Part shown: positions 1 to 64,000 of the stretch, piece by piece
How the letters are laid out: the number at the start of each line of letters is the position of its first letter
How positions within the stretch are numbered: the stretch's first letter is position 1
NCBI RefSeq assembly: GCF_963853765.1
Contig: NC_088855.1
Coordinates: 36,402,205-36,466,204 of the forward strand
Direction: 5' to 3'
Length of the DNA stretch: 64,000 nt
Source of the DNA: Magallana gigas
Taxonomy: Eukaryota
Program-made: the position numbers and the translations under genes
The notes under the pieces: generated by a model
What the model was told of the DNA's origin: nothing
The model's database searches: none
What the model saw: only the letters and a program-made list of their open reading frames with translations

Positions 1-1024
1 ACAAGCTGGAGAAGTACGGTGAAATGTTCCCGATATATGGCCGAAAAAATATCCCTAACCCCCTTTGACTTTGTTACTGTGGCCAAAATGATTCTGATAA
101 CCAGTATTTATCGGTAGCTGCAGAGTCGTAGCTAAATAAAAATGACAAATCGATGTATTAATTATCCATGCGTTAAATTTTCCGAATTTGTGTTTTTCCC
201 CAATAATTTATGAAAATGTAATCATGCGGACCAGCGGCATACGTTGTATAGATTTACATGTAATATAATGTTTTCAGTAATGACAGTCAGAGAAAGGTAC
301 TTGCGCCATATTGCTCACCCTCGAGGTCTTTCTACCGCCTAGTTCTTGGAAATTCACTACAGTCACTATAATTATTTATCAAGTTAATTTTTTATAAAAA
401 GTATAATTAAAGTGCAGTATAACCCCCGATCCCTTTAAACAACGAATTTAACGGCCAATGGTCATCTCATCTCCTTCGATACATTTTGATGTTTGATCTT
501 TGTTTCTTATCCAATTATAATCAATCCTAACCTTTCCAGATTTTTAACAATTTCTTATCCTAATTTACACTTCACTTACTGATACGCCACGAAAGCAATC
601 AAAAGAGTTATGTAAATTTTCTATAGTAAATAGATACAATCATTAAATTATCTTTGCAATCTCATCACCTTGTAATTTTTTTAAATACACGTGTGAACAA
701 TTACTATATATTACCTTCATTGTTGCATCTTCAAAAGCTATAGTGACATAAGTAGTAGCATATCACTTTTCTCAGTGCAAAAACCATAAAACAAACGTTG
801 GAAATAAAATCACTGAGAATAATAAAGATTTGTATAGACAATATAGAATATCTCGATAGAGTGTTTACATTCACCAGTATGTGTATTAAAAATCGATATA
901 TCGGCAACACTTCATGTACTAAGGAAAATAGTTTTGAACAAAATCATGTGTACAGTGTATAATTTAGCCGTAAAAGCTCCATTTCACAATTGTGTTTGTG
1001 CATATTCTTGTAACGAAATCTTAC

Positions 1025-1234
1025 CTCAAACGAGGCATGCAGCTCAGCGTTTTCCGCTACCTTCTGAACAAAGCATTCTTCTTGATTCCCGGGAACCTCC
1101 ACCTTGAACTCGTGCTGAGCCCCGGGGAGGCCGTCAAAGCTGAAATCTCCTTCCTCCCCCTCCCACGCACTCAGCGTGTGGTGAAAGAGATTCCAGAGAC
1201 ACACAGAAACCAGCAAGGCCCGAGCACTGAACAT
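1025..1234 (-). CDS. First coding exon of a p24/TMED (emp24/GOLD-domain, gamma-type) cargo-receptor gene. The rest of the gene lies further left, probably outside the window.
   Basis: The minus-strand ORF begins MFSARALLVSVCLWNLFHHTLSA, which looks like a signal peptide. It continues EGDFSFDGLPGAQHEFKVEVPGNQEECFVQKVAENAELHASFE, matching the start of a GOLD domain (compare TMED3/7 'TFELPDNAKQCFYE'). GC content is locally elevated. The ORF ends at a clean donor, GAG|gtaaga, at 1019-1024. Confidence 0.5.
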
Positions 1235-1620
1235 GGTGATAAATCATGTAGCCGAATATCATCACTCCGTCATGGCACAATGAAATAATCAATACTAGAA
1301 GGGAAGCCTGTACTCTCACAACACGTCGGCGCTTGATCATAATCACTTTCTAACGATGCTGATTTAAGCGGAGATAAATATCAATATAACCTTTTAAACA
1401 TCAGTTTACAACTGGTAATTCATACATGGCGTAGAAACCGATTTTTTGCATAACATTATATGTTCAAGTCCATATAATTATAAATGCTAGAATATAATTA
1501 AATGAAAACTAAACCTTTAAACACGCAGTGAATAATACTACATTTTAATTTAAGCTGTTGTTATGCTAGAACCCAGATGAGGAGAGAAATACAGAGACTG
1601 GTTTTGTTTTTAAGGTGCTT

Positions 1621-1950
1621 CACTACACCTAGACTTATACTTTTTAAGACACTACGTCACAAGATGGCGATTTAAATGTTTTGTTAAACTGTTTGTATCA
1701 AGCAATTCAGATATATATCGTCATAGCGCTGTGGTTAAAGTATCAGGCTTGTGAACCGCAGATCATGAGTTCGAATCCGCCTGTGGCTTTTGTTCATGTT
1801 TACTGAATGAAATTTCTAAAAATATCAGTATCCAAAATTGCACATTTTTTCGCCTATTTGACATATATACTTCTTATCCATCATGCTCACTATCATAATC
1901 AAGTAATTTTCTGCTGATTTGAGAAACTATTTGAAGGTGTAGTGAAGTAC
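1621..1950. mobile_element. MITE/SINE-like repeat, copy 1. It has short terminal inverted repeats (cactacacc ... ggtgtagtg) and a degenerate tRNA-like core (gagttcgaatcc).
   Basis: A second copy at 3666-3975 aligns along most of its length: the same internal blocks (acaagat..aaatgtt, tactgaat, ttttctgctgatttgagaaa) appear in the same order, bounded by the inverted ends. Confidence 0.45.
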
Positions 1951-2258
1951 CTTAATTTCAATGATATTTCCTCTTGCTGTTTTGCATCACTTGGAGAGTA
2001 TTTCACTCATTTCAAGAAATCATGCACGAGAAGGAATGTTTAGTTGAACGATTTTGTGTTGACGTAGGGTCTGTTACTTCGGTCCAAAAATAGTCCAAAA
2101 GATTAAAAAATGAACCACAATCATATATAACCATATAATATTAATTAAATTATACAGGTTGTATCAGAACAAAAAGTTTTGTCAGTGACAATTATACAAT
2201 ATTTTCAGATGTGCTGACAGATAAAACAAACTTAAATTCAAAATCAACAACGGGGTTA

Positions 2259-3562
2259 TCACTTCCACCACTGAACTATCGGATCGTGTTCTGTGAGTGG
2301 TTTTATCATGTCCCACGCCATTGGCTGAGTGATATCACGTGGTACTACATAGGGTCTCCCTGCATCCCTATAGGCACAGCGGATTCTGTCCCGTTCTGAG
2401 GTAGGGTTGTCGTAATTTGTCTCGGGTGTGTCCCAAGACAAATCGTGAAGAGCGAAACTCAATTCTGGTTGAAGCAAAATGAAACAGTTGTCACACCCGA
2501 AGGCATACCTGCTGTTGGTCGCTGGATAAAAAGGTGCAAACGTGGTGATGAAAAACGTCATCTTGTTGAACTGAAAAACCCAGCCTCGTTTCGAGACATA
2601 CGATTTATCCATGCATTTAATATTTTTCGGATCATTATCCGAAATCACTTTTAGAATTTTCTTGAATGTCTTTGCAAATTCCTACAACAAATATATGTGA
2701 TGTATTATACAAGTACTGAAAAAAAAAAATGTTAGAATCTTGGATGCATTACATAGAGCTCCATAATATTCTTCGATAAATCTCATTTGGATTCGGAGCA
2801 ATTTATTTTCAAATGATATTTTTCTTGAAATACATGTATATCTCAAAGACTTGGCTTACGTGTATGTCGTTATGGTGATATTCCTCGGGTATTTCGATAA
2901 CGAATCCATCAAGTTTATACTGGCGACAAACAATTGTAAACTGCAGCAGAGTTGGTAGCCATCTAAAAAAAACGTCGACTTTGAATAACAACTTTTTGCA
3001 TGGTTTGACACACCTGAATTTAAATGAAAAATTAAAAAAAAATTGTGTACAGTTGTGTATATATACATAATGAAGCAAAGTTATGAAGCCTTACCTGAAA
3101 ACATTCTCTTCTGCAAAATAATTAAAAAAACAAAATGTTACAACTTATTTCAAGATTCCAGTACGTTTTGTCAGATACATAAGGAATACTACTGTGGAAC
3201 CCAAAAGGGGTTTTATGTTGGATGTGAATAAAGTGTTAGTGAGATAAATTACCCAAACTTAATTCTTGGTTCCAATCCTTATTTCCCCAGAGTTTCGCCT
3301 TCTTTGCAAATATACATTCCGTGTTTTCTTGTACAGGGTTGAATTGCTGCAGTGCCGTGACACTGGTTGCGTCATAGGTCACGAACCCAAACACCGCCCT
3401 CTCTACGCTCCTCTGTAGCTCCTCCTCATCCACCAAGGGGTATAACTCGTTTACGATGTGTCGCGTTGTTTTCTGATCACTGTCTGATGAGGCATTGGGT
3501 TGCTTTGCCGGGGATAGTATATATAAAGATGCTAGAAAAAACACGACATTATGAATAAACAA
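2259..3562 (-). CDS. Three-exon gene encoding a conserved-looking hypothetical protein of about 310 aa. The exons are 3254-3562, 2860-2978 and 2259-2681. It has a hydrophobic N-terminus.
   Basis: Three minus-strand ORF segments join in frame through GT-AG splice sites. The donor is TTGG|gtaatt at 3250-3253. The first acceptor is ttattcaaag|TC at 2979-2980. The second donor is CAC|gtaagc at 2854-2859 and the second acceptor is ttgttgtag|GAATTT at 2682-2683. The joined protein reads ...KDWNQELSL-VDVFFRWLPTLLQFTIVCRQYKLDGFVIEIPEEYHHNDIH-EFAKTFKKILKVISDNDPKN...PIVQWWK. I could not assign a family by eye. Confidence 0.4.
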
Positions 3563-3665
3563 GACAAAGAAGTGCAGATCCTATGTTCCGTTTAAGCTGT
3601 TGCAGATAAAATGAAAAAACAAATCAACAAAAAATGATTTTTTTTTAAATTACGCAGTGTTACCC

Positions 3666-3975
3666 CACTACAAAAAACATTTTTTTGAAGACACAACATC
3701 ACAAGATTTAAATAAATGTTTAATCGAAGTATTTGCATCAATTAATTTCGTCGAGTTTTCTCATAGATCAGTGGGTAAAGTATCGGCCACGGCTCTAGAG
3801 TTCAAATCAGGCTAGCTGGAGCCATTGTAAATTTTTACTGAATTTGAAATTTAAAATTTTTTTCTCAACCCAAAAGTGCGTATGTTTCGCTTATTTGACT
3901 TATGCTCTTCTTTTGCATCATGCTATCTATCATGAAGTAATTTTCTGCTGATTTGAGAAAGGTGTAGTGGGGCAC
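3666..3975. mobile_element. MITE/SINE-like repeat, copy 2, of the same family as 1621-1950.
   Basis: It shares the tRNA-like core (ctagagttcaaatcagg) and the flanking blocks. Its inverted ends are ccccactaca ... tgtagtgggg. Confidence 0.45.
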
Positions 3976-5085
3976 TTTTATATGCATGAAAATGTAGGAA
4001 ATTTATCTTTGGACACATCAAACCATTTTTTATTAAACTCTGGAGTCGGTTAATATAGAGAAATTTCCGACAGATTTCTGAAAGAATCCTTCAATATTAT
4101 ATAGGATTGTAAATTATGATATAACTCAATTATAAAGACCTATCTTAACATTAAATATTAACTGTGAGTTTATGCCATATGATGCAAATACTGTGGTCAA
4201 TATTTTGGTTATATGCCAACCATATATTATATTAAGTCAAGCTGAATAAAAAACCCTCTTATTTTACCAAACTGAATACAGCATGCTGTATATAAATATT
4301 CAAGGTCTCATCGTAATTTGTTGTAGAAACCTGAGACATGTAGCCCCCCCCCCCCCCCCCTTTACACACACACATCCATAGAACTATTCACATTTCTCAC
4401 CTAAAACTGCAAAATGATTTACTTACCTAGAAATACAGCAAATGTTACCAAAGATCGCCAAGATATCGTTATCGAAAAAGTTGAAAACAAGAAAATACCT
4501 AAACACAGAAAACGAATTATAACACGGGGCTTTATCATCCTTCCTCGTTACTATCAGAAGGCGACACTACATATAATCAGTTGGACCTTGAAAAGACAAA
4601 GTGTGTTGGAACATTTGCAAACGGATCAGAATTTCCCACTTGTAATTAAAACCGATAATGTGTACACGAGTTACCATACACGTTGGTTTGTTTACGTTGG
4701 AACCCGACCTACTTCCGCCTACAACTCCTGTCATAAAGTGGGGAGTTGTCGTAAAACTACGGAACGCAAGATCAGACATAAAAACGATATTTAAGAAATA
4801 TCTAAATGTTTGGTTCTTTTCCCTTTGCAACCTGCATCAAGACTCCTGATCCATAAGTTTAAACGCAATTGAACAAAAGGTCAGTATTTTACTCTTCTCA
4901 TTATTTGATATAATAATATTAATTTTTTATTATTTTTCTAAAACAGAGAAATAACAAAAAAACAAATTTAACACATGAAAGATTTTTTTTTTCATTTATT
5001 ATATACAAATATTAAATTGAACACATATTGTAATGCAATGATATATAACATGAAATACAAAATACACAAATAATTTTATCTAATG

Positions 5086-5903
5086 CTATCCCAGTTTCTT
5101 TGATTTTTTCTTTACACCCTTTGGGGGACCAAATATCTTGAAGGTTGTTCTGTAAAAATAAAAAATAGTACTATAAATACATAAATATTTTACAAGAAAT
5201 GATCTTCTTATAACATTTGACTTAATACGACATAGTTTTCATTTGACATGAAATATAATGTAGCAATTCAAAGTCTATTTAATAACAGGGACATACATAT
5301 ATATACTTACTACTTAGTTTATACTCCCTGCTATTAAGTAATGTTGACAAAATGTTTGTATCATTTGTATCTCAAAGTGTACCAAATAAAAATTTACAAA
5401 AAGAACCATGATAAAAATGTTCTCCTTAGTACTGTTTGTGGTGGTACAAGTATATTATCTGTCTATTGTGATTCCAAGGGATATTAAACATGTGCAAATT
5501 AAGGGAGGAGATCAGGAGAGGCCAGGACCCCCCCCCCCCCCCCCCCAACCAATAAAACAATAAAAATTCAAATTTGTTAAAATTTACATAGTAAAATTAC
5601 CAAAAATGTGCCCCAGACCCCCACCCCTCCTCTTCAAAAAAGTTCTGGATCCATGAAAGTAAACATGTACATTACCACCAGAAATAAAGGGGGATCTTCT
5701 ATGTATAGTCAGAGTTACATGTACATGTATCTTATCGTTAATAAATGAAGATCTTAGATATAAACTACTAAGTACTTACTGACATGTTCCACAAATTGGA
5801 CTGAAGGCACAAAATACTACAATAAATGGATTTAAATAATTCTTATGTTAATATACTGGACAAAGTATTTAAACCCAATTATACTACATATCAATTAAAT
5901 TGG

Positions 5904-5942
<39 letters not shown>

Positions 5943-8900
5943 CTTACTTGAGAGACAGACAGAACACACGTATCCGATATCTATGAGGTTGCGGTGACAG
6001 AAGCATGCAGCTCTGTAGTCCACCTGGACTTTGGGAGGAAGGGTCAGCTTTGGTCTCTCAAGGGGGTCGGGAAGGAAAACCCACTGAAAAATGTAATTTG
6101 TTCATTATCTATTTCTGCAATCATGCTATTTCAAACCACATAATCATGTTGATGTAGATTAAGATTGTATCATATGTGGATATTAAAAAAAAAAATTGAC
6201 AAATTCAAAGAGAGTATGATAAAAATTTCAATATTTGGTGCTTTTAACATTTTAAGAAAAGAGTATAACGATGCAAAATAAAAGTTTGCTTACAATTTCT
6301 ATACATTTCTTCTGTGGTCAAATAAGAAAACTACTGGTGACTGATGAGTAATTAAAATTTTTGGGGCAACATGTGCATGGAGGTTCATCATTTGTTAGAG
6401 ATTCAAGTTGCAGTCTTAAAATCATAAAGCAAATAAAGAAAAAAATCTAACAAACCATCAAGTACTGCAACAGTCCTTTCATTTGAGGAATCTTCAGATA
6501 TATGCCCCCGGTTATATCACAAGCCTGAAATTAAACTGGTGTTCACTAAGTAAATTCTACAAAAAAGTAATAAATAAATGCATTTTTACAAAACAATTTT
6601 TCAAATATGAGCCAGCTTTTCTTAACCTGTTGCAGGAGTCCTGATTCATTATCCAAAACACAGGCATCGATTACCACATTCTACAAAGAGAAAAGAAACA
6701 CCACTTGTTCAAAACAATTCTTTTATAAATCTTAATGCATTTAGGTTGTAAGTTATGTGAATATGTATGGTACATGCCTGTTTCTGGGCTGTAAAAACGG
6801 CATTCATTAAATTCATATATTGCTCTGTGTTGTCCTCAGACCCTTTGATCACCTAGAACACAAAAATAATCTTAGATTTCTTATGCATATATATAATTTG
6901 GAGTGTAAACAATTTAGATTTTGATCGTGATCAGTGATTGTTTCAATGAAAACAGTACATGTATACGATATTTTTTTTTAAAGTTCATGTTCTGAATCTT
7001 ACCAGAATTCGACTGGAAAGAATCCCCGCTTCTTCATGACTCCTCTCTGTCTTGTTGATATCTTTTTAAGTTAAGAATCACCATGTCCTAGCAAGTACAA
7101 TGTACATGTGTAATTGCATTTACAGTAATTAATATTATGCTCAAAACAACATTGCAACTTTGCTGAAAATATTCCAAGGATACGACACAGAGCCATGGCC
7201 AAAGCACCAGCAACCAGAGAGTCTGGATAGAGTTGTCCATTCATACCTGAAAAAAATGAACATACGTCTTTTAAATGCGATTCTGTTTTTATAGCATACA
7301 TGTACCTGCTATTATTCAGAATAAAATGAACGTTGATTTTGACCCAATATTCAACTGATTGTTCAGCAAGCACTAGAAAATGCCAGCATTTTTAATATCA
7401 AAACAGACCTAAATACAATAATGTAACAAGATAATATTTTATTCAGGGAAATAAGTTGTTCATTGTAAGATAATCACATTGAAGGTTTTAAAACAAAATA
7501 AATGTAATGAATTTATACAAATCTTTATCCAACATCCATCAGAAAACTTACAATTGTCTATCAGGTTTTTAATTCCCTCTTTGATTTGCTTGTCCACCTG
7601 ATTAAAGAGCTCGTATTTCCCATCAGTCCCTTCTGTCACTTCATCTGCTTCTGATATCACATGAACTGTGGGATCATTCTTTGGATACAAAAACACACTG
7701 AAAACAAAATTCACATAAGTAGATCTATGCACAGAAAACAAATATGACAAAAAACTACTTTAAATCATTAAATAAATTTAATATAGATCTTCAGGATGCC
7801 CTATTAAAAAGCACAAGCTGATTTGCTGATGTGATCCATGCAATTAAATATTTTCTTTTCAAATGGCTGTTATGAGGCCATGCTCTCGCTGTCACTGGCT
7901 TAAGGTGGGTCGCGGGTTTGCTTTCGTCATCAAATTCTGTACGCAATTTAGACAACTTGTATGGCCGTTTTGTGCACATTTGTTTATGACAAATTGCATA
8001 TGAACAATAATTTCTCTTTTCTGTATTTTTGTGGACAATATTTATGTAAAAAGAATCAGCATTATCCTTTGAACCTTAAATCTGTAAAAGTTGTAGCTTT
8101 AGCAGTCCTGAATTTAGTTTTTTATAAATGATTGCTATGACTGAGTAAGTGGAACAGGTTTAACATTTTTTGACGTTGTGCTCATGAAAATGCGACAATT
8201 TTTGGTAGAATAATCAGACACATAAAATAAAATACCAAAATATCTAGTGAGAACTCAAATTTTTTTTTTACATAAATAATTTGTAAATCGTGTTTTCATA
8301 GAAACATAGAAACAATTGATAATTTGTCTAAATTGTTTAGAAGCTATTTGCAATTTCTCAAAATAACTCCCATCTTGGATGTAAAGAGAAATATGCTCAT
8401 TTTCCTATCTGTTTCCTTAGAAAAGCGTCAAAACAGCACCACAAACGATACTAAGTTTAGAGCGGCATTGTATACTAATAGCGTAGGCAAATTGCATAGG
8501 CAAATTTGATAAAAATTTTATATAATGAACTGTATATCCTAAATAATGATTTAACAAATTTTCAGGGCATGTTTCCTCTCGAGATTTTTTATGGGGTAAA
8601 CCTGCGGCCCACTGTAAGTTTGAAAACAATAGCTTCCAAGAATGTAAGATGTTTCCAACTAAAGACACAGTAGCAATTGGGGTAAGTCATTTTGTTTCAA
8701 TTTTTAAGATATAGTTTGGCTATGTATTAAAAAACATCATATGATTTCTATCCAACGCTTACCAAAAAAGAATTTCTTTTGCTTTATCATCACTATTGTA
8801 AGATGCCATTTTAGGTATTCAGCTAACACTAGCAGTTGAATATTTTTATTTTGAATCTAATTTTTCCATTGCAAAGCTCAAAATACTACTGGCATACCAC

Positions 8901-9579
8901 GAATTCTTGCCAAGGTCCACTGACCAGTGCATTTTACGTCATTTTATCAACACACTAAATCATCATTTGTAAGGAAAATGATGTAACAAAGCATAGGCGA
9001 GAAATGGTCCTTGGCCAGAATAAATCTCACACTAGTAAGGCTGATAGTTCATAGAGTTACATTTTTTATGTGCAGATTATTGATTAGTATAGACTCAGCA
9101 AGAGCAAACCTAGAACACATTTTAATCTAGATAACTCTGAATTCTAGCATTCTCGTTTTTTAAAAATAAATAAGTCTTCAGATCAGCTTCATTAATCTAT
9201 AATATCCCACCAAGTCTGTAAGTCAAGCAGTCACAACTAGAAGTTAAAGAATTGTATCATAAATACCTTTGGTCTGAGTGAGCAGCAATAATGGCCAACT
9301 TGTTGGAATGGTTCATCATTAAATGAGAGTGGGCAAAAACCATTACAGAATTCAGGCATTCTGTCAAAGTCATCTAGGTAATGAAATTTGCATAAAATAA
9401 ATCCATTTCAGATCAGTGCTTACAAAATATACCAGTAAACATTCTACTGAAGGAGTAATGGAGACAATTGTTGCAAGGGAATATTACCTTTTGCTGTGCC
9501 TTTGTATGAGATGATGGTTTGTGGCCCCACCATACTGGGTTTGTGTCGAGGATGATGATAAGTTGGCTTTTCACATTAT
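5086..9579 (-). CDS. GTF2H3: General transcription factor IIH subunit 3 (p34/Tfb4). Eleven coding exons were resolved; the first coding exon, with the ATG, was not.
   Basis: The minus-strand exons are 9488-9579, 9267-9373, 7552-7697, 7184-7246, 7003-7061, 6778-6852 (with a GC-AG donor, AG|gcatgt), 6627-6680, 6456-6524, 5948-6083, 5780-5816 and 5086-5149 (stop TAG). The joined peptide aligns against the human p34 sequence as I recall it: [13 protein letters not shown] / [24 protein letters not shown] / SVFLYPKND...[24 protein letters not shown] / [11 protein letters not shown] / [18 protein letters not shown] / [15 protein letters not shown] / WVFLPDP...[25 protein letters not shown] / [12 protein letters not shown] / [20 protein letters not shown]. 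This includes the C-terminal C4 zinc finger. Confidence 0.85.
5905..5941. repeat. (GA)n microsatellite lying immediately 3' of a GTF2H3 exon donor.
   Basis: The tract gagagagag... starts a few bases after the gtaaga donor at 5942-5947. Confidence 0.9.
7062..7183 (-). other. GTF2H3: U12-type (minor-spliceosome) intron in GTF2H3.
   Basis: On the minus strand the donor is TGTC|GTATCCTTgg, which is the U12 5' splice-site consensus /GTATCCTT. The branch site TTCTTAAC (plus strand 7070-7077, gttaagaa) sits 8 nt upstream of the acceptor, ...aaaaag|ATATCAAC. Splicing gives the in-frame join [23 protein letters not shown], which matches human [23 protein letters not shown]. No canonical U2-type GT donor in this region gives an open frame. 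Confidence 0.6.
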
Positions 9580-9947
9580 CTGAAGAAACAAAAAATCACT
9601 TTACAGCTACTGCATGCATTATAAATGGTCTACAATTCATTACAAATACTGTGTGTGTAAATTATATCATGCCTGTCATTTTGACTCTGAGCTCGCATGT
9701 TACTCTTTCATTTTACAACAAAAATGTTAAAGCATTCAATTTTTATTCGTATCAATATTTTCAATTTCTAGTTACAGAAAACGTCAATGAATGTGATACA
9801 GTATTTTTAAAGATACATTTTTTGAATCAGATTTTGTTAAATTTTGAATAGACTATGTGAAAAACTAACACATTAATAGATTTAAACTGATATTTTAAGT
9901 ACGGGCTAACTAAATTCTCTACTTTCAATTTCACGGCTGATGCAAAC
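9580..9947. promoter_or_regulatory. Putative bidirectional promoter and 5' region shared by GTF2H3 (minus strand) and EIF2B1 (plus strand).
   Basis: Only about 370 bp separates the most 5' resolved GTF2H3 coding exon (its 5' end at 9579) from the EIF2B1 ATG at 9948. The two genes are divergent. The unresolved first exon of GTF2H3 must lie in or near this interval. Confidence 0.35.
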
Positions 9948-12900
9948 ATGGACAGAGACGGTAAATATTACAAATGTGCTTTATAGCCCCATGTTAAATA
10001 TATTTTAGAGTGAATATAATTGTAGATATGTTAACTAATATAGCTATAAACTGTTAAGATACTTATAATGAATAACCTAACATAAGTAAATGTATTTTTT
10101 TAAAAATATGTCTCAGTCTGGTGATGAAATGTACACCTGACCATATAATATGTTCAACACATTTATAGTGTATATGTGGCATCTTTTTCATCACATGAAC
10201 TGTATATTAAAGCCTTTATAGCTGTATTTGAGACTACTCTTGTATTGATATATTTTGTACAATCCACAGTATACTGTATAAAACCAGAGACAAATTATGT
10301 CTCTGATAAAACTGGACTTTACATTGATTTAGACAAACCAGTACTTGCCATGCTTACTTTATGTATGTTTCTATATTTATTTTTATTCCAGGTATTTTAT
10401 CTTACTTCAATTCACTTGTCAAAGAGGATCCAAGTCTATCAGTAGCTGTTGCAGCCATTAAGACCTTACTGCATTTTCTAGAGAATAATAAGAGTAAGTC
10501 AAATGTTAAAAGATAAATTTCGGAAAAGAAAATTGTGAATATTAAGAGAAAAAGTCAATCGTAACTTGCAAGCTCAACATAAGATGACATAAATTATTCC
10601 ATTCTTTTTATTTTGTAGTTGAAACATTGGCTGAATTGCGAGACAGACTCAAGGAGGCAATTCAGATTCTTACGGAAACAGACAGCAGTACTACTTCTAT
10701 CTCCTCCGCTGGAGAGCTTTTCCTTCGCTTCATCACCCTCACAAGTTTAGAACACCCTGTAAATATCACTAATGTTCTTCTAATTAGTAGATTTGTATTG
10801 ATGATGTCAATTAGTTATAGATTTAATGATTATTAGGGGACTGCAGATGATCAATAAATCCCTTTACATTAACTGAAGTACTAATCCTTGCAGGGTTAAT
10901 TGATATAACAACATATTGGTGAAAAATGACATAAAAGCAATCAGTGGGGTATCCTTTGTTGTTTTCAGGATATTCAGGACTGTCAGCGGATATTGGTAGA
11001 AAGAGGAAATGTCTTCTTAAACAAGATCAAGAACTCTCGTCAGAAAATTGGCAAACAAGCTCAACAGTTCATTAGAGATGGCACAGTAAGAGGAAGTTAT
11101 ATTCCATGTACTAACAGTCCATATTTTGACTGATTGTTTTAGAAGTGCCAATAATTTTGCTTATTATAATAAGGACGATGGACCCAATTCACTTCTACAA
11201 TAGTGATTTTCATGAAATCTATCGTGTTACTGTGGTTTCATCAATATTCGTTGAATACCAATTTTCGTTGATTTCGATTTTAAGTTTATCCATGAAATTA
11301 AATATTCATTGAACTGCAAATATCATCTACTAATATTTTGTATTGATAGGGTCATTGGCCACAAATTTACGTATCCTTGAAACTGTGATTTTATCCACAA
11401 AAATTGATATCCTTGAATATCAATGAAACCACAGTATGTATGACATATTTTATCGTGAATAATCGTACAGAGTTTTATTTCCTTTGCAGACAATATTGAC
11501 TCACTCAAAGTCCAGAGTTGTCCTTCAAGTTTTGAAAGAGGCTCAGCAATCCAACAAACGGTTCCATGTGTATGTGACAGAATCTCTACCAAACAAGTCA
11601 GGGTCAGTATCTGTATGTGTCTATGTGACAGAATCTCTACCAAACAAGTCAGGGTAGGGCATAAAAAGGCAAAATATGGGTATTTACTTATATATCATCA
11701 TTGATCATATAAAATTAATTATACAAGTTCTCTCTTTTTTTATTAGTTTGGAAACATATAATGAACTTCAAGACATGGAGATCCCGGCAACATTGATACT
11801 AGATGCTGCAGTTGGGTAAACATTTATTAGGGCCCCGCAAGGATTTGCGGGTGCCCTATAGTAATCACTCTGTCCGTCCGTCCTTCTGTCCGTCCGTCCG
11901 TCTGTCACTCTTCCGTCCACAAATTTCGTGTTTTTTTCGAATAACTTTTTTTATGGTTGCCAAATCAAGTTCAAATTTGGTATGGTAGTTCAGTAGGCAG
12001 AAATACATATTTTGATGCTAAGTTTGGTTCTCTATGTCTTCTGGTTTGGAGCTGGGGTGGTGGGGTAGATTCCTAACTATGCATAAGAATGAATGGGCAA
12101 AGAGAGATAACTGCTGAGAATGAATGGGCAAAGAGAGATAACTGCTGAGAATGTTACCATTGTATACATGGAAGGCTGTGCAATATTTGTCCTTTGGGAT
12201 TAATTAACCTTCCACACTATTTTATTTTTTAATTATTTATTTTATTTTTTTCTGCCTTAATGCTGTTAATTTTAACAGGTAATCAGATAATAACCCCATG
12301 CTGTCATTTCGGAAAAAAAAATCTTATTGTAAATTTAGAAGAAAAGGATGAGAGAGCAGAACAATTAATCCCCTGGGATCAATTATCTTGCCTGCTGCAG
12401 AAAATTTAGAGGCTTATCTCTATCTGTCATATCGAGATTAATGAACACCTTTGAAATTGTCTGCACTGATGTTTGTTTTGAAGCAAATTAAACTCTCATT
12501 CCATGAGCTGCACCCTAATATTTTTCCCCCTCGGTTAAAGTGATGTTTGTTTGAAGTTGAGGCAAAGCCTAGGTATCATTGCATTGGTATCAATTCTTTG
12601 TTTTTCTAAAAAAAATTATTTCATCCCATGTTAACCTCCTTTATCCCATGGATATGACTCATTGGATATTTTTTGGATATCCCACAGTTGTGACTTTACA
12701 ACGGGATTTGCGTAGGCATAAAGAAGTAAAATAATGTGGAGTTTAATAAACAGTGTAAACATTGATTGTGGTGTATAAAACATTGGATATTTTTTGGATA
12801 TCCCACAGTTGTGACTTTACAACGGGATTTGCGTAGGCATAATGAAGTAAAATAATGTGGAGTTTAATAAACAGTGTAAACATTGATTGTGGTACGTGTA

Positions 12901-15833
12901 TAAAACATGGGATAAATAGAATCTCATATGATTTGTAGTATAATATGATTTTTATCCAACTTTTGTGTTTTATCCCCTCACTCAAGAAAAAAACACTTTA
13001 ATTGTTGGATGAAAATCATATCCAACTACAAATCATGAGATCCTATATATTGCAGTTCTTTACATCTTATGTTGGGCATTTATTTCTCATCATTGTTAAT
13101 ATAAAGAGGATGGAATTCAACGTTTTTTTTCACTTCTCTATATTAATTGTCATAGCGGGGCCCTTCCTGACTGGTCAGTTTTCTAGTTGATTAATGCTTT
13201 CAAATATCAAACAAATCTTCGAAATTCTTAAGATTGTAAAAGATTTCCAAAATTTAAATGTTTCTTGTAAATGAATGTACATGTTTAATCATGCTAGTTC
13301 CAGAGACTGAACAAAGTTTCTTTTCTATTTTGATATAAAGATATGTAATGGAGAAAGTGGACATGGTGCTGGTGGGAGCAGAAGGTGTTGTAGAGAGTGG
13401 AGGAATCATTAACAAGGTGATTTATATAAATCTATAGGTTATACGCCGTGTAGGGGAATCATTAACAAGGTGATTCATATAAACCTATAGGTTATACGCC
13501 GTGTGGAGAAATCATTAACAAGGTAATTAACATAATCTATAGGTTATACCTCGTGAGGGGGAATCATTAACAGGGTGATTCATATAAACCTATAGGTTTT
13601 ACCTCGTGAGGGGGAATCATTAACAGGGTGATTCATATAAACCTATAGGTTTTACCTCGTGAGGGGGAATCATTAACAGGGTGATTCATATAAACCTATA
13701 GGTTATACGTCGTGTGCAGTTACAGTATGAATTACACTTGCTATTGAATTTGAATGTGTCAATAAAAAAGCACCAGCACATTGGTATACAGTGTATTAAC
13801 CCTTAATGTTGTCTTAGCCTTGCTTTTTCATTTCTTGTTTTTTGCAAATTCTTTTTTTATATAATGCATTTGACCCATGCTTTTGATATAACTATTCTCC
13901 TGGCTCAAATAAATGCAAAAGGTTAGATCATTTCATTTTAAAGCAGTAACAAACTGATGCAAGATGTTCATCCACATAGATGAGAAATGTTCAGAGGTCT
14001 GCAGCTTATATAGGGGTTGTAGGGATAGCCGCAAGGAAAGGGAAGAATGGCAGAAAATGCTTTTCACGAGTCATGTTCAGCTTTAAGAGAACATCTTTTG
14101 AAATTTATATAAAGTATAAATGCATAATTTAAATGCAATCCTCATGTTATTTTATACGATACAAAAAAAACCTAGGATTTTCAAAATTGAATATCCATTT
14201 CTCTTGCTTCACAAATTATACTTGGATCTATACCACTGTAAAAGTAAGTCAAGAGCCTTAAGTGTACCAGTATGTAAAACTGTATGTCAGCTTTAATATA
14301 CAATGTACTTGTACATTATCAACTTTTAAATTCACTTTGTTTTTTTGTAGATAGGAACATACACATTGGGACTTACAGCAAAGGCCATGAATAAACCGTT
14401 CTATGTAGTGGCTGAGAGTTTTAAATTTGCCCGTTTATATCCACTCAACCAACAGGATCTTCCCAATCAATTCAAGGTACCCATATTATTTGTTAAAGCA
14501 GCTGGAAAATAAATGAAAACATGACAGCTCCATTTTTGAAAGAGTATTGTATTTAAAATAGAGTATAATTATCCCCCCTTTTTTTTTTGCAAAGTTAGAC
14601 ATAACCATTAGCCAAATTTTTTTTTAATGCTCTTCAAGATTATTAAAGAAATCTAGCCCCCCCCCCCCCCCCCAACCCCCCACTTTCAATTTGCTTCTGA
14701 CGCCACTGATTGGTGGAATTTTGGGTTATTTGTATTCTATATTGCATGTAGAACAAGTGAAAAGCTGTCAATGTGACAGCAAACCGGGTTTTCTTTTATG
14801 TGAACTGTATCCATAATCCATGTCAACCCGTATCCAGTGAAATGGAGTACCCTATATGCAATATTTTGCCAAAAAATGACTAAGTTCAAAAGCTGGTATA
14901 TTTTCATAAATTATCAGAAATCAAAATTCTAGCAATATGCACACCTCTGATATATGTACAATTGATCTGCAAAAGAACAACTTCCTATCTTGAGAACTGT
15001 AGGAGGACTTATCCGTACAATGAGGGTACCCTATATGCAATATTTTGCCAAAAAATGACTAAGTTCAATAGCTGGTATTTTTTTCATAAATTATCGGAAA
15101 TCAAAATTCTAGCAATACGCACACCTCTTATATATGTACAATTGATCTGCAAAAGAACAACCTCCTATCTTGAAAACTGTAGGAGGAGTTATCCGTACAA
15201 TGAGGGTACCTTTTTGGCAGCCGCCCACTTACCCGCCCGCCTGCCCGCCATTTTCACCATTTTAATAACCGGATTTTTCCGTTGAAAAACCCGGTTAATA
15301 ATACACAGCATCTCCTTGTTCAGCACTGGTGATGTCACATTACCATGTATCAATGATGCACTTAGGTCTGAAACCTATTCGTATATTCTGATAGCGAATA
15401 CATTTATGATCATTTAACAGAAAATACAATTCATTTCTAAATCCTTCAACTCTAAATCAGCCCTTTGGCATTTACCGGTATTTGGATGTGTTAATATTCT
15501 CTAGGTTGTATTCCTTTCTGAAAAATGTCTCCATGAATTTTGACAGACCATGTGTGGTTGTGCATGACAAATTTACTGAATATACATTTACTCAATATCA
15601 TATTTAAAAAATCAACAACATTGACACAGTATCGGTGTCACAGATTATGTACCATGTTATTATTTGTTTGGTTTCAGTACCATGCAAAAGTGTTGAAGTC
15701 TAGTCCGGACCTGATGAAGGAGCACCCCCTGGTGGACTACACTCCCCCCTCCTACATCACTCTACTGTTCACCGACCTGGGCGTCCTCACCCCCTCAGCT
15801 GTCAGTGATGAACTCATTAAATTATACTGTTAA
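9948..15833 (+). CDS. EIF2B1: Translation initiation factor eIF-2B subunit alpha. All nine coding exons were resolved, giving 303 aa.
   Basis: The exons are 9948-9960, 10392-10493, 10619-10758, 10969-11085, 11490-11602, 11747-11815, 13341-13416, 14351-14476 and 15678-15833 (TAA). All junctions are GT-AG and all phases are consistent. The protein reads [38 protein letters not shown]...[17 protein letters not shown]...[14 protein letters not shown]...[59 protein letters not shown]...[34 protein letters not shown]. It is colinear with human EIF2B1 (305 aa), and the C-terminal 24 residues are nearly identical. Confidence 0.9.
11213..11433. mobile_element. Foldback MITE-like element in EIF2B1 intron 4.
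   Basis: It has inverted termini, actgtggtttcatcaatattcgttgaat... on the left and ...attgatatccttgaatatcaatgaaaccacagt on the right. A homologous half-copy occurs at 42455-42560 inside a PARP4 intron. Confidence 0.4.
11566..11656 (+). repeat. 51-bp tandem duplication (x2) spanning the EIF2B1 exon 5 donor junction.
   Basis: The unit tatgtgacagaatctctaccaaacaagtcaggg occurs at 11571-11603 and again at 11622-11654. Each copy ends in a usable donor: GG|gtcagt for the first and GG|gtaggg for the second. Read-through of the first copy stays in frame with no stop codons and would repeat the peptide [11 protein letters not shown]. Confidence 0.85.
12657..12905. repeat. Tandem duplication of about 124 bp (x2), intronic.
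   Basis: The block cattggatattttttggatatcccacagttgtgactttacaacgggatttgcgtaggcat...gtaaacattgattgtggt is repeated head-to-tail. Confidence 0.85.
13402..13715 (+). repeat. Roughly 60-bp minisatellite with about five units. Each unit carries a copy of the EIF2B1 exon 7 3' end together with its GT donor.
   Basis: The unit ggaatcattaacaagGTgattcatataaacctataggttatacgccgtgtgg is tandemly repeated immediately after the authentic donor AACAAG|gtgatt at 13416/13417. Each unit keeps the exon tail ggaatcattaacaag followed by gtgatt or gtaatt. Confidence 0.85.
14840..15215. repeat. Tandem duplication of about 185 bp (x2) in the last EIF2B1 intron.
   Basis: The block ...gagggtaccctatatgcaatattttgccaaaaaatgactaagttcaa.agctggtat...caattgatctgcaaaagaaca.cttcctatcttga.aactgtaggagga.ttatccgtacaatgagggtacc is repeated. 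The ORF-track entry 14962-15285 shows an internally repeated peptide as a consequence of this repeat. Confidence 0.8.
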
Positions 15834-17743
15834 CTAATTTTTTTTTCTTTTTTTTTCTCCAAAGTGGTTTGAATTACATGTAGCTACAAGACCAATCAAA
15901 GTACTGAAAGCCGGGCTCTTTTGGTGTGTCTTTATGCATATTGTGTGGTAAAGACTGAAAATCTCTATCTCTCTCTCTCTCTCTCTCATGCTTTTAATGT
16001 TGGCAAAGCGTCAGAGAGCGACCAAATTTTGTAAGCGGCTATAAACAAAAATATGTCTGTCTAATAGAAAAAAGTTCAACAGTTGGTGCCTTGAATTTTG
16101 CAACAAGCGTTATATATTCAATCCCCATTTCTTCAATGCGCAGCAAGGTAGTTCATGGAAATTCATGCGCATCGTATGTGTCCAAAATGCATAGTCTTGT
16201 TTAAACATGTTATTAATAAGAAAACTTAAAAAGATAAACAATTCTCCTCTCGAATTTAAAAAAAAAGAAACAAAATGCCAACACTTTTGACAAAACGTGG
16301 CTCTTTTTGTAACTATTTGGTATAGCCGAAGCATTTACTTTGACTCTGATTGGTTTTTTGTTTACTTTTGAAGTTATGCTATTTATAGTAACATTGGCGA
16401 TTTGCCTGCCTACAGCCAGGACTCTGCTTTCAGCAGAGCCTGGGTAAAAATTGTAAGTAGCAGGCATAAATTTCAAACAATTATTCCTCTGGGTAGCATT
16501 TCAACATACAAACCTACATGTAGAGCCAAGAGATTTGTAATGTTATTACAGACAAAGACAGTTGAAAATGTAATTATATAAGAATAAGCAGAATAAATTT
16601 TTGTACTCCACCTGGTTAACAATTTTCAAAAGTAACATTGAATTTTAAAGTTTATTTCTAATTTGTAAAACAATACATTTAGTACAAGTTTATTACAATA
16701 TTGCAAACCAATCATTTTCTATTACAAGAATGTTCAAACAAAATATTGTACGGAAAACCAATTATTTACAGTACTATGTATTAGTCTAAGAAGAATGTTC
16801 AGAAACAGATCAGCATTACACATGTAAAAAAAAAATACTGATGAAAAAGTATTATCCAAGATTAAAGAAAATATTAATGAAGAATTGATAAGTTGCCTAG
16901 ACTGAAGAATGTAAAAAATTTAGAGATAAACTAAAACACAAATGTGGAAGTTGTTGACAAGATTAAAATAAAAATAGAAGTTGCAAAACAAAAGTAAACA
17001 TGAATGAATTATTGACCCCCCCCCCCCCTCCAAAGATGATAAATACAAAGTGTTGCAAAACAATCTGCATTAAATTGACCATGGATTTCCAACTATGGTT
17101 TTAAAAAATCAACGTCTTAATGTATTGCAGCCAAACAACTCCACTAAAATCTACTATCATTTAACTTTGCAATGATAAGAATTAAATTTATGTAATTAAC
17201 TATAAATTTCATTTTTGAATGGGATAAAGAATTTTGCAGACAATATCACAGACAAATAAAGATACAATGTATATGAAATAAAAATATATGACACTGTTAT
17301 ACAAATCTATCACAGCTTTTGTTGATCAAATATAAACTACATTTGCTATCACTTCATTGGCTTTGTAAGAAACAAATTAAACTTTCGCAGTTTGACATAG
17401 AGATCAAATTTAAAAATTGCACTGGATAGTTGATAAAATCCATTCCAAGCCAGAGGGTTGTTAGGTTTTGCGCCCTTGCTCTGTTGTCATCTAGTCTAGA
17501 AGAGAATGATCGACTCCTCTTAGATGGGACACTAGCCAATGGCAGGGTAACTTTCAGTTGATTTAGCTGGCTGGGTTGAGAAAATGCAGATACAGAAGTA
17601 CCCTGTTCAAAATCACACAAACACATCATATGTCCACGGTGCGATTTGAACCAGCGACCTTTTACTTAGTGGCCACTGAGCCGTGTGTTCCATTATATTG
17701 CTCTACATTCTTAACTTAGTCCTTTTTCAATAGTATCATAAAA

Positions 17744-20700
17744 TTAGAACAGTGACTGTAACAGGCAATCCACAAGATGTGTCAGGTTTTTTCCAAGATC
17801 CAAATCTCTGATGTAAGGAGTCCATATTGGTTTACGATTTCCCAACTGAATGGATGCCTCTAGTGGAAAATCAAACCCAATGCTGACAACTTCTTTCATA
17901 CATTTAAAACTGACTACCACCGAAGAAATGTTTGGCGATATGTCAAGAAGATGTTCGCAGCAGCACAGCCACTTTGGAAGTTTTCTTTTTTTGAATTCAT
18001 GCATGAACTTCATTATACCAACAAGAAAAGTGGCCATCACAGGTAACAGCTCACTCTGAATGGATTTTGCTACGAAAGAAAAATAATTTTATCTTCAATG
18101 TACAAAAAGTTTGAATTATGATTATTGATGGTCCTAAAACACATGCAAGAACAATGCATCATGGGTTTTGTTCCTCTGTTTTACATCATTTTCTGTATCA
18201 GAGGTAGTACATGTATTGGGAAATAATTTGATATCAAAAGTACCATAATTTTGAGAAAAAATTCTAAATAATTGAACATTTTTTCCTTTGCAAATATTCT
18301 ATCAAATATTTCTGTGTTGAATGTCACAGGCAGGTAATGGTCTAAAATAGCTAGCAGGATATTACTTCCACAATGTTAATATGTTGCATGTATTATCTTA
18401 CATAGTGACAGCAAGCCTTGATTCTTCAGTAACTGTTCCAGTTTTTCGGCACTGATTGCTAATCCCTTAGCGAGATCCTTATCAAGTCTCCACAGACCAT
18501 CCTGCATAAATGCAATTTAAATTATTAAATGACTATCACATTTCTAATTCTTATGATTTGTAAGGACAAGAATATTATCACTTAGCTCTAGCAAGTTGCA
18601 CTTTTCTGTCTACAAATACTAGTAATAACAAAAATAAACGCAGTCAGTTCTTGCCAAGAATATTTATTAAAGGTTCATTAAATGACAAACTCTCTTAAAA
18701 GCAATAATCTTCTATAAATTGAGTTTGCATGACTTATACATGTACCTCGTTCAAAGGTGGCAGATATCTAAAGTTCATTGTGCCATCTTTGTCCCACACA
18801 CTCTTCCACATGTCGATGTAAGGTGCATCTTAAATTAAAGAAAAAGAAACGAAGAAATGACACAAAAATACTTTCATTTGAAATAAATTAAGAAGTAAAT
18901 CACAAGAAATAAGAGAAATATATCTTTCCAAAACAAAACTAGAAAGGTGCAATAATTGAAGAGTTAGATATACAGACCTGTAGAAAGTGTTTCATTCAGT
19001 TTGTTCCTGTATTCTTTAACCTACAAATCAAGTAATTGATGATTTCTTATTGAACAAACCATTAACATTTTTTAAAAACATGTATATCCTATATGTATAC
19101 CAGCAAAAGCAACCAACCAGATTACAAATCAAGAGAGAGAATAAACTCGAAAAATTAATGCAACAATCTCTGATAGGAAAATGCTTAACAATGATGGTCA
19201 TTACAACTTCATTATATTTCTTAGTTGAAAGTGTGGATGTTGTCTGAATTGTACATTCATAACAATTTTAATAATTAATTAGATAGATATTCTGTTTATA
19301 ATGGCTATTCATATGAAATTTTACATTTATGCTCCGAAGCCAGAGGTGAATTTTGAACAATATAAACATAATATGATTTTGTCAAACACATACCTGCATT
19401 TTATGTTCCTTCACAAACTCTTCAAGCTGTTCAGCCACAGCCTTTCCATCTTCTGGGATAAGGAACAATATTGTCTCACTCATAGAATGTGGAATTGCTA
19501 AAACAAGTTCAAAATGTCCCTTAGGTTCCTCGATTTGAATGCATCCAATCTACAAAGAACAAGAGCATTCTAACAGTTTCCGGCAATTCAAGCAATACTT
19601 AATCAAGAAAAAGATGCTAAATTCTTAAAATCCAAAAACCAGAAACATATATATCCAGTGAATGACTTATGTGTTGGCTCAACAAATTAACATTCTGCAT
19701 GGCCAAAAGTGACCCATATGATAAACATACACATGCATGTTTGAATAACGCAAAGTATGAAATTTCTGTGTACTGCATGATCCTTCACCAATATCAATTT
19801 CACATGATAACTTATACACAACTGCTTAAGTAGTATAAAGTAAAGAAAATGCATGTAAAAAATAAGAATGTATTGCTTTTGTTGCAGCAATGATATTGAT
19901 TTGTTCTCTCAAGTTCTGTGTAGTAGAAACTGTATAAAAAAAACAACATGAGGAATGTGAGACACTCTAATGACGGTGATGAAAAATGTGAGATATTTCT
20001 GTGACAGTGATGAGAAATGTGAGATGTTCTTGTGACAGTGACATGAAATGTGAGATATGTTCCTGTGACAGTGATGAGAAATGTGAGATATGTTTCTGTG
20101 ACAGTTATGAGAAATGTGAGATGTTCCTGTGACAGCGATGAGAAATGTGTGATATGTTCCTGTGACAGTGACGAGAAATGTGAGATATGTTCCTGTTACA
20201 GTGATGAGATTTGTGAGATATGTTCCTGTGACAGTGATGAGAAATGTTAGATGTTCCTGTTACAGTGATGAGAAATGTGTGAGATGTTCCTGTGAAATGT
20301 GATACTTTCCTATGAAATGTTCCTGTGACAGTGATAAGAAATGTGATATGTTCCTGATGATGAACATGAGATGTTTTTAATCATAGTGATGAGAAATGTG
20401 AGATGTTCTTTTGCCAATGATGATTTGTTCTTACCAGTCCTATTGGTAAGAATTCTCCTATTGGTAAGAATTCTTCTGGAGCATCTTGCACTTCCATAGT
20501 TGCTTGCACCGCATTCTCCGGAAATTGCTGCAGGCTCAACATTCTCAGCAGATAACTTGGCACAAAGGTCATGTATAATGTTTCTGGCAACAATACATTT
20601 TGTACCCTACAAGTTTAAATAATCAGAATACAAATTGCATACACCATGAAACCTTACTCCAAAAATTTATTATAAAATTTAGTAAAACAAATACAGTAAA

Positions 20701-23700
20701 ACACGGTTATAGCGAACACGCTTATAATGAATTGACGCTTACAGCGAAGTGAATTTCATTCCCCAAGATTCTATTTCATGTTGTAAACTTGATGGATATA
20801 ACGAATTATGCTTATAACGAAGTTAAATCGCCCGTCCCTGGGACTTCGTTATAAGCGTGTTTTACTGTATTATTAATAATGAATCAATATGGTTTGTTCC
20901 TTGCTTTTCACGAAGAGATTATAATTCTGTAGAAGCAGAAATATTCATTAAGGATTTAAAAAATTTCATTATTTTCGTTGGCAGAATAAATCAACGAAAT
21001 TAAATCCACAATAAATATTTCATCCAAGTATTATAAATACAAAGTTGATAGGTGATACAATTTAGAAATTGCAATATGATGAAATTAATTGCCAACAAAA
21101 TTTTATTTGGTTTAAAACAACAAAATTTTAACCCAACCAAAATATGTGGTTTTTTTTATAATTAACAACTCTAACACACTTTTGAATTGCTTTTAAACTT
21201 AAACCTGCCTGAGCATCTAAATAATCAAGGTCACACTCTGTATTTGAAGCTAGTTTTGCTTTGTACTTCATTTACATACACTCATGTAGTTAAATCAACC
21301 ATGCATGTTTGAATAAGTAAGGACCATCATTAACCCAGATATGTGACCTGCTCGAAAAACTTTAAACTCATCCAGCATCACCTAATGCTCATCAAAGCTT
21401 GAAGAGTGCATTAGTATTAAAAGATGCATCATCCATCTAAGTAAAGATAGGACCAAAAATATCATAAATGTGATCATCATAAGGCAATTAATGCTCTATA
21501 ATTGTTTAACCTGGTTTTAAACCTGTAACCTCCTTCAGCATTCAATACCTATGGCTTAGATTCAGCAATCAAGTTTGTCAAGTGCTTAAGTATCATTAGA
21601 TGAACACTCTATGAAAGTTTGGTGAAGACAGGAATAAGGCTATTATTAACCTGAATATGGCCATCAAAGGGCAAATGCACCAAAGACTTAGCCTGCTCCT
21701 TAACTGTAACCTCCTTTAGCATTTGATACCTATAGCTTAGATTCAGCATCCAATTTTTTATTCCTGAAATGTGCCTAGATGCACCATAGGCTCAGTGAGC
21801 TGAAAATAACAGCAAATCTGTGTATACCTTTGTACTTGCTCTTATAAGGCATACTTATCAATGAAAGTCACTCTCAAATGTTTCTTACCTCTCTTTTCTC
21901 TGTGGATTAACATAAACGTCAATTTCATAATTTATGTTTTCCCTGGTACTAATCTTTTGATAGTGCAAATTCCCTGAAATAAGAAAATCATAACTTGAGT
22001 TCAGATTAAATATAGTGGCAGAGTTCTGTCTTGGATTTCTCATTTAAAAAACTTCAAATCTCAGATTTATGTCTCAGTTTCTAGTAAAAATTTTATTTTG
22101 TCCTCCAATTCAAGAAAGCACAAATTTGTATATTAAATTTCTAAAAAAAATTGTTTTAAACTAATTACTTTAACCATGTCAGACTTAAATCAAATCTCAA
22201 ACATTGAAACAATATAAATTGCATGAATACAAAATTGTTAATGTTATTAACATTCCTTAATTAGATCCATTCCACTCAGTTACAAATATGGAATTAATCA
22301 TTATCATTTACCAATACTCTGACTTTCTTCATAACAAACTTGATTCATATATCTTTGTTATAAGAATGTTCATCTATACCTGTCCAGCAGTGGACTTCAA
22401 AATCTCCATTTCCAACAGGTGCCTCAAACTGACTTTCATAAAGGCACAAGGAATTCAAAAGTTCTACAAAGAGGCAATTGCAATAAATCAATGCATATAA
22501 ATACAAAATACATAATAGGACAGAAATCATGTTTATTTCTTCAACTATAGTTTATTCTGTTTAAATATTTAATCCATTATCTCACCTTCTTCTGATAGCT
22601 CTAGTTCAAACTGGGTTCCCTTCAGATTATATGGTTCTTCGGTTCTCTGTGGCATCTTACTATCATCACTTTTCTTACTTATTTTTCTTTTCCTGCCTCT
22701 TGTTTTCTTTCCATACAATTTTTTTCTCCTATCTTTAATGCTTCTGTCTCTATCCCAGCTTCTATCACTACCCATTTTACTACTTTCCCAATACCAATCT
22801 CTTCTTTTGGATTTTCTGTAAATGTTTCTATCTCTTCTATTTTCTCTTTCATCCCAGCTTTTATTCCGGCGTCTGACTCTACTATCCCAGCTTTTGTTCC
22901 TGCTTCTGTCTCTTCTACCCCAGCTTTGATCCCTTCTTCTGTCTCTTCTATCTCTTCTTCTGTTTTCTCTTTCCCAGCTTCTGTTCCTACTTCCATCCCT
23001 ACTCTCCCAGCTCCTATCCCTACTTCGGTCTCTTCTATCCCAGCTCCTATCATAACTTCTGTCTCTTCTATACCAGCTCCAATCTCTACTTTTGGTTCTA
23101 GTATCTCTGTTTCTATCCCTACTTCTGGTTCTAATATCCCTGCTTCTATCCCTACTTCTGGTTCTTCCATCCCAGCTTCTATCACATCTTCTGTCTCTTC
23201 TATCCCAGCTTTTATCATAACTTCTGTCTCTTCTATACCAGCTCCAATCTCTACTTTTGGTTCTAGTATCTCTGTTTCTATCCCTACTTCTGGTTCTAAT
23301 ATCCCTGCTTCTATCCCTACTTCTGGTTCTTCCATCCCAGCTTCTATCACATCTTCTGTCTCTTCTATCCCAGCTTTTATCTCTACTGCTATCCATGCAT
23401 CTATCTCTACTTCTGTCTCTTCTTTCTCTTCTTTTATTTTCCCTATCCCAGCTTCTGTCTCTACTCTCCCAGCTTCTATCCGTACTTCTTGATTTCCTAG
23501 TACAGCTCCCATCATAACTTCTGTCTCTACTCTCCCAGCTCCTATCCCTACTTCGGTCTCTTCTATCCCAGCTCCTATCATAACTTCTGTCTCTTCTATA
23601 CCTGCTCCAATCTCTACTTTTGGTTCTTGTATCTCTGCTTCTATCCCTACTTCTGGTTCTAGTATCCCTGCTTCTATCCCTACTTCTGGTTCTACTATCC

Positions 23701-26700
23701 AAGCTTCTATCACATTTCCTGTCTCTTCTATCCAAGCTTCTATCCCTACTTTTGGTGCTGCAATCCCTGCTGTTATCTCTACTGGATCTTTTATCTCTAC
23801 TGCTGGTTCTACTATCCAAGTTCATATCTCTACTTCTCTCCCTTCTACCCAAGCTACTATTCCTGCTTCTGGTTATACTATCACAGTTTCTAACCCTACT
23901 TCTGTCCCTTCTACCCAAGCTTCTATCCCTTCTTTTGGTGCTATTATCCTTGATTTTGGTTTTACTATCCAAGCTTCTATCCCTACTGTTGGTGCTACTA
24001 TCCCTGCTTCTGGTTATACTATCACAGCTTCTATCCCTTCTTCTGGAACTGTTATCCCTACTTTTGGTGCTACTATCCCGGCTTCTGGTTATACTATTCC
24101 AGCTTCTATCCCCACTTCTTGATCTTCTATCAAAGGTCCTATTATGACTTCTGTCTTTTCTATTCCTACTTTTGGTGCTACTTTCCCTACTTCTTGTTAT
24201 ACTATCCCAGTTTCTATCCCTTATTCTGGATCTAGTAACCCTGATTCTATCCCTACTTCTGGATCTTCTATCCAAGCTCCTATTCATGCTTTTGGTTATA
24301 ATATCCCAGCTTCTATCCCCACTTCTTGATCTTCTATCAAAGGTCCTATTATGACTTCTGTCTTTTCTATTCCTACTTTTGGTGCTACTATCCCGGCTTC
24401 TGGTTATACTATTCCAGCTTCTATCCCCACTTCTTGATCTTCTATCAAAGGTCCTATCATGACTTCTGTCTTTTCTATTCCTACTTTTGGTGCTACTTTC
24501 CCTACTTCTTGTTATACTATCCCAGTTTCTATCCCTTATTCTGGATCTAGTAACCCTGATTCTATCCCTACTTCTGGATCTTCTATCCAAGCTCCTATTC
24601 ATGCTTTTGGTTATAATATCCCAGCTTCTATCCCTACTTCTTAATCTTCTATCCAAGCTCCTATCAATGCTTCTGGTTAAAATATCCCAGCTTCTATCCC
24701 TACTTCTTGATCTTTTATCAAAGTTCCTATCATGACTTCTATCCAAGCTTCTATCCCTTCTTTTGGTGCTACTATCCTTGCTTTTAGTTTTACTATCCCA
24801 GCTTCTATCCATACTTCTGGATCTGTTATCCCTCCTTCTATCCCAGCTTTTATCCCTACTTTTGGTGCTACTATCCCTGCTTCTGGTTATACTATCCAAG
24901 CTTTTTTCTTTGCTTTTGGTGCTTCTATCCCTGCTTCTGGTTATATCATCCAAGCTTCTTTCCTTACTTTTGATGCTACTATCCTTGCTTCTGGTTATAC
25001 TATCCCAGCTTCTATCCCTACTTCTTAATCTTCTATCAAAGCTCCTATCATGACTTCTGTCTCTTCTATTACTACTTTTGGTGCTACTATCCCTGCTTCT
25101 GGATATACTACCCCAGTTTCTATCCCTTATTCTGGATCTAGTAACCCTGCTTCTATCCCTACTTCTGGATCTTCTATCCAAGCTTCTGTTCCTACTTTTG
25201 GTGCTACTATCTCTGCTTCTGGTTATACTATCCCAGCTTCTATCCATACTTCTGGATCTGTTATCCCTCCTTCTATCCCAGCTTTTATCCCTACTTTTGG
25301 TGCTACTATCCCTGCTTCTGGTTATACTATCCAAGCTTTTTTCTTTGCTTTTGGTGCTTCTATCCCTGCTTCTGGTTATATCATCCAAGCTTCTTTCCTT
25401 ACTTTTGATGCTACTATCCTTGCTTCTGGTTATACTATCCCAGCTTCTATCCCTACTTCTTGATCTTCTATCAAAGCTCCTAACATGACTTCTGTCTCTT
25501 CTATTACTACTTTTGGTGCTACTATCCCTGCTTCTGGATATACTACCCCAGTTTCTATCCCTTATTCTGGATCTAGTAACCCTGCTTCTATCCCTACTTC
25601 TGGATCTTCTATCCAAGCTTCTGTTCCTACTTTTGGTGCTACTATCTCTGCTTCTGGTTATACTATCCCAGCTTCTATCCATATTTTTGGTGCTACTTTC
25701 TTCGCTTCTATCACTATTTCTGTCTCGTCTATTCCAGCTCCTATCCCTACTTCTGTCTCTTCTATGCCAGCTCCTATCACAACTTCTGACTCCTCTTTCT
25801 TCTTGTCTACTGTTATATTTCCTGTTTCTACTCCTTCCTCTTCTCTTAAAAACTGGACTTTTACTACTTTTAAAACTTTGATCTTCACTTTGCAAATATC
25901 TATTTCTTTTTTCTGAACCCGTGCCTTCTGAATAATTAGATTTTTCTTGTTCTCCATATCTCTTAATTATATTAACACTACTCTCATTTTCCTCAATATC
26001 TCTCTCATTTTCCTCAATGTCTTCATTTTCATCAAAGCATTTGTCTATTGGTCTAGGTCTTCTCTCTAAACTACTTCCCCTGTCATCATCCACCTCAAAA
26101 TCATCATCTTCACTGTCAGATTCAACATGAATATCACCATCTGAATATTCTTCGTCTGCTTTCTGATCTATATTGCCAGTGAAACTTTGTGGTGGCACGG
26201 TTTGAGAGACTGCTTCTGTAGTGGAGAAGTATGTTTGTGATATGGTGGGATTGTATGCTGGTGAGGTGGGACTGTATGCTGGTGAGGTGGGACTGTATGC
26301 TGGTGAGGTGGGACAAAATCCTGCTGAGGTAGAACCATATGCTGGTGAAGCAGGACTGAATGCTGGTGGGGTAAAACTGTTTGTATGAATGGTAGGAGTT
26401 AAAGTAGCCCTTAAGGAATAGCCCCTTTTCTTAGAAGCACTGGAACTTTGAATTGTTGATTTTAAAATCTGATTTAATTCCATAAGAGAGGAATTTTGTA
26501 CAACTTCATCTGGCTCATTTTCCTTTTGTGTTACATCAATGTCAAACTCTACATTATCTAAGTCTGATTCATTGAGTACTGCTGTTATTGACACACCTGT
26601 GGTGTTGCCAACATCATTCAACTGTTCAGCTATTACATTTGGTCCTTCTTGCTGATCCACCAAACTTTTCTGGTATTCCTATAATATAACAGAGATAGCC

Positions 26701-27870
26701 GAAATTTTTATAAGTTTTTTTTATCACATTTCTTGGTGTAAACAGACATGTATTTCTCAAAATGTCCTTTTTATGTGCCATCCAAATAAAAATCATATTT
26801 TTATTTCATTTTTTGAAAAAATCCTCACTTCTGGTATAGGTATTTACTACTTCAATTGTACAGTTTGCTTTCGTCTCTATTAAACACAAACTATTAAAAA
26901 AAATGGACATTGTTGCTGTTACTTTTAACTTCTTTGATATTCAGACTATCTTTAGGGTCAAAGTAACTGAATTATCATTTAGAGTTAAAAGATTCTAAAA
27001 TGCAATGTCCTCCATGATACTATTCAAAGTACATACGGTAAAACTTGTTTAGTGCGAACACGGATATAGCGAATTCTTGGATATAGCGAAGTTTTTTTGA
27101 GTCCCCGGTAAAATTCTTAACAAATCTTTGCAAAATTTTTCAGTTATAACGAATTCTCATATAACGAATATACGGATATAGCGAACTGATTTTGAATCCC
27201 GTAGAGGTGAATAAAAACGAAATTTAACAGCTTTATAATGAATTTCTTAACAGTTTAAAAAAGTTTGCAATACCATTAAACAAAATAGTTTGAATGAATT
27301 TATTTTCATATGTTTTTTTCAATTCACAATTCGATTATTAAAGGTATCAAAGTAATGTTTTTGTTATTTTAAGCCTCAATTATCAAAAATTATTGTCTTG
27401 TGAAAGAAAACGTGTATATAATGAATTCGCTATAGATATTATTACGAATTCATTATACGGATATAACGAATTACGGATATAACGAAGTAATTCCATTAGT
27501 CCCTAGGACTTCGCTATAACCGAGTTTTGCTATGGTGTTCATGTCAATTATAAAGCATGATTAAAAAAAAACTGGGTGATGCATAGATAAAGTAAGAAAA
27601 TCAAATGAAAAAGAATTAACATGTACATATTAAAAATAATGCTTATATCCACAGCCATTAGGTATTATTTCAACCCCAATAGTTCTCTGGGGACTTTTAT
27701 TTGCATATACATGTAATACTTGAGCAAGGTTAAATTATACTTGTAGATATATCTCCTCATTAAATTAATTTTCATTTAACAAAAATTAAATGTACCATTT
27801 GGTTTGTATGAACTTTATCCATTTTCTCCAGAAATCCCAGCTCTTCTGCCTCTTTTTCACTTAAACATTT
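17744..27870 (-). CDS. Multi-exon gene with an SR-related N-terminal giant exon and conserved globular C-terminal exons. Its identity is unresolved and its 5' start was not found.
   Basis: Minus-strand exon candidates, each with GT-AG boundaries, are:
- about 27780-27870, encoding KKCLSEKEAEELGFLEKMDKVHTNQM
- the giant exon at 22586-26678
- 22380-22463, encoding ELLNSLCLYESQFEAPVGNGDFEVHCWT, which is phase-compatible with the giant exon's donor G|gtgaga
- about 21903-21984
- about 20441-20600
- about 19385-19540, encoding IGCIQIEEPKGHFELVLAIPHSMSETILFLIPEDGKAVAEQLEEFVKEHKMQ
- about 18960-19020
- about 18770-18830, encoding DAPYIDMWKSVWDKDGTMNFRYLPPLNE
- about 18400-18510, encoding DGLWRLDKDLAKGLAISAEKLEQLLKNQ
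- the terminal exon at 17744-18055, encoding ...KEVVSIGFDFPLEASIQLGNRKPIWTPYIRDLDLGKNLTHLVDCLLQSLF*. Confidence 0.5.
19950..20400. repeat. Minisatellite of about 31-bp units (gtgacagtgatgagaaatgtgagatgttcct), 12 or more copies, intronic.
   Basis: The tandem repeat is visible directly. The plus-strand ORF 20050-20250 is simply its translation (SCDSDEKC...), not a gene. Confidence 0.85.
20690..20872. mobile_element. MITE with terminal inverted repeats. It belongs to the same family as 27037-27545.
   Basis: The termini are acagtaaaacacggttatagcgaacacgcttataa... on the left and ...cgttataagcgtgttttactgta on the right. Confidence 0.5.
22586..26678 (-). CDS. Giant 4.1-kb single coding exon. It encodes an acidic N-terminal region, RNA-Pol-II-CTD-like heptads (SPAYSPTSPAYSPTSPAYNPT) and then about 1,100 aa of RS/RD/RSW-rich tandem repeats, so it is an SR-related protein domain.
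   Basis: This is an uninterrupted 1364-codon ORF in AT-rich DNA. The ORF track's 'M' start is actually TTG, and an in-frame TAG sits just upstream (plus strand 26679-26681). The exon therefore begins at the acceptor ttatattatag|GAATACCAG, so there are upstream exons. The 3' end has the donor GAAG|gtgaga (plus strand 22580-22585). The DNA is internally tandem-repetitive: the identical plus-strand ORFs 24144-24329 and 24459-24644 reveal a 315-bp period, and 25050 versus 25485 reveal a 435-bp period. The three 21-bp heptad-coding units lie at about 26236-26330. Confidence 0.65.
27037..27545. mobile_element. MITE-family member of about 500 bp, the longer relative of the element at 20690-20872.
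   Basis: The termini are tacggtaaaacttgtttagtgcgaacacggatatagcgaa on the left and cgctataaccgagttttgctatggt on the right. The internal motif cggatat(a/g)acgaa recurs. Confidence 0.45.
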
Positions 27871-29489
27871 CTTCTTTTTCTTTTTTTCTTCAACGAATTA
27901 AATGATACCAAGATACAGTTATGTACTCCTCTATGAAAATGTATACAAACTACTGCTTGTTGTGTCATTAATAAACTTCTGTACAAAGCTAGGTTTTCTT
28001 TTAAAAGCACAGCTTGTAGTCTTAATGTCAAATACTGTAAATTCCTTATTTTACGTGGGTACTTAAATCTGCATTTCCGTTGCTTTGTATCAAATCGCGA
28101 GAATAAAAAATCACGATCAAAACTGTCTGAAAAATTAAAGCGAGACTTTAAAATCGGTGAGGGTTAATTCCTCATGTTTAATTAGGAAACTACAGTGTGA
28201 TAACAATGCCTTTAGAATTGGTAAGTGGCTGATCAACCTTTTTAATCAAGCTTTATATACTACCATCTATTCAAATGGAATCTAATTCAATAATCATTTT
28301 ATTGGTAAATTGTTACTTTCAAGAGATGATTTTAAAGATTGTTGAAGGCAATAGATTAAAATTGTTTCTTGCTAGCATTCACCACGATACACTGGGATAA
28401 ATTTTAACAGTATGACACAAAATCTGTGATGTCTCTATCCCCACTAAAAATTTGAACTAAACAGCTAATCCATAACTGTACATGTATCATACTTATACTC
28501 AGTAATCCTATTTTTTCCTGATAAACAAATCTTCTTCGAGGTTACTTAACAATTCCATGCTATAATCAAAGTTTCCTAGTTTAAACAGTCAGTAAATTGA
28601 AATCCTTGCTTGGACAAGGAGTCTAAATTTCCATAAATGTTTAGTTTGGTTGCAACATAATTCAATAAAGAACCTTTAACTTTCAGTATCAAAATTATGA
28701 GAGATTTAAGAATTCTAAATTGAAAAGGCCTTCCTTTTTGTTGAGAGAGATACATGTAGTACATGTATATCTGTTTGAGTTAAAAATTGCTACTTACTTT
28801 TAAAACATGATTGAAGTTCATCAGATGTCAGATCTACAGGCAGCTAAACAAAACAAAAACTCCATCATAGAATTCTTCATGCATGCATTTACTCATAGTA
28901 CATATGTATATAAGTATATACTAGTAACTAAGGTTATTAAATTATTCACAAGCTAAAATGTATCTAATAGCAAATACTAAATCATTCCTTTATTTACTAC
29001 AATTAAAGATAATTATTCCTCAGATACCAAAATCTTAATAAAATATATTACATCTCAAACTCTTGTAAACTTTGAAGTTAATTAAAATCACAAAATGTAA
29101 TGCAGCTTGAATTTTTCAACAATTCAAGTTCAGCATAAATCTGCTTTGAATTTCTTTTCAAACATAAAGATCATCTTCAGAGGTCTTTGTGTCCTTTCAC
29201 ACTGATAACACAATTTTAATGCATGCAGATATTGAACAAGCATAGTATGCTGTTATAATTACTATTCATGGATTACAAAGTCATTAAAAAAAAAAAAAAA
29301 TTGAACTGGAATAGTTTTCCATTCAAGAAAAATCATTTGTTTATAAAACTACATCCTCACAAACTGGTGAAATTTGGACTGTCATGGAAAAATGGTACTC
29401 TTATTCATTCAATTTCAAAGCACTGTCTGCTCTAGCTAGTGAACAGTGACTTTTCAATCTTACCGGTACCTATATTTGATTCTACTTAC

Positions 29490-30565
29490 CGTTACACTGT
29501 AGATTGGGGTATCACTTGGACTAGAGCTTGCCTGGTGATGCATAGTAGGAGGAGGTGCACCTCCTCTCAAACGTTGAACCATAAAAATAATGGAATGTTC
29601 TCTCATATCTGGAAAACCATAGGAGTATAAATGAATGTACATTGTAGGTAGTGTGCAAAGGTTACAAGGAATATTGTGATGTTGCTCAACATTATCATAT
29701 TCCTCGTAATCTTAGTACAGTGTATTTATATGAAATACTGAAACCAACTTTATTCGCAACAACTTTATTTCGCGATTTACCAAAGATAAAACCTTTTGCA
29801 GCAACTAATTTTTGCCATCAAGTCACAGATTACTTAAAAATATATACACCAGAGAAATAGCTGGTCGGCGGTGAGAAATACTTGCGTCAACAAGGCTGTT
29901 GCGAACAGCGGGATTTTCTCGCATGCGAATAAAAGTTAGTTTACAGTACATATGCATGTACATATGTTCAGTTTATATACATGAACAATGCTGCAGTGAA
30001 CATGCATATACTTTGGTTTAATATTAAATCACAACAAATGCCCAAATTGTACAGTGAGGTATATGTACATGCAGTACTATATTGTTACTAACAATGATCA
30101 AATACTTTTTTTTTAATATTTAATGCTCTTGAATTCTACTGAATCCTGACAAACTCTAGTTATAAAAACCACTTAGGCAGCAAACCTATAGCAATGTATT
30201 TCAAGCTTCATACATGAATAATGATAAACAAACAATCTCTTGATACAGTACATATTTTGGGTTTTTTCAGACTTAATTATCAAATAATTGTTTCGAAGAA
30301 GTTTCAGTTTTTAATTAATCTAATCATGTTTCTACAGGCATTTATCTGGCAGAAATAAACGTTACTTAATACACACAAAAATCACAAATTAATATATGAC
30401 CTAAATTGTCTGTGTCCTCTAGTAGTTTTCCATGATGAATTAATCGTATGCTGCTCTCAGGCAGACCCTCTTTCTCCATGATTTCTAACTTTAATTGAGC
30501 CACTGTGCCGGCCACAACAGGAATGGACCTCCCAGTCAGAGTTCGCACCTCAAGCTGTTTAGGAA
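29490..30565 (-). CDS. Two exons (30401-30565 and 29490-29608) encoding a ubiquitin-like domain. They are either extra 3' exons of the PARP4-like gene or part of a separate UBL-domain gene.
   Basis: The spliced peptide is VPKQLEVRTLTGRSIPVVAGTVAQLKLEIMEKEGLPESSIRLIHHGKLLEDTDNLG-DMREHSIIFMVQRLRGGAPPPTMHHQASSSPSDTPIYSVT. It is ubiquitin-like end to end: compare ubiquitin TLTGKTITLEV...[44 protein letters not shown]. The donors are G|gtcata and ACG|gtaagt, and the acceptors are ccag| and ttccag|. More same-strand exons lie upstream at about 30930-31015 and 31270-31430. Confidence 0.55.
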
Positions 30566-32169
30566 CTGGGAGGAAAAATTACATTATACTGAAATACAGT
30601 ACTGTAAATGTACGATAGTGATATTTGGTGAAAATTGATTTATTCAACAGGTTAGCATAGATTTGATTTAGTGTATATTTGGATAAACTATTTATATTAA
30701 TGTATGCATGTTATTTGCAATGTACAGTATTTAATTTTAGTGAAGTGGCTTTCTGGCGAAAAAATGTTAAATAGAATACACTAGCTGCCAAATGCGAAAC
30801 ATTTACAGTAGTTCATCAGATTTTATGAAAGGATCAAAATGTTTATCGATTTCATTGAATACTGACAGAGAATCATAAATTTATTCAGGTAAGATGTGTG
30901 TCTAAGATAATTCAACTTAAGACCTACTGGATAAATATTTATGGAACTGTTGCTGAAGTGCTTGAGCTTTTTCTGAGTGCTGACTGCTAAAAAACTCGTC
31001 TGACCTCTCCAAGACCTGCGACAAACATGAACACAACAAAATATGTAAAGGTTTATATACCAAACCCATCTTAATTGCTAGCCAAAGGATTTATAATCAC
31101 AGCGGATAATAAACCATTGGCTGGCAAAAAAAGTACTTAACTAAGCAATCATCAGCAATGAAAACATAATTTATCAATTATGAAGAATTTTTAAAGATAA
31201 AAAATGGTCCCGAAATAATATTGTTGTTATTTAATTTGTAAAGAAATCCCTGTCTTTGGATCCACCACTAGCTGACCTTTTGTAGCATGTCCTTGTTGTC
31301 CTCCTGCAACAGATCCTTTCTGTAATCCAGCACAGACAGGTAGCACCTCTCCACCTCCAGCTGCGAGAAGCTCTCAGCAATGCTTGCCCTATGTAGTAGT
31401 TCCTCTACACACTCCAATGGATCCTACCAGTATTTAGTATTTGGGTTAAAATATTGATTGCACATTAATGACCTTGCATATAACCCATTCAAAATTTCCA
31501 TGATGTGTATTGATATGCACTTTATCATTCATTTGAACATCTTTGATGATATGGCGGGATGTCATTCTGCAATGTTTTAATTGAATCACTGGCAAATTAA
31601 TGCTTTTTTATTGTAACATTATATTTCTTCCTTTGTTCCACAACAAAACCATATATTTACATCTACCGAGTATGATTTCCTCTATTTCTTACGGAAACTT
31701 ATTGTTAATTCATTGCTCTATAGAAACTGACACAACTGAAATCTACACGCCCATACATTGATTGGTTGAAACCTACAGCGACTGAAACTGACAGGACTGA
31801 AAACTACACGCCCTGTTTATCGATTGGTTGAAACCTACAGCAACCTAAGAAAAATTACAGACTGCACAAAATAATCATGACGTATACATATACATATCCT
31901 ACATGAATACCCTAAGGAAGCATTTTGTTGTTTAAAATTGGCTGCTCTATCTGAAAATTTCTCTAATCATATATTTATATATTCATCAAAGACAATATTT
32001 TCTTAGAAATAAGCCTTAATCTAAGCACAAAGTACTAAATAAGTGGATTGATACATGTATGTTCTATCACAATTCTCCCTACAGTATACTGATACTCTCA
32101 GAGGAAAGAATACAAATTGGATGCTTTGCTATCAGGGTTACTAAAATAGTACAGGTGTTTTTCTATCTA

Positions 32170-35100
32170 TTTGTACCTTTTCATCCATATTATCCGCATT
32201 GATCCATCCCATGTAGGTAAGATTATCCACAGATTCATTGTTTACTAGCTCTTCAATACTTGGACCCTCAGTTGTTTCCCCCTAAAATAATAAATCATTT
32301 TCTATATTTTTTTAGTTACAGGTGATACACATGATCATACATGTACATTGTTTTTAAAATGTATATTCATCATAAACCATATTTGCAAATACAAAAGTAC
32401 ATATATCAGTACTTAAAATATAAAATATCAGGTGTTCAGGAACTTTGCAATGTTCCATACAATTGCCACAAACTGCTCTGGTACAATTTTTGCAATTTCA
32501 AAATATCAAACATGACCCAGTGAAAGATCCCTTATATTCTACCTCTGTCCTCTCTTCTATGGCTACAAAACTGGTGTATGGAGTCACAATTCCAAACTCT
32601 TTGCTGAGCTCAATGATATGCTGCTTTCTTTCTTGTTTAATTAACTGAAAGAAAAAACCCAGTTCATCAGTAAAATCGAATTCCAGATCTTGATTTATTT
32701 GACAAGAACTCTGGTCAAATTTCAAATTTTACTTTTACAAACCAAATTATTTTGATGTTTCACTAACATGCAAGATGATTTTAACAGAGAGAATTGGGGA
32801 TCCTGAATAATTTTAACATGTGTGATTTATTTTAATGTATATAAGATGTAGATATGAAGAATTACAGTGTGCATGATCAGTGCCATACCTTGTGGTGAAG
32901 TTTGCTGTCACTCAGAACCCCGTCCTCATAATCTCTTATAACAGCCCGGGCCGCCAACTGATGCAGCATCTAACGGTACAGAACAGAAAGTGCATAAATA
33001 GCAAATGTTAAATCTTTCAGTTCATGTTCATAGATGAAATTAAATGACATTTGAAATACTCAAAACTCTACCAATCTTAACATTGACTATTTCAAGAATC
33101 ATAGCAGTTTGTAGGTATTGGTCAATAATCATCTATTTACACTTATGAAACTTCCTTTTCAACCTGTAAATCTAGGACTGGCTCCGTCGTCACTTTCCTC
33201 AAGTCAATACTCAGCCTCAAATCTGAGGTTTTTCCTCAAATTTTTATGTGCTTTAATTTCTTTAAAGTATTTGAGCCGAGGAATGAGTTGAGTGATTAGA
33301 AAATATTTTGGTGACGGTGGAGCAAGGTCAGTCTATATTTGCCCTGTATATTATTACCTTAATACTGTAGTTTTGCATGGTGATTAAACAGAAAATTTGA
33401 TACCATTTGTCATATTAATGCTTCTTTACCTTTCCCTCTGTGAAGTTCAGCTCTGTTGTAGAAACAATTGTTTCAAATTCCTGTTCATCAACCTTTGCCT
33501 TTAAAATTGCCTATAAAGAATAAACTATGAATGAAATAATCTTTCAAATATAATAAATCAACACAAATGATTACAGTTCCTAAAAAATAAACCTATATTA
33601 GTTTTTATATACATGTACAAGCACTTTTACTTATCAAATATCAAACTTATTTCCTAGACTGCTTCACAATTATCTCCCCTTGAAATCTGTACAATGTATT
33701 TTGGTTTGAAAAAAAAAAACCCACTTTAAATCAACAACGAATTGCATAGTAATTTAATAACATACCTACATGTACATGTAAATTAACAAAAAATGTCATT
33801 CTTTCAAAACATACCTGTGTGCAATTCTTGACAAATCCATACACCACAAGCCTATTTGCACTGAACAGGCTGGGGATCTTACAGGGAGCCTGAAGGGGTG
33901 GATCTAGTTTATCAGTGAGCGGGCCCCACTCCACCTGCACCTGGGAGATCCCAGGCCGTGTAGCTTGGTCCATTTGTAATGCAATCTGTAAATACACCCA
34001 CAGAAGCATACACTTATGTACCCTGGAAAAAACCCATCTCTCTCTCTCTCTCTCTCTCTCAATAAGAAGCACCTATAAAAATAAGTTAGCAATAGTCTTC
34101 AAATCCAATCCAATCATTACAATAAACACTTTAATTTAACATGAAAAAAAGTTCCACCTGTTATTTACCTTTGACTGCCAGTTAGATTTGGTTTTGCTGT
34201 TGAAGTATTCATATGTCCCACCTCCATAATTAGCTAAACTCCGTAATGTATGACTGTCCCTATTACTTCTAAAATGATATCACCACAACATTTTTGATTA
34301 ATAAAAAGATCATTTTAAAATTGTTCCATTTTCCAACCATTTTATCAATGTTCACTACTGGTGTTATTGAATGTTTAATAAAGCACAGAAATATCTTTCA
34401 GATATTCAGGATAAATCTTGCAATTATGGGATGTGTATCTTTATTGGCAACATCAAGCATATTCAAACTAAAGGTTTTAGAAACATAAGTATAATATACA
34501 AATATTTTCACTATTATTTTATAATTTCTATCAGGTGAACAAACACACTTACCAGTCTGTAACATAGAGCATGTTTACTTACCCAACACCCATGCAGAAC
34601 AGCCTATTTTTGGAGGAATGTTTGGCAACAGTTTCAAAAAGCCCCTCATTTCCTACAAATCCATCAGAGATCAGGAAGATGCTTCTACTGCCCTCTGCTG
34701 GACTTAGTAAGTACAGAGATTTCAGGGGAGATAACACATCACTGCAGCCCATCACAGGATTGGCTCTCTGAAATAATAACATGATAATACAAATATTTTA
34801 TCAGATGAATAATAGATGTAATATACATGTATATTACAAACATACATATATAAAAAGAAAATTCTACGGTTACTTGATGTGTATCTTAATTGTTATACAC
34901 TAGGTATAGCACATGTGTTTAAGAAATCTCATACATGTGTTATGAACATTATATGCATAAATACATGTACATGACAATGGTTACATGCATTTTCAACATG
35001 TCAGAAAATTGAGCCTTTATCCCTTTACAACCAAGTCTAAACAAACCTCAATATATTTCATGGCCTCATTAGTTGAATTCTTTGTAATTCTATGAGGAAA

Positions 35101-38100
35101 CTGGAAGAGCTCCCTAAAGGATGATCCAAATGTCATGATGTTAAAGCAAGCTTTCTCAGGAAGATTTTCTAGTGCCAGCAGCAAGACCTGATGTAAGAAT
35201 GAAAGAATTTTTAAAATATTTTTAAATCACCTTGAACAAATAAAAATGGCCCCCCTACCCCCCCCCCCCCAAATAAAAAAAATAAGTCCTTGAAAAAATT
35301 AAAGTACTATTTGTTAGGTAATTTGGGAGCTAGAATTGATATGCTCATTTTTGTTGGCTAACAAAAGGAATTTATTTAATACATGAATAACCAAATAATA
35401 GATAAAAGAATTACAAAACCATTCCACAGACGAATCTTCATGTCCAATGCATACATGTACTAGATCAACTGCATGTAATTGTAATTATCATACATGTATA
35501 TTAAAAGATATCAATAAATGGATAACAGATATACCTTTCTGGAATCTCTAAATGCGTCCCCTTTCATAGAGTTGGATAAATCCATAAGGAATACAACCTC
35601 TGGGCTAGGATCGATTGCTGCCTCAAATTCAGGGTAAAAAGCTAACATACAGGCCTGTAATCATTCAAAGTCAACCATTAATTTATACAAAAAATTTCAG
35701 ACCCTGTGTCCTTAAGCAATTTAAGTTCTCAATCCCTATGAATTTTAATTTTTTTTTTATTCAAGCAATAGTAAAATTGGTTATTTTTGTCCTCTACAAT
35801 GCTTCTTACCTGCACATCTCTTTCTGGATGACATTCCACCCACATGCGCGGAACATGGATTTCTGCCAACTTAATCAGCAGCTGGAATCCTTCGGCAAAG
35901 TTGGACTTCTTTGGTATCTCCACCACAGCCTTGGTATCAGTTTTCTATTGATAAACAAAATACTTTGTAGCCAAAAAAAAACCTTAAGACAATCAAGAGT
36001 TACTTTATGTCGTTAACAAAACATGTAACATAAATCTTTGTGTAAATCATAAATGACATGAAGAAAAAAAAAAAAAGTGACATAAACTCGAACCTTGTAC
36101 TTGAGTCTATGAGTTCCAGAATTCAGTTCCCTTATTTCAAAAGGCATTTCTATGGCAGCTTGCAGAGAGATCTGACAATCCATTAAGTCACTGATCTGAA
36201 GGACTGATGTCTCTGCCTGCAAATAGTTTGTCAAAATTAAGCAGCATGAAAACTTTCCATGTTCACTACCTGCCATCTATATTGAAGCTGTACACATTCC
36301 AAAGAAATAACTGATGCATGAGGACAATGAATGCAATTTATACACCTAGGATCAGTACCTGGGTCTGCTGAGCTAAGGCCGTATCTCTGACCCACGGGGC
36401 CACTGAGGCAGGGATGGTCAAGGCTATGCCATCTCCCTCCACCCCAAGCTCACTGATATAGGTCAACTTTATCAGTACCTCCGAATCGGGCGGTAGATTT
36501 CCGACACTCACAGTGAATACATCCTAAAAGCAATAAGCAGGTAAATTAAATTTATTTGTTTTCCCTCGGACTGAAATGTCACACTTTCATTAGTTTAAAC
36601 ATAGCACGTGACTGCCTAATATATCTCTATGTTTGTTCTATGAGAATTAATATTGGGCAAAATGGCCGTCATTGGCCAACGCTTCGCCTTCTCATTTCAA
36701 AATTTCATGATATTTAATACAAAATCTGCATGCCATAAGTTCTTAAAATATTTGGAGTAGTTGCCCTTTGAAATTCTTTAAAACTAGATTTGTTGCCCTT
36801 TGAATATTGACGTCACATTGTTGTGTCTGGAGCAGAATAAAACAGCAGTGTTGAGATTTGCTCAAATCTCTGCAGCGGAAAGGGAGAAAGCATTTAAAAT
36901 TGAATGGCAACAAAACATTATAAGTAAACAATAGTGTAGCAAAGATTTTCAAAGAGTATTTGAAAGGTGAGATTGATAATTTTGAAGAGTTTAAATAAGT
37001 TAAATTGGATGAGATGTTAGGCAACTTGTATACATAGGTTTGCGTAGATCATCATTTTTTGTGATTAATATGCCACTTGATAGTCCTTGGGAAAACAAAA
37101 CACTTATTAGGTTTGTTACTGACAGATTACAGAAATATATTGGGTTGATCATGCAATCCCATAGAAGGCTTGACTTTGCCTCGCCATGAGATCGATCAAC
37201 CCGATATATTTCTGTAGTCAGTCAGTAACTAACCTAATAAGTAATAATAGACATCAAGTACAGTCAAAGCAGATACCGTATTATCTGTGTTCCACCCAAG
37301 GTATATAATTTTTTTTTCACATTACACCATAGCATTATTGCATGTGCATTACACATCTAAACTTATCCACATCATCATACTGAAACACTTTCTTTTAACT
37401 TTTAATCTCTTCTAGCTTCCATGACTCTTGAGTTGACACTTACTGGTTCCTCCTCGTCCATTAAGTATGCACCGTGACCTTTACTGATGGCCTCTCTGTA
37501 CTCGCGGTGTGCTGTCTTCTTTTCCTTGATTTCTCCTAAAAATCCCCACAACCAATGGTAAAACTTTTAAACATGTACCACTTTAAATCCGTAGAACACA
37601 ATTTTTTCAAATAACTATAGGAATTGAAACTCTCATGTTTAAAAAAAAGGTTTCAGATGATAAAAATTTTGTGTATTGATCCCTATAAAAGACATCTTTT
37701 TCTTAGCTTTTAATCAAAACATGAAGGGAATATTAACTTCAATGTACATGCCTATAATGTGTTTCCCATTTATGAATGCTTCGAATCCACACACAGCAGC
37801 TTTCTCATCCAGAGGGAAGACATACTTCGCCTCGATTGGCTCTGTCATGTTGTTTTTGTAAGATTGCAAGACAACAACCTGGTTAGAATTTTAAAAAAAA
37901 TGAATTGAAAGAGTTTGCTTTTGCTAGCTATCACTCTCAAATTTGAAGAATGAAAAAAAAAAATAAAGGATGGGAGAATCAAATTACTATATCATATCAA
38001 GACATGATTACTGATAAGCAGATTATACATTCATTATGACATACATGAACAATCCAATCTTTAAATTTTTCTATTGAACACATGGAGCATGCATTTTTAC

Positions 38101-41100
38101 ACAGTATCTGTCTTACCTTTGCCACCATATCAATGACCTTGGCCCGGATATGGACTGCTTTCAGTGGGACTCGAACAGACTTATTCTGGCTGATCAAACC
38201 GCTGGTCACTTTGGAGAAGGGGTCAGGCAGGTCCTTTAATTCCATTATATCTAGTAGATACACAAGTACAAGTACATCAAAAATAAATTTATATTATATT
38301 AATTGTATATACCAGTTCTTACCATACCATGAATTTCAAAGAATAAAAAAATGGAAATACTGGTAACTTCTTTATCATACTTCTTAATTATTTCCTTCAA
38401 TTCCCACGATATATGTTCTTGATACTCTGCCTATATGTCCCCTCTGTGTCAATTTTAATAACAATCAACAAATTTCTTGTTTAAAACAGAAAGACAGACA
38501 AAACAATCACATTAGATGTACCGGGTATATGTTTATTTTTTTAATTAAATTCAATTAAAAGAGAGTCACAGAACTCTTACCAACAGAGCTTGCCGTGACC
38601 TCCATGTTTTCCTCCTCCTCCTCGGGCGTGGTTTGGATCAGTCGAAGGGGTGGATCACTGGGGAGTGTGAACAGAACTACATACTTCACTTTCTGCTGTG
38701 ATGTGCTGTATATCACAAACTCATCATCCTGTCATGGATAAGAATTACAAACACACTGTAATTGTGAGGAAAGTGATAAAATTATACTGGGTATAAAGGA
38801 ACTTTTAAAGCAAGTACTATAAATAAGTCTAATTCACATTTTTCTTTAAAGGTACTGGTAGTCTTTTTTTACACAGTATGAAAAAAAAAAGAAATTAATT
38901 ACAGTTTCTTCAAACACATTTTAAGATTTGACTGAATGAGAGTTACATCTACATACATGCAAGTGTATGATAAAAATAATCGTTAGTATGATGTTTCACA
39001 AACAATAAAATAACATACAATGTATATGGCGAAACATGAATGAAACATATACAACACCATTGCACATACTCTTAAAGTATACACTTGTAAATGCTTTCTC
39101 ATAAGTTCACCATTTTGCAAAACTTAAATAACATGAGACCTACCAAAAACTCTGTTGGATCGTTCTCTGTGGTCTTCACTCCGTGGCAACTGTGGTAGCC
39201 ACCAGGTGGTGCTGTTATACCTGACTGGAGGGTGGTGAAGTCCATACAATTTCCTAGCGCCACTTCACAGAATACCAGCATTCTCATCCCCGTCACAGCA
39301 CTTGGTACAGCGTACTGAAGGCACGTGCTGAGTCACAATATAGAGAGAGGTCAGAAGTTATAACTTTTTATACTAAATCCACTGATACAGTTTTATGAGT
39401 TGGTGGCAATGTACTGTGGCATTTTTTGTCTGCAACCTTTTTTACACGTTATCATTCTTAAACTGGATTGGGGTTTTTTTCTTAATATTAATGTAATTTG
39501 ATACACTGGGGAGATCATGTATTATGGTATTGTGTATGAGTGATCTCCCCTTTACTGATTTGTGTATCTATTAAATTTTCCTGTCACCTTTTAAATAAAT
39601 GACAATTTCATCCATCTGCATGTATCTTGGTGTTTGGGTGACTTTTTGGGTAACAAAAGTTAGGTTAGAAAATAGAATATTACCCAGTCTGATCATGAGT
39701 ACAAAACTAAAGTGTCAATGAACTTGTGAATTACACTGAAGAACATATATACAATTTTATGAATTCAATTTGATATATTATTTGTAAGTATGATATGTGA
39801 TCATGTATACATGTGCTCGTTTTTTTCATCATATTTCTATGACAATATCTGAATACAGACCAATATGTGTATAAGTTTTAAAAGAATATATTTTATAAAT
39901 TTGAAATTGAAATCATATATCTACTGAAAAATCATATCAAGGTCAAGAAAATGTAATACATTCAGTATAGTTAAACATTCAGAAGAACACAATTTTTTTA
40001 TTTACATACATGCCAACTTTTGAAAATCTCCATGGGGGATTTTACGCGCGACGACATTTTCCTTGAAGGAAATTTCGCGGCATTTTGTCGTGTAATTGCT
40101 TTGTATAAACAATTGAACTCTTAGAAATTCATCTGTTTCTTTATCTATTTATCATTATCCTAATGTGTTTATCAAACAATCTCCTCTTTCAAATGAAATC
40201 ATAAATAAAGTTCATAACTTTATTTTCATATATTAAATCAATCTTTGAAATCTCCACAAACAATAAATAGTATGGTATAGCAGTTCAAAAAGCACTAAAT
40301 TCTGCAACGCAGTTGGCAAACTGGACCTCTGCTCTTGTGACGTCTACAAAATAAAATGACTAATTAATTAAATTAAATATTAAAAAGCATTTATGGGTCA
40401 AGTTGCTATAAAAAGTGAAAGAAAGTATTTATAATTGTTTCCTGGCTTAAAATTCTTTAGAAATATTATATACTAGCTTATTAAAAAATTTAGTTACCTT
40501 CATCTTGCTCCAATTTTGATTTCACAAACAAGTTGGTAGCAGCAGGTGGCTTGATGAATGGCTGTTTTCGTGTTCTTTGTAACATCATTCATTCCACCAT
40601 GGTCTACCCTAAAATCCCTCAAAATAAAAAAAAATTGTTACTCATAAAGTTTAACATATCTACAATATTCTTCTTGTAGATAATGTATTATAATAGCTAT
40701 CAATCTCTCCTTGTGTCATGTGTACACAATAAAATGTACCCTGTCAATATATTTAGTTGTACTATATATAAGTTAAACATACCTATTGCACGGCAATATA
40801 CATGGTTGTCATCCAATTACGATCCCGATAGTCATCACGAAAATCGGGAATCTGCCTCCCGATATTGGGATGAAAGTTTCGTTTTCTTTGGTGGTGTAAC
40901 CCCATTCTTGTCGAAGTTTGTGTAAAAAGTGTGGCATTTCGCTATCCATCCCGATACTTCCCGATTAATTACTATCAAAACATGCTCCCCATTAGGTTTG
41001 CAAGCACCCAGACACAGGTAGAGTACAGGTAATTACACCGATATACACACACGCGATACAGGTAAACAGCAATGGCGGTCATAATCCCGCTTTTTGATTG

Positions 41101-44100
41101 GTTAGCGTAGACAAGCAGCGCGGGATTTGAAATTTTAGATGGAAATCGGGACTTATTGTCGTAAAACGGGTTGGACTTTTTGAGAATCGGGATTTCGAGG
41201 TATTTTGACAATCCCGATCGGGATATCGGGATTTGTATTTTTGATGACGTGAAATCGGGAGAATCCCGCAAAAATCGGGATAGTTGGCATGTATGTATTT
41301 ACTTGAATGAATTGGAGAAGTAGATTCCATATCCCAGTTTTCCCCCATCTGTCCTGTTCACTCCGTGTTCCTCCACTACATTTTGAGGAAGAAGTAGTCC
41401 CCTAAGAGAAAATCATTCATTGCCTGAATCACAAACTGTAATTGCACACTGTTGCAGTGTTTATAGTCTCAAATTATCAATCAAAAGGTGTTATCTACAT
41501 GTATTCTTCATAGTTAATATATGAATTGAATTAAACACAAATTTTGTTATGGCATCTAAGTACTTTACATAGAAAAATGTCAATCATAGAAACCTAGCTT
41601 GTATTCACCAATGAATGACAAGTTTACCTTGATAGAATTCCCAAGAGATTATGGGGCCCTGAAGCATGCATCAATAATTGTGTGTTTCCAATACATTCAG
41701 CAGTACTCTCAAACAAAATGTCCTCCATGGTTCTCCCAGCTTCAAAAACACTGTGAACTGCAATGCTTTAAAAAGACAAAAGCAACACTTATACGACATG
41801 ATGATAAGAAAACAAAACTTTGAGAAAACATACACATACATGTGCATGATTATTAGGATGAATGTTTACACACAGTCTTTAAAATGGAGTATAAAGTATA
41901 AAGGCAACTACTTTAATAACAAGAAAATAAAAACCACCTTTGTTCACTGTCCTTGAGAATATTTTGTATGACTTGATATTTGCTGGCAGACAGGTCCAAT
42001 TTTGTCATGTGACATCTTAGGGCCCTGTACTTAGCAACAGTGCTGGCAGCAGGAGAAAAATCTGTGGCTTCACTTACAGCCAAGACATCATAGATCAACT
42101 GCAAAAGATAGATATAAATGCAAGACCATAAAAAATATATCAATATGAGCATGTTAAATGGCCCAACTGCAATTTACTGCTAACTGCTTTTAATAGCTTG
42201 AATAAAAACTTTGAGAAAACTTCAGAAAACAGGTACATAGTTAACTAGCCGTGATTTTTAATTGCCACCATAATATATAACTTTCGGTACACATAAAAGC
42301 ATACTGCTACATTTCAGTATCCCAAATAAAAATCTGCACAAGATGTGGAGAAAACATTCATTGTATACCATGTTTTCCTGTCTGTGTGCCATTCAAATTT
42401 TTCTGCAACCCAGGAAATTAAATGTTCATTGAAGTTCAATTTCAACTAACACTTTGTATTGATAGGATCATTGGCCACGAAATTACGTATCCTTAAAACT
42501 GTGGTTTTCAGAAAATCCACGAAAATTGATACCCACGAAAATTAATGAAACCACAGTACCTGACACAAATCTAGTTTCTGGGAGATGGTTTGTGGATCTA
42601 GATCTCGTGTTATGTACTGTTGTTTGTGGGGGAGAGCCTCGTTATAGAACTCTTCCACTAATCCAGCCAAGCGGTTGTCTCCTTGATTCTCTTTCTTCAT
42701 CTGCTTAATCTGTTGCAAAATGACCATGGCATCATCTACCTACAAATGAGATTTAAAAAGATTACGTTACACATTTTCATAACTTATTTTCCATTTGACA
42801 TAAGGACTACATGTAAGAAGATCAAATACTTACATGTAAGAGCAAAACAATGCATACACTTTGTTTTGCACATTAACAACAGCTTTTCTAAGCTTTACCT
42901 GAAACAAGCAACAATGATAAATTAAGATGCATACTTTATCAGATTTGATATGTTCCATAGACATAGTAAGCATTTTCTCAGCCTCTTGGGTGGCTTCCTT
43001 CCAAATCATCTCCACAAACTGTCCGACATCTGGATCAAGGTCACTGTTCATCAAACAAAGATCATCCAATGTCTGAAGAAAAAAGAACCTATAGCCCTTA
43101 ATTTCTGCCACAATGTTGTACAAAGTGACTTCACATCAAACTCCACTTATCTTTTGTGACATTTTACAACAGTATGTATCAATGTAAACATGAGATTAAA
43201 ACATTGTTTAATTGTCAATAGTTGTAGAGTTATTGAATTACAGGAAAATTTTGAGCTTTTATCAAACACCATTTGAGATATAGAATCATACAAAATTAAC
43301 ATGCCTAGTGTACATCAATACTTTTAGTACTTTGATTAATATTTGTTGGTAGTGAATTCTTTACCATTTTGAGTTTGTGTGACCCTATTTGATTGGAGAC
43401 AAATCTAGGTGTGTACCAAGGTTCCATATTCATCATGCCTGATGTGTACCTCTTGTAAAGTTGTTCAAAACAAACCAGAACTTCATCAGCAGTATCCAAA
43501 TACCAGACCACAGGGCCTTCAGAAGCCAATATGTGCTGCAAGAGTAATTTATGTTTAGTTAAGTGCTCATGAATAACTTACAGCTATACAAACAACAACA
43601 AAAAAAACCACAAGTAAAAATCAATTTTTTCCCATAGAAATGGAAAAAAAAAAGATAAGGGGACTAATTTTAACATAACTTCACAGAAAAGAGTCATTTT
43701 TACATTTAACCTGTAGAGGAATATCATTGAAGGATTGTGTTCTATAGAAGCACAGTAATCACCTCCCCATCCAAGTGTCCCTCCTGATGATATAGCCGGA
43801 ACTTGTCACATGACGTCAGCGCATGAACCTCAATAACCTGAATCACTTTTGTTGACTGAAAAGTGAATAATGAGAAATCATAAATTAAATTGTATATCAT
43901 TTATTAACATTATGATCTTGCACATCAATTTATTATCACATGTATATATATAAATAAAATATGGGAATTACTAGGATTGGGTGGAAATCAAACATTGTGG
44001 TGAGTCAATTCTAATATAGCACATAAGCTGTCTCAATTCAGGTTTCAAAATACTAATCCTTGTCAATTAAATTAACTGACCTATATTGTACATGTATATA

Positions 44101-44912
44101 TACATAACATACAAACATTGAATTTAGTATTTTACCATTAAAATTTCTAAAAGTGTTAAGCAATCATGAAATAGTTATGAACCATACTTTTCCATTTAAA
44201 CAATAAATCACTGTCATTACATATTTCAAAAAATGTGACGCAATTATGAAATAGTTATGAACCACACTTTTCCATTGAAACATTAAATCGATCACTGTCA
44301 CTTGAAGTACGTACCATAATTCTATTATTGCAAGAAATTTTTCAAAGTCCAATTATTTTCACTGTACCTTTAACAAAACCCACTTGGCTACCTCATACTG
44401 ATCATCATTGTGTGATGGGGCTTCAGGATCATCCAGAGACCAGGACTTTATAGCATTCAAATTAACACTCTTCACATGTCTTCTAGCACTGAGGTACCTT
44501 TTTGTCTTTTCTTGTTTAGCTATAAATCAAGTTACCAGTACTGTTGTTAATTACTTAAATGAGAATTCAAAATAGTATGTATCATGGCATATATAGTATA
44601 CAGGTACATTGAGACTTATATATATGCATAAAAATTTCTCCAAGAACTCTTACTTATTCGTCCTTTTTTGAAATTCTTTCCAGAGATTGGTTCTCCCACA
44701 GCATATGTGGCTGTTGGCAAAATCTGCTTCTGTTCAATACAATCAGTGATGAATTCACAGCGCAGAACAGGAACATTATGTCTCACAGCTTGTCTTTGCT
44801 TATACGATGATTTCTCCAACATATCACCAAATAGCACCACATAGTTTACCTGAAAAATATTTGTTATTAAGTATCTGTTCATATGATAGGTTGTAACGGT
44901 ATGTATTTGCAA
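32170..44912 (-). CDS. PARP4: Vault poly(ADP-ribose) polymerase (PARP4/vPARP) ortholog. It has BRCT, PARP catalytic, VIT and vWA domains across more than 25 exons. The start codon and the exact 3' end were not resolved.
   Basis: Minus-strand exon ORFs are colinear with human PARP4:
- BRCT at about 44656-44859, VNYVVLFGDMLEK...
- 42545-42727, EFYNEALPHK...DLCQ
- 41990-42110, AKYRALRC
- 41641-41770, the LMHASGPHNLLGIL equivalent of LLHGSPVQNIVGIL
- 41310-41395, LRGLLLPQNVVEEHGVNRTDGGKLGYG
- 39150-39290, MLVFCEVALGNCMDF...APPGGYHSCHGV
- 38580-38730, DDEFVIYSTSQQKVKYVVLF
- VIT exons at 38090-38250, 37750-37880 (KYVFPLDEKAAVCGFEAFINGKHI), 37440-37550 (EIKEKKTAHREYREAISKGHGAYLM) and 36350-36530 (DVFTVSVGNLPPDSEVLIKLTYISELGV)
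- vWA exons at 35090-35200 and 34570-34780 (IFLISDGFVGN...RLFCMGVG)
- 33830-34000, RLVVYGFVKNCTQ
- 32880-32960, MLHQLAARAVIRDYEDGVL
- 32560-32650, TSFVAIEERTE
- 32170-32285, VDNLTYMGWIN. Confidence 0.85.
40780..41290. repeat. Repetitive element of about 500 bp built from reiterated atcccgat/atcgggat palindromic motifs, in a PARP4 intron.
   Basis: The motifs aatcggga / tcccgat(a/t) recur at least 12 times in both orientations. The ends are ...cgatcccgatagtcatcacgaaaatcgggaatc and gtgaaatcgggagaatcccgcaaaaatcgggatag. Confidence 0.45.
42455..42560. mobile_element. Fragment of the foldback MITE family that also appears at 11213-11433.
   Basis: The segment gtattgataggatcattggccacgaaattacgtatccttaaaactgtggttttc...atgaaaccacagt matches 11341-11440. 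Confidence 0.45.
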
Positions 44913-47281
44913 TACATATTTATTCCATATAATCCCTGAGATTGTATTTCAAGATCTTGAATTACTTTAATATAGTAAATGTTGAATCCAATTACTGGTA
45001 CATAAGATTTTTTTTATTTTCATAATTTTGTTACCTTTAATGTAAACAAGATCAAAGACATAAATATCCTATGTTCGTAATAACTGACTCAACATTTTTA
45101 CAACATGTCAAGACCACTATATTTTTTCCAAAATCTTTGAAATTTCAGGATTTCATCCAGAAACATGTGTACAATATGTCTCTTTTCTATTTCTCTCCCT
45201 CGATCTCCTCTCTCTCTTATTTTCGGTGTTATAGATTATACTAGATTAACAAAATGTTTTCATAAAATTCCTCTATGTACCATATTCCTAACTCAGTGTT
45301 TCTGATCCACTCATCTTCTCACAAACCTTTGACAGATTTAGCTACTAGCAGATAAAATCTGATGATCTATTAATTATATGCATTGTTTGTAAAGCAATTA
45401 TACATGTAGTACTGTATGTCCCAAGCTATTGCTTCCATCACTTTTTTATGATTTTTGATTAAAATACAAATACCTGTGAAAGAAATACAGTTGAAATTGA
45501 TGTAAGGGAAAATATCTTCTTTGACGCATTATTCATCTACTCATAAAAGTTCACAGGAACGAAAACAAATTTCTTATGGAGGTTATTATTAATGGGAAAT
45601 ATTTACAACTTTTCATCTTCAGAACTCACTTGGAATACCTCACACTATTTTTCAACGTTATCATCTGGGCTATTTCATGCCTGATGCAATGCAAAATCCC
45701 GTAGACTTTCTATTTTGGGATGTGTATTGAAACTTGAAGCAGTAGTGGGGGCGTTTTAAAACAGATAATCTGGCCATTTTTTATATTAGTGGATGAACAT
45801 AGTTTGAGCACAAAGGTATAAATCAAAATATCAAGCGAAAAGTGGTGAAAGCAAAAACTTGGGACAGAGTATAGTAAAACAAGAGTGCGATCACCTACAT
45901 TTAATATGCTTATACATATTAACCAGCTAGATTCATAAAGACTGAAAATTTTAACTGACATTTCTTCCAGAAGAGACGCCAGTCAAAGTTTTTTAGTTTC
46001 AACAAATCTAGCTAAGATTATATTCTCTCATCTAATACCCAAAAGTTTAATTTTCTTATATATAAATCTGTCAAGAATGTGTGAAGAGACAGGCCTTTCT
46101 AGAGACACTCACTCAGTCACTCACCTTCGGAGTAAAAACATAGGATATTGTCCCTCCATGTTCTGTTATCTTTCTTCTCCAACACTGCTTTTCTTTAAAT
46201 CTTGTTAAAATATCAAACTCCAACACAAAGACAAAGTTGTGGAAAATGTTGTCTTCCATTTCCCTGTGTGTAATAACTAATAAGCATCCAAAAATTGTGC
46301 AAGATATTTAAGGTTTATGCATGCTGGTTCAGCTGTTAAGTTTTGCCGAGGCTTAACATGTGAATATTTCAGCTTGATTAGCTTGGCAAAAAGTCTCTAT
46401 TCGTAGGTCATTTTGTCCATCTACCTTGCACTGTGGCACACAACATACTGCAGTCGTATCCGTCTTTGTCTGATCAGAGCTGACTGAATATCCTATAGCT
46501 GTCAACTACTACTATAAATTTATCAATCGTTTTAATTTCTCATATCTAACAGGTTGTGACTTCTATCTTGCAAACCTACATGAAGCATAACAAATAAACT
46601 TTCATAGTGAAACGAGTAACACGTTACACCTCCTCCTTCCTTTGCTTCACTGTCTTTAGTGTTTATTTTGGTCTATGACAATATCTCATTTTGCAAACTG
46701 AAAGTTATGACGTAGAGGTCTAACATTGGGTGTCAGGAGAAAACGTACCCAAGAGAAAACGTACCCAGGAGAAAACGTACCCATTTCCTAGGGTACGTTT
46801 TCTCCAAGAGAGAATGTACCCTATGAAAATTATAAACATAATTTTTAATAGTTTTAAATACCTTTTTACTGCATAAATATGGAGGAATAGATATATAAAT
46901 TAAAGAATAGTAGCCTAATCTTTTTTCTTCTTCTTCCAATAAAGTGCAGGACTCGTTGGAGTATCATCGCACTTCGATATGTATTGGTTGAATATTTAAA
47001 GGATTTGAACATGTCAATATTAGCTTTAAATACTAATATAATGCATATTTTAATGCATGAATATGGAGGAATACTATTATATATAAATTTTATAAATAAT
47101 ATCTTTAAAATAACATAGATCCCTGACTTTTATTTGTATCGATTGAATATTGAAAAGTCTTGGACATAATTTGAGTTCAAAATTTTCGACTCTATTTTTA
47201 TAAATGATTTTTAAATAGTTGATAATTTGCCTTGTTTGTAATAAGTATTCTGCTTTAAGTATTAGTAATTCCAATGTTATA

Positions 47282-47965
47282 TCGTACTAGGATTTTGCTT
47301 AATACGATATTTCCGTTAATTTGATCCTCGGGATCTTATTCGTCCTTGACCAGACACCTGGCGTTGTCTGTGCCACGTTATATAACCCAGAATTCTCTCC
47401 TCCTCAACCTGGGGAGTAGCCCTTTCCCTGTCTGTATAAAAAGAGGAGGCAAAAGACAGCTTCCAGTTGACTACTTCTTTTATTCAAGTTTACTAATAAA
47501 ACATTCCAATCAAATTCCACAATATAATATAATGTATAATTAATAACAATAAACATTGATTACAAAAACTCTGAAAATAAGATATTATATTTACTTGAAC
47601 CTTCTGAATCATTTTTGTTAACTTTTATTAAAACCGCGCAAGTATCTTACTATGATCTTACCTGTATAAAAAGAGGAGGCAAAAGACAGCTTCCAGTTGA
47701 CTACTGGAGAGCCGCTTTCCCCGCACCTCCTTTTTATACGCACGGACACTACTTCCGATCTCCGGACCTTATAAGTAAATGAGATTAAGTGCATACTAAT
47801 GATCTGACGCACCGTGGTCAGTAGAAGCGTTTTATTTAGATTTCTGACCCGGCATCGACAGGCTCATCACTGGACTTAATAACACATTTCTCCATGAACC
47901 TAAATAAACATACGTTATCTATTTACCGCATGTCCTTTAACCAATTTCTGTATAATTTCCGTTAT
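47282..47965 (-). repeat. 3' LTR region in element orientation, organised as inverted B, then a 45-bp A-tail, a 174-bp spacer and a full A. Segment B is therefore in the opposite orientation to the 5' LTR.
   Basis: On the plus strand, A is at 47282-47480, the unique spacer at 47481-47654, a duplicated 45-bp A-tail at 47655-47700 and B at 47701-47965. The PPT lies immediately inside. Confidence 0.65.
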
Positions 47966-47972
47966 GATAAAT
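47962..47972 (-). promoter_or_regulatory. Polypurine tract (PPT) candidate.
   Basis: The minus strand reads ...gttAGTAGGGGGAA|tttatcataacgg, lying between the pol stop (48071) and the first base of the terminal repeat block B. Confidence 0.5.
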
Positions 47973-48070
47973 TCCCCCTACTAACAAAAAAAATCTTGTC
48001 CTCAAGATTCCGTGAATAGATTTTTAAAAATGATCAAGGTCAGGAAATTGAACAGTGTCCGGATGATATT

Positions 48071-51055
48071 TTAAAAACTCTGATTTGTGTAAAACAATCG
48101 TTGTCCTGAGCATTGGCCTTGGCACATGATAAATAAGGTGCCAGAAGGGTACCGTCCCACTGCGTTAATTTTGTCTAGACACTGCCTGTGCACCCGTGCA
48201 AAACAGCATTCGGTTGTTGCACACAGCTGTGTTGCTGGACAACCAAACATACACACAGCACAATGAATGTTAAACCTATCATCCGTAGGTTGATCATACC
48301 AAGATGACCTTAATTGTTCTCTCACCGATTTTTTTAATTTATTTTTTCTAAATCGCAGAGGTATATATCCATCCTCCAAAATTAAGTCGAATACGAATTG
48401 CTTAGGTAATCGATATAAATGAGAAACTTTTACCAAATAATTATTTGCAATCGGTGAAAGGCCAAAACATTCAAAATATAAAACGAGTAAGTCAAAGGTT
48501 GTTCCTTTACTGAGTGTTAACGTATATTCCTCTAATAAGGTAAAAAGTAAATCAAAACACAAAAAATCAGCGAATGTAATCAACTGTTGATAAATATATT
48601 CAGTTTCACATTCTAAGTGAACATTACAGTAATAAATAAATTTAGTTAATTTCTTTATAGTAATATTTTTGAATAAATCAAAAAGTCTTTGAATTATTAC
48701 AGGATGTGTGATTGAATCGGGGATAGATGTATGTAAATATTTATGTTTTTTTCCTGGGGTACGTTTCATGACTTTGAGTAGTACTTGGTCCCTTATCCGA
48801 AATTGTGGTACCTTTGTTTTTTTATCATATCGTTCTTTATTTACTTTTTGGACATCTTTTACATTTTGTTTTGCGAGTTCTTGAATAATTTTTACTTTAT
48901 GGACCAATTCCTTTACGTATGCATCAGGCGCTTTGTTTAATTCCTCCGTTGGCAATAACGCAACATCCAACGGCAAGGACATTTCTTTTCCAAATACCAT
49001 ATAGTATGGCGAAAACCCCGTTGATTGCGTTGAGGGACTCATTCTAAATGCCATCAAAATACTGGGCAAAATTTCATCCCATTGTGTTTGTTCTTTTTGA
49101 CAATAAGCCCGTAAAGATTGCGCAAGCGTGGAATTAATTCTTTCACAAGCTACATTACTTTGTGGGTGATAGGAACTTGTGACATGTCGTGTAACTTGAA
49201 AAATTTTACACAAGACCTGCACTATTTTTGACATAAAATTTTGTCCCCTATCACTGACTAAAGTCCTAGGAGCCCCATATCTAGTAAAAATTTCTTTGTA
49301 TAATACATTAGCAACTTCAGTAGCCTCCTGAGTTTTCATTGGCAAAGCTTCTGACCAATGCGACAAGGAATCTGTAACCACTAGAATGTATTGAAAGCCT
49401 TGTTTTGTTTTTGGTAATCCTGCCAAAATGTCCATATGCCATCTATCAAAGGTACCTTGGACTGGCAAGGGATGTAATGGTGCATTTCGAGCTGACGTAT
49501 CTCGTTTGACCCTTTGACAGATGTCACATGACGTTACATAATCGTAGATATTTTGATACATTTTAGGCCAAAAGTATTTTTGTTTTATTGCCACATATGT
49601 CCTTTGAACGCCTAAATGACAACCGCCTGCAATTGAATCATGATATGACCTTATCACATCATTTCTTAGTTTTTCCGGAACAGCCAATTGTTTTAAAATT
49701 ACTTCCGTTTTTGCCTTATTTTTAGTTCTTGGTTGGAATATATGAAACAATACATCATTTATAATTTCATACTGATTTGCTTCATACGGAATTGCTTTTG
49801 CACGATTTTTATCTGCCGGAAGAAGTCCTTGTTGTATATACTCATAAATATGCTTAAAATATGGACAATTTTGTTGTTCATTCTTAATTTGAGTTTGAAT
49901 TGATAGTACATTTATTGTGGTGTTTTGACATTCTGTTTTCTTTTCAGCCATTTTTAAAATGTCTTCAGAATTTTCATTTGCATAGATGAATGTTATTTCT
50001 GTTTTTTCTGACGGTAACAAATCATCATCTTGGGAGAACTTGTTTGTGTTTTGACACATGTCTTGATCTGGGTATGGCCTTCTTGAAAGAGCATCACAAT
50101 TTTGATGTTTTATTCCTGGTCGATGTTTAATATCAAATGTATATTCTTGCAATTTTAAAGCCCATCGAATTAATCTTGCATTTGTATGTTTTATCGTTTT
50201 TAACCAGGTAAGCGCCTTGTGGTTGGTATTAACAATGAATTTATTGTTAATTAAATAAACGCGAAAATGATCAATAGCTGATATTAATGCTAGCATTTCC
50301 TGTTCCGTAACAGAATATGATTTTTCTGTATTGCTAAGCGCTCTTCCCCCATATGCAATTACATGTTCCTTATCATCATCCCCAATTTGTGACAGAACAT
50401 AACCTATTGCCATTCCAGATGCATCGCAAGATACAATAAATTGTTTTTGAAAATCTGGATACGCCAAGATGGGAGTATTCGTTAAAGTTTGTTTTAATGA
50501 ATCAAAAGCAGTTTGACAATCTTGTGTCCATTTAAACAGCGTGTTCTTTGTCAATAATCTATTTAAAGGTAGCGCAATTTTGGAATAACCTTTGACAAAT
50601 TTCCGATAATAATTTGCAAGACCCAGAAAACTGCGAACATCATGCTGATTTTTGGGTAAAGGATAAGATTTTACCGCGTCAATTTTGGATGGATTTACTT
50701 TTATTCCGTGTTTTGATATAATATGTCCCAAATAATTGACTTCTGATCTTGCAAATGAACATTTGAGTGGTTTTAATGTCAAATTTGCGTCTCGTAATCT
50801 TTGAAAAATTAAAGAAAGATGTTTTAAATGATTTTCAAAATTATCTGACCATACAATGATGTCATCAATGTAAACCAAACAATGTTTCCACGTAAGACCT
50901 TTAAGAATCATATTCATGAGCATTTGAAACGTCGCAGGTGCATTAACTAATCCAAAAGGCATTCGTTTAAACTGATATAAATTATCATGCGTAATAAAAG
51001 CAGTTTTATGTTTTGTTCGTTCATCCAAGGCAATTTGCCAATAACCCGAAGCCAA
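48071..51055 (-). CDS. Retrotransposon pol: RT, RNase H, integrase and a C-terminal Cys-rich PHD-like finger.
   Basis: A 994-aa ORF. It contains MASGYWQIALDERTKHKTAFITHDNLYQFKRMPFGLVNAPATFQ...YIDDIIVWS (RT), then the integrase HHCC finger and DDE core. The C-terminus is ...CAVCMFGCPATQLCATTECCFARVHRQCLDKINAVGRYPSGTLFIMCQGQCSG. Confidence 0.85.
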   Translation of the reverse strand: MASGYWQIALDERTKHKTAFITHDNLYQFKRMPFGLVNAPATFQMLMNMILKGLTWKHCLVYIDDIIVWSDNFENHLKHLSLIFQRLRDANLTLKPLKCSFARSEVNYLGHIISKHGIKVNPSKIDAVKSYPLPKNQHDVRSFLGLANYYRKFVKGYSKIALPLNRLLTKNTLFKWTQDCQTAFDSLKQTLTNTPILAYPDFQKQFIVSCDASGMAIGYVLSQIGDDDKEHVIAYGGRALSNTEKSYSVTEQEMLALISAIDHFRVYLINNKFIVNTNHKALTWLKTIKHTNARLIRWALKLQEYTFDIKHRPGIKHQNCDALSRRPYPDQDMCQNTNKFSQDDDLLPSEKTEITFIYANENSEDILKMAEKKTECQNTTINVLSIQTQIKNEQQNCPYFKHIYEYIQQGLLPADKNRAKAIPYEANQYEIINDVLFHIFQPRTKNKAKTEVILKQLAVPEKLRNDVIRSYHDSIAGGCHLGVQRTYVAIKQKYFWPKMYQNIYDYVTSCDICQRVKRDTSARNAPLHPLPVQGTFDRWHMDILAGLPKTKQGFQYILVVTDSLSHWSEALPMKTQEATEVANVLYKEIFTRYGAPRTLVSDRGQNFMSKIVQVLCKIFQVTRHVTSSYHPQSNVACERINSTLAQSLRAYCQKEQTQWDEILPSILMAFRMSPSTQSTGFSPYYMVFGKEMSLPLDVALLPTEELNKAPDAYVKELVHKVKIIQELAKQNVKDVQKVNKERYDKKTKVPQFRIRDQVLLKVMKRTPGKKHKYLHTSIPDSITHPVIIQRLFDLFKNITIKKLTKFIYYCNVHLECETEYIYQQLITFADFLCFDLLFTLLEEYTLTLSKGTTFDLLVLYFECFGLSPIANNYLVKVSHLYRLPKQFVFDLILEDGYIPLRFRKNKLKKSVREQLRSSWYDQPTDDRFNIHCAVCMFGCPATQLCATTECCFARVHRQCLDKINAVGRYPSGTLFIMCQGQCSGQRLFYTNQSF

Positions 51056-51057
51056 AT

Positions 51058-52095
51058 CTAGAGTTGAAAATATCTGAGCTTTAAATTGGTTTGACCTACC
51101 GCATCGAATACATCATCTAAACGCATAGATGGAAAAGTTTGAAGTTGAGTGACCGCGTTCAATTTTCTATAATCTATTGCAAATCTATATTCATTATTTG
51201 GCTTTTTAACTAAGACAACCGGAGAAGCATACGCGGAAATGCTTTCTTCAATTATATCGTATTTCAACATTTGTTTAACTTGTTTTTCAATTTCCAACTT
51301 TGCTTTTGGCGATGTTCTATAGGGCTGCGATTGAATAGGTTTTTCCGTTTCTGTTATAATGGAATGATAATAATTGTTGCATTTACCTAATTCTGATAAA
51401 TCATTTGCAAAGACATCACTGTTTTGATTGATAAATTCTTGAAATATTTGCTTTTGCTGATCTGATAACACAGTTGATGTTAAGTCTAACGGTACATGTT
51501 TATATTTCGATTTTATAGTTGTGTTATTTTCGTCTATGGAATAAATAGCTTTTGTCCGGATCGTACTCACTGTAGCTATTATCGTGCCCGCGGTCAAGCA
51601 TACGTTCTTATTGGATGCATTGGCTACTTGTATAAACACGCGCTTCGGCCGATTAATTACAAGACACTTTGCAATTGCGAGCTGCTTTTGTATATTGCCA
51701 GTCGGTTCTAATAACACGGTATGGTTTTTCTGAGTGCGCGAGAGTTTTATTGGAATATTTGCAAATCCGTTCGGTTGTACGGTAATTGCTTTTGAGACTC
51801 TGGCCAAACCATTACTTACGTTAATTATATTAACATAAGTAGAAAACTCTTGTAAATACAATGTTTTCGTACCCCAATCAATGCATGCTTTTTGTTTTTT
51901 CATAAAATCAGTTCCCAAAATTAAAGGATGACACAAGTCTTGAATGACATAAAATATTTGCCTAAATTTAAGACCTCCTATTTTTATTTCCAATTCGATT
52001 TTCCCATTTACTGTATGTGTCGTTCCCCCAGCACCGGTGATAAACGAAATTTCAGAATTTTTAAGTTTATTTTCATGAATTTTGATTTTGTTCAA
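51058..52095 (-). CDS. Retrotransposon pol, N-terminal part: aspartic protease plus the beginning of RT.
   Basis: It contains ...ISFITGAGGTTHTVNGKIELE...ILGTDFMKKQKACIDW, which is protease-like. It ends YRKLNAVTQLQTFPSMRLDDVFDAVGQTNLKLRYFQL*, which is RT finger/palm. The stop falls inside the RT domain. Confidence 0.75.
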   Translation of the reverse strand: MNKIKIHENKLKNSEISFITGAGGTTHTVNGKIELEIKIGGLKFRQIFYVIQDLCHPLILGTDFMKKQKACIDWGTKTLYLQEFSTYVNIINVSNGLARVSKAITVQPNGFANIPIKLSRTQKNHTVLLEPTGNIQKQLAIAKCLVINRPKRVFIQVANASNKNVCLTAGTIIATVSTIRTKAIYSIDENNTTIKSKYKHVPLDLTSTVLSDQQKQIFQEFINQNSDVFANDLSELGKCNNYYHSIITETEKPIQSQPYRTSPKAKLEIEKQVKQMLKYDIIEESISAYASPVVLVKKPNNEYRFAIDYRKLNAVTQLQTFPSMRLDDVFDAVGQTNLKLRYFQL

Positions 52096-52446
52096 AGTGT
52101 CGGAATTAATGGCTGAAATTGTTGATCCTGTATCTAAAAGAGCATTAAACCGAGTGGTATGTACATATACAGGAATAGAACATTTTTCTTTAAAAGAAAT
52201 TAAAACATCAACAGAATCTGTCTCTTGCCCATCTCCAAATTTGTTTTGATTGAAATTTCGATTTTTCTTTTGTTTTAAATTAGAATTTTGTGTTGATTTG
52301 AAATTGTGAATTTGATTTTTCTTTAAATTTAAGTGTTGATCGTTAAAATTTTGAAAATGGTTTTGTTGCCAACGTAATTGTTTTTTCTGATGATAATTTT
52401 GAACAGTGGATCTGGGAATGAACGTTTTGGAGATAGGCGCGATTTC

Positions 52447-53844
52447 CTATTGTTGTACAACATATGACTGTCTACACGCCCTTGAAAAATGGCCCACTCT
52501 GTTACAAGTATGACAGAGAGCATTTCGTGCGGGGCATCTGGATCTATCCATGCACATGCCTAGACAAAAATAACATTGCGGAGCGATCATGCGGGGGTGT
52601 TGGGTTGACTGCTGCTGTGTATTAGGTCTTATATTGACACCGGGCAACGCGTATCTGACCGTTCTTGATCTATTTAGCCTGATAGTTTGCCGTCTTGGCC
52701 GATAAATAGGTGCCTGCTGTGGCGGCGAATGAAATCTAACCCTTTGCTGAAAAACAGGTGGTTGTTGCGTTACAAATTGTGGGGAATAATCTTGAGTTTG
52801 CGGCATAACACGGTTAATTTCATTAACTTCTGTCTTTGTCTCAATTTTTTCTTTTAAGTTCTTAATCTCCGACAACAAATTTTCATACGTCTCTAACGTT
52901 GTAATTTGACTTGGTTGAGATTTTTCCGCCAAAATTGCAATTTGCCTTAACTGTTCCATTGTTTTGGGGTTCTGGGTAACAACGTATGTTTTAATATCAG
53001 ATCTTAAACCATTCATTGCAACTGAAAGTAAAACTTTTTCTGGAATATTTTTAATAGAAGCTAAACTGACCAGTCTGGACAAAAATTCTCCCACAGGTTC
53101 TGTCCCCTTTTGCTTCATTTGAAGTACCGACAAATCCAAAAAGTTTTCTAATTCTTTAAACCTTTCTTGAAACAAGTTTGTAAGTGTCGCAGGATTTACT
53201 TTTTGTTCAGGTGACAAAGAATCATACCAAATTTTTGCATGCCCCTCTAAATAAAACGGAAAAGCATCAATAATTTTAGAATCAGGCAAATCATGAAATT
53301 TTGCCCATTGCCCAAAATTTGTAAACCATGCATTTACGTCCTGAGAGCCATCTCCTTTAAATTTGTCTAATTTAATGTTAGAAGACATTCTAAAGGTAGA
53401 GAAAAATGAGTTTCTACCTGCTGTCTGTGAGTTGGCAGCCGTATTTTCTGGTATTACAAATTCCTGGCTGGTTCGAGGTAGGTTCTGCGGTGGGTTGCTT
53501 GTCTTGGAGGCCTGGGATGCGTTCGGGGCGTTGTGCGCGTCCGAAGGGTCCGGGGCGTTGAATCCGTCCTTGACGTTATGTGCGCTCGGAAGGTTTTGGG
53601 CGTTGTGTGTGTCCGAAAGGTCCGGGGCGTTGGATTCGTTGTTGACGTTGTTTGCGTTCGGAGTGTTATATTCGTCCGTAGCGTTGTGTGCGTCCGACGG
53701 GTCCGGGACTCTGCTGATTTCGTGTCTATCGAAGGACGGAAATGTAGTCCTTCCGAAGGAAGCCGCCTGGGATGAAGATGCCTCGTGTGGATTTAGTACC
53801 ACAGATGGATAGTTGAAATTTAAATCATCATTAGAATAAAACAA
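52447..53844 (-). CDS. Retrotransposon gag (capsid plus CCHC zinc knuckle).
   Basis: A 465-aa ORF. Its N-terminal third is low-complexity, with repeated APDxSDxHNAxN units. The C-terminus is ...CYFCLGMCMDRSRCPARNALCHTCNRVGHFSRAC. It is in the same frame as the protease ORF, separated by a stop codon. Confidence 0.8.
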   Translation of the reverse strand: MFYSNDDLNFNYPSVVLNPHEASSSQAASFGRTTFPSFDRHEISRVPDPSDAHNATDEYNTPNANNVNNESNAPDLSDTHNAQNLPSAHNVKDGFNAPDPSDAHNAPNASQASKTSNPPQNLPRTSQEFVIPENTAANSQTAGRNSFFSTFRMSSNIKLDKFKGDGSQDVNAWFTNFGQWAKFHDLPDSKIIDAFPFYLEGHAKIWYDSLSPEQKVNPATLTNLFQERFKELENFLDLSVLQMKQKGTEPVGEFLSRLVSLASIKNIPEKVLLSVAMNGLRSDIKTYVVTQNPKTMEQLRQIAILAEKSQPSQITTLETYENLLSEIKNLKEKIETKTEVNEINRVMPQTQDYSPQFVTQQPPVFQQRVRFHSPPQQAPIYRPRRQTIRLNRSRTVRYALPGVNIRPNTQQQSTQHPRMIAPQCYFCLGMCMDRSRCPARNALCHTCNRVGHFSRACRQSYVVQQ

Positions 53845-54039
53845 AGGCGGGGAAGTTTGCGAAATGTTTTTATAGTTCTTGTTCGATCCTGATGCAAAAT
53901 CTGGTCTCGATTCTGATACGAAATCTGGTCTATATGTGTTAGCGTTAAATTCAATGTCTGAATCTTCAAAATCAGGCTGAATAAATTTCGAGCCAGATGT
54001 TCTCTAACTGGAAGAATTGACGTTACCGTGGCTTGGACG

Positions 54040-54057
54040 AAGACCGGATTTCCACCA
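54040..54057 (-). promoter_or_regulatory. Primer-binding site (PBS) candidate of the LTR element.
   Basis: On the minus strand, the sequence directly after the inverted-A terminus (...cctagtacgatata) is TGGTGGAAATCCGGTCTT. It begins with the canonical TGG that pairs with a tRNA 3' CCA. The donor tRNA was not identified. Confidence 0.5.
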
Positions 54058-54709
54058 CTATATCGTACTAGGATTTTGCTTAATACGATATTTCCGTTAA
54101 TTTGATCCTCGGGATCTTATTCGTCCTTGACCAGACACCTGGCGTTGTCTGTGCCACGTTATATAACCCAGAATTCTCTCCTCCTCAACCTGGGGAGTAG
54201 CCCTTTCCCTGTCTGTATAAAAAGAGGAGGCAAAAGACAGCTTGGAATTTATCATAACGGAAATTATACAGAAATTGGTTAAAGGACATGCGGTAAATAG
54301 ATAACGTATGTTTATTTAGGTTCATGGAGAAATGTGTTATTAAGTCCAGTGATGAGCCTGTCGATGCCGGGTCAGAAATCTAAATAAAACGCTTCTACTG
54401 ACCACGGTGCGTCAGATCATTAGTATGCACTTAATCGCATTTACTTATAAGGTCCGGAGATCGGAAGTAGTGTCCGTGCGTATAAAAAGGAGGTGCGGGG
54501 AAAGCAGCTCTCCAGTAGTCAACTGGAAGCTGTCTTTTGCCTCCTCTTTTTATACAGACAGGGAAAGGGCTACTCCCCAGGTTGAGGAGGAGAGAATTCT
54601 GGGTTATATAACGTGGCACAGACAACGCCAGGTGTCTGGTCAAGGACGAATAAGATCCCGAGGATCAAATTAACGGAAATATCGTATTAAGCAAAATCCT
54701 AGTACGATA
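54058..54709 (-). repeat. 5' LTR region in element orientation, organised as A (185 bp), then B (287 bp), then inverted A (186 bp). It abuts the PBS.
   Basis: On the plus strand, 54058-54243 is a direct copy of 47282-47466. 54244-54530 is the reverse complement of 47701-47965. 54531-54709 is the reverse complement of 47282-47480. Both A and B carry a TATAAAAAG(A)GGAGG promoter-like motif. Confidence 0.7.
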
Positions 54710-54805
54710 GTTATATTAGACCTTTGAAACTTTCAAAGTTTGGTCTATTCTAGGGATATTTTAGCAATGAAAGGAAAAACTATTCAAATAGATACATGTA
54801 ACTTA

Positions 54806-54810
<5 letters not shown>

Positions 54811-54890
<80 letters not shown>
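54811..54890. repeat. (TA)n microsatellite of about 40 units, just outside the retrotransposon.
   Basis: Visible directly. The overlapping minus-strand ORFs 54784-54996 and 54809-55003 (IYIYIY...) are translation artefacts. Confidence 0.95.
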
Positions 54891-54894
<4 letters not shown>

Positions 54895-55927
54895 AAAAAA
54901 ACAACGCGCCATCGACTTTTTGAGATAATAGCGAGCGCAGCGAGCTCCATAGACAACGTGTACGAACGGAGGAAATTCGAGTTGAAATCTGCACATTGTT
55001 CAAAGAAATTTTTATGAGGCCACGTGAAAAAGTTCTACATATCCCAATAATCCTTTGCGGTGCATAGCAACATGGTGGAACAGGAAGCGTTTCTAAGGAA
55101 AATTCTTACCTCTTAATCGTATACATCTATTTCAGTTATAACAACAAAAATCTTTTAAAAACACTGAAGTAAACAACATATATGCTTACGTTAAAAACTG
55201 TACCTATCTGAACTTTTGCTGACATATGACGTCATTTCCTTTCCCGAATTTTTCCGACAATTTACGAGAACTGTCGAGCGCAAAAGAAGTTAAGTTTAGA
55301 GGTGGATCAAGCATATATGTACTGTACGGTGTAACGTGTAGTAAGTACTCAGTATCAGTATTAATGGTAACTGTTCGGCTGATTAGTTTTGTTATCATAT
55401 TTTTTGGCTAAGTAAACACACATGCAAGTTCCATACTTAATTTACAGTCATATTGATTCAATTGTAATATTCATGCGTGAGGTAGGTGACAAAAAATTAT
55501 TTAAAAAATGTCTACAACGCATATATAGCATACAAAAATTAAGAAAATTAAAAACGAATTGATGATACAGAGGAAAATAACAACAAGGAACAAAATGGGA
55601 AATAACACACTCAGACAAGCAGTTTATTAATTACTGATTTTAATGATCATTATTAAAAAGTTAAGGAATGATAAAACATGATTGTCCTTTTATAAAAAAA
55701 AAATCAAACGTCTTTGATTCGACATATTTTAATAAGTCTGTTTTACATTAAATCTATGCTCAGTGGTAGTTTGTTTAAGTGTATGATGGACAATTGGGAT
55801 AAATATTTGATAACTTCGGGTTCCTTGCGGTGATAAAAGTTTTCGAGACAAAGCCAAAGTTTTTAGGTTGGGGCAAGTCCATGGGTTAACGTTGCATTTA
55901 ACAATGATGAGAGATGTTTGGTTCCTT

Positions 55928-55979
55928 CTGCGCTCGCCCCAACGGTCACACCGTAAAACATATTAATACCGAGCGCAGG
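55928..55979. repeat. Dispersed hairpin-containing repeat, of the form ctgcgctcg, about a 30-nt loop, then cgagcgcag. This is copy 1 of at least four related copies or fragments.
   Basis: Other copies are at 56681-56800 (the hairpin plus a tail, cgagctctaccggcaaggcgtgtgtgaa...aaattcggact...tgcacatt), at 58214-58256, and at 54896-55000 (the half-hairpin plus the tail, cgagctccatagacaacgtgtacgaa...aaattcgagtt...tgcacatt). Two of the copies adjoin the (TA)n tracts. Confidence 0.5.
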
Positions 55980-55993
55980 ATTAATGGTAACAC

Positions 55994-55994
<1 letters not shown>

Positions 55995-56056
<62 letters not shown>
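55995..56056. repeat. (TA)n microsatellite of about 31 units.
   Basis: Visible directly. It is preceded by one copy of the hairpin repeat. Confidence 0.95.
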
Positions 56057-56058
<2 letters not shown>

Positions 56059-56921
56059 AAAATCAGTGAAAAATGAAAGTTGAATCAGGGGTACTAAGGC
56101 CAAACAAATTTTCTTCCAGCCCTGGGCGCCGCCATATTGAAAGCCATTTTGTTTTCAAAAAGTTAGTTCGATCACTGATTGACTGGTACTTATCGATGTT
56201 TATTGCAGCTAAACTCAATTAAGATTTTCCAATGTTTCAATAGAAGGTAATTTGAATTAAAAGAAATAAAAGAGGACACCAGATAAGTTTCAATAGTGCG
56301 TCAATCAAGAAACACGACTAGTTCTATGTATGTCTTATCGAATTATCAGATGGAAAATAAAAACATTAACATCAAGGAACTGATCTTTTAGATACTGAAT
56401 AAAGTATTCAATTTTATTATCGCGGCATTTATATGAATTAAATTGATAAACAATATGAAAGAAGAAATAAAAAAAAGTTCGGAATAAAGTCACTCTTCGG
56501 CTATTTCCGAAGACAAAACGTGTACGTTTTACGTCTGTAACATGACGTCATAATGTAGACTGAGCACGCGACGTTTGGTTTAACTTTGGCTGATGATTTG
56601 AGTAGGCAACCAGGCGGATCCTACTGTGTGCGTTTCAAATGAATTTTTTTCAACAAAATTCAATCTGCAGTGTGTTAAATCTGCGCTCGGTCAAACGGTC
56701 ACACCGTTTATATATTAGCGAGCGCAGCTCGCCGGCGCGAAGCGAGCTCTACCGGCAAGGCGTGTGTGAATAGAAAATTCGGACTATTTGCACATTCATT
56801 CAACGGATTTTTTTGGTGTCAGTAAATCGGACCAGTAATGCCTTGTTTTAATCGTCCCAGTAGTTCCCTGTAATTATGGTTTCCCATTTCACACTCTCAC
56901 GAGAACAAGATAAAAGACTAT

Positions 56922-57060
56922 GCATGCGCGGATCCAGAAATTTTTTCCAGGGGGGGGGGGTCCGAAGGATAATTGTGTTTGCCAGGGGGGGTCCGAGGCA
57001 TATTTTCGCGATAATTTTACTATGTATATTTAATAAATTTTCATTTTCCAGGGGGGGTCG

Positions 57061-57096
<36 letters not shown>

Positions 57097-57097
57097 T
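56922..57097. repeat. Structured element consisting of 17-bp inverted arms around three G-rich ccagggggggtccga-type units and a nested G/C palindrome.
   Basis: The arms are gcatgcgcggatccaga ... tctagatccgcgcatgc. G7-G11 runs lie at about 56950, 56985 and 57050. The nested palindrome is gggggggtcgggacccccccgacccccc. Confidence 0.6.
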
Positions 57098-60000
57098 ATG
57101 TACATGCATTGTAAATATACTGCCGACACAACGCAAATTCCATTACATAAGACTAACAGAGTTATCGTCCTTTCGAGTGACGTCACAATGGATTTCTTAC
57201 ACATTGATCCGACAGAATTTTTCGGAGTCAGTAAATTTCGACCCACAATGCAATTCCTCAATGTCGGACGATCTCACTAGACTGGATACCATCTCGCGAG
57301 AATCAAAGTAAAACTTTTGAGAAACAGATAAATTATGTAATTTCAAGGACATAATGCTTTTAAATAAACAAAACAGTATATTTCGCGGAGTTATTTTTTT
57401 TAAAGGATGTTTTCAGAGAGACAGACGACACTTGACCGACGTGAACTTTGACGTCACAATAAGGGGAAATTACTCTAAGTAGTTATTGTAAAACTGCTAA
57501 AATATAAATACCAAAATCTTTTCAAAATCTTGCAGAGCTAACGAATAGGGACATTTCTTCAAAGATAGGAAACAACTATAACTTGCTCTCATTTGGATGA
57601 ATGCTCACATTTATTTTATTCACTATATTTACGGTTATTTCCAGGAATGTTTTTTTAAAAGGGTGCGTGGCAACATCATTCTAAAATTCTTCGCAAGCAA
57701 AAAGAAAAAAATTCTCAAAATCAGGAAAATTCTAATCCGGATGAAGAATTGGGAGTGCGTAGTATGCCTTTAGCTCTTTAGCTGCTCAATACTCAAACAA
57801 TAGTATCTTTATTTTCACTTCCATTTATTACATGCTCCCGGGGGATCCATTTTCATTATATGATCAGCAAGTTTTTTTTATACGTGAATTTGATTTTTTT
57901 TTTAAACGGGGGAGGGGGGGGGACTCTGTGATAAGTCAATTTTTCATGTAAGTTTAAGAAAAATGTCTGCTGCAAGAAAAGAGGAAATAAACTGTAATGT
58001 ACATTATGTTAAAATCTTTATTATTCAACAACATTTAAATTTATCCAAGATAAATTCTATATATAAATAGATAACAAAATCTTATGAATTATGAATGATG
58101 AAAATTTACTGGAAAAAATAGGCATGCTTATTTTATTCTGCATTCAAATTCATTTACTTTACGTCGCTACTTTTATTTTTATTGTTTTATCATAATTGAT
58201 TATTTAACACATGCTGCGCTCGCCCCAACGGTCGCACCGTAATACATATTAATTATGTTCTCCAAATTATATCAGTTGCAATCAAAACTATTACGTCGAT
58301 AAATTATTTTGGGGGTCAACCGGAAGTGTGACATCGTCTGCTAGTCTATATATAGCCCATAACATGTAGTTTAACATTGGCAACAAAAAGACGAGTGCTC
58401 CGCTGTCATTGTTAGAAAGAAATTCGATTGTTGAGTAGCATAGAGCGGGTATCTCGGCAAGGGGTCACAGATCGCTAAGCAAACAGGACACACACTATCA
58501 ACTGTGTAAGGAGTTTTGAGACGTTTGAAAGACCGAAGAAGTGTTAGAAAACCAAAGTCGAGTGAGTTGAACTGTCGTAAAAGCAATCAGAAGGCACTCC
58601 CTATCATGATATACTGTATGTGCAACATTTAATGAGTTTAGACCTCATACTGTGTCAAAACGAACAAACCAGAAAAAAAAATATACGAAGAGAGGTTCCA
58701 CAAGTGTGTTGTGCAAAAATTTAGAGATACCGACGCACTAACGTTTAATGTTATAAATAAATACTCACTTACTTGTTTGAAATATTAAAAAAGTTTATTT
58801 TTTTTCTAGCCAAATGCAATTAATAGAATTAAAGCCAAGTACATGTTTTTACCATCCATTTCAGTTTAGATTTTTCAACTTTGCCCGCTTCTCTAAATGT
58901 CTTGGCTGCGTTTTACAAAAGAACTTACGATTTACGACCAAATGAACGGATGCTTATTGATAACAAACTAATCAGTGTTTCAATTTAGTGCCATTCAAAT
59001 AGGCTATAATAATAAAAATCAAAATATTTGTGATTTAACGGTTTTAAAAAAAATTGTATAGGAAAGATCAATCTATGAGACAAAAGATATATATACGACT
59101 TTGTCGTAAGTTCTTTTGTAAAACGCAGTCTAGCAATGCAGTTTTCACTTGTTTTTAATTTTAGGTAAAGAAAGCAGTTTAGAAAAATTTCGGACACAGT
59201 ATATATAAAAAATAAACAATATATATATGGTTCAACTATTAAGCATTGTATGATATTAATGCGGTGTACAGTGTTAAATATTCCCGTGCATCTAATAAGA
59301 ATTTAAACAAAAACTAACCAGCCAAGAAATCGCAGTTAACATCAAAATACCGAGTACTTGTTACACGTAACCATACTGAACTGAGACACCATCACACCTT
59401 AGGCCTCCAATGGTCCCAGGATTTAATTCCTAAAACCCCTTTCTAAAATTTCCACAGGATGCCAATCTTGGTAATTCGCAACCTATAGGCCATCATGATG
59501 CACCACTGGGGACCGAAAGAGTTGGTTGTGGGGGCAGGGTATCGTCTTAACAAGGAAAAGACAATTCTTTTGAGAGGTATGCCACCGCAATTTTTGACGG
59601 ACAAAGAAGAAACTTAAGGCTTATTTGAAACGACATGATGCAAAAACTGTGTAGTCTGTGTTCAAAGTACATGTACTACCAGGCTCAATTTGGCTGTTAA
59701 AACCATACAAGAGATCCCAGTTGTTTACCATGTTGGTTCACAACAACGATGTTCAATAGGATGTAGAGTTGGGGGAAGATTCAGTCAATCAACAGGCAGT
59801 CAATTTGCTTTTTGGATGTTGCTTATGAAATCGAACATTAAAGTCATTAAAGTCAGATTTATGTTACAAGTTGACATACTGGTGTAATACGACTGTAAAT
59901 GATATGAATTTAAACGTTTAAACAAAGAAGCAAGTTAAGATTCAGTATGTTTTGTTTTCTTTTACTGTTATATATAAAATATCGTTAGATTAAATAAAAT

Positions 60001-62748
60001 TCTCAGTTAAAAGCTTCCCCGAGGTAAAGGTTACATGCCGAAAAATGTCCATTCTATGAGAAGAAAGAACTGTTGAGGGGCCGTTAGGCCCGACAATATA
60101 TATACATGTAGTTGTTTCTTCTCACAGATTTATCGACAATTTGAGGCTTGTAACCTAATTAAAACATCTATTCCTTTGTGTTCAGAATGTACTTTTTTCA
60201 AGTTTTCTCTCTTGCAAATGACAATGAAGAAAACATTAATTGTTCTGAGTTGTCATCGTCTTATTGGATTGTCTCAGGTAAAGGGTTTGTTTTCAATTTA
60301 CAGTTTATAGAATTAATTGTAATTGTTAACTTAAGGAACAGTTACAGGTAAGTTCTTCCCCTGACCCGCATCTTTGCTAGCCAAGGGTTGTCGGTCCACT
60401 TTGCTACCCACAAACTTTTTAAGGGGAGCAAAGTGGACCGAAAACCCTTGGTTTTCAATAATTTAGAAAGAAATTATGAGATTTGTTCATATTTTAATTT
60501 TATAGCATCTTATCTATCCCCATATAGGCAGTTTACACGCCTTATTCACCCATCTTCTTTAAATTTTGAAATTGGAATTATTTTTTTCATCATTTACGAA
60601 TAACAAATATTCAAACTTGAACCTCCTTGTGAGTACTTGCTGAAATCCATTGCGGACATTTATTGGTGAGAAAACTATGTAGATGCATGCAAATGCTAAA
60701 AACCTTAATCCTTAACTTATGTTAGTATACACTTTTGTGTCGGTGTAATTGTTTATTTCAAGTTCAATGTTACCCGTAACTGTCCAATTAATAAGCTGTA
60801 AAAAGCGTATACTTTTAAATAATGGACAGCTTTTTATAACTTATTGGACGGTCACAGGTAAGATATTTGATTGTGTTTGTCATTTCAAGCATTGGAGGAT
60901 ATCAAAAGAACAAAGGAAGATATCATACTAATGTTTTAATTACATGTAGAATTCAACTCAGTGCAAAGGAACGACACTGACATCCTACGCTCGTAAATCG
61001 TAAACCAGAGAAGTTGGCCCAATCCAGGGCAAGAATGACAAACCGAGAAATAATTATCACAATATTTTTATTATTTCGGAGATATACTTTAAAATTTTGG
61101 ACTTGAATCCAACCCTTCATATATATATGGAGCTGAGATGAGATAGGAAAGAGCTTTGAGTAATAACCTGTAAGAATACTTATAGCTGAGAGAGGCTTCA
61201 AGACAAGTCGATGGACGAATAAAACAGTTACGGCTTGTGTAAATTGTTCATTTAGAAAGGGCAGACGCCATGGTCATTGCAGCCCCACAAGGAACGAGAT
61301 GTTTTGAAGATGTGTTCCTTGTGAAGTGCGACAAAGAGAGACCATAGCTTCTCATTCTTATCTGGTCATTCCACCAATGAGTCAGAAAACAGCTTGTGGA
61401 CATGGTGTGTTCCCGTTTTGCACACATTTGATAATTGGATATAGAACAATAGGTGTGAATTCTGTTGTGATAGCAATTATAGTCTGTTTTCGGTCAAAGA
61501 TTATACCTGGATTTTAACTTGTGTTTTATCATTCATTCATCAGCGCCATGAAACAAGAAGAATATAGATATTTTGTTGTGTTTTAGTCTAATAACTAATA
61601 ACTATTGGCATTTTTTCATTTGATAAAATAAAGTTCAAATTAATATTTTTAGTCTTAAATTTCTGCTCACTGATAAGAAAAATAAGGATGAGATGATTTG
61701 ACTTTTACATTTTTGCCCATTTACTTTGATGAATTGAGGAATAATTGATGGTCCCAAGCCGATTGGAAGCTGATTCAGTGGATAATCATATGATTAAGGG
61801 GAAAACTACATAGACAGTCATATGGGATACTCCGTGTCTCTTTTTACCACTCACATTATAGCTGCAAAATATGTAAAACGCATGTTTATAATTGGTTGTT
61901 TGGTATCAACAGAAAGAATATTATGAAACGAAACAGACCTTTATCACAAAATATTTCAATCTTTGAAGAAGCAACCTTGACAGTATATCTTATGATCGAC
62001 ATCACCGCTTTAATATACTGTGGGTCACTTTTCTGGTTTTTCAAATCAGTAGCTCAATAAATTCCGACAAAAATAATAATTTAAATATTGATTTAATATA
62101 CCTCAAACTGAAAGAGGTTGAAAATGTATGAATTAGGTCTACATTTGATAGGTTTTGTGAAAAAAATATTTTCAGTTTTTGAAGCATGAAAAATTGCCTA
62201 TTTAATCATCATATCATCAGACAGTTTTTCTATTTTCTTCGATTATTCAAGCCACAGCATATATGAAAAATATTTAGCAGCGTTTTCACTAGACACATTT
62301 CCTCCATTTATGTAAGCAAAAGCAATAAATAAATATTAATATATGATATTTTCTCTTCAAACTTGTAGCATGTACATGTACTTCCTAAAGGCGGGAAATT
62401 AAACAAAAAGCACTAACGTTACATACGCAACATTTTTGCAATAATCAGTTTTATTTAAAGAAATAAATAAAATTGTTCATGACCAAAACGATGTTTAAAA
62501 TTATATTCAAGAACGTGGATGTCAATTATTATGTAAATGTGCTTTTATGCAAGTTATATTGTAACATAAAATAAATGTAAATATCAGTTGCGAGTAGATA
62601 TGTCTTATATATTTCATTGTCAATTGCCCTTACAGGAACTATGATATAGACTATAGCAATTAAGCAATTATCTCACCTGGTCAAATTCCCGTTTCGCACA
62701 CATTTTTTCGATACCAAATTTTCAAATGGTGCAAAACGGGAACAAACC

Positions 62749-63009
62749 GTGGACATAAACGTAGAGAATTATTACATACCCAGAGACAGACAAACTAGAC
62801 GGAGTCACAGACTCAGACAGCCTTGGACCAGCAAAGAGGTATACAAAAATTCCTTCTTCCCGCGATCGGTGAGGGACTGGAATCGTCCATCAGAGCCAGT
62901 CACAGCAACACTACGATGGTTAACTCACAGTACACTTTTCGCCATGATGTCAATTAATCAACCCGTTTCTTGGCACCCCGTTCTGGAAAATTCTTTCCAT
63001 AAATACTAA
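62749..63009 (+). pseudogene. Possible retroelement-derived ORF fragment. Its identity is uncertain.
   Basis: An 86-aa ORF, ...YIPRDRQTRRSHRLRQPWTSKEVYKNSFFPRSVRDWNRPSE.... The ...FFPR..RDWN... motif resembles C-terminal tails of some invertebrate retroelement ORFs. There is no start context or splice support. A related 35-bp segment recurs at 63110-63150. Confidence 0.2.
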
Positions 63010-64000
63010 AATCGCATTAATTGTTCCATTTTATTTATTAACTTTTTGTATTAATCAAAGTCTGATGCAAGGTATCAGCCCGCGATGCATGATGATTTTC
63101 GCTAATCCGCATTCTTGGTTACCCGTTCTGGAAAGTTCTATCCCATTCTTTCACGAGAATGAGTATCAAATCTAAAATTGCCCACTAAAGAAACGAATTG
63201 ACTTATTTTAATTATTCAACATTTGTCAAACATTAACTTCTATGTATATTATAAAAAGGATTACAGTAAATATATTCACTCTTTACGTGATCATTTAATA
63301 TCATCTCACTGCAAGAATATATCTTAATCGAGACCATCTATGACTTGGATCCGCCAGACTGTCAATGTTCAAGTTTTGATAGCCTAGAATGAAAAAATGA
63401 CAATAACAAACCGTGAACCATCTCAAAAATCCATTAAACGAAATACAAATTCAAAGCAAAGCAATATGGACCTCCAAATAGATAGAGGTAGGATCAGGTG
63501 CCTAGGAGGAGTGAGCATCCTCTGCTGACCGGTCACACCCGCCGTGTGCTCTTTGTCGTAATCGGGAAAAATGGAAAAGTCCGTAGACAGTTAGGTGATT
63601 AATTATGGTCTAACAACTAGTATGAAAAACGTCAGTCAGCATGCGACCCAGTGGAAGATTGTATTTGCTGACAAGGTCGTTGTATCGACCATAGAACTTA
63701 CGAAAAGATTACTTCAAACGAGACTGTTAAGAGTCCTGTTTTATCACTTTGTTTGTCAGTAGCTTGCTTCGTCTTAGAAACTGTTCATCCGAAGGGCATG
63801 CCCTTGCGTATCGAATCAACTGAGAGACTAAAACACCATATGCAGGTGATGAAGGTATATTGCTACATAAGTAAGAAAAGTTGACTATAAAAAATTTGAA
63901 GTCATCGCATTTATCATTAAGTTTTGCTGTTAGGTTAACATCAATGTCTATGTCCAGTAAAATATCCAGATATGAAACAGATGACGCAGACTCTGTGGTA

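Follow-up and report, generated by a model that had tools for sequence, protein, structure and literature searches.

U12-type splice signals in intron 5 of the Magallana gigas GTF2H3 gene and at the same site in other animals and grapevine

The GTF2H3 gene and the signals of its intron 5

The window analysed here is a 64-kb stretch of the Magallana gigas genome. On its minus strand we assembled, by eye and by script from the reverse complement, a 12-exon gene model. Its 302-aa product is identical to XP_034335927.1, as found by exact-sequence look-up, and this entry is titled general transcription factor IIH subunit 3 [Magallana gigas]. The model protein matches the Pfam profile PF03850 (Tfb4) with an E value of 4.7e-101 over profile positions 2-273 of 273. 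The Tfb4 domain combines a vWA-like fold with a C-terminal zinc-binding cluster of Cys residues. The comparison with human TFIIH p34, taken from the chains of cryo-EM structures in the PDB, gave an E value of 3.5e-104, and the alignment runs without a gap across the junction of exons 5 and 6 (7184/7061; here and below, a slash within a sequence or between coordinates marks a splice boundary). An eIF2B family gene lies next to it in head-to-head orientation, an arrangement kept in other animals. The minus-strand gene is the orthologue of TFIIH p34/GTF2H3/Tfb4, as the original prediction had proposed; profile, human match and RefSeq identity agree on this. Because the protein equals XP_034335927.1, the GTF2H3 junctions, 7184/7061 included, are already part of the RefSeq annotation. 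The coding region is composed as follows.

5086..9679, minus strand: GTF2H3 coding region, 12 exons (gene model, Pfam, p34 match, RefSeq, RNA contigs)
9679 (ATG)-9673, minus strand: exon 1
9579-9488, minus strand: exon 2
9373-9267, minus strand: exon 3
7697-7552, minus strand: exon 4
7246-7184, minus strand: exon 5, 21 residues and base 1 of a His codon (model and RNA contigs)
7061-7003, minus strand: exon 6, bases 2-3 of the His codon and 19 residues (model and RNA contigs)
6852-6778, minus strand: exon 7
6680-6627, minus strand: exon 8
6524-6456, minus strand: exon 9
6083-5948, minus strand: exon 10
5816-5780, minus strand: exon 11
5149-5086, minus strand: exon 12

Intron 5 interrupts the His codon (C/AT) directly after the Cys of ...ALAMALC. 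Exon 5 ends with ...GCTCTGTGTC at 7184, the intron opens with GTATCCTTGG, and exon 6 reads ATATCAACAAG from 7061, with ATATCAAC as its start at the junction. The elements of the intron are listed below.

7062..7183, minus strand: GTF2H3 intron 5, 122 nt, GT-AG, phase 1, U12-type (model, RNA contigs, RefSeq protein)
7176..7183, minus strand: U12-type 5' splice site octamer GTATCCTT, next base G (sequence, conservation, PMC6717393)
7070..7077, minus strand: branch-site box TTCTTAAC, one C-to-T mismatch to the consensus TCCTTAAC
7071..7073, minus strand: first in-frame stop upon intron retention, a TAA within the branch box (retention translation ...LLGHGDS*)
7062..7069, minus strand: 3' end ttaaaaAG, purine-rich and without a polypyrimidine tract, AG at 7063-7062

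Donor: The first nine bases of the intron (GTC/GTATCCTTG, 7183-7175) stand directly at the exon end. Compared with the U1-type consensus CAG/GTAAGT, this donor has 3 matches in nine positions, the lowest value in the gene, as the other ten introns reach 5-7.

Branch site: A U12-type branch site is expected to resemble TCCTTRAY and to have its adenosine about 8-20 nt upstream of the 3' splice site. The box TTCTTAAC terminates 8 nt before the end of the intron, and the candidate branch adenosines 7072 and 7071 precede the 3' splice site by 10 and 9 nt, respectively. With 9-10 nt, the spacing between branch and AG falls near the lower limit of what is usual.

3' splice site: Among the 18 bases that precede the AG, 9 are pyrimidines, the lowest count in the 11 introns of the gene (the others have 10-16).

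The intron consequently unites RTATCCTT at the exon end, a branch box and GT-AG termini with a missing pyrimidine tract, a poor U1-type donor and signals that are conserved in orthologues (see below). Re-reading of the minus-strand sequence gave the same coordinates, motifs and joined peptide as had been predicted originally.

RNA evidence for the junction comes from two short assembled contigs of public RNA runs, both with uninterrupted coding sequence. L010 (SRR16709599) and L001 (SRR14492783) both read CTGTGTC/ATATCAAC, which is the junction 7184/7061. L010 is 98-100% identical to the exons of the window and hence stems from the same species, whereas L001, with about 92-97% identity, is from a sister oyster. 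The junction cannot be slid in either direction, since the C at the end of exon 5 is followed by G in the genome but by A in the mRNA, and exon 6 is preceded by a base other than C. Moreover, the peptide ALCHINKTER is present in all transcript-derived proteins of the 90% cluster. Splice reads across 7184/7061 had been named in the original prediction as the way to check it, and the two contigs provide the equivalent.

If intron 5 is retained, the frame of exon 5 passes through 36 intron codons before it meets the TAA at 7073-7071; the intron is open in this frame over most of its length. For the first ~100 nt, a rough estimate from base composition is that ~6% of AT-rich stretches of this length would be free of stops, so the open frame was set aside.

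The intron in other animals, grapevine and an amoebozoan

To compare the intron between lineages, orthologous proteins were threaded exactly onto their own genomic loci. Seven animals carry an intron in the same codon and the same phase as M. gigas.

Ostrea edulis: donor gtatccttg, 3' region ggttcttaaccaaataag, 331 nt, same codon and phase
Haliotis rufescens: donor gtatccttc, 3' region ttcctgaaccaaacag, 138 nt, same codon and phase
Octopus vulgaris: donor gtatccttt, 3' region accttaat..., 1769 nt, same codon and phase
Lingula anatina: donor gtatcctta, 3' region ttctttaactccgcatgaatag, 158 nt, same codon and phase
Capitella teleta: donor gtatccttt, 3' region gaccttgaccttatacag, 76 nt, same codon and phase
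Branchiostoma floridae: donor gtatcctct, 3' region ttcttaactccttacag, 166 nt, same codon and phase
Desmodus rotundus (bat): donor gtatccttg, 3' region attccttaatgctaagaaaataag, 683 nt, same codon and phase

The donor positions +1 to +7 (GTATCCT) are invariant in the eight animal lineages, that is, in M. gigas and the seven others, and seven of these lineages also have T at +8. Conservation stops before +9, and outside these bases even the introns of Magallana and Ostrea cannot be aligned. An invariant GTATCCT within an unalignable remainder argues for selection on the sequence bound by U11 and U6atac itself. The box TTCTTAAC recurs in Branchiostoma and Ostrea; the other taxa have boxes related to it. 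In the bat, the intron reads TCTGCT/gtatccttgg...attccttaatg and is located at ALC/Y.

Plants were reached by a search of representative proteins, followed by another homologue search that started from a streptophyte alga. In the TFB4 gene of grapevine (Vitis), the identical site is occupied by a phase 1 intron of 85 nt, at ...SLSMALC/Y/IQRV (L012, 1038-1122). Its boundaries read CTTTGCT/gtatccttgataat...tttttgacttaattctatgaatag/ATATAC, and its donor is also GTATCCTTG. As position and U12 signals are common to the animals and Vitis, intron 5 of GTF2H3 is older than the split of plants and animals. The original prediction had called the position conserved and ancient, and had suggested a comparison of intron positions and types with human and other metazoans. 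This comparison bears it out and carries it back beyond metazoans: codon, phase and U12 signals are the same, and site and class recur in seven animal lineages and in grapevine.

Two species depart from this pattern. The amoebozoan Planoprotostelium fungivorum has a U2-type intron of 44 nt in the same codon and phase (T/gtgagtcatt...catacag/AC). In Mytilus galloprovincialis, residues 71-220 are encoded by one exon, and five adjacent introns, intron 5 among them, are absent. Conversion of U12 to U2 introns and loss of introns were reportedly described by Burge et al. in 1998, and the Planoprotostelium intron and the Mytilus gap correspond to what an old U12 intron would be expected to undergo. 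Conversion from U12 to U2 is a one-way process (PMC2426677). By parsimony, the U2-type intron of Planoprotostelium likely arose from a U12 intron in this manner. That the five neighbouring introns of Mytilus are gone at once suggests a cDNA-mediated event. Among the representative homologues looked up, no GTF2H3 orthologue from a cnidarian, a sponge or a similar lineage with a genomic contig was identified.

Class assignment and splicing of intron 5

We consider it highly probable that the stretch 7183-7062 on the minus strand is intron 5 of GTF2H3, of the GT-AG subtype and the U12 (minor-spliceosome) class. Splice signals, RNA junction, conservation and the catalogue of mammalian minor introns agree on this reading, which is that of the original prediction. 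The same boundaries could also be processed by the major (U2-type) spliceosome, with the U12-like motifs as a relic or a coincidence. GT-AG termini are usable by both spliceosomes, and some introns with U12-like signals are reported to be processed by both machineries (PMC10853781). In addition, the U2-type intron at the same site in the amoebozoan shows that the major spliceosome can work at this position. Against this stand the 3 of nine U1-type matches and the lacking pyrimidine tract, the invariance of GTATCCT in eight animal lineages and grapevine when the rest is unalignable, and the listing of the mammalian orthologue as a minor intron (PMC6717393). Hence, removal by the major spliceosome is very unlikely. 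Still less likely is the use of another donor-acceptor pair, for example the U2-like donor ACT/gtaaat at 7123 joined to the AG that ends the intron, in which case the GTATCCTT boundary would be an artefact of modelling. We enumerated every GT/GC/AT...AG/AC pair between exons 5 and 6 with a length of at least 31 nt. Of these, 113 keep the frame and are free of stops, and the intron itself is mostly open in frame. The original prediction went too far here in two respects: it held that the U12-type join was the only one to preserve the frame, and that no U2-type GT donor in the region gave an open frame, whereas ACT/gtaaat at 7123 with the same AG stays open. The alternatives, however, would insert or delete residues in a way that no orthologue has, and the alignment with human p34 is ungapped at the junction. 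Two independent RNA contigs and the transcript-derived proteins of the cluster read ALCHINKTER. Other pairs would at most yield rare isoforms, and as the main form they are contradicted by the mRNA contigs.

The least credible view takes the pair of donor and branch motifs as a meaningless chance match, and we give it next to no weight. It draws on motif counts: the window contains 5 copies of RTATCCTT, and 6.2 ± 2.5 are expected from dinucleotide shuffles, so the octamer is not rarer than chance. A loose scan of the window for donor, branch and AG also returned combinations elsewhere, which were rejected as chance combinations only. Since the donor octamer occurs at chance frequency, the case for the U12 class cannot be built on this motif alone. 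It follows from an octamer at an exon end that mRNA and homology fix, from the contrast with the other introns of the gene, and from conservation. The other octamer sites that were read (10949, 11371 and 11407) fall within introns of the adjacent eIF2B-alpha-like gene, away from exon ends, and a further site lies at 42487. The octamer of intron 5, in contrast, coincides exactly with the exon boundary seen in mRNA, and its conservation extends from plants to animals. In the 64-kb window, neither the donor scan nor the loose donor/branch/AG scan found a second U12 intron, and an Rfam scan, which included intron 5, returned no RNA and no minor snRNA gene at gathering thresholds.

For a U12-type intron 5, the following steps are predicted from the established model of U12-type splicing, and removal of the intron would depend on the minor spliceosome. 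The U11/U12 di-snRNP would recognize donor and branch box co-operatively: U11 would pair with the 5' splice site GTATCCTT, where U6atac would later replace it, and U12 would pair with TTCTTAAC, leaving A7072 or A7071 bulged as the branch point. The C-to-T change in TTCTTAAC would presumably give a G-U pair with the U12 snRNA. The AG of the nearby 3' splice site would be read by ZRSR2 and not by U2AF, and U4atac/U6atac.U5 would then join and complete catalysis.

As a retained intron leads to the TAA in the branch box, inefficient minor splicing would give a truncated or degraded product. Slow minor splicing could in this way limit the output of p34. One may speculate further that the U12 identity was kept since before the plant-animal split because the amount of p34, and with it that of TFIIH, is set by slow, regulated splicing. 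We regard this as rather improbable. If true, intron 5 would have a function in controlling the machinery of transcription and DNA repair and would not be a passive relic.

Relation to catalogued minor introns and the GC-AG introns of the gene

Olthof et al. (2019) list GTF2H3/Gtf2h3 as a minor-intron gene of human and mouse (supplementary file 3; PMC6717393). The 5' splice site is given there as GCT/GTATCCTTG, the branch sequences as TATTCCTTAATG for human and TATTCCTTTATG for mouse, and the intron lengths as 1475 nt for human GTF2H3 and 683 nt for mouse Gtf2h3. The same source lists the box TTCTTAAC for minor introns of human NUP107 and CEP126. The bat intron has exactly the signals that are catalogued for human GTF2H3 and mouse Gtf2h3. 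The oyster intron resembles the human and mouse intron in the orthologous gene, codon and phase (after the Cys of ...ALC, as checked on the bat), in the nine bases GTATCCTTG and the GT-AG subtype, and in a branch box near a 3' end that lacks a pyrimidine tract. The two differ in three details. The oyster intron has 122 nt, compared to 683 nt in bat and mouse and 1475 nt in human; its branch box is TTCTTAAC, whereas that of mammals is TTCCTTAAT; and the split codon encodes His (C/AT) in the oyster but Tyr (T/AT) in mammals. Intron 5 is the oyster orthologue of the catalogued mammalian minor intron; as such, it is already known and ordinary for a specialist.

Other work gives a frame for this finding. 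Molluscs are relatively rich in minor introns according to a pan-eukaryotic survey (PMC10639083). U12 introns are conserved between human and Arabidopsis, and the conserved ones are concentrated in the 5' part of genes (PMC2426677). The GTF2H3 intron is similar to these plant-animal conserved introns in that position and class are likewise common to Vitis TFB4 and the animals, but in the oyster it lies in the middle of the gene, at about residue 139 of 302. Neither GTF2H3 nor TFB4 was found named in the paper of Basu et al. 2008 or in the supplement that was searched (PMC2426677). A text search of the literature found no paper that joins GTF2H3 with a minor intron (matches for GTF2H3 and U12 were irrelevant), nothing relevant on U12-type introns in Crassostrea, and among the papers on AT1G18340 none about splicing. 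Olthof et al. (2019; PMC6717393) was the only source found in the literature searched that lists GTF2H3.

What is new here is modest, namely the map of lineages: the intron is of the U12 type in a mammal, in grapevine and in six invertebrate lineages besides M. gigas, an amoebozoan has a U2-type intron at the site, and Mytilus has lost the intron together with four neighbours. Intron 5 of GTF2H3 neatly illustrates the three ways in which ancient minor introns are known to end up. It is also a member of a rare intron class that was called correctly from raw sequence. As gene finders that assume U2-type introns often mis-model U12 introns, it can serve as a useful positive control for annotation.

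The gene contains two further introns with non-canonical donors.

6681..6777, minus strand: intron 7, GC-AG, AAACAG/gcatgt...tttgtag/AAT (model, RNA contigs)
9580..9672, minus strand: intron 1, GC-AG, ATGACAG/gcatga...ttcttcag/ATA (RNA contigs)

The GC-AG donor of intron 7, at 6776-6777, had been pointed out in the original prediction, and its junction is present in L010 and L001; intron 1 had gone unmentioned, and L010 contains its junction together with that of intron 7. Both introns have an otherwise strong U1-type donor (CAG/gcatgt with 7 of nine consensus matches in intron 7, CAG/gcatga with 6 of nine in intron 1) and good pyrimidine tracts. They are of the major-spliceosome type and unrelated to the U12 intron 5. 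At the donor of intron 7, Ostrea and six other taxa have GT, and Ostrea has GT at the donor of intron 1 as well; the GC donors of introns 1 and 7 are hence specific to this oyster lineage.

The U12-type intron position in other lineages

Three genomic loci bear on the position of the U12-type intron of GTF2H3 (intron 5, phase 1) beyond the oyster:

L012 1038-1122: Vitis vinifera TFB4 intron, 85 nt, with U12-type signals (gtatccttg ... gacttaattctatgaatag)
L013 934-977: Planoprotostelium fungivorum U2-type intron, 44 nt (T/gtgagt...catacag/AC)
L003 7127-7576: Mytilus galloprovincialis p34 residues 71-220, a single exon

The Vitis intron interrupts the same codon in the same phase as in animals. 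In the amoebozoan Planoprotostelium, the U2-type intron interrupts precisely the same codon as the U12 intron and is a candidate for a U12-to-U2 conversion. Mytilus p34 lacks five adjacent introns of other molluscs, including the U12-type one. As these five are gone together and the flanking introns are kept, the pattern suggests cDNA-mediated intron loss.

GC-AG introns and simple repeats of GTF2H3

In addition to intron 7 (window 6681-6777), the oyster gene contains a second GC-AG intron, which is confirmed by the mRNA contigs of the same species and a sister oyster:

9580-9672, minus strand: GTF2H3 intron 1 (ATGACAG/gcatga)

Comparison of orthologues gives GT at the intron 1 donor in Ostrea, and GT at the intron 7 donor in Ostrea and six further taxa. 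The two GC donors of Magallana gigas are thus specific to its own oyster lineage.

Two simple repeats were also seen in introns of this gene. A (CT)n/(GA)n microsatellite (window 5909-5941) starts 8 nt past the intron 10 donor, and intron 11 carries a C/G run about 20 long (window 5528-5547).

The eIF2B-alpha-like neighbour and exon-end repeats

The neighbouring gene and the tandem repeats considered with it are:

From ~9948, plus strand: eIF2B-alpha-like gene (Pfam IF-2B, E 3.7e-29)
10620-10749, 10970-11086, 11490-~11605 and ~13340-13417, plus strand: examples of its exons
11560-11660, plus strand: duplication of exon end and donor, similar to the next repeat
13402-13714, plus strand: tandem repeat, 53-nt unit, about 6 copies
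L003 9500-11370 (Mytilus galloprovincialis): tandem repeat, 35-nt unit, about 50 copies

GTF2H3 and the eIF2B-alpha-like gene are arranged head-to-head, with first exons only about 240-270 bp apart. Ostrea, Mytilus, Haliotis, Octopus, Lingula, Branchiostoma and a bat have the divergent pair as well, which points to an old bidirectional promoter common to both genes.

The 53-nt unit comprises the final ~15 bases of an eIF2B-alpha exon, which ends at 13417, and the donor site (GGAATCATTAACAAG/gtgatt). Because each unit includes the donor, about six 5' splice site copies stand in tandem at the start of the intron. The Mytilus GTF2H3 repeat is an exon-end/donor minisatellite of the same type: its 35-nt unit reproduces the end of the exon encoding ...YVCSVCLS, and the copies occupy the start of the following intron.

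Long p34 models and a repeat-rich open frame

The 90% cluster of the oyster p34 protein includes much longer RefSeq/UniProt models from Crassostrea virginica (about 2,600-3,150 residues), named 'Multifunctional fusion protein' (LOC111132307 and LOC111135118). These look like read-through fusions of GTF2H3 with a neighbouring gene within that annotation.

Elsewhere in the window lies a long open frame:

22569-26663, minus strand: 1364 codons, mostly Arg/Ser/Asp repeats (RSRDRSWD...)

Before this frame come a few heptads that resemble the RNA polymerase II CTD (SPAYSPTSPAYSPTSPAY; Pfam RNA_pol_Rpb1_R, E 2.4e-5). Strand asymmetry in the region is extreme, with a GC skew of about -0.49, and its tandem repeats are nested in many periods, from 33 to 435 nt.

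Follow-up and report, generated by a model that had tools for sequence, protein, structure and literature searches.

The oyster window analysed here, 64,000 nucleotides in length, carries a PARP4 (vault PARP, PARP clade 5) gene spanning about 45 kb to about 17 kb on the minus strand, and the 4.1-kb open frame within it is a real, expressed exon of that gene. We consider it very probable (roughly 0.85) that this giant exon is one very large internal exon of the oyster PARP4 orthologue, placed where the disordered linker of the vertebrate protein sits; the position is assigned because PARP4 exons lie upstream and a C-terminus resembling the MVP-interacting domain lies downstream. The oyster gene reads, in order, putative BRCT, helical and ADP-ribosyltransferase, VIT-vWA (ITIH-like) and giant exon, and closes with two stretches of about 145 aa each, the first like Med25-ACID/PTOV and the second like the MVP-interacting domain. 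Human PARP4 (PDB 11jf_P, 9bw6, 9bw7; 1,724 aa) has the same order of BRCT, HD-ART, VIT, vWA, ITIH-like region, linker and C-terminal MVP-interacting domain. In vertebrate PARP4 a disordered, fast-evolving linker separates the ITIH-like region from the MVP-interacting domain (PMC10450202; PMC12280208), and in the human protein it comprises a few hundred disordered residues, 1504-1521 among them, with the MVP-interacting domain beginning at 1570 (PMC10450202). In contrast, the oyster exon by itself accounts for 1,364 aa, among them CTD-like heptads and R/S/D repeats. Judged from the sequence, a short vertebrate-type linker appears to have been hugely enlarged in oysters, to about 1,360 aa, and with its giant exon the gene is an unusual form of one already known rather than the mark of a new protein family.

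The giant exon and its transcripts

The giant exon (26678..22586, minus strand) is a single exon of 4,093 nt, comprising 1,364 codons with no stop in the sense frame plus one base; it starts in phase 0 and passes that base to the next exon. Its edges read AG/GAATACCAG at 26678 and SEE-G/GT at 22586, with TTATATTATAG/GAA as the acceptor and G/GT as the donor. The surrounding stop-free stretch extends from 26678 to 22572 on the minus strand, and the listed ORF covers 22569..26663 (minus strand, 1364 aa). The remaining two sense frames contain 44 and 297 stops, the probability of 1364 codons without a stop is about 3e-46 from base composition, and the longest open frame in 200 shuffles was at most 149 codons. 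GC content in the region is 37-39%, versus 31-36% around it. With zero stops and spliced transcripts, the 1364-codon frame singled out in a preliminary description of this DNA is a genuine coding exon.

In same-species RNA-seq contigs, 22586 is spliced to 22463 and the transcript goes on over eight further exons until it meets a stop at 17744. GT-AG borders were present in each of the nine introns checked, and the coding sequence from the start of the giant exon to the stop comprises 1,713 aa. The 3' 440 nt of the giant exon are covered by the same-species contigs L001, L005 and L006 with a 98-99% match. Six contigs, three of them from the same species (98-100% identical) and the others from related species, run in frame through the end of the R/S/D repeats, across the 22586/22463 splice and on to the stop, and a cluster of 32 such ORFs is present in public runs.

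On the minus strand, the giant exon is followed by exon +1 (22380..22463, encoding ELLNSLCLYESQFEAPVGNGDFEVHCWTG), whose GT-AG junction is present on transcript L001, and then, on transcripts, by exon +2 (21889..21973), exon +3 (20435..20606), exon +4 (19394..19549), the last of the four exons encoding the Med25-ACID/PTOV-like segment, exon +5 (18978..19020, 43 nt) and exon +6 (18746..18828, encoding DAPYIDMWKSVWDKDGTMNFRYLPPLNE). The region resembling the MVP-interacting domain begins in exon +7 (18402..18501; DGLWRLDKDL...LLSL), and the last exon (16895..18069) holds the stop codon at 17746..17744 and a 3' UTR reaching at least to 16895. The 22586/22463 junction proposed in the preliminary description is used exactly as predicted, its downstream peptides lie where it placed them, and the continuation to a conserved C-terminus is borne out by the RNA-seq contigs, and the organism is, as it assumed, a mollusc, namely an oyster; its exon chain holds at the junction and the C-terminus, and lacks the exons at 21973..21889, 20606..20435 and 19020..18978.

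The open frame could also be viewed as the noncoding by-product of a purine-rich intronic minisatellite, as the array is a hierarchical tandem repeat, strongly skewed between the strands (the sense strand is 70% purine), and other frames are also open over 100-380 codons. This reading we regard as vanishingly improbable: the frame has no stop over 1,364 codons, some 330 of which are non-repeat, the repeat periods are all multiples of 3, transcripts from at least four species splice the exon in frame to downstream coding exons, and C. gigas and other oysters conserve the unique sequence at its N- and C-terminal ends.

PARP4 homology upstream of the exon and probable homology downstream

The upstream exons (32177..44948, minus strand) comprise BRCT, HD, ART, VIT, vWA and post-vWA ITIH-like parts and match human PARP4 residues 226-1095 with E=5.4e-184, well above ITIH and PARP1-3. 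They also match PARP4-named proteins of snail, limpet, fish, coral and Trichoplax, and the best database relatives are named PARP4 and contain Pfam VIT/VWA domains. Human PARP4 residues 226-458 and 485-573 are matched by the HD and ART exons, the ART domain scores 29.5 bits against PF00644 (cut-off 26.7), and the catalytic H-Y-E residues are kept (LLMHAS, GIYFSNS, DDEFVIY). The VIT and vWA region corresponds to human PARP4 485-1095 (domain E=3.8e-158), and a single exon fragment at 44619-44948 matches PF16589 BRCT_2 with E=1.8e-4 at 22.2 bits, under the cut-off of 27.3. VWA5A and the ITIH heavy chains share the VIT-vWA core with the oyster gene (ITIH4 E=1e-9, ITIH1 E=1e-8) but, unlike it, are without BRCT, ART and a giant linker. 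The family, which had been described as unplaceable, is thus that of PARP4, with the giant exon and its continuation forming the C-terminal half of the orthologue.

Upstream of the giant exon lies exon H (27796..27887, minus strand; KKKKKKCLSEKEAEELGFLEKMDKVHTNQM), whose phase-0 donor ATG/GTACAT is compatible with the giant-exon acceptor. The C. gigas models XP_034299736 and XP_034299737 join the two exons in the same way, and in the source species the junction is predicted from canonical, phase-compatible sites and from these computational models, listed at NCBI under a gene of their own, "fray2-like". Both models begin in an exon homologous to human PARP4 ~1040-1095 and pass into the giant exon, so that the misnamed RefSeq model links PARP4-homologous exons to it; because their start lies inside a PARP4-homologous exon, the "fray2-like" models are gene fragments.

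That NCBI treats the C. gigas counterpart as a gene in its own right, under its own name, nonetheless favours an alternative in which this "fray2-like" locus is an independent SR-like gene with its own promoter, nested in or abutting PARP4 and making a CTD/RS protein unrelated to PARP4 function. Consistent with this, the recovered transcripts are 3' fragments only, none of them reading through from the catalytic exons to the giant exon, and no contig over the 5' 3.6 kb of the giant exon or its junction with exon H was found in the source species. Against it stand the start of the C. gigas models inside the PARP4-homologous exon, an acceptor site rather than a first-exon start codon at the beginning of the giant exon, strand and domain order colinear with human PARP4, the C-terminus resembling the MVP-interacting domain, and an exon product in which Pfam finds no RRM or SR-protein domain. 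In addition, the homologous proteins listed include none longer than 995 aa, so full-length PARP4 models are not visible among them. We judge an independent gene improbable. In substance it is the lineage-specific coupling factor of the preliminary description.

The downstream evidence for a PARP4 orthologue comes from the last ~145 aa, which align with the vault-binding MVP-interacting domain of PARP4 (MINT/MVPID), a helical domain at human residues 1562/1570-1724. In hhalign against vertebrate MVP-interacting domains the match reached 84% probability with E=7e-6 over 54 of about 150 columns, and the extreme C-terminus, which had been taken as unplaceable, is probably homologous to this domain; most of the oyster domain has diverged from human PARP4 outside those 54 columns. 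The profile match to human PARP4 1580-1633 gave E=0.11, and it lies 143 aa from the C-terminus, versus 144 aa in the vertebrate domain. The MVP-contact residue S1614 is conserved, and K1618 is out of register. An exhaustive HMMER search with the C-terminal 353 aa found no relatives beyond oysters, and pLDDT was low in both AlphaFold models (37 and 47). The C-terminal domain of VWA5A is also reported to resemble the MVP-interacting domain of PARP4 (PMC10450202). According to a cryo-EM study, conservation of the MVP residues to which PARP4 binds is confined to vertebrates (PMC12280208), and vault anchoring in oysters is uncertain for this reason.

The ~145 aa preceding this domain (exons +1 to +4, minus strand, aa 1387-1530 from the start of the giant exon) form a segment resembling the MED25 ACID/PTOV domain (PF11232; PDB 2ky6, 2xnf), defined by a seven-stranded beta-barrel and three helices. 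The likeness consists of an almost full-profile match at a sub-cut-off score: PF11232 gave 21.6 bits (cut-off 25) with E=2e-4 in two orthologues, over positions 5-153/154, precomputed annotation lists the match as "weak", and one orthologue is without it. The hhalign comparison gave E=2e-4 with 46% probability, and BLASTP against human MED25 402-551 gave E=0.004. Foldseek with the AF2 model of the segment (pLDDT 47) returned no match in the PDB below E=0.3. MED25 also pairs a vWA domain with its ACID domain.

Two predicted exons (30565..30402 and 29608..29490, within 29490..30565, minus strand) encode a ubiquitin-like (Ubl) domain ending in LRGG. The exon at 30578-30369 matches PF00240 with 37.5 bits against 25.4 (E=2e-9), the second supplies ...MVQRLRGG, and both keep the frame of sequence that the C. 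gigas model also contains; in human PARP4 neither the Ubl exons nor the ACID-like segment was detected. Two canonical, phase-compatible exons, with LRGG followed by in-frame C. gigas-shared sequence, could suggest that the domain is processed like a ubiquitin fusion, freeing from the enzyme a protein of about 1,800 aa with CTD-like, RS-RD, ACID-like and MVP-interacting-like parts, and a VIT-vWA-Ubl architecture exists elsewhere (P0198). However, the Ubl exons are absent from the transcripts found, their frame does not fit canonical PARP4 exon E before them, the Ubl core is left out of the C. gigas models, and the cleavage step itself is purely inferential, making this a very improbable account of the linker.

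Composition of the enlarged linker

Near its 5' end, the giant exon encodes six CTD-like heptads (26235..26360, minus strand), three of which are exact YSPTSPA and three degenerate. The array reads FSPASPA-YGSTSAG-FCPTSPA-YSPTSPA-YSPTSPA-YNPTISQ, with the string SPAYSPTSPAYSPTSPAYNPT located at 26244..26306, and TRF reports a 21-bp period with 6.1 copies. The consensus YSPTSPA is shared with the CTD of RPB1 (PF05001), and to that extent the Pol II CTD heptads of the preliminary description are present. Membership in the RPB1 CTD family was rejected, as there are only six units, PF05001 scores 19.1 bits against a cut-off of 20.3, and Pfam found no RPB1 core domains. Animal RPB1 CTDs possess several dozen units. 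Heptad number varies among oyster species; the C. gigas counterpart carries about 10 of them, and in its isoform X2 the heptad segment is removed by splicing. The heptads are followed by an acidic patch (ADEEYSDGDIHVESDSEDDDFEVDDD...ENEDIEENERDIEENE; 25983..26159, minus strand; D+E 30-34%), which C. gigas XP_034299736 has kept. A basic NLS-like cluster, GKKTRGRKRKISKK (22671..22712, minus strand), is conserved in four species and may direct nuclear localisation.

The bulk of the exon (22719..25847, minus strand) encodes about 1,030-1,040 aa of arginine-rich, mixed-charge R/S/D repeats, composed of 30% R, 22% S and 15% D, with 118 RS, 93 DR and 81 RD dipeptides, 34 RDRS units and 40 tryptophans, mostly within R-S-W-D. 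At about 1,030 aa the array is shorter than the ~1,100 aa first estimated. The SR-protein-type RS repeats first described are likewise not borne out: the 1,030 aa contain no run of three or more RS/SR dipeptides, and neither an RRM nor any further domain typical of SR proteins was recognised by Pfam in the product of the exon. For these reasons the region is not a classical RS domain, and assignment to the classical SR proteins was rejected. It is an arginine-rich mixed-charge R-(D/S) domain (R-MCD), a compositional class rather than a homology family, being a long tract in which R alternates with D/E or phosphorylatable S. R/D and phospho-RS domains of this class show length-dependent condensation and enter speckles through arginine (Greig et al., bioRxiv 10.1101/771592). 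The oyster tract shares the R-rich alternating R-(D/S) pattern of the R-MCDs of speckle proteins and is far longer than the reported condensation length (bioRxiv 10.1101/771592); it differs from them in having neither an RRM nor a run of three or more RS, in bearing tryptophans and in being joined to an ADP-ribosyltransferase.

The repeats are hierarchical, and every period is a multiple of 3. TRF recovered the 315-bp (1.9 copies, 97%) and 435-bp (2.2 copies, 97%) periods noted previously, together with periods of 165, 108, 66, 54 and 33 bp. The region is built through in-frame tandem duplications, some very recent; as the preliminary description proposed, the repeats are young, with copies up to 97% identical. 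Copies this similar (93-97% for the 435-, 315- and 165-bp units) are hard to assemble, the short-read transcript assemblies all break in the array at 22.9-23.0 kb, and the assembly carries an 18-nt in-frame duplication in exon +3 (EFLPIG twice) that is lacking in all transcripts. The exon might consequently be real but of the wrong length or copy number, collapsed or expanded, with the 1,364 codons and the "verbatim" blocks partly artefactual. We consider this unlikely, though the most credible of the competing readings, given that the two members of a pair diverge, with 14 differences over 507 nt and 11 over 303 nt, the reading frame is intact throughout the array, and the last 440 nt of the array agree at 98-99% with three independent transcript contigs.

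Possible roles of the linker in oyster PARP4

As part of PARP4, the linker is probably a long, flexible, strongly basic tether that could be tuned by phosphorylation. Through multivalent arginine contacts it would tend to bind polyanions such as RNA and poly- or mono-ADP-ribosylated partners, or alternatively to enter speckle-type condensates. Anchoring of the protein, possibly to the vault shell, would fall to the C-terminal domain. A role as a transcription/splicing coupling factor, as first suggested, would be read from composition only. A more far-reaching and improbable proposal is that oyster PARP4 may have been rebuilt as a nuclear ADP-ribosyltransferase linked to RNA processing, in which the linker would combine a Pol II CTD mimic (for docking or as a kinase substrate), a patch resembling an acidic activation domain, 1,000 aa of arginine-rich, condensate-forming sequence and an activator-binding barrel of the Med25-ACID kind; in such a protein, the LRGG Ubl module might separate the catalytic half from the CTD/RS/ACID half. 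If true, a PARP4 rebuilt in this way would give condensates of transcription and splicing a direct link to a component of the vault.

The giant exon and its repeats

The ORF listing includes a 1,364-aa frame on the minus strand at 22569..26663, within a stretch lacking stop codons that spans 26678..22572. A polypyrimidine/AG acceptor (TTATATTATAG|GAATACCAG) lies directly upstream of 26678 and a donor is found at 22586 after ...SEE-G|GT, and the exon is thus placed at 26678..22586, a length of 4,093 nt. Its coding frame contains no stops, while the other two sense frames contain 44 and 297. Given the base composition of the exon itself, the probability of 1,364 stop-free codons is approximately 3e-46, and the longest open frame in 200 shuffles of the exon was at most 149 codons. 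The giant open exon reported in the preliminary description is therefore upheld by the ORF listing, splice sites, and stop statistics, and the open-frame statistics together with spliced transcripts rule out a chance ORF in a satellite.

The encoded protein begins with a unique N-terminal part of about 100 residues, followed by six CTD-like heptads (FSPASPA YGSTSAG FCPTSPA YSPTSPA YSPTSPA YNPTISQ; 26235..26360, minus strand), an acidic patch, an R/S/D region of about 1,030 residues (30% R, 22% S, and 15% D), and finally a basic cluster, GKKTRGRKRKISKK. Tandem Repeats Finder recovered the two periods noted from the sequence alone, 315 bp (1.9 copies, 97%) and 435 bp (2.2 copies, 97%), with 165, 108, 66, 54, and 33 bp as further periods and one of 21 bp across the heptads; all of these are multiples of three. 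The R/S/D region (22719..25847, minus strand) also contains 40 tryptophans, spaced mostly 11-36 residues apart and mostly in the context R-S-W-D/E, with 28 falling within [RKN]-S-W-[DEGNH]; SR proteins are unlike this.

The preliminary description considered these repeats to be of the kind seen in splicing SR proteins. This identity, as a classical SR protein or RS domain, is ruled out because RS dipeptides never occur three or more in a row in the R/S/D region and a Pfam scan of the exon product shows no RRM. In this region R alternates with D or S, 34 RDRS units occur, and the net charge without phosphorylation is approximately +191; on these grounds it is a member of the arginine-rich mixed-charge domains, a compositional class. 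Such domains show length-dependent condensation and nuclear-speckle incorporation via arginine, and RS domains represent their phosphorylation-regulated version (bioRxiv 10.1101/771592). The link to transcription or splicing that had been proposed for this protein is a possibility suggested by composition only.

Repeat units such as SRDRSRVTRSR.RD.NW.SI..S.DSSTKS.NRRDRSHDRSFDRRSRSRDRSWD.ITRS are common to the window and C. gigas, thus the unit family is older than the species split. Higher-order copies are separated by only 14 differences over 507 positions (435-bp repeat) and 11 over 303 (315-bp repeat), and are far closer to each other than the window query is to the C. gigas model (71% protein identity over the best aligned stretch), so these duplications are recent. 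The codon differences between copies comprise 20 non-synonymous changes and one synonymous change, and the pattern suggests that constraint acts on the composition and frame of the repeats and not on their exact sequence. Recent expansion or assembly collapse had been offered as explanations for the high repeat identity. The expansion does appear recent, and the array is no trivial assembly duplication because its copies are not identical; it is possible that the copy number has been collapsed or expanded in the assembly.

Probable position of the giant exon in a PARP4 gene

Stop-free segments upstream of the giant exon on the same strand match the Pfam BRCT (weakly), PARP catalytic, VIT, and ubiquitin domains. 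When joined, these segments match full-length human PARP4 (the sequence in PDB entries 11jf, 9bw6, and 9bw7) at E=5.4e-184 over human residues 226-1095, with far weaker matches to ITIH4 (1e-9) and PARP1-3 (about 1e-4). The closest proteins in the databases come from a land snail, Lottia, Saccostrea, fishes, corals, and Trichoplax and are PARP4 or PARP4-like. All three catalytic residues, H, Y, and E, were found, as were the ART, VIT, and vWA domains, with BRCT and the MVP-interacting domain giving weak matches. On these domain criteria, the gene belongs to the PARP4 family.

The alignment to human PARP4 stops at human residue 1095, and the last aligned exon (33973..33815; MDQATRPG...NCTQ) corresponds to the first exon of the C. 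gigas RefSeq models XP_034299736 and XP_034299737. These models run via the exon directly upstream of the giant exon (exon H, 27887..27796; KKKKCLSEKEAEELGFLEKMD) directly into EYKKSLVEQQ..., the heptads, the acidic patch, and the R/S/D repeats. Since a PARP4 exon leads on into the giant exon, both models are almost certainly PARP4 fragments. Exon H ends in a phase-0 donor (ATG|GTACAT at 27796) compatible with the phase-0 acceptor at 26678; no same-species transcript spanning this junction was found. The giant exon is regarded as an internal PARP4 exon, with its 5' junction inferred.

The C. gigas annotation splits PARP4, with the middle fragment (XP_034299736/XP_034299737) named "serine/threonine-protein kinase fray2-like". 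This entry is almost certainly a PARP4 fragment named from low-complexity similarity, and as a consequence the giant exon has been filed in C. gigas as a separate "fray2-like" gene, which is corrected here. Proteins returned by three word-index searches did not exceed 995 aa, so that full-length oyster PARP4 models fell outside their range, and matches in the second search were dominated by RPB1 CTD fragments.

Two exons within the PARP4 gene (U1, 30565..30402, and U2, 29608..29490, minus strand) are canonical and phase-compatible and encode a ubiquitin-like (Ubl) domain ending in ...MVQRLRGG (Pfam ubiquitin, E=2e-9). After LRGG the frame runs on into sequence common to the C. gigas model, and ubiquitin-fusion-like cleavage at this internal LRGG may be a possibility. 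Frame is kept in a chain of upstream exons C (short form), U1, U2, G, H, and the giant exon. Chaining of all exons from the vWA domain to the giant exon left the canonical PARP4 exons D and E out of frame with U1, which points either to alternative isoforms or to a missed exon.

Upstream of the PARP4 BRCT exon lies an apparently intact Ty3/gypsy-type retroelement (48074..54003, minus strand), composed of gag (52450-54003), an aspartyl protease (51061-52446), and RT-RNaseH-integrase in a 1,013-aa open frame (48074-51112), all on the minus strand. Long (TA)n/(ATAT) microsatellites, translated as YIYIYI, adjoin it at ~54780..56150. Downstream neighbors, also on the minus strand, are a Tfb4/GTF2H3 exon (5898..6101, E=2.5e-21), a YqcI/YcgG-like open frame (2262..2681; 26 bits, slightly below cut-off) of a family unusual in an animal genome, and a weakly matching p24/GOLD exon (947..1243).

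Transcripts and the C-terminal segments

Searches with the downstream peptides returned matches only among ORFs of assembled public sequencing runs, and in the collection searched the C-terminal exons encoding the ACID-like and MVP-interacting-like segments had no match among NCBI-derived proteins. The matching contigs copy the locus without its introns and are therefore transcripts. Three of them, L001 (SRR12564931), L005 (SRR6058536), and L006 (SRR5451716), are from the same species (97-100% identity to the window), begin within the R/S/D array (up to 23025) with the giant-exon frame open from the first base, and have 22586 spliced to 22463, as splice-phase analysis had anticipated. The downstream exons are located at 22463..22380, 21973..21889, 20606..20435, 19549..19394, 19020..18978, 18828..18746, 18501..18402, and 18069 onward (minus strand), with a stop codon at 17746..17744 and a 3' UTR extending to 16895. 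All introns downstream of the giant exon are GT-AG, and the window CDS that begins with the giant exon and ends at the stop encodes 1,713 aa. The preliminary description was correct that splicing continues to the C-terminus but overlooked three exons (21973..21889, 20606..20435, and 19020..18978). The ORF cluster has 32 members from different runs. In three other species, whose contigs share 58-65% protein identity with the query and 67-83% within the aligned C-terminal region, the exon joins are identical and the R/S/D sequence is again open up to the 5' end.

Exon 20606..20435 contains an 18-nt in-frame tandem duplication (20455..20438, minus strand; EFLPIG twice) that is present in the window but missing from all three same-species contigs, representing either a polymorphism or an assembly slip. 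The intron between the third and fourth downstream exons carries a tandem repeat (~19815..20400, minus strand) open in several frames (HCHRNISH.../LTFLITVTGT...), which is intronic since the transcripts splice it out.

A four-species profile of the C-terminus searched with HMMER against 1.84 billion representative proteins yielded one repetitive protein of 3,726 aa and otherwise just fragments from oysters, so that no deeper alignment could be built and no recognizable sequence family is evident. The only phmmer match among PDB sequences, apolipoprotein A-I, is spurious. The preliminary description had been unable to place this C-terminus, which agrees with its oyster-only HMMER relatives, but weaker signals do place it. 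The profile matches human PARP4 residues 1580-1633 (E=0.11), within the MVP-interacting domain (1562/1570-1724), and hhalign against a vertebrate alignment of this domain gave a probability of 84% (E=7e-6, 54 columns). The match begins 143 residues from the C-terminus in oyster and 144 in human. Of the MVP-contact residues, numbered consistently with the cryo-EM paper (PMC12280208), S1614 (human IQSLG) is kept as oyster LLSLS and K1618 is not conserved in register. Homology to the MVP-interacting domain is thus likely.

The ~145 residues preceding this domain (the first four downstream exons) match positions 5-153/154 of Pfam PF11232 (Med25 ACID/PTOV) in two orthologs at E=2e-4, with 21.6 bits falling below the cut-off of 25, and precomputed annotation of further cluster members shows a similarly weak match. 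Counted from the start of the giant exon, this segment spans aa 1387-1530 and the MVP-interacting-like one aa 1570-1713. Against human MED25 402-551, hhalign gave E=2e-4 (probability 46%) and BLASTP aligned the segment end-to-end (E=0.004). AlphaFold2 models had a pLDDT of 37 for the C-terminal 353 aa (four-sequence alignment) and 47 for the ACID-like sub-region alone, and Foldseek of the latter model against the PDB produced no match below E=0.3. The odds that this segment is ACID-like would appear to be about even.

The giant exon as a probable PARP4 linker

According to AlphaFold models (PMC10450202), human PARP4 runs from BRCT-WGR-HD-ART through an ITIH-like region and an intrinsically disordered segment to the MVP-interacting domain; in primates this linker segment evolves fast, with positive selection around 1504-1521. 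Cryo-EM of vault-PARP4 indicates that long disordered regions lie between the folded domains and move freely in the vault lumen (PMC12280208). The giant exon falls precisely in the interval that separates the post-vWA exons from the C-terminal domains and is thus the counterpart of this linker, much enlarged; in the oyster ortholog the linker has grown about fourfold. Read most economically, it would be a basic, phospho-tunable tether of great length and flexibility that links the catalytic/ITIH-like half to a C-terminal anchoring module and would bind polyanions, for example RNA or ADP-ribose chains, multivalently. The heptads would provide short motifs for docking or as kinase substrates. 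Isoform X2 of C. gigas (XP_034299737) splices out exactly the heptad-bearing segment, and the window contains the corresponding donor (AG|GTGTG, ~26600) and acceptor (CAG, ~26216) on the minus strand; the CTD-like array is thus a possible "exitron", subject to alternative splicing.

In conclusion, while the PARP4 family is known, the literature searched contained no description of the giant linker exon with its CTD-like heptads and R/S/D region, the ACID-like segment, or the Ubl exons, and searches on PARP4 with Crassostrea found nothing describing this architecture; as far as this literature shows, these features are new. They should be of interest to researchers on PARPs, vaults, and low-complexity domains. 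The in-frame minisatellite expansion shows how fast a very large low-complexity domain can be built. The oyster linker has also gained kinds of sequence that are usually characteristic of the Pol II tail and of speckle proteins. The enlarged linker thereby provides a natural experiment on the role of this part of PARP4, whether as a tether, an RNA or ADP-ribose binder, or a localization signal.

What the first reader, a model, noticed from the sequence alone, without database searches (positions are those of the whole stretch)
29490..32285. Ubiquitin-like-domain exons lie directly downstream of, and on the same strand as, the vault-PARP (PARP4) gene
PARP4 homology to human is continuous from the BRCT domain through ...VDNLTYMGWIN (human DVDFLPYMSWQ) at about 32170-32285. 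Further same-strand exons at 31270-31430 and 30930-31015 are then followed by two exons encoding a complete ubiquitin fold ending ...IIFMVQRLRGG, after which coding continues (APPPTMHHQ...). As far as I know, human PARP4 has no UBL domain. This is either a mollusc-specific C-terminal extension of vPARP, which would give a ubiquitin-like module on the vault particle enzyme, or a closely abutting separate UBL gene.
Basis: partly seen in the sequence, partly recalled or inferred. Interest (0 to 1): 0.55.

Follow-up and report, generated by a model that had tools for sequence, protein, structure and literature searches.

The report
Ubiquitin-like domain inside oyster PARP4 gene
Two exons encoding a ubiquitin-like domain with an intact RLRGG tail lie inside, not after, an oyster's vault-PARP (PARP4) gene, between its enzyme half and its vault-anchoring end, a domain combination I did not find described for any PARP, though whether the exons are kept in the mature mRNA is unproven.

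Summary
On the minus strand, canonical AG/GT exons C, D, E, F and G (32281-29490) chain in one frame. Exons F and G encode a 70-residue ubiquitin-family domain (Pfam PF00240, E=1.7e-8; 43% identical to ubiquitin) ending QRLRGG|APPP.

The interpretation needs correcting. PARP4 does not end at 32177. That point matches human residue 1212 of 1724.

- After exon G comes a 4.1-kb exon (26678-22586) with YSPTSPA heptads and an Arg/Ser/Asp-rich repeat region.
- RNA-seq contigs show this exon spliced to eight further exons ending at 17744.
- Those exons carry the only detectable match to the human PARP4 vault-binding domain (BLASTP E=1e-6; shuffle z=8.8).
- Predicted Crassostrea gigas proteins join PARP4 vWA exons to the tail of exon G and the giant exon.

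So the UBL sits in the PARP4 linker. Exon D has no start codon until residue 46 of 49 and begins at an acceptor, which argues against a separate gene.

No transcript covering exons D-G was found, and the C. gigas models skip the UBL. Whether it is constitutive, alternative or cleaved after GG is unknown. I rate it a new variant of a known kind, of moderate interest.

The parts
32177..46259 (-). PARP4 core, from the start ATG at 46259 (MEDNIFHNF...) to the end of exon C. It covers the BRCT, WGR/HD/ART and VIT-vWA (ITIH-like) regions.
   Evidence: Concatenated exon translations hit human PARP4 (PDB 11jf_P) at E=1.5e-225, aligned to human residues 57-1212. Weaker hits go to ITIH4 and ITIH1. The start codon was located.
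32177..32281 (-). Exon C, the last exon with detectable similarity to human PARP4 (...VDNLTYMGWINADNMDEK). Phase 0 at both ends.
   Evidence: the alignment ends at ...YMGWI, matching human residue 1212. Codon log-likelihood z=2.7.
31277..31423 (-). Exon D, 49 aa, with no detectable homologue (DPLECVEELLHRAS...DNKDMLQK). It begins at an AG that doubles as an in-frame TAG. The only Met is at residue 46.
   Evidence: Splice sites and phases. It gives the strongest coding-potential peak of the region (log-likelihood 0.69 per codon, z=4.2, GC 0.50 against 0.31 in introns). ATG positions.
30928..31015 (-). Exon E, 29 aa plus one base. Its phase-1 donor (CCA|GTAGGT) is the only way into exon F in frame.
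   Evidence: Coding z=2.3. The ATG-containing extension upstream of it (31069-31016) scores like intron.
30401..30565 (-). Exon F, the first 53 residues of the ubiquitin-like domain (KQLEVRTLTGRS...LLEDTDNL). The UBL starts at about 30560.
   Evidence: Pfam PF00240. Ubiquitin hits in the PDB. Coding z=3.5. The read-through beyond the donor is intron-like.
29490..29608 (-). Exon G. It carries the last 17 residues of the UBL (DMREHSIIFMVQRLRGG; GG codons 29564-29559) and then APPPTMHHQASSSPSDTPIYSVT. An internal candidate acceptor sits at 29531 (cctcctcctactatgcatcaccag|GCAAGC).
   Evidence: The part from 29531 onward is the only part of exons B-G present in the C. gigas models XP_034299736.1 and XP_034299737.1.
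22586..26678 (-). Giant exon of 1364 codons. It has a unique acidic N-terminal part, then YSPTSPA heptads (about 26350-26260), then an Arg/Ser/Asp-rich repeat region (about 25650-22840; 68% R+S+D). The donor GAAGAAG|gtgaga at 22586 is used, not the TAA at 22572.
   Evidence: Acceptor phase matches exon G. All tandem-repeat periods are multiples of 3. The cDNA contig L002 splices 22586 to 22463. The N-terminal part is 63% identical to the C. gigas XP models. Composition.
19394..22463 (-). Four cDNA-verified exons: 22463-22380, 21973-21889, 20606-20435 and 19549-19394. They encode a conserved region with a sub-threshold Med25 PTOV/ACID-like match.
   Evidence: Exon map from cDNA L002. Pfam PF11232 at E=2e-4, 21.6 bits (cut-off 25), covering profile positions 5-153 of 154.
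17744..19020 (-). Last four exons: 19020-18978, 18828-18746, 18501-18402 and 18069-17744 (stop codon at 17746-17744). They encode the counterpart of the human PARP4 MVP-interacting domain. The 3'UTR extends to at least 17219.
   Evidence: cDNA L002. Human PARP4 residues 1580-1635 is the only or best PDB hit. Pairwise BLASTP gives 33.5 bits, E=1e-6, 19/52 identical. Shuffle test z=8.8, with 0 of 2000 shuffles reaching the score.

Best explanation
What it is. The window holds one long PARP4 (vault PARP) gene of a Crassostrea-type oyster, on the minus strand from 46259 to 17744. The predicted reading frame is about 3000 aa.

Between the ITIH-like (VIT-vWA) region and the C-terminal vault-binding (MVP-interacting) domain, vertebrates have only a disordered linker. 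The oyster gene has acquired extra coding exons there:
- a short region with no detectable homologue (exons D and E);
- a ubiquitin-family domain (exons F and G) ending QRLRGG, followed by Ala-Pro-Pro-Pro;
- a giant exon with RNA-polymerase-II-CTD-like YSPTSPA heptads and about 950 residues of Arg/Ser/Asp-rich repeats;
- a conserved region with a weak Med25-PTOV-like match.

The UBL is therefore an internal module of PARP4, not a neighbouring gene.

How it most likely works (inferred, not shown). The domain keeps ubiquitin's recognition surface (Leu8, Ile44, Val70, Arg42) and the Arg72-Leu73-Arg74-Gly75-Gly76 tail, and the next residue is not proline. From established ubiquitin biochemistry, it should be read by the cell as ubiquitin.

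My preferred mechanism is cleavage by a deubiquitinase after GG. That would separate the catalytic and ITIH-like half (now ending in a ubiquitin-like GG) from the RS-rich, vault-anchoring half. Among readings in which the exons are expressed, I put this at about 40%.

The next alternative (about 35%) is an uncleaved docking module for ubiquitin receptors.

Because exons B, C and D are each phase 0-0, and E, F and the 5' part of G together make 330 nt, the UBL can also be spliced out in frame. It may therefore be an alternative module.
For: Shown by tool results:
- PARP4 identity up to exon C, matching human residue 1212 of 1724.
- An AG/GT, phase-consistent chain from C through G to the giant exon.
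- UBL above the Pfam cut-off, with ubiquitin as the best PDB match, and conserved key residues.
- Coding-like codon usage in D, E, F and G, only in the proposed frame.
- RNA-seq contigs from the same species (98% identical) and from three related species that join the giant exon to the terminal exons in one reading frame.
- Significant pairwise similarity of those terminal exons to human MVPID residues 1581-1632, at the same distance from the C-terminus (86 against 89 residues). The MVPID is defined as residues 1570-1724 in PMC10450202.
- C. gigas RefSeq models XP_034299736.1 and XP_034299737.1 join PARP4 vWA exons, the tail of exon G and the giant exon in one predicted transcript.
- No start codon is available for a stand-alone UBL protein.

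Inferred: the cleavage and docking mechanisms. They rest on sequence features and on established knowledge that ubiquitin-X fusions are cleaved for every X except Pro.
Against: - No transcript or protein covering exons D-G was found. That search also lacked hits for the undisputed PARP4 exons A-C, so it has no power either way.
- The only sister-species models that reach this region skip exons B-F and the UBL part of exon G. They use a junction (GVLS|ASSSP) that cannot be made from GT-AG sites in this window.
- The exon F donor and the exon D acceptor are weak.
- The similarity to the human MVPID is short (52 residues) and weak in database-wide terms (E=0.1 to 0.4). The last exon alone does not hit PARP4.
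- Some integral UBLs keep a GG without being cleaved. From my own knowledge, SF3A1 ends ...RGGRKK.
Confidence: 0.6

Rival explanations
1. The UBL exons are real but minor. They would be alternative cassette exons, or exons lost on some haplotypes, and the main PARP4 mRNA would skip them, joining exon A directly to the internal acceptor of exon G at 29531, as the C. gigas models suggest.
For: XP_034299736.1 and XP_034299737.1 lack exons B-F and the UBL half of exon G. The internal acceptor at 29531 has a good pyrimidine tract. Skipping keeps the frame, given the phases. The F donor and the D acceptor are weak.
Against: - The models are computational. They start at an internal Met of a PARP4 exon, and their junction is not a GT-AG site in this window.
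- They also drop exons B and C, which are conserved parts of the ITIH-like region in human PARP4. That makes them doubtful as the main form.
- A domain only 43% identical to ubiquitin, with an intact frame, hydrophobic core and RLRGG tail, implies long-term selection on translation.
- Their lysine-rich exon (27891-27799) has stop codons in all frames upstream in this window.
Confidence: 0.2
2. A separate gene is nested, or abuts, on the same strand. It would encode a short N-terminal region, the UBL and the RS-rich tail, with its own promoter between 32177 and 31000. It would resemble UBL-first, processed splicing factors such as SDE2.
For: The homology to human PARP4 stops just upstream. An RS/RD-rich tail and CTD-like heptads look like a nuclear RNA-processing protein rather than a vault enzyme. 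NCBI gives the C. gigas models a non-PARP name. An in-frame ATG exists at 31069.
Against: - Exon D is the most coding-like segment of the region. It starts at an acceptor directly after an in-frame stop and has no ATG until residue 46.
- The 31069 extension is intron-like.
- Position 1 of the UBL is Lys.
- The RS exon is spliced to the MVPID-like exons in cDNA.
- The C. gigas models begin inside PARP4 vWA exons.
- The density of polyA hexamers in intron C-D is no higher than in bona fide PARP4 introns.
Confidence: 0.08
3. The UBL is a relic of an old insertion of ubiquitin-coding sequence into a PARP4 intron. It would no longer be spliced into any mRNA and would have no function.
For: There is no expression evidence for the exons. 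The sister-species models skip them. Two deletions relative to ubiquitin are present, one of them at the exon junction.
Against: After about 57% divergence from ubiquitin, a neutral relic should have accumulated stops or frameshifts. Instead, two exons keep their frame, compatible phases, flanking AG/GT sites, the core residues and the RLRGG tail. Codon usage is coding-like only in the correct frame. The domain carries an intron, so it is not a processed copy.
Confidence: 0.1

Closest known systems
Human PARP4 / vault PARP (UniProt Q9UKK3; PDB 9bw6, 9bw7, 11jf)
   Same: The N-terminal BRCT-WGR-HD-ART region and the VIT-vWA ITIH-like region align over human residues 57-1212 at E=1.5e-225. The C-terminal exons match the MVP-interacting domain at the equivalent distance from the stop codon. 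In both species a long, fast-evolving linker separates the two halves (PMC10450202).
   Different: The human linker is about 350 residues of disordered sequence with no domain. The oyster linker is about 1700 residues and contains a ubiquitin-family domain, YSPTSPA heptads, an Arg/Ser/Asp-rich repeat region and a possible PTOV-like domain. The two surveys of PARP domain architecture I read do not list a UBL in any PARP.
Ubiquitin fusion precursors (polyubiquitin, UBA52, RPS27A) and the ubiquitin insertions in cytopathic pestivirus polyproteins
   Same: A ubiquitin-type domain ending RLRGG, followed in frame by a non-proline residue and further protein. The L8/I44/V70 patch and R72/L73/R74 are kept. 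From established knowledge, such fusions are cleaved by host deubiquitinases.
   Different: Identity to ubiquitin is only 43%, with two 3-residue deletions and Gln at position 71. In cellular precursors ubiquitin is N-terminal. Here about 1200 residues precede it, which resembles the viral polyprotein case more than any cellular gene. Cleavage was not tested.
SDE2 and TUG/ASPSCR1 (proteins cut after a diglycine in a UBL)
   Same: A UBL ending in GG inside a larger protein, where cleavage separates functional halves. In SDE2 the released C-terminal part acts in splicing and replication, and the oyster C-terminal half is RS-rich. In TUG the N-terminal product ends in a UBL-GG and acts as a modifier. 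These comparisons rest on my own knowledge.
   Different: There is no sequence relationship beyond the ubiquitin fold. The SDE2 UBL is N-terminal. Nothing here shows cleavage.
Integral UBL domains of multidomain proteins (RAD23, parkin, UHRF1, USP-internal UBLs)
   Same: A ubiquitin fold embedded in a larger protein, which would act as a docking surface for proteasome or ubiquitin receptors if it is not cleaved.
   Different: From my own knowledge, most of these lack the RLRGG tail. The oyster domain keeps it completely.
Crassostrea gigas XP_034299736.1 / XP_034299737.1 ('serine/threonine-protein kinase fray2-like' isoforms X1 and X2)
   Same: They cover the same locus in a sister species. The PARP4 vWA-end exons are 99% identical, and the tail of exon G and the N-terminal part of the giant exon are present (63% identity overall).
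   Different: They are truncated predictions that start at an internal Met. They skip exons B-F and the UBL, include a lysine-rich exon that is not intact in this window, and end inside the RS repeats. The kinase name reflects low-complexity similarity only, since Pfam finds no kinase domain in the homologous giant exon of this window.

Membership tests
PARP4 / vault PARP (PARP clade 5) | A PARP catalytic region in mid-protein, preceded by BRCT and homologous to PARP4 rather than to other PARPs | tested here: met
   Human PARP4 scores 754 bits (E=1.5e-225). PARP4 catalytic-fragment structures 8sx1 and 8swy also hit. PARP3 scores only 21.9 bits.
PARP4 / vault PARP (PARP clade 5) | A VIT-vWA (inter-alpha-trypsin-like) region after the catalytic domain | tested here: met
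   The alignment is continuous over human residues 489-1212. Secondary hits go to ITIH4 and ITIH1.
PARP4 / vault PARP (PARP clade 5) | A C-terminal MVP-interacting domain (human residues 1570-1724) | tested here: met
   Pairwise BLASTP E=1e-6, 19/52 identical to human 1581-1632. Shuffle z=8.8. The match lies at the same distance from the stop codon. It is weak in database-wide terms (E=0.1 to 0.4), and the last exon alone gives no hit.
PARP4 / vault PARP (PARP clade 5) | Physical association with vault particles, and ADP-ribosyltransferase activity | not testable with these tools
   Requires biochemistry. The catalytic triad was not inspected in full.
Ubiquitin family (Pfam PF00240) | A sequence match above the curated cut-off over nearly the whole profile | tested here: met
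   34.6 bits against a cut-off of 25.4, profile positions 3-71 of 72. Reproduced with a longer construct. Ubiquitin is the best PDB match.
Ubiquitin family (Pfam PF00240) | A beta-grasp fold | not testable with these tools
   The domain is split over two exons, and structure prediction refuses spliced sequences. The alignment to ubiquitin conserves the core positions.
Processed ubiquitin-like modifiers and ubiquitin fusion precursors | A C-terminal diglycine followed by a non-proline residue | tested here: met
   ...QRLRGG|APPP, with GG codons at 29564-29559. R72, L73, R74, G75 and G76 are all kept.
Processed ubiquitin-like modifiers and ubiquitin fusion precursors | Endoproteolytic release by a deubiquitinase or UBL protease, and conjugation through E1/E2 | not testable with these tools
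   Requires experiment.
   Position 1 of the UBL is Lys. Exon F needs the phase-1 donor of exon E. Exon D starts at an acceptor after an in-frame TAG, and its only Met is at residue 46. The ATG at 31069 lies in intron-like sequence.
   Two polyA hexamers occur in intron C-D, no denser than in true PARP4 introns. No transcripts are available for this stretch. The bacterial-type promoter scan is uninformative.
SR proteins | An RS domain together with at least one RRM | tested here: not met
   The repeat region is 68% Arg+Ser+Asp, but Pfam finds no RRM or other domain in the giant exon.
RNA polymerase II CTD heptad repeat (PF05001) | YSPTSPS-type heptads above the Pfam cut-off | tested here: inconclusive
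   Three perfect YSPTSPA heptads and a 21-nt tandem period. The score is 19.1 bits against a cut-off of 20.3. The C. gigas homologue is flagged PF05001.
Med25 PTOV/ACID domain (PF11232) | A match above the Pfam cut-off | tested here: inconclusive
   21.6 bits against a cut-off of 25, E=2e-4, covering profile positions 5-153 of 154. A profile search of the PDB gave no MED25 hit. The AF2 model was unusable.

The most novel reading that the evidence does not exclude
Oyster PARP4 is made as a precursor of about 330 kDa and is cut by a deubiquitinase after RLRGG. One product is a catalytic BRCT-ART-ITIH-like fragment of about 150 kDa whose new C-terminus is a ubiquitin-like diglycine. That end could be conjugated to targets (as with TUG/TUGUL) or ADP-ribosylated on its terminal glycine (as DTX3L-PARP9 does to ubiquitin). 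The other product, carrying the CTD-like heptads, the RS-rich repeats and the MVP-binding domain, stays on vaults or goes to the RNA-processing machinery. This would be a built-in switch coupling ubiquitin-type processing to vault ADP-ribosylation.
Probability: 0.12. Interest if true: 0.8.

Novelty: new variant of a known kind. Interest (0 to 1): 0.45.

Why it matters
PARP4 is the least understood PARP, and the function of vault particles is still open. Its linker is already known as a hotspot of rapid evolution, and authors have suggested it as a site of cleavage or modification (PMC10450202).

An oyster version carries a near-canonical ubiquitin module, with an intact recognition patch and RLRGG tail, exactly in that linker. 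It is followed by CTD-like and RS-rich sequence. This gives a concrete, testable hypothesis: separation or tethering of the catalytic and vault-binding halves is regulated, here by the ubiquitin system.

[quoted passage not shown] The PARP domain surveys I read list only ubiquitin-binding or E2/E3-like modules in PARPs, never ubiquitin itself.

If the exons turn out to be rarely used, the finding reduces to a lineage-specific curiosity of gene structure.

Tried and rejected
1. I first took the TAA at 22572, with AATAAA just after it, as a possible gene end, and guessed a small exon at 22432-22380. The cDNA contig L002 shows that the donor at 22586 is used, that the true acceptor is at 22463, and that there are two further exons, 21973-21889 and 20606-20435.

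2. A protein search with exons A-G found no orthologue covering the UBL. Neither did a search with the giant-exon N-terminus, beyond the two C. gigas models. The collection lacks mollusc PARP4 models and RNA-seq ORFs for this part, so absence is uninformative.

3. An exact look-up of XP_034299736.1 in the assemblies found nothing on record. The C. gigas locus could therefore not be inspected.

AF2 on P0124 with a 4-sequence alignment gave a mean pLDDT of 34.5, so no fold search was run.

5. An HMMER search of 1.84 billion representatives with the C-terminal profile returned only oyster fragments and one spurious repeat protein.

6. A profile search of the PDB again found PARP4, at E=0.11, and no MED25. 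The last exon alone gave no PARP4 hit.

7. A JGI metagenome scan for exons D-G found no relatives.

8. The sigma-70 promoter and terminator scan is meaningless for a eukaryote, with counts equal to the shuffled expectation. No tRNA genes were found.

9. Literature searches for mollusc PARP4, for the SRA run accessions and for the XP accession returned nothing useful.

10. I considered alternative exon F donors (ATTT|GTGATT and TTTT|GTGTGT). I rejected them because the read-through sequence is intron-like (GC 0.22, log-likelihood -0.67). They are not formally excluded.

Full report
**Observation**

Reading 29000-33000 on the minus strand and chaining candidate exons by script gives seven exons:
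- A 32969-32889
- B 32644-32543
- C 32281-32177
- D 31423-31277
- E 31015-30928
- F 30565-30401
- G 29608-29490

Each is flanked by AG and GT, and the phases fit (E ends in phase 1, F runs 1 to 1, G ends in phase 0). Together they give one open 269-aa reading frame.

Pfam places a ubiquitin-family domain (PF00240) on exons F and G. The score is 34.6 bits against a cut-off of 25.4, E=1.7e-8, covering profile positions 3-71 of 72 (repeated). Against the PDB the best matches are ubiquitin itself, at about 40 bits and E about 2e-9 for mono-ubiquitin. A global alignment gives 30/70 identities with two 3-residue deletions. The following ubiquitin residues are kept: Leu8, Ile44, Val70, Arg42, Lys27, Lys33, Lys48 and the complete Arg72-Leu73-Arg74-Gly75-Gly76 tail. 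Lys6 and Lys11 become Arg, Lys29 and Lys63 become Glu, and Met1 becomes Lys. After GG (codons 29564-29559) the frame continues APPPTMHHQASSSPSDTPIYSVT.

**Is the upstream gene PARP4, and does it end at 32177?**

Concatenated exon translations from 44.9 kb to 30.9 kb hit full-length human PARP4 (PDB 11jf_P) at E=1.5e-225. The alignment covers human residues 57-1212 and ends at ...YMGWI in exon C. Weaker hits go to ITIH4, ITIH1 and PARP3. The start codon is at 46259.

Human PARP4 is 1724 residues long. After the ITIH-like region it has a disordered linker and then the MVP-interacting domain (MVPID) at residues 1570-1724 (PMC10450202). Loss of similarity at residue 1212 is therefore expected and does not mark the end of the gene.

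**What follows the UBL**

Exon G ends in phase 0. At 26678 an acceptor (tattatag|GAA) opens a 1364-codon exon in phase 0. Its contents are:
- a unique acidic N-terminal part;
- three perfect YSPTSPA heptads plus degenerate flanking copies (21-nt tandem period; Pfam CTD repeat at 19.1 bits, just under the cut-off);
- about 950 residues that are 68% Arg+Ser+Asp.

Every tandem-repeat period in this exon is a multiple of three, including 315- and 435-bp units that are 97% identical. That fits in-frame expansion of coding sequence.

I first thought the TAA at 22572 might end the gene. A protein search with my provisional spliced C-terminus then returned four ORFs from Logan RNA-seq assemblies. P0124 is 98% identical, and P0125 to P0127 are 71-76% identical and come from related oysters.

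The contig carrying P0124 (L002, run SRR12564931) aligns to the window at 97.4-100% identity as a spliced cDNA. Its blocks are:
- 22888-22586
- 22463-22380
- 21973-21889
- 20606-20435
- 19549-19394
- 19020-18978
- 18828-18746
- 18501-18402
- 18069-17744 (stop codon), followed by a 3'UTR reaching at least 17219

All junctions are GT-AG and the phases are consistent. The related contig L001 stays open in the RDRS frame up to its 5' edge. So the RS-rich exon and the terminal exons are one mRNA in four species.

**Are the terminal exons the PARP4 C-terminus?**

Human PARP4 residues 1577-1635 is the only PDB hit of these exons in one search. In a second search it is the best hit, though nearly tied with an unrelated protein (E=0.44 against 0.48). 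It reappears with a four-species profile at E=0.11, ranking second. These E-values are weak in database-wide terms.

I recovered the human sequence for residues 1521-1724 from a PDB alignment and ran a direct comparison. BLASTP gave 33.5 bits, E=1e-6, 19/52 identities and no gaps, matching human residues 1581-1632. A shuffle test gave z=8.8, and none of 2000 shuffles reached the score. The match lies 86 residues from the oyster stop codon and 89 from the human one.

The last exon alone does not hit PARP4. AF2 on P0124 failed with a pLDDT of 34.5.

I accept the homology as shown at the level of one conserved segment. Its position and context support it. No VIT or vWA exons lie between 26 kb and 17 kb that could belong to a second, VWA5A-like gene.

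**Link between the PARP4 core and the giant exon**

The N-terminal part of the giant exon hits two C. gigas RefSeq predictions, XP_034299736.1 and XP_034299737.1. Their sequences and their mapping to the window show the following:
- They start at an internal Met of a PARP4 vWA exon (window about 33973).
- They continue through the next PARP4 exon and the first 20 residues of exon A.
- They jump to the last 14 residues of exon G (ASSSPSDTPIYSVT, starting at the internal acceptor at 29531).
- They include a lysine-rich exon (27891-27799) and then run into the giant exon.

This is annotation-level support that PARP4 exons, the tail of exon G and the giant exon share transcripts. These models skip exons B-F and the UBL, however. 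Their junction GVLS|ASSSP cannot be made from GT-AG sites in this window. Their lysine-rich exon has stops in all frames upstream in this window. I could not retrieve the C. gigas locus. A deletion allele, an assembly problem or a genuine alternative isoform all remain possible.

**One gene or two?**

Codon-usage log-likelihoods were trained on 1101 codons of PARP4 exons A and B and the exons upstream of them, most of which align to human PARP4, against intronic triplets.
- Exon D is the most coding-like segment of the region (0.69 per codon, z=4.2, GC 0.50 against 0.31).
- E, F, G and the giant exon are positive only in the proposed frame (z=2.2 to 5.2).
- Exon D begins at an AG that is part of an in-frame TAG, and its only Met is at residue 46 of 49. 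It must therefore be spliced to an upstream coding exon.
- No other coding-like peak lies between exon C and exon D.
- Exon F can be entered in frame only from the phase-1 donor of exon E.
- The single in-frame ATG upstream of exon E (31069) lies in sequence that scores like intron.
- PolyA hexamers in intron C-D are no denser than in true PARP4 introns.

Together with the flanking transcript evidence, this places the UBL exons inside the PARP4 transcription unit and makes an independent UBL gene unlikely.

Direct evidence that D-G are retained in mature mRNA is missing. No RNA-seq ORF in the searchable collection covers them. None covers the undisputed exons A-C either, and a metagenome scan was empty. 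Because B, C and D are each phase 0-0, and E, F and the 5' part of G together make 330 nt, a UBL-less isoform would stay in frame.

**Mechanism (inferred)**

A domain that has diverged to 43% identity from ubiquitin has still kept its frame across an intron, its hydrophobic core, the Leu8/Ile44/Val70 surface, Arg42 and the RLRGG tail. That argues for selection as a translated module.

From established ubiquitin biochemistry, such a module followed by Ala is a plausible deubiquitinase substrate. Cleavage would separate the catalytic and ITIH-like half from the RS-rich, vault-binding half. I favour this slightly over an uncleaved docking role for ubiquitin receptors. Neither is shown.

**Comparison and novelty**

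The closest known protein is human PARP4. The oyster gene meets the family's sequence criteria but carries a linker about five times longer, with a UBL, CTD-like heptads, RS-rich repeats and a possible Med25-PTOV-like domain (PF11232, E=2e-4, below cut-off). The PARP family surveys I read list UBCc, UIM, U-box, WWE and RWD modules in PARPs, but no ubiquitin domain. I rate it a new variant of a known kind, of moderate interest, limited by the missing transcript proof.

**Surroundings**

Upstream of PARP4 on the minus strand lies a Ty3/gypsy-type retrotransposon (54003-48074). Downstream lie a Tfb4/GTF2H3 gene, a gene similar to the YqcI/YcgG family and a p24/GOLD-like exon.

Noticed in passing
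window 26350-26260 (minus strand, inside the giant exon): Three perfect YSPTSPA heptads plus degenerate flanking copies, identical in pattern to the RNA polymerase II CTD repeat, sit inside the PARP4 linker. TRF finds a 21-nt period. Pfam PF05001 scores 19.1 bits against a cut-off of 20.3. The C. gigas homologue has more copies and is flagged PF05001. C. gigas isoform X2 removes this stretch, and the window has matching internal splice sites (ACAG|GTGTGT at about 26597 and ctacag|AAGCAG at about 26216).
   Followed up: partly
window 25650-22840 (minus strand): About 950 residues of Arg/Ser/Asp-rich repeats (R 31%, S 22%, D 15%) are built from nested tandem units. Every period is a multiple of 3. 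The 315- and 435-bp units are 97% identical, which indicates very recent in-frame expansion. RNA-seq contigs of four oyster species all break inside this region.
   Followed up: partly
window 22463-19394 (minus strand; exons 22463-22380, 21973-21889, 20606-20435, 19549-19394): The conserved region between the RS repeats and the MVPID-like domain gives a near full-length but sub-threshold match to the Med25 PTOV/ACID domain (PF11232, E=2e-4, 21.6 bits against 25, profile positions 5-153 of 154). MED25 also has a vWA domain. No PDB MED25 hit was found and no usable structural model was obtained.
   Followed up: partly
window 20438-20474 (minus-strand exon 20606-20435): An 18-bp perfect tandem duplication adds six residues (EFLPIG) relative to the same-species cDNA contig L002. 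This looks like an in-frame length polymorphism in a coding exon.
   Followed up: partly
window 27891-27799, and the junction between exon A (about 32910) and exon G (29531): The C. gigas models XP_034299736.1 and XP_034299737.1 use a lysine-rich exon that has stop codons in all frames upstream in this window; only its 3' part is open. A poly-A run there may hide a frameshift or a homopolymer error. The models also join exon A to exon G at a point with no GT-AG in this window. A genomic deletion allele in the C. gigas reference would explain the junction.
   Followed up: partly
window 19971-20356: A 33-bp minisatellite (12 copies, 81% matches) lies in the intron between exons 20606-20435 and 19549-19394. 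It is open in several minus-strand frames but absent from the cDNA.
   Followed up: partly
window 54003-48074 (minus strand): A Ty3/gypsy-type LTR retrotransposon with long open frames lies upstream of the PARP4 start. It carries gag (PF03732), aspartyl protease, RT (PF00078), RNase H and integrase (PF17921, PF00665).
   Followed up: yes
window 9600-900 (minus strand): Downstream neighbours on the same strand are a TFIIH Tfb4/GTF2H3 exon (6101-5898, PF03850, E=2.5e-21), a YqcI/YcgG-family-like exon (2681-2262, 26 bits against a cut-off of 27) and a weak p24/GOLD-like exon (1243-947).
   Followed up: partly
window 31860-31740 (minus strand, intron C-D): A direct repeat of about 60 bp (gctgtaggtttcaaccaatc...gtgtag[t/a]tttcagt) lies in the intron between the last human-like PARP4 exon and exon D. 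It looks like a small repeat element.
   Followed up: no
window 17700-17480 (minus strand, 3'UTR of PARP4): A stretch resembling a tRNA-derived SINE head (ggctcagtggcc...ggttcaaatc) lies in the 3'UTR. ARAGORN calls no tRNA gene there.
   Followed up: partly

What the first reader, a model, noticed from the sequence alone, without database searches (positions are those of the whole stretch)
47282..54709. LTR retrotransposon whose terminal repeats are built from 185-bp inverted arms and whose core segment is inverted between the two ends
All the hallmarks of a gypsy-type element are present: gag with a CCHC knuckle, protease, RT, RNase H, a DDE integrase, a TGG-initiated PBS abutting one repeat, and a PPT abutting the other.

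The repeats, however, are not simple direct LTRs. On the plus strand the left end is A, a 174-bp spacer, a 45-bp A-tail and B. The right end is A, inverted B and inverted A. The outermost 470 bp are thus terminal inverted repeats (A+B versus its reverse complement). The innermost A copies are direct repeats. B has opposite orientation at the two ends, and each B is flanked by A arms in inverted orientation. That geometry is what flip-flop recombination between inverted repeats would generate.

The whole 7.4-kb unit is bounded by a perfect 6-bp direct repeat, GTTATA, which is consistent with a target-site duplication and so with integration as a single unit. The copies are more than 99% identical, which implies a recent insertion. 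The left repeat also carries a 45-bp direct duplication bracketing a unique 174-bp insert. Both A and B contain a TATAAAAAG(A)GGAGG promoter-like box, so A and B may themselves derive from an internal duplication.

The closest known analog with inverted termini plus an internal complementary segment is the DIRS-like elements, but those encode tyrosine recombinases rather than a DDE integrase.
Basis: seen in the sequence. Interest (0 to 1): 0.7.

Follow-up and report, generated by a model that had tools for sequence, protein, structure and literature searches.

The report
Oyster gypsy retrotransposon, botched 5' end
This is one defective copy of an ordinary oyster Ty3/gypsy retrotransposon whose 5' repeat was replaced by a backwards copy of its 3' repeat, most likely through a copying error before insertion, and it is not a new kind of element.

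Summary
The repeat geometry is real. The element is a Ty3/gypsy retrotransposon on the minus strand, ordered gag, PR, RT, RNase H, IN. Its closest relatives are in Crassostrea; gag is 97% identical to C. angulata and C. gigas proteins.

The odd ends belong to this copy, not to the family. Two other copies (L003, L004), a short-LTR copy (L005), a related family (L001) and a Mytilus relative (L002) all have ordinary direct LTRs.

In the window the 3' LTR is normal (690 bp). The 5' LTR is reduced to its last 183 bp and is preceded by an inverted 460-bp LTR. That inverted LTR still carries 6 nt of polypurine-tract complement, so it was copied from a PPT+3'LTR end. This rules out a solo-LTR insertion and argues against flip-flop.

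A 4-bp duplication, GTTA, flanks the composite. The family makes 4-bp duplications, and the chance of such a match is about 0.006. I infer an aberrant cDNA with two U5 ends, made by snap-back template switching and then integrated. The copy also carries private lesions in gag and RT. Interest is low to moderate.

The parts
47276..47279 (.). Left copy of the 4-bp target-site duplication, GTTA
   Evidence: The sequence is. It matches 54710-54713. The family's duplication length is 4 bp (L003: CACT). The chance of a match from base composition is about 0.006.
47280..47969 (-). Normal 3' LTR, long form, 690 bp. In sense order it runs b (U3-like, 47969->47706), 44-mer copy 1 (47705->47662), spacer s (47661->47476), 44-mer copy 2 (47475->47432), and the rest of a down to 47280. 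The termini are TATCATAACGG...GTACGATA.
   Evidence: It is collinear with the 5' LTRs of L003 and L004 and with the 3' LTR of L003. Segment identities are about 98% for b, 99-100% for s and 95-96% for a.
47970..47985 (-). Polypurine tract. In sense it reads GTTAGTAGGGGGAATT, immediately 5' of the 3' LTR.
   Evidence: It is conserved in the related family L001 (GTTAGTGGGGGGAATT|TATCATAACGG).
48071..51055 (-). pol ORF: C-terminal part of RT, then RNase H, H2C2 zinc finger and rve (DDE) integrase
   Evidence: Pfam hits RVT_1, RT_RNaseH, Integrase_H2C2 and rve. It is 98-99% identical in DNA to L004.
51081..51085 (-). Private 5-bp insertion (sense CAAACCAA[TTTAA]AGCTC) that shifts the frame inside RT
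   Evidence: The alignment to L004 and L001 shows both intact at this site.
51058..52095 (-). pol ORF: aspartic protease and N-terminal part of RT
   Evidence: Weak Pfam hits to Asp_protease and gag-asp_proteas. The RT motifs continue in the next frame.
52447..53844 (-). gag (capsid domain plus CCHC knuckle), lacking its normal N-terminus
   Evidence: Pfam Retrotrans_gag and zf-CCHC. It is 97% identical to the C. angulata and C. gigas proteins in cluster P0121.
54001..54002 (-). Site of a private 66-bp leader deletion that removes the gag ATG (MAKLTPF...). The deletion is bounded by an AAC microhomology.
   Evidence: Alignment with L003, L004, L005 and L006.
54038..54057 (-). Primer-binding site. 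In sense it reads TGGTGGAAATCCGGTCTTCG, 3 nt after the LTR end.
   Evidence: It is identical in L003-L006. The tRNA partner was not identified; no tRNA gene lies in the window.
54061..54243 (-). Remnant of the 5' LTR: only the last 183 nt ('a', U5-like), starting at position 14 of the 44-mer
   Evidence: It is 100% identical to 47280-47462 and to the reverse complement of 54527-54709.
54244..54249 (+). GGAATT, the last 6 nt of the PPT. It is carried along with the inverted LTR and defines the novel junction 54243|54244 (GACAGCTT|GGAATTTATCAT).
   Evidence: Canonical copies show that U3 starts at TATCAT, so these 6 nt are internal sequence.
54250..54709 (+). Complete LTR in inverted orientation relative to the element. 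It is the short form (b-44mer-a, 460 bp, no spacer), with its U5 terminus facing outward.
   Evidence: It has 2 mismatches to the 3' LTR, one private to each copy. The short LTR form also exists in normal orientation in L005.
54710..54713 (.). Right copy of the 4-bp target-site duplication, GTTA

Best explanation
This is a single, dead-on-arrival copy of an ordinary oyster Ty3/gypsy family, and its 5' end was mis-built before integration.

In sense orientation the copy reads: [inverted short LTR][6 nt of PPT complement][last 183 nt of the 5' LTR]-PBS-gag-pol-PPT-[normal long LTR]. Both outer termini are therefore U5 termini (...GTACGATA). The integrase joined them to one target and made the family-typical 4-bp duplication.

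The explicit route I favour is inferred, not shown:
1. A minus-strand DNA made the first jump early through the 44-bp repeat, which gives the short LTR.
2. It copied U3 and 6 nt of the PPT.
3. It then snapped back onto its own 5' U5 segment and ran off through the tRNA primer. This produced U5'-U3'-PPT'(6)-U5-PBS.
4. That product behaves like a plus-strand strong-stop DNA. It transferred to the PBS complement of a second, normal minus strand, and synthesis was completed.

The result has no sense-oriented U3 promoter, no gag start codon and a frameshifted RT, so it cannot propagate on its own.
For: Shown:
- Five other copies or relatives have ordinary direct LTRs.
- The inverted LTR is complete to its natural U5 terminus and retains exactly the 6 nt (GGAATT) that precede U3 in the PPT. 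It was therefore copied from a PPT+3'LTR end.
- The composite is flanked by GTTA on both sides. L003 shows that the family makes 4-bp duplications (CACT). The chance of a match is about 0.006.
- The three 'a' copies are 100% identical, whereas other copies differ from them by 3-5%. This points to one common origin.
- The inverted LTR is the short form and the 3' LTR is the long form, as expected if two different minus strands contributed.
- The copy carries two further private lesions of the kind RT template slippage can produce: a 66-bp deletion with AAC microhomology and a 5-bp insertion.
- A second locus of the same family (L005/L006, two independent sequencing runs) ends in an inverted U3 terminus. 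It is joined to gag through a TCTA microhomology, the same 'copy back to your own 5' end' signature.

Precedent:
- Composite LTR retrotransposons flanked by target-site duplications have been attributed to template switching (PMC1950507; 10.1101/452573).
- RT can extend a folded-back minus-strand strong-stop DNA (PMC6088434).
- Integrated HIV-1 proviruses with inversions and asymmetric LTRs exist (PMC9278108).
Against: - Only one assembly of this locus is available. No empty site and no independent reads could be retrieved.
- The novel junction has no microhomology, so the switch point is unexplained.
- The U3/R/U5 borders are inferred from a TATA box and an AATAAA, not from mapped transcripts.
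- The two LTR copies differ at 2 of 460 positions, so either some time has passed or copying errors occurred.
- The private lesions could have been inherited from a defective source copy rather than made in the same event.
- The 4-bp match could still be coincidence (about 0.6%).
Confidence: 0.72

Rival explanations
1. Two independent, head-to-head insertions of the same family were followed by a genomic deletion. The deletion ran from the 5' LTR of the minus-strand element to 6 nt before the 3' LTR of a neighbouring plus-strand element.
For: - This needs only ordinary insertions and one deletion.
- The deletion end points (position 14 of the 44-mer and PPT-6) have no obvious functional meaning and no microhomology.
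- The short and long LTR forms would simply come from two different source copies.
Against: - The outer flanks would then belong to two different integration events, so the exact 4-bp match adjacent to both termini would be chance (about 0.006).
- The three 'a' segments are identical, whereas other copies differ from them by 3-5%.
Confidence: 0.13
2. Assembly or read artefact: a chimeric join of two copies, or a fold-back read.
For: There is a single assembly and no read support available to me. Inverted repeats are classic trouble spots.
Against: - The junction has no shared sequence on which an overlap assembler could mis-join.
- The sequence after the junction is not the reverse complement of what precedes it, so it is not a simple fold-back chimera.
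- The flanks carry a matching 4-bp duplication.
- A structurally similar inverted LTR end at another locus is seen in two independent runs.
Confidence: 0.06
3. One reading: an element type whose terminal repeats are built from inverted arms, with the B core flipping between the arms by recombination (DIRS-like logic with a DDE integrase).
For: - Perfect 183-bp inverted arms flank a 283-bp core at the 5' end, so inversion of that core is physically possible after integration.
- The current state and its flipped isomer share the same single novel junction.
Against: - Canonical copies have no outer A arm at all and have B in one orientation.
- The 3' LTR has no flanking inverted arms.
- The PPT remnant shows that the core plus outer arm is a copied 3' end.
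- There is no tyrosine recombinase.
- This copy is coding-defective.
Confidence: 0.04
4. A solo LTR, or a second element later reduced to a solo LTR, inserted in reverse orientation into the 5' LTR.
For: Nested insertions are common in genomes rich in transposable elements, and the inverted segment is one complete LTR.
Against: - An integrated LTR does not bring PPT nucleotides with it, yet GGAATT is present.
- There is no 4-bp duplication around the inverted LTR itself.
- The upstream 507 bp of the host 5' LTR (b, 44-mer, s and 13 nt) is missing, and genomic flank follows directly.
Confidence: 0.02

Closest known systems
Ty3/gypsy (Metaviridae) LTR retrotransposons of bivalves
   Same: - gag with capsid domain and CCHC knuckle.
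- Domain order PR-RT-RNase H-IN.
- H2C2 zinc finger plus DDE integrase.
- PBS starting with TGG, a PPT, and a 4-bp target-site duplication.
- Other copies have ordinary direct LTRs of about 460 or 690 bp.
- pol is 63% identical to a Mytilus edulis protein and 45-50% to many other bivalve proteins.
   Different: In this particular copy the 5' LTR is cut down to 183 bp and fused to an inverted LTR.
Complex LTR retrotransposon insertions created by aberrant template switching before integration (Sabot & Schulman 2007, PMC1950507; Zeng & Sun 2018, bioRxiv 10.1101/452573)
   Same: - A composite structure bounded by one target-site duplication.
- Near-identical outer LTRs.
- Origin inferred in a single round of reverse transcription.
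   Different: Those cases are LTR-internal-LTR-internal-LTR arrays in direct orientation. Here the extra LTR is inverted, there is one internal region, and both termini are U5 ends.
Defective integrated retroviral proviruses with inversions or asymmetric LTRs (HIV-1, PMC9278108), and self-primed minus-strand strong-stop DNA (PMC6088434)
   Same: - Replication-defective products of error-prone reverse transcription can still be integrated.
- RT can copy a DNA strand of its own polarity after fold-back.
   Different: - Those are exogenous retroviruses.
- The self-primed products described are dead ends in vitro.
- I found no described case with a complete inverted LTR plus PPT remnant acting as the integration end.
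DIRS-like retrotransposons
   Same: Only the superficial presence of inverted terminal repeats.
   Different: - DIRS elements encode a tyrosine recombinase, have an internal complementary region and make no target-site duplication.
- This element has a DDE integrase, no such region and a 4-bp duplication.
- The inverted ends are not shared by its relatives.

Membership tests
Ty3/gypsy LTR retrotransposon | pol domain order PR-RT-RNase H-integrase (integrase after RT), with a DDE (rve) integrase | tested here: met
   Pfam on the 994-aa ORF: RVT_1 residues 2-113, RT_RNaseH 201-305, Integrase_H2C2 459-518, rve 537-631. The protease lies in the upstream ORF.
Ty3/gypsy LTR retrotransposon | gag with a retrotransposon capsid domain and CCHC zinc knuckle | tested here: met
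   Retrotrans_gag E=1.5e-8 (above the curated cutoff). zf-CCHC 17.9 bits (just below the 20.8 cutoff), with the motif visible in the translation.
Ty3/gypsy LTR retrotransposon | Direct long terminal repeats at both ends (family level) | tested here: met
   L003 has both LTRs direct. L004 and L005 have direct 5' LTRs. L001 is a circularly permuted contig consistent with direct LTRs. L002 has direct repeats of about 750 bp and no inverted repeats.
Ty3/gypsy LTR retrotransposon | Direct long terminal repeats at both ends (this copy) | tested here: not met
   Only the last 183 bp are repeated directly. The rest of the 5' LTR is replaced by an inverted LTR. I read this as a defect of the copy, not of the family.
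Ty3/gypsy LTR retrotransposon | PBS next to the 5' LTR and PPT next to the 3' LTR | tested here: met
   TGGTGGAAATCCGGTCTTCG lies 3 nt after the LTR end. GTAGGGGGAATT abuts U3. Both are conserved in other copies. The priming tRNA was not identified.
Ty3/gypsy LTR retrotransposon | Short target-site duplication (4-6 bp) | tested here: met
   GTTA on both sides here and CACT in L003.
DIRS-like retrotransposon | Tyrosine recombinase instead of DDE integrase | tested here: not met
   No recombinase family hit in any of the three ORFs at E<=0.01. An rve integrase is present.
DIRS-like retrotransposon | Inverted terminal repeats plus an internal complementary region as a family trait, and no target-site duplication | tested here: not met
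   No internal segment is complementary to the termini. Relatives have direct LTRs. A 4-bp duplication is present.
Complex LTR retrotransposon insertion made by template switching | Composite bounded by one target-site duplication, with outer LTRs nearly identical | tested here: met
   GTTA on both sides. The outer LTRs differ at 2 of 460 aligned positions plus one 230-bp indel.
Complex LTR retrotransposon insertion made by template switching | Three direct LTRs separated by two internal regions | tested here: not met
   There is one internal region, and the extra LTR is inverted and abuts a 183-bp LTR remnant.
Invertible (flip-flop) DNA segment | Segment bounded by inverted repeats | tested here: met
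   183-bp arms, 100% complementary, with 283 bp between them.
Invertible (flip-flop) DNA segment | Both orientations observed among molecules or copies | not testable with these tools
   There is only one assembly of this locus. Other copies lack the outer arm and show one orientation.

The most novel reading that the evidence does not exclude
In this oyster family, reverse transcription recurrently snaps back onto the 5' end of the strand being made. This yields cDNAs with two identical ends (U5/U5 here, apparently U3/U3 at the L005/L006 locus) that the integrase still inserts. The resulting perfect 183-bp inverted repeat, together with an outward-facing LTR promoter, could produce hairpin RNA that seeds small-RNA silencing of the whole family, as inverted transposon duplicates do in plants.
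Probability: 0.12. Interest if true: 0.55.

Novelty: new member of a known kind. Interest (0 to 1): 0.27.

Why it matters
Mainly as a caution. A striking 'new architecture' seen in one copy disappears once other copies of the family are examined.

It has some value for specialists. The copy is a naturally integrated retroelement with two U5 ends, a retained PPT remnant and a target-site duplication. That is a fairly clean fossil of a specific reverse-transcription error. A second copy in the same family has an inverted U3 end. If the junction were confirmed in reads, it would show that such snap-back products can be integrated in vivo in a mollusc.

It does not open a new class of mobile element.

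Tried and rejected
- **Junction and LTR ORF look-ups.** Exact-sequence look-ups found nothing on record for two short ORFs spanning the novel junction, for this copy's own gag ORF, or for the 88-aa ORF carrying the private substitution of the inverted LTR. The locus could not be confirmed in another data set.
- **Collection scans.** Exact scans of the metagenome and prokaryote-genome collections for an LTR 25-mer and for the U5/PBS junction gave 0 hits.
- **Orthologous locus through a neighbouring gene.** The large RS-rich ORF at 22569-26663 has only a 66%-identical C. gigas protein with no contig attached. No orthologous locus or empty site could be fetched.
- **Paralogous empty site.** A search among the window and the fetched loci found none.
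- **Solo-LTR nesting.** Rejected on the PPT remnant and the missing upstream LTR part.
- **Simple fold-back read artefact.** Rejected because the sequence after the junction is not the reverse complement of the sequence before it.
- **Tf1-style self-priming of the PBS.** Considered briefly by eye only. I saw no obvious complementarity between the start of 'a' and the PBS, but this was not formally tested.
- **tRNA partner of the PBS.** Not identified; no tRNA gene lies in the window.
Full report
**1. The observation**

- On the plus strand the left end is A (47280-47475), a 186-bp spacer 's' (47476-47661), a second copy of the last 44 nt of A (47662-47705), and B (47706-47975).
- The right end is a direct copy of the first 183 nt of A (54061-54243, 100% identical). 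It is followed by 54244-54709, which is the reverse complement of A+B without the spacer (466 nt, two mismatches).
- The three 183-nt copies are identical to each other.
- BLAST E-values are 1e-94 to 1e-163, so chance is not an issue.

All long ORFs lie on the minus strand. Pfam finds a retrotransposon gag capsid domain with a CCHC knuckle, an aspartic protease, RT, RNase H, an H2C2 zinc finger and an rve integrase, in the Ty3/gypsy order.

**2. Orientation and host**

Because the genes are on the minus strand, the window's right end is the element's 5' end. In sense orientation, lower case denotes the sense reading of a segment. The copy then reads:

[A B]-AATTCC-[a]-PBS-gag-pol-PPT-[b 44 s 44 a]

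The pol protein is 63% identical to a Mytilus edulis protein and 45-50% identical to many other bivalve proteins. The gag protein is 97% identical to proteins annotated in Crassostrea angulata and C. gigas. The window is therefore oyster DNA or something very close to it.

**3. Other copies**

I fetched the following loci.
- Two C. angulata loci carrying this gag (L003, L004).
- Two short-read contigs from independent runs (L005, L006).
- A contig of a related family (L001, 80-92% DNA identity).
- The Mytilus relative (L002).

Mapping the window's parts onto them gave these results.
- The 5' LTRs of L003 and L004 read b-44-s-44-a in sense orientation, directly followed by the same PBS and leader.
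- The 3' LTR of L003 has the same order and orientation.
- L005 has a 5' LTR reading b-44-a, a short form without the spacer, also in sense orientation.
- L001 is a circularly permuted contig consistent with direct short LTRs.
- L002 has direct repeats of about 750 bp and no inverted repeats.

The family therefore has ordinary direct LTRs. The '45-bp duplication around a 174-bp insert' is its standard long LTR.

**4. True LTR ends and duplication length**

- The flanks of L003 and L004 show that the LTR begins at TATCATAACGG and ends at ...CCTAGTACGATA.
- L003 is flanked by CACT on both sides, a 4-bp target-site duplication.
- The six bases GGAATT before TATCAT are therefore the end of the polypurine tract (GTTAGTAGGGGGAATT) and not LTR. 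They are conserved in L001.

Applied to the window:
- The 3' LTR is 47280-47969 (690 bp).
- The inverted LTR is 54250-54709 (460 bp).
- The duplication is GTTA at 47276-47279 and 54710-54713.

From the window's base composition, the chance of a 4-bp match at a fixed position is about 0.006.

**5. The key junction**

On the plus strand, 54243|54244 reads GACAGCTT|GGAATT-TATCATAACGG.
- The left side is the 183-nt remnant of the 5' LTR. It stops at position 14 of the 44-mer.
- The right side is a complete LTR preceded by six nucleotides of PPT.

The inverted segment was therefore copied from the junction between the internal region and a 3' LTR. An independently integrated solo LTR could not bring PPT bases with it. 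It would also be flanked by its own 4-bp duplication and by the remaining 507 bp of the interrupted 5' LTR, and none of these is present. There is no microhomology at the junction.

**6. Other features of this copy**

- Compared with L003-L006, it has lost 66 bp of leader, including the gag start codon. The deletion is bounded by an AAC repeat.
- Compared with L004 and L001, it has a 5-bp insertion in the RT domain that shifts the frame.
- The inverted LTR is the short form while the 3' LTR is the long form.
- Each of the two carries one private substitution relative to the C. angulata copies.
- The 'a' segment differs by 3-5% from other copies but is identical among the three copies here.

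**7. Interpretation**

The matching 4-bp duplication, of the length the family makes, argues that the whole composite entered the genome in one integration. The rearrangement must then have arisen in the cDNA. Both outer termini of the composite are U5 termini. From general knowledge, retroviral integrases act on short terminal sequences and can pair two U5 ends in vitro.

The explicit route below accounts for every feature. It is inference.
- *Step 1.* One minus strand makes the first transfer early through the 44-bp repeat. This gives a short LTR.
- *Step 2.* It copies U3 and six bases of PPT.
- *Step 3.* It then snaps back onto its own 5' U5 segment and copies it, and the tRNA primer, to the end. 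The product is U5'-U3'-PPT'(6)-U5-PBS.
- *Step 4.* That product carries a 3' PBS and can take the place of plus-strand strong-stop DNA on a second, normal minus strand, which carries the long LTR.
- *Step 5.* Completion of both strands gives exactly the observed molecule.

Two motif positions bear on the switch point.
- A TATA box in b lies 33 nt before the first 44-mer.
- An AATAAA at the end of s lies 16 nt before position 14 of the second 44-mer.

The 183-nt segment may therefore correspond to U5 of the long LTR, but no transcript data were available to test this.

**8. Precedent**

- Composite LTR retrotransposons bounded by a single duplication have been attributed to template switching or recombination before integration (PMC1950507; bioRxiv 10.1101/452573).
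- RT extension of folded-back minus-strand strong-stop DNA is documented in vitro (PMC6088434).
- Integrated HIV-1 proviruses with inversions and asymmetric LTRs are documented in vivo (PMC9278108).
- Two full-text searches for inverted LTRs in retrotransposons returned mainly DIRS papers and no case like this one.

**9. A second example in the family**

L005 and L006 come from two independent sequencing runs and share the same flank, so they represent one locus. There, gag is cut at nucleotide 1284 and joined through a TCTA microhomology to about 52 nt of the start of U3 in inverted orientation. The U3 terminus faces outward and is followed by unrelated DNA. This is the same signature, in which a growing strand copies back to a 5' terminus, but on the other strand. 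It suggests the error recurs in this family.

**10. Rivals**

- *Two head-to-head insertions plus a deletion.* This would give the same sequence but makes the 4-bp match a coincidence. I give it about 0.13.
- *Assembly artefact.* This is unlikely. There is nothing for an overlap to mis-join on, and the structure is not a simple fold-back. I could not examine reads, so I give it about 0.06.
- *Flip-flop of the core between the 183-bp arms.* This is physically possible after integration and cannot be excluded from one assembly. It does not explain the origin of the outer arm or the PPT remnant, and it is not a family trait (about 0.04).
- *Solo-LTR nesting.* The junction sequences contradict it.

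**11. What could not be done**

No independent copy of this locus, no empty site and no population data could be retrieved.

**12. Verdict**

The element is an ordinary bivalve Ty3/gypsy retrotransposon. The unusual ends are a one-off defect of a non-functional copy, best explained by an aberrant reverse-transcription product integrated through two U5 ends. Novelty is low and interest is modest.

Noticed in passing
L005:1740-1830 and L006:1541-1630: Another locus of the same family, seen in two independent sequencing runs with the same flank. gag is truncated at nt 1284 and joined via TCTA microhomology to about 52 nt of the U3 start in inverted orientation. The U3 terminus faces outward and is followed by unrelated DNA.
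   Followed up: partly
window 47432-47705 (and L003:9522-9783, L004:9511-9784): The family LTR exists in a long form (44-bp direct duplication around a 186-bp AT-rich segment ending in AATAAA) and a short form without it (L005, the inverted LTR here, and the related family L001). A 44-bp duplication is too long for a target-site duplication, so the origin of the 186-bp segment is unexplained.
   Followed up: partly
window 47726-47738 / 47665-47679 and 54481-54493 / 54540-54554: Each LTR holds a pair of TATA-like boxes in inverted orientation (TATAAAAAGGAGG ... CCTCCTCTTTTTATA), separated by 46 bp (about 60 bp start to start), around the presumed U3/R border. The downstream box is conserved in L001. 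This may be a bidirectional promoter or a hairpin.
   Followed up: no
L003:10001-16982: A deletion derivative has gag nt 1237 fused to position 70 of the 3' LTR, plus two insertions. It is annotated as a cellular gene in C. angulata and C. gigas (LOC128168126 / LOC117684841; shorter isoforms are named 'histidine-rich protein PFHRP-III'). The same gag-LTR fusion peptide recurs in several short-read contigs (P0147, P0152).
   Followed up: partly
window 53521-53700: The gag N-terminal region contains degenerate 36/72-bp tandem repeats encoding NAPDPSDAHNA-like units. This is the source of the spurious Plasmodium histidine-rich-protein Pfam hit and of the annotation above.
   Followed up: no
window 22569-26663 (minus strand): A 1364-codon open frame ends in a stop. 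It has RNA-polymerase-II-CTD-like YSPTSPA heptads followed by a very long, internally repeated Arg/Ser/Asp-rich region, with strong strand composition skew. The best named relative is only 66% identical (C. gigas 'serine/threonine-protein kinase fray2-like'). It is probably the last exon of a minus-strand gene whose upstream exons may lie at 42.8-44.9 kb.
   Followed up: partly
window 54803-54898 and 55989-56056: Two long (TA)n microsatellites lie just right of the insertion. Similar tracts occur in L003.
   Followed up: no
window 54935-58227: The right flank is itself repetitive. 54935-55196 and 56049-58227 match L003:5945-8543 at 89-96% identity, so it is an unrelated repeat family present next to both insertions in different arrangements.
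   Followed up: no
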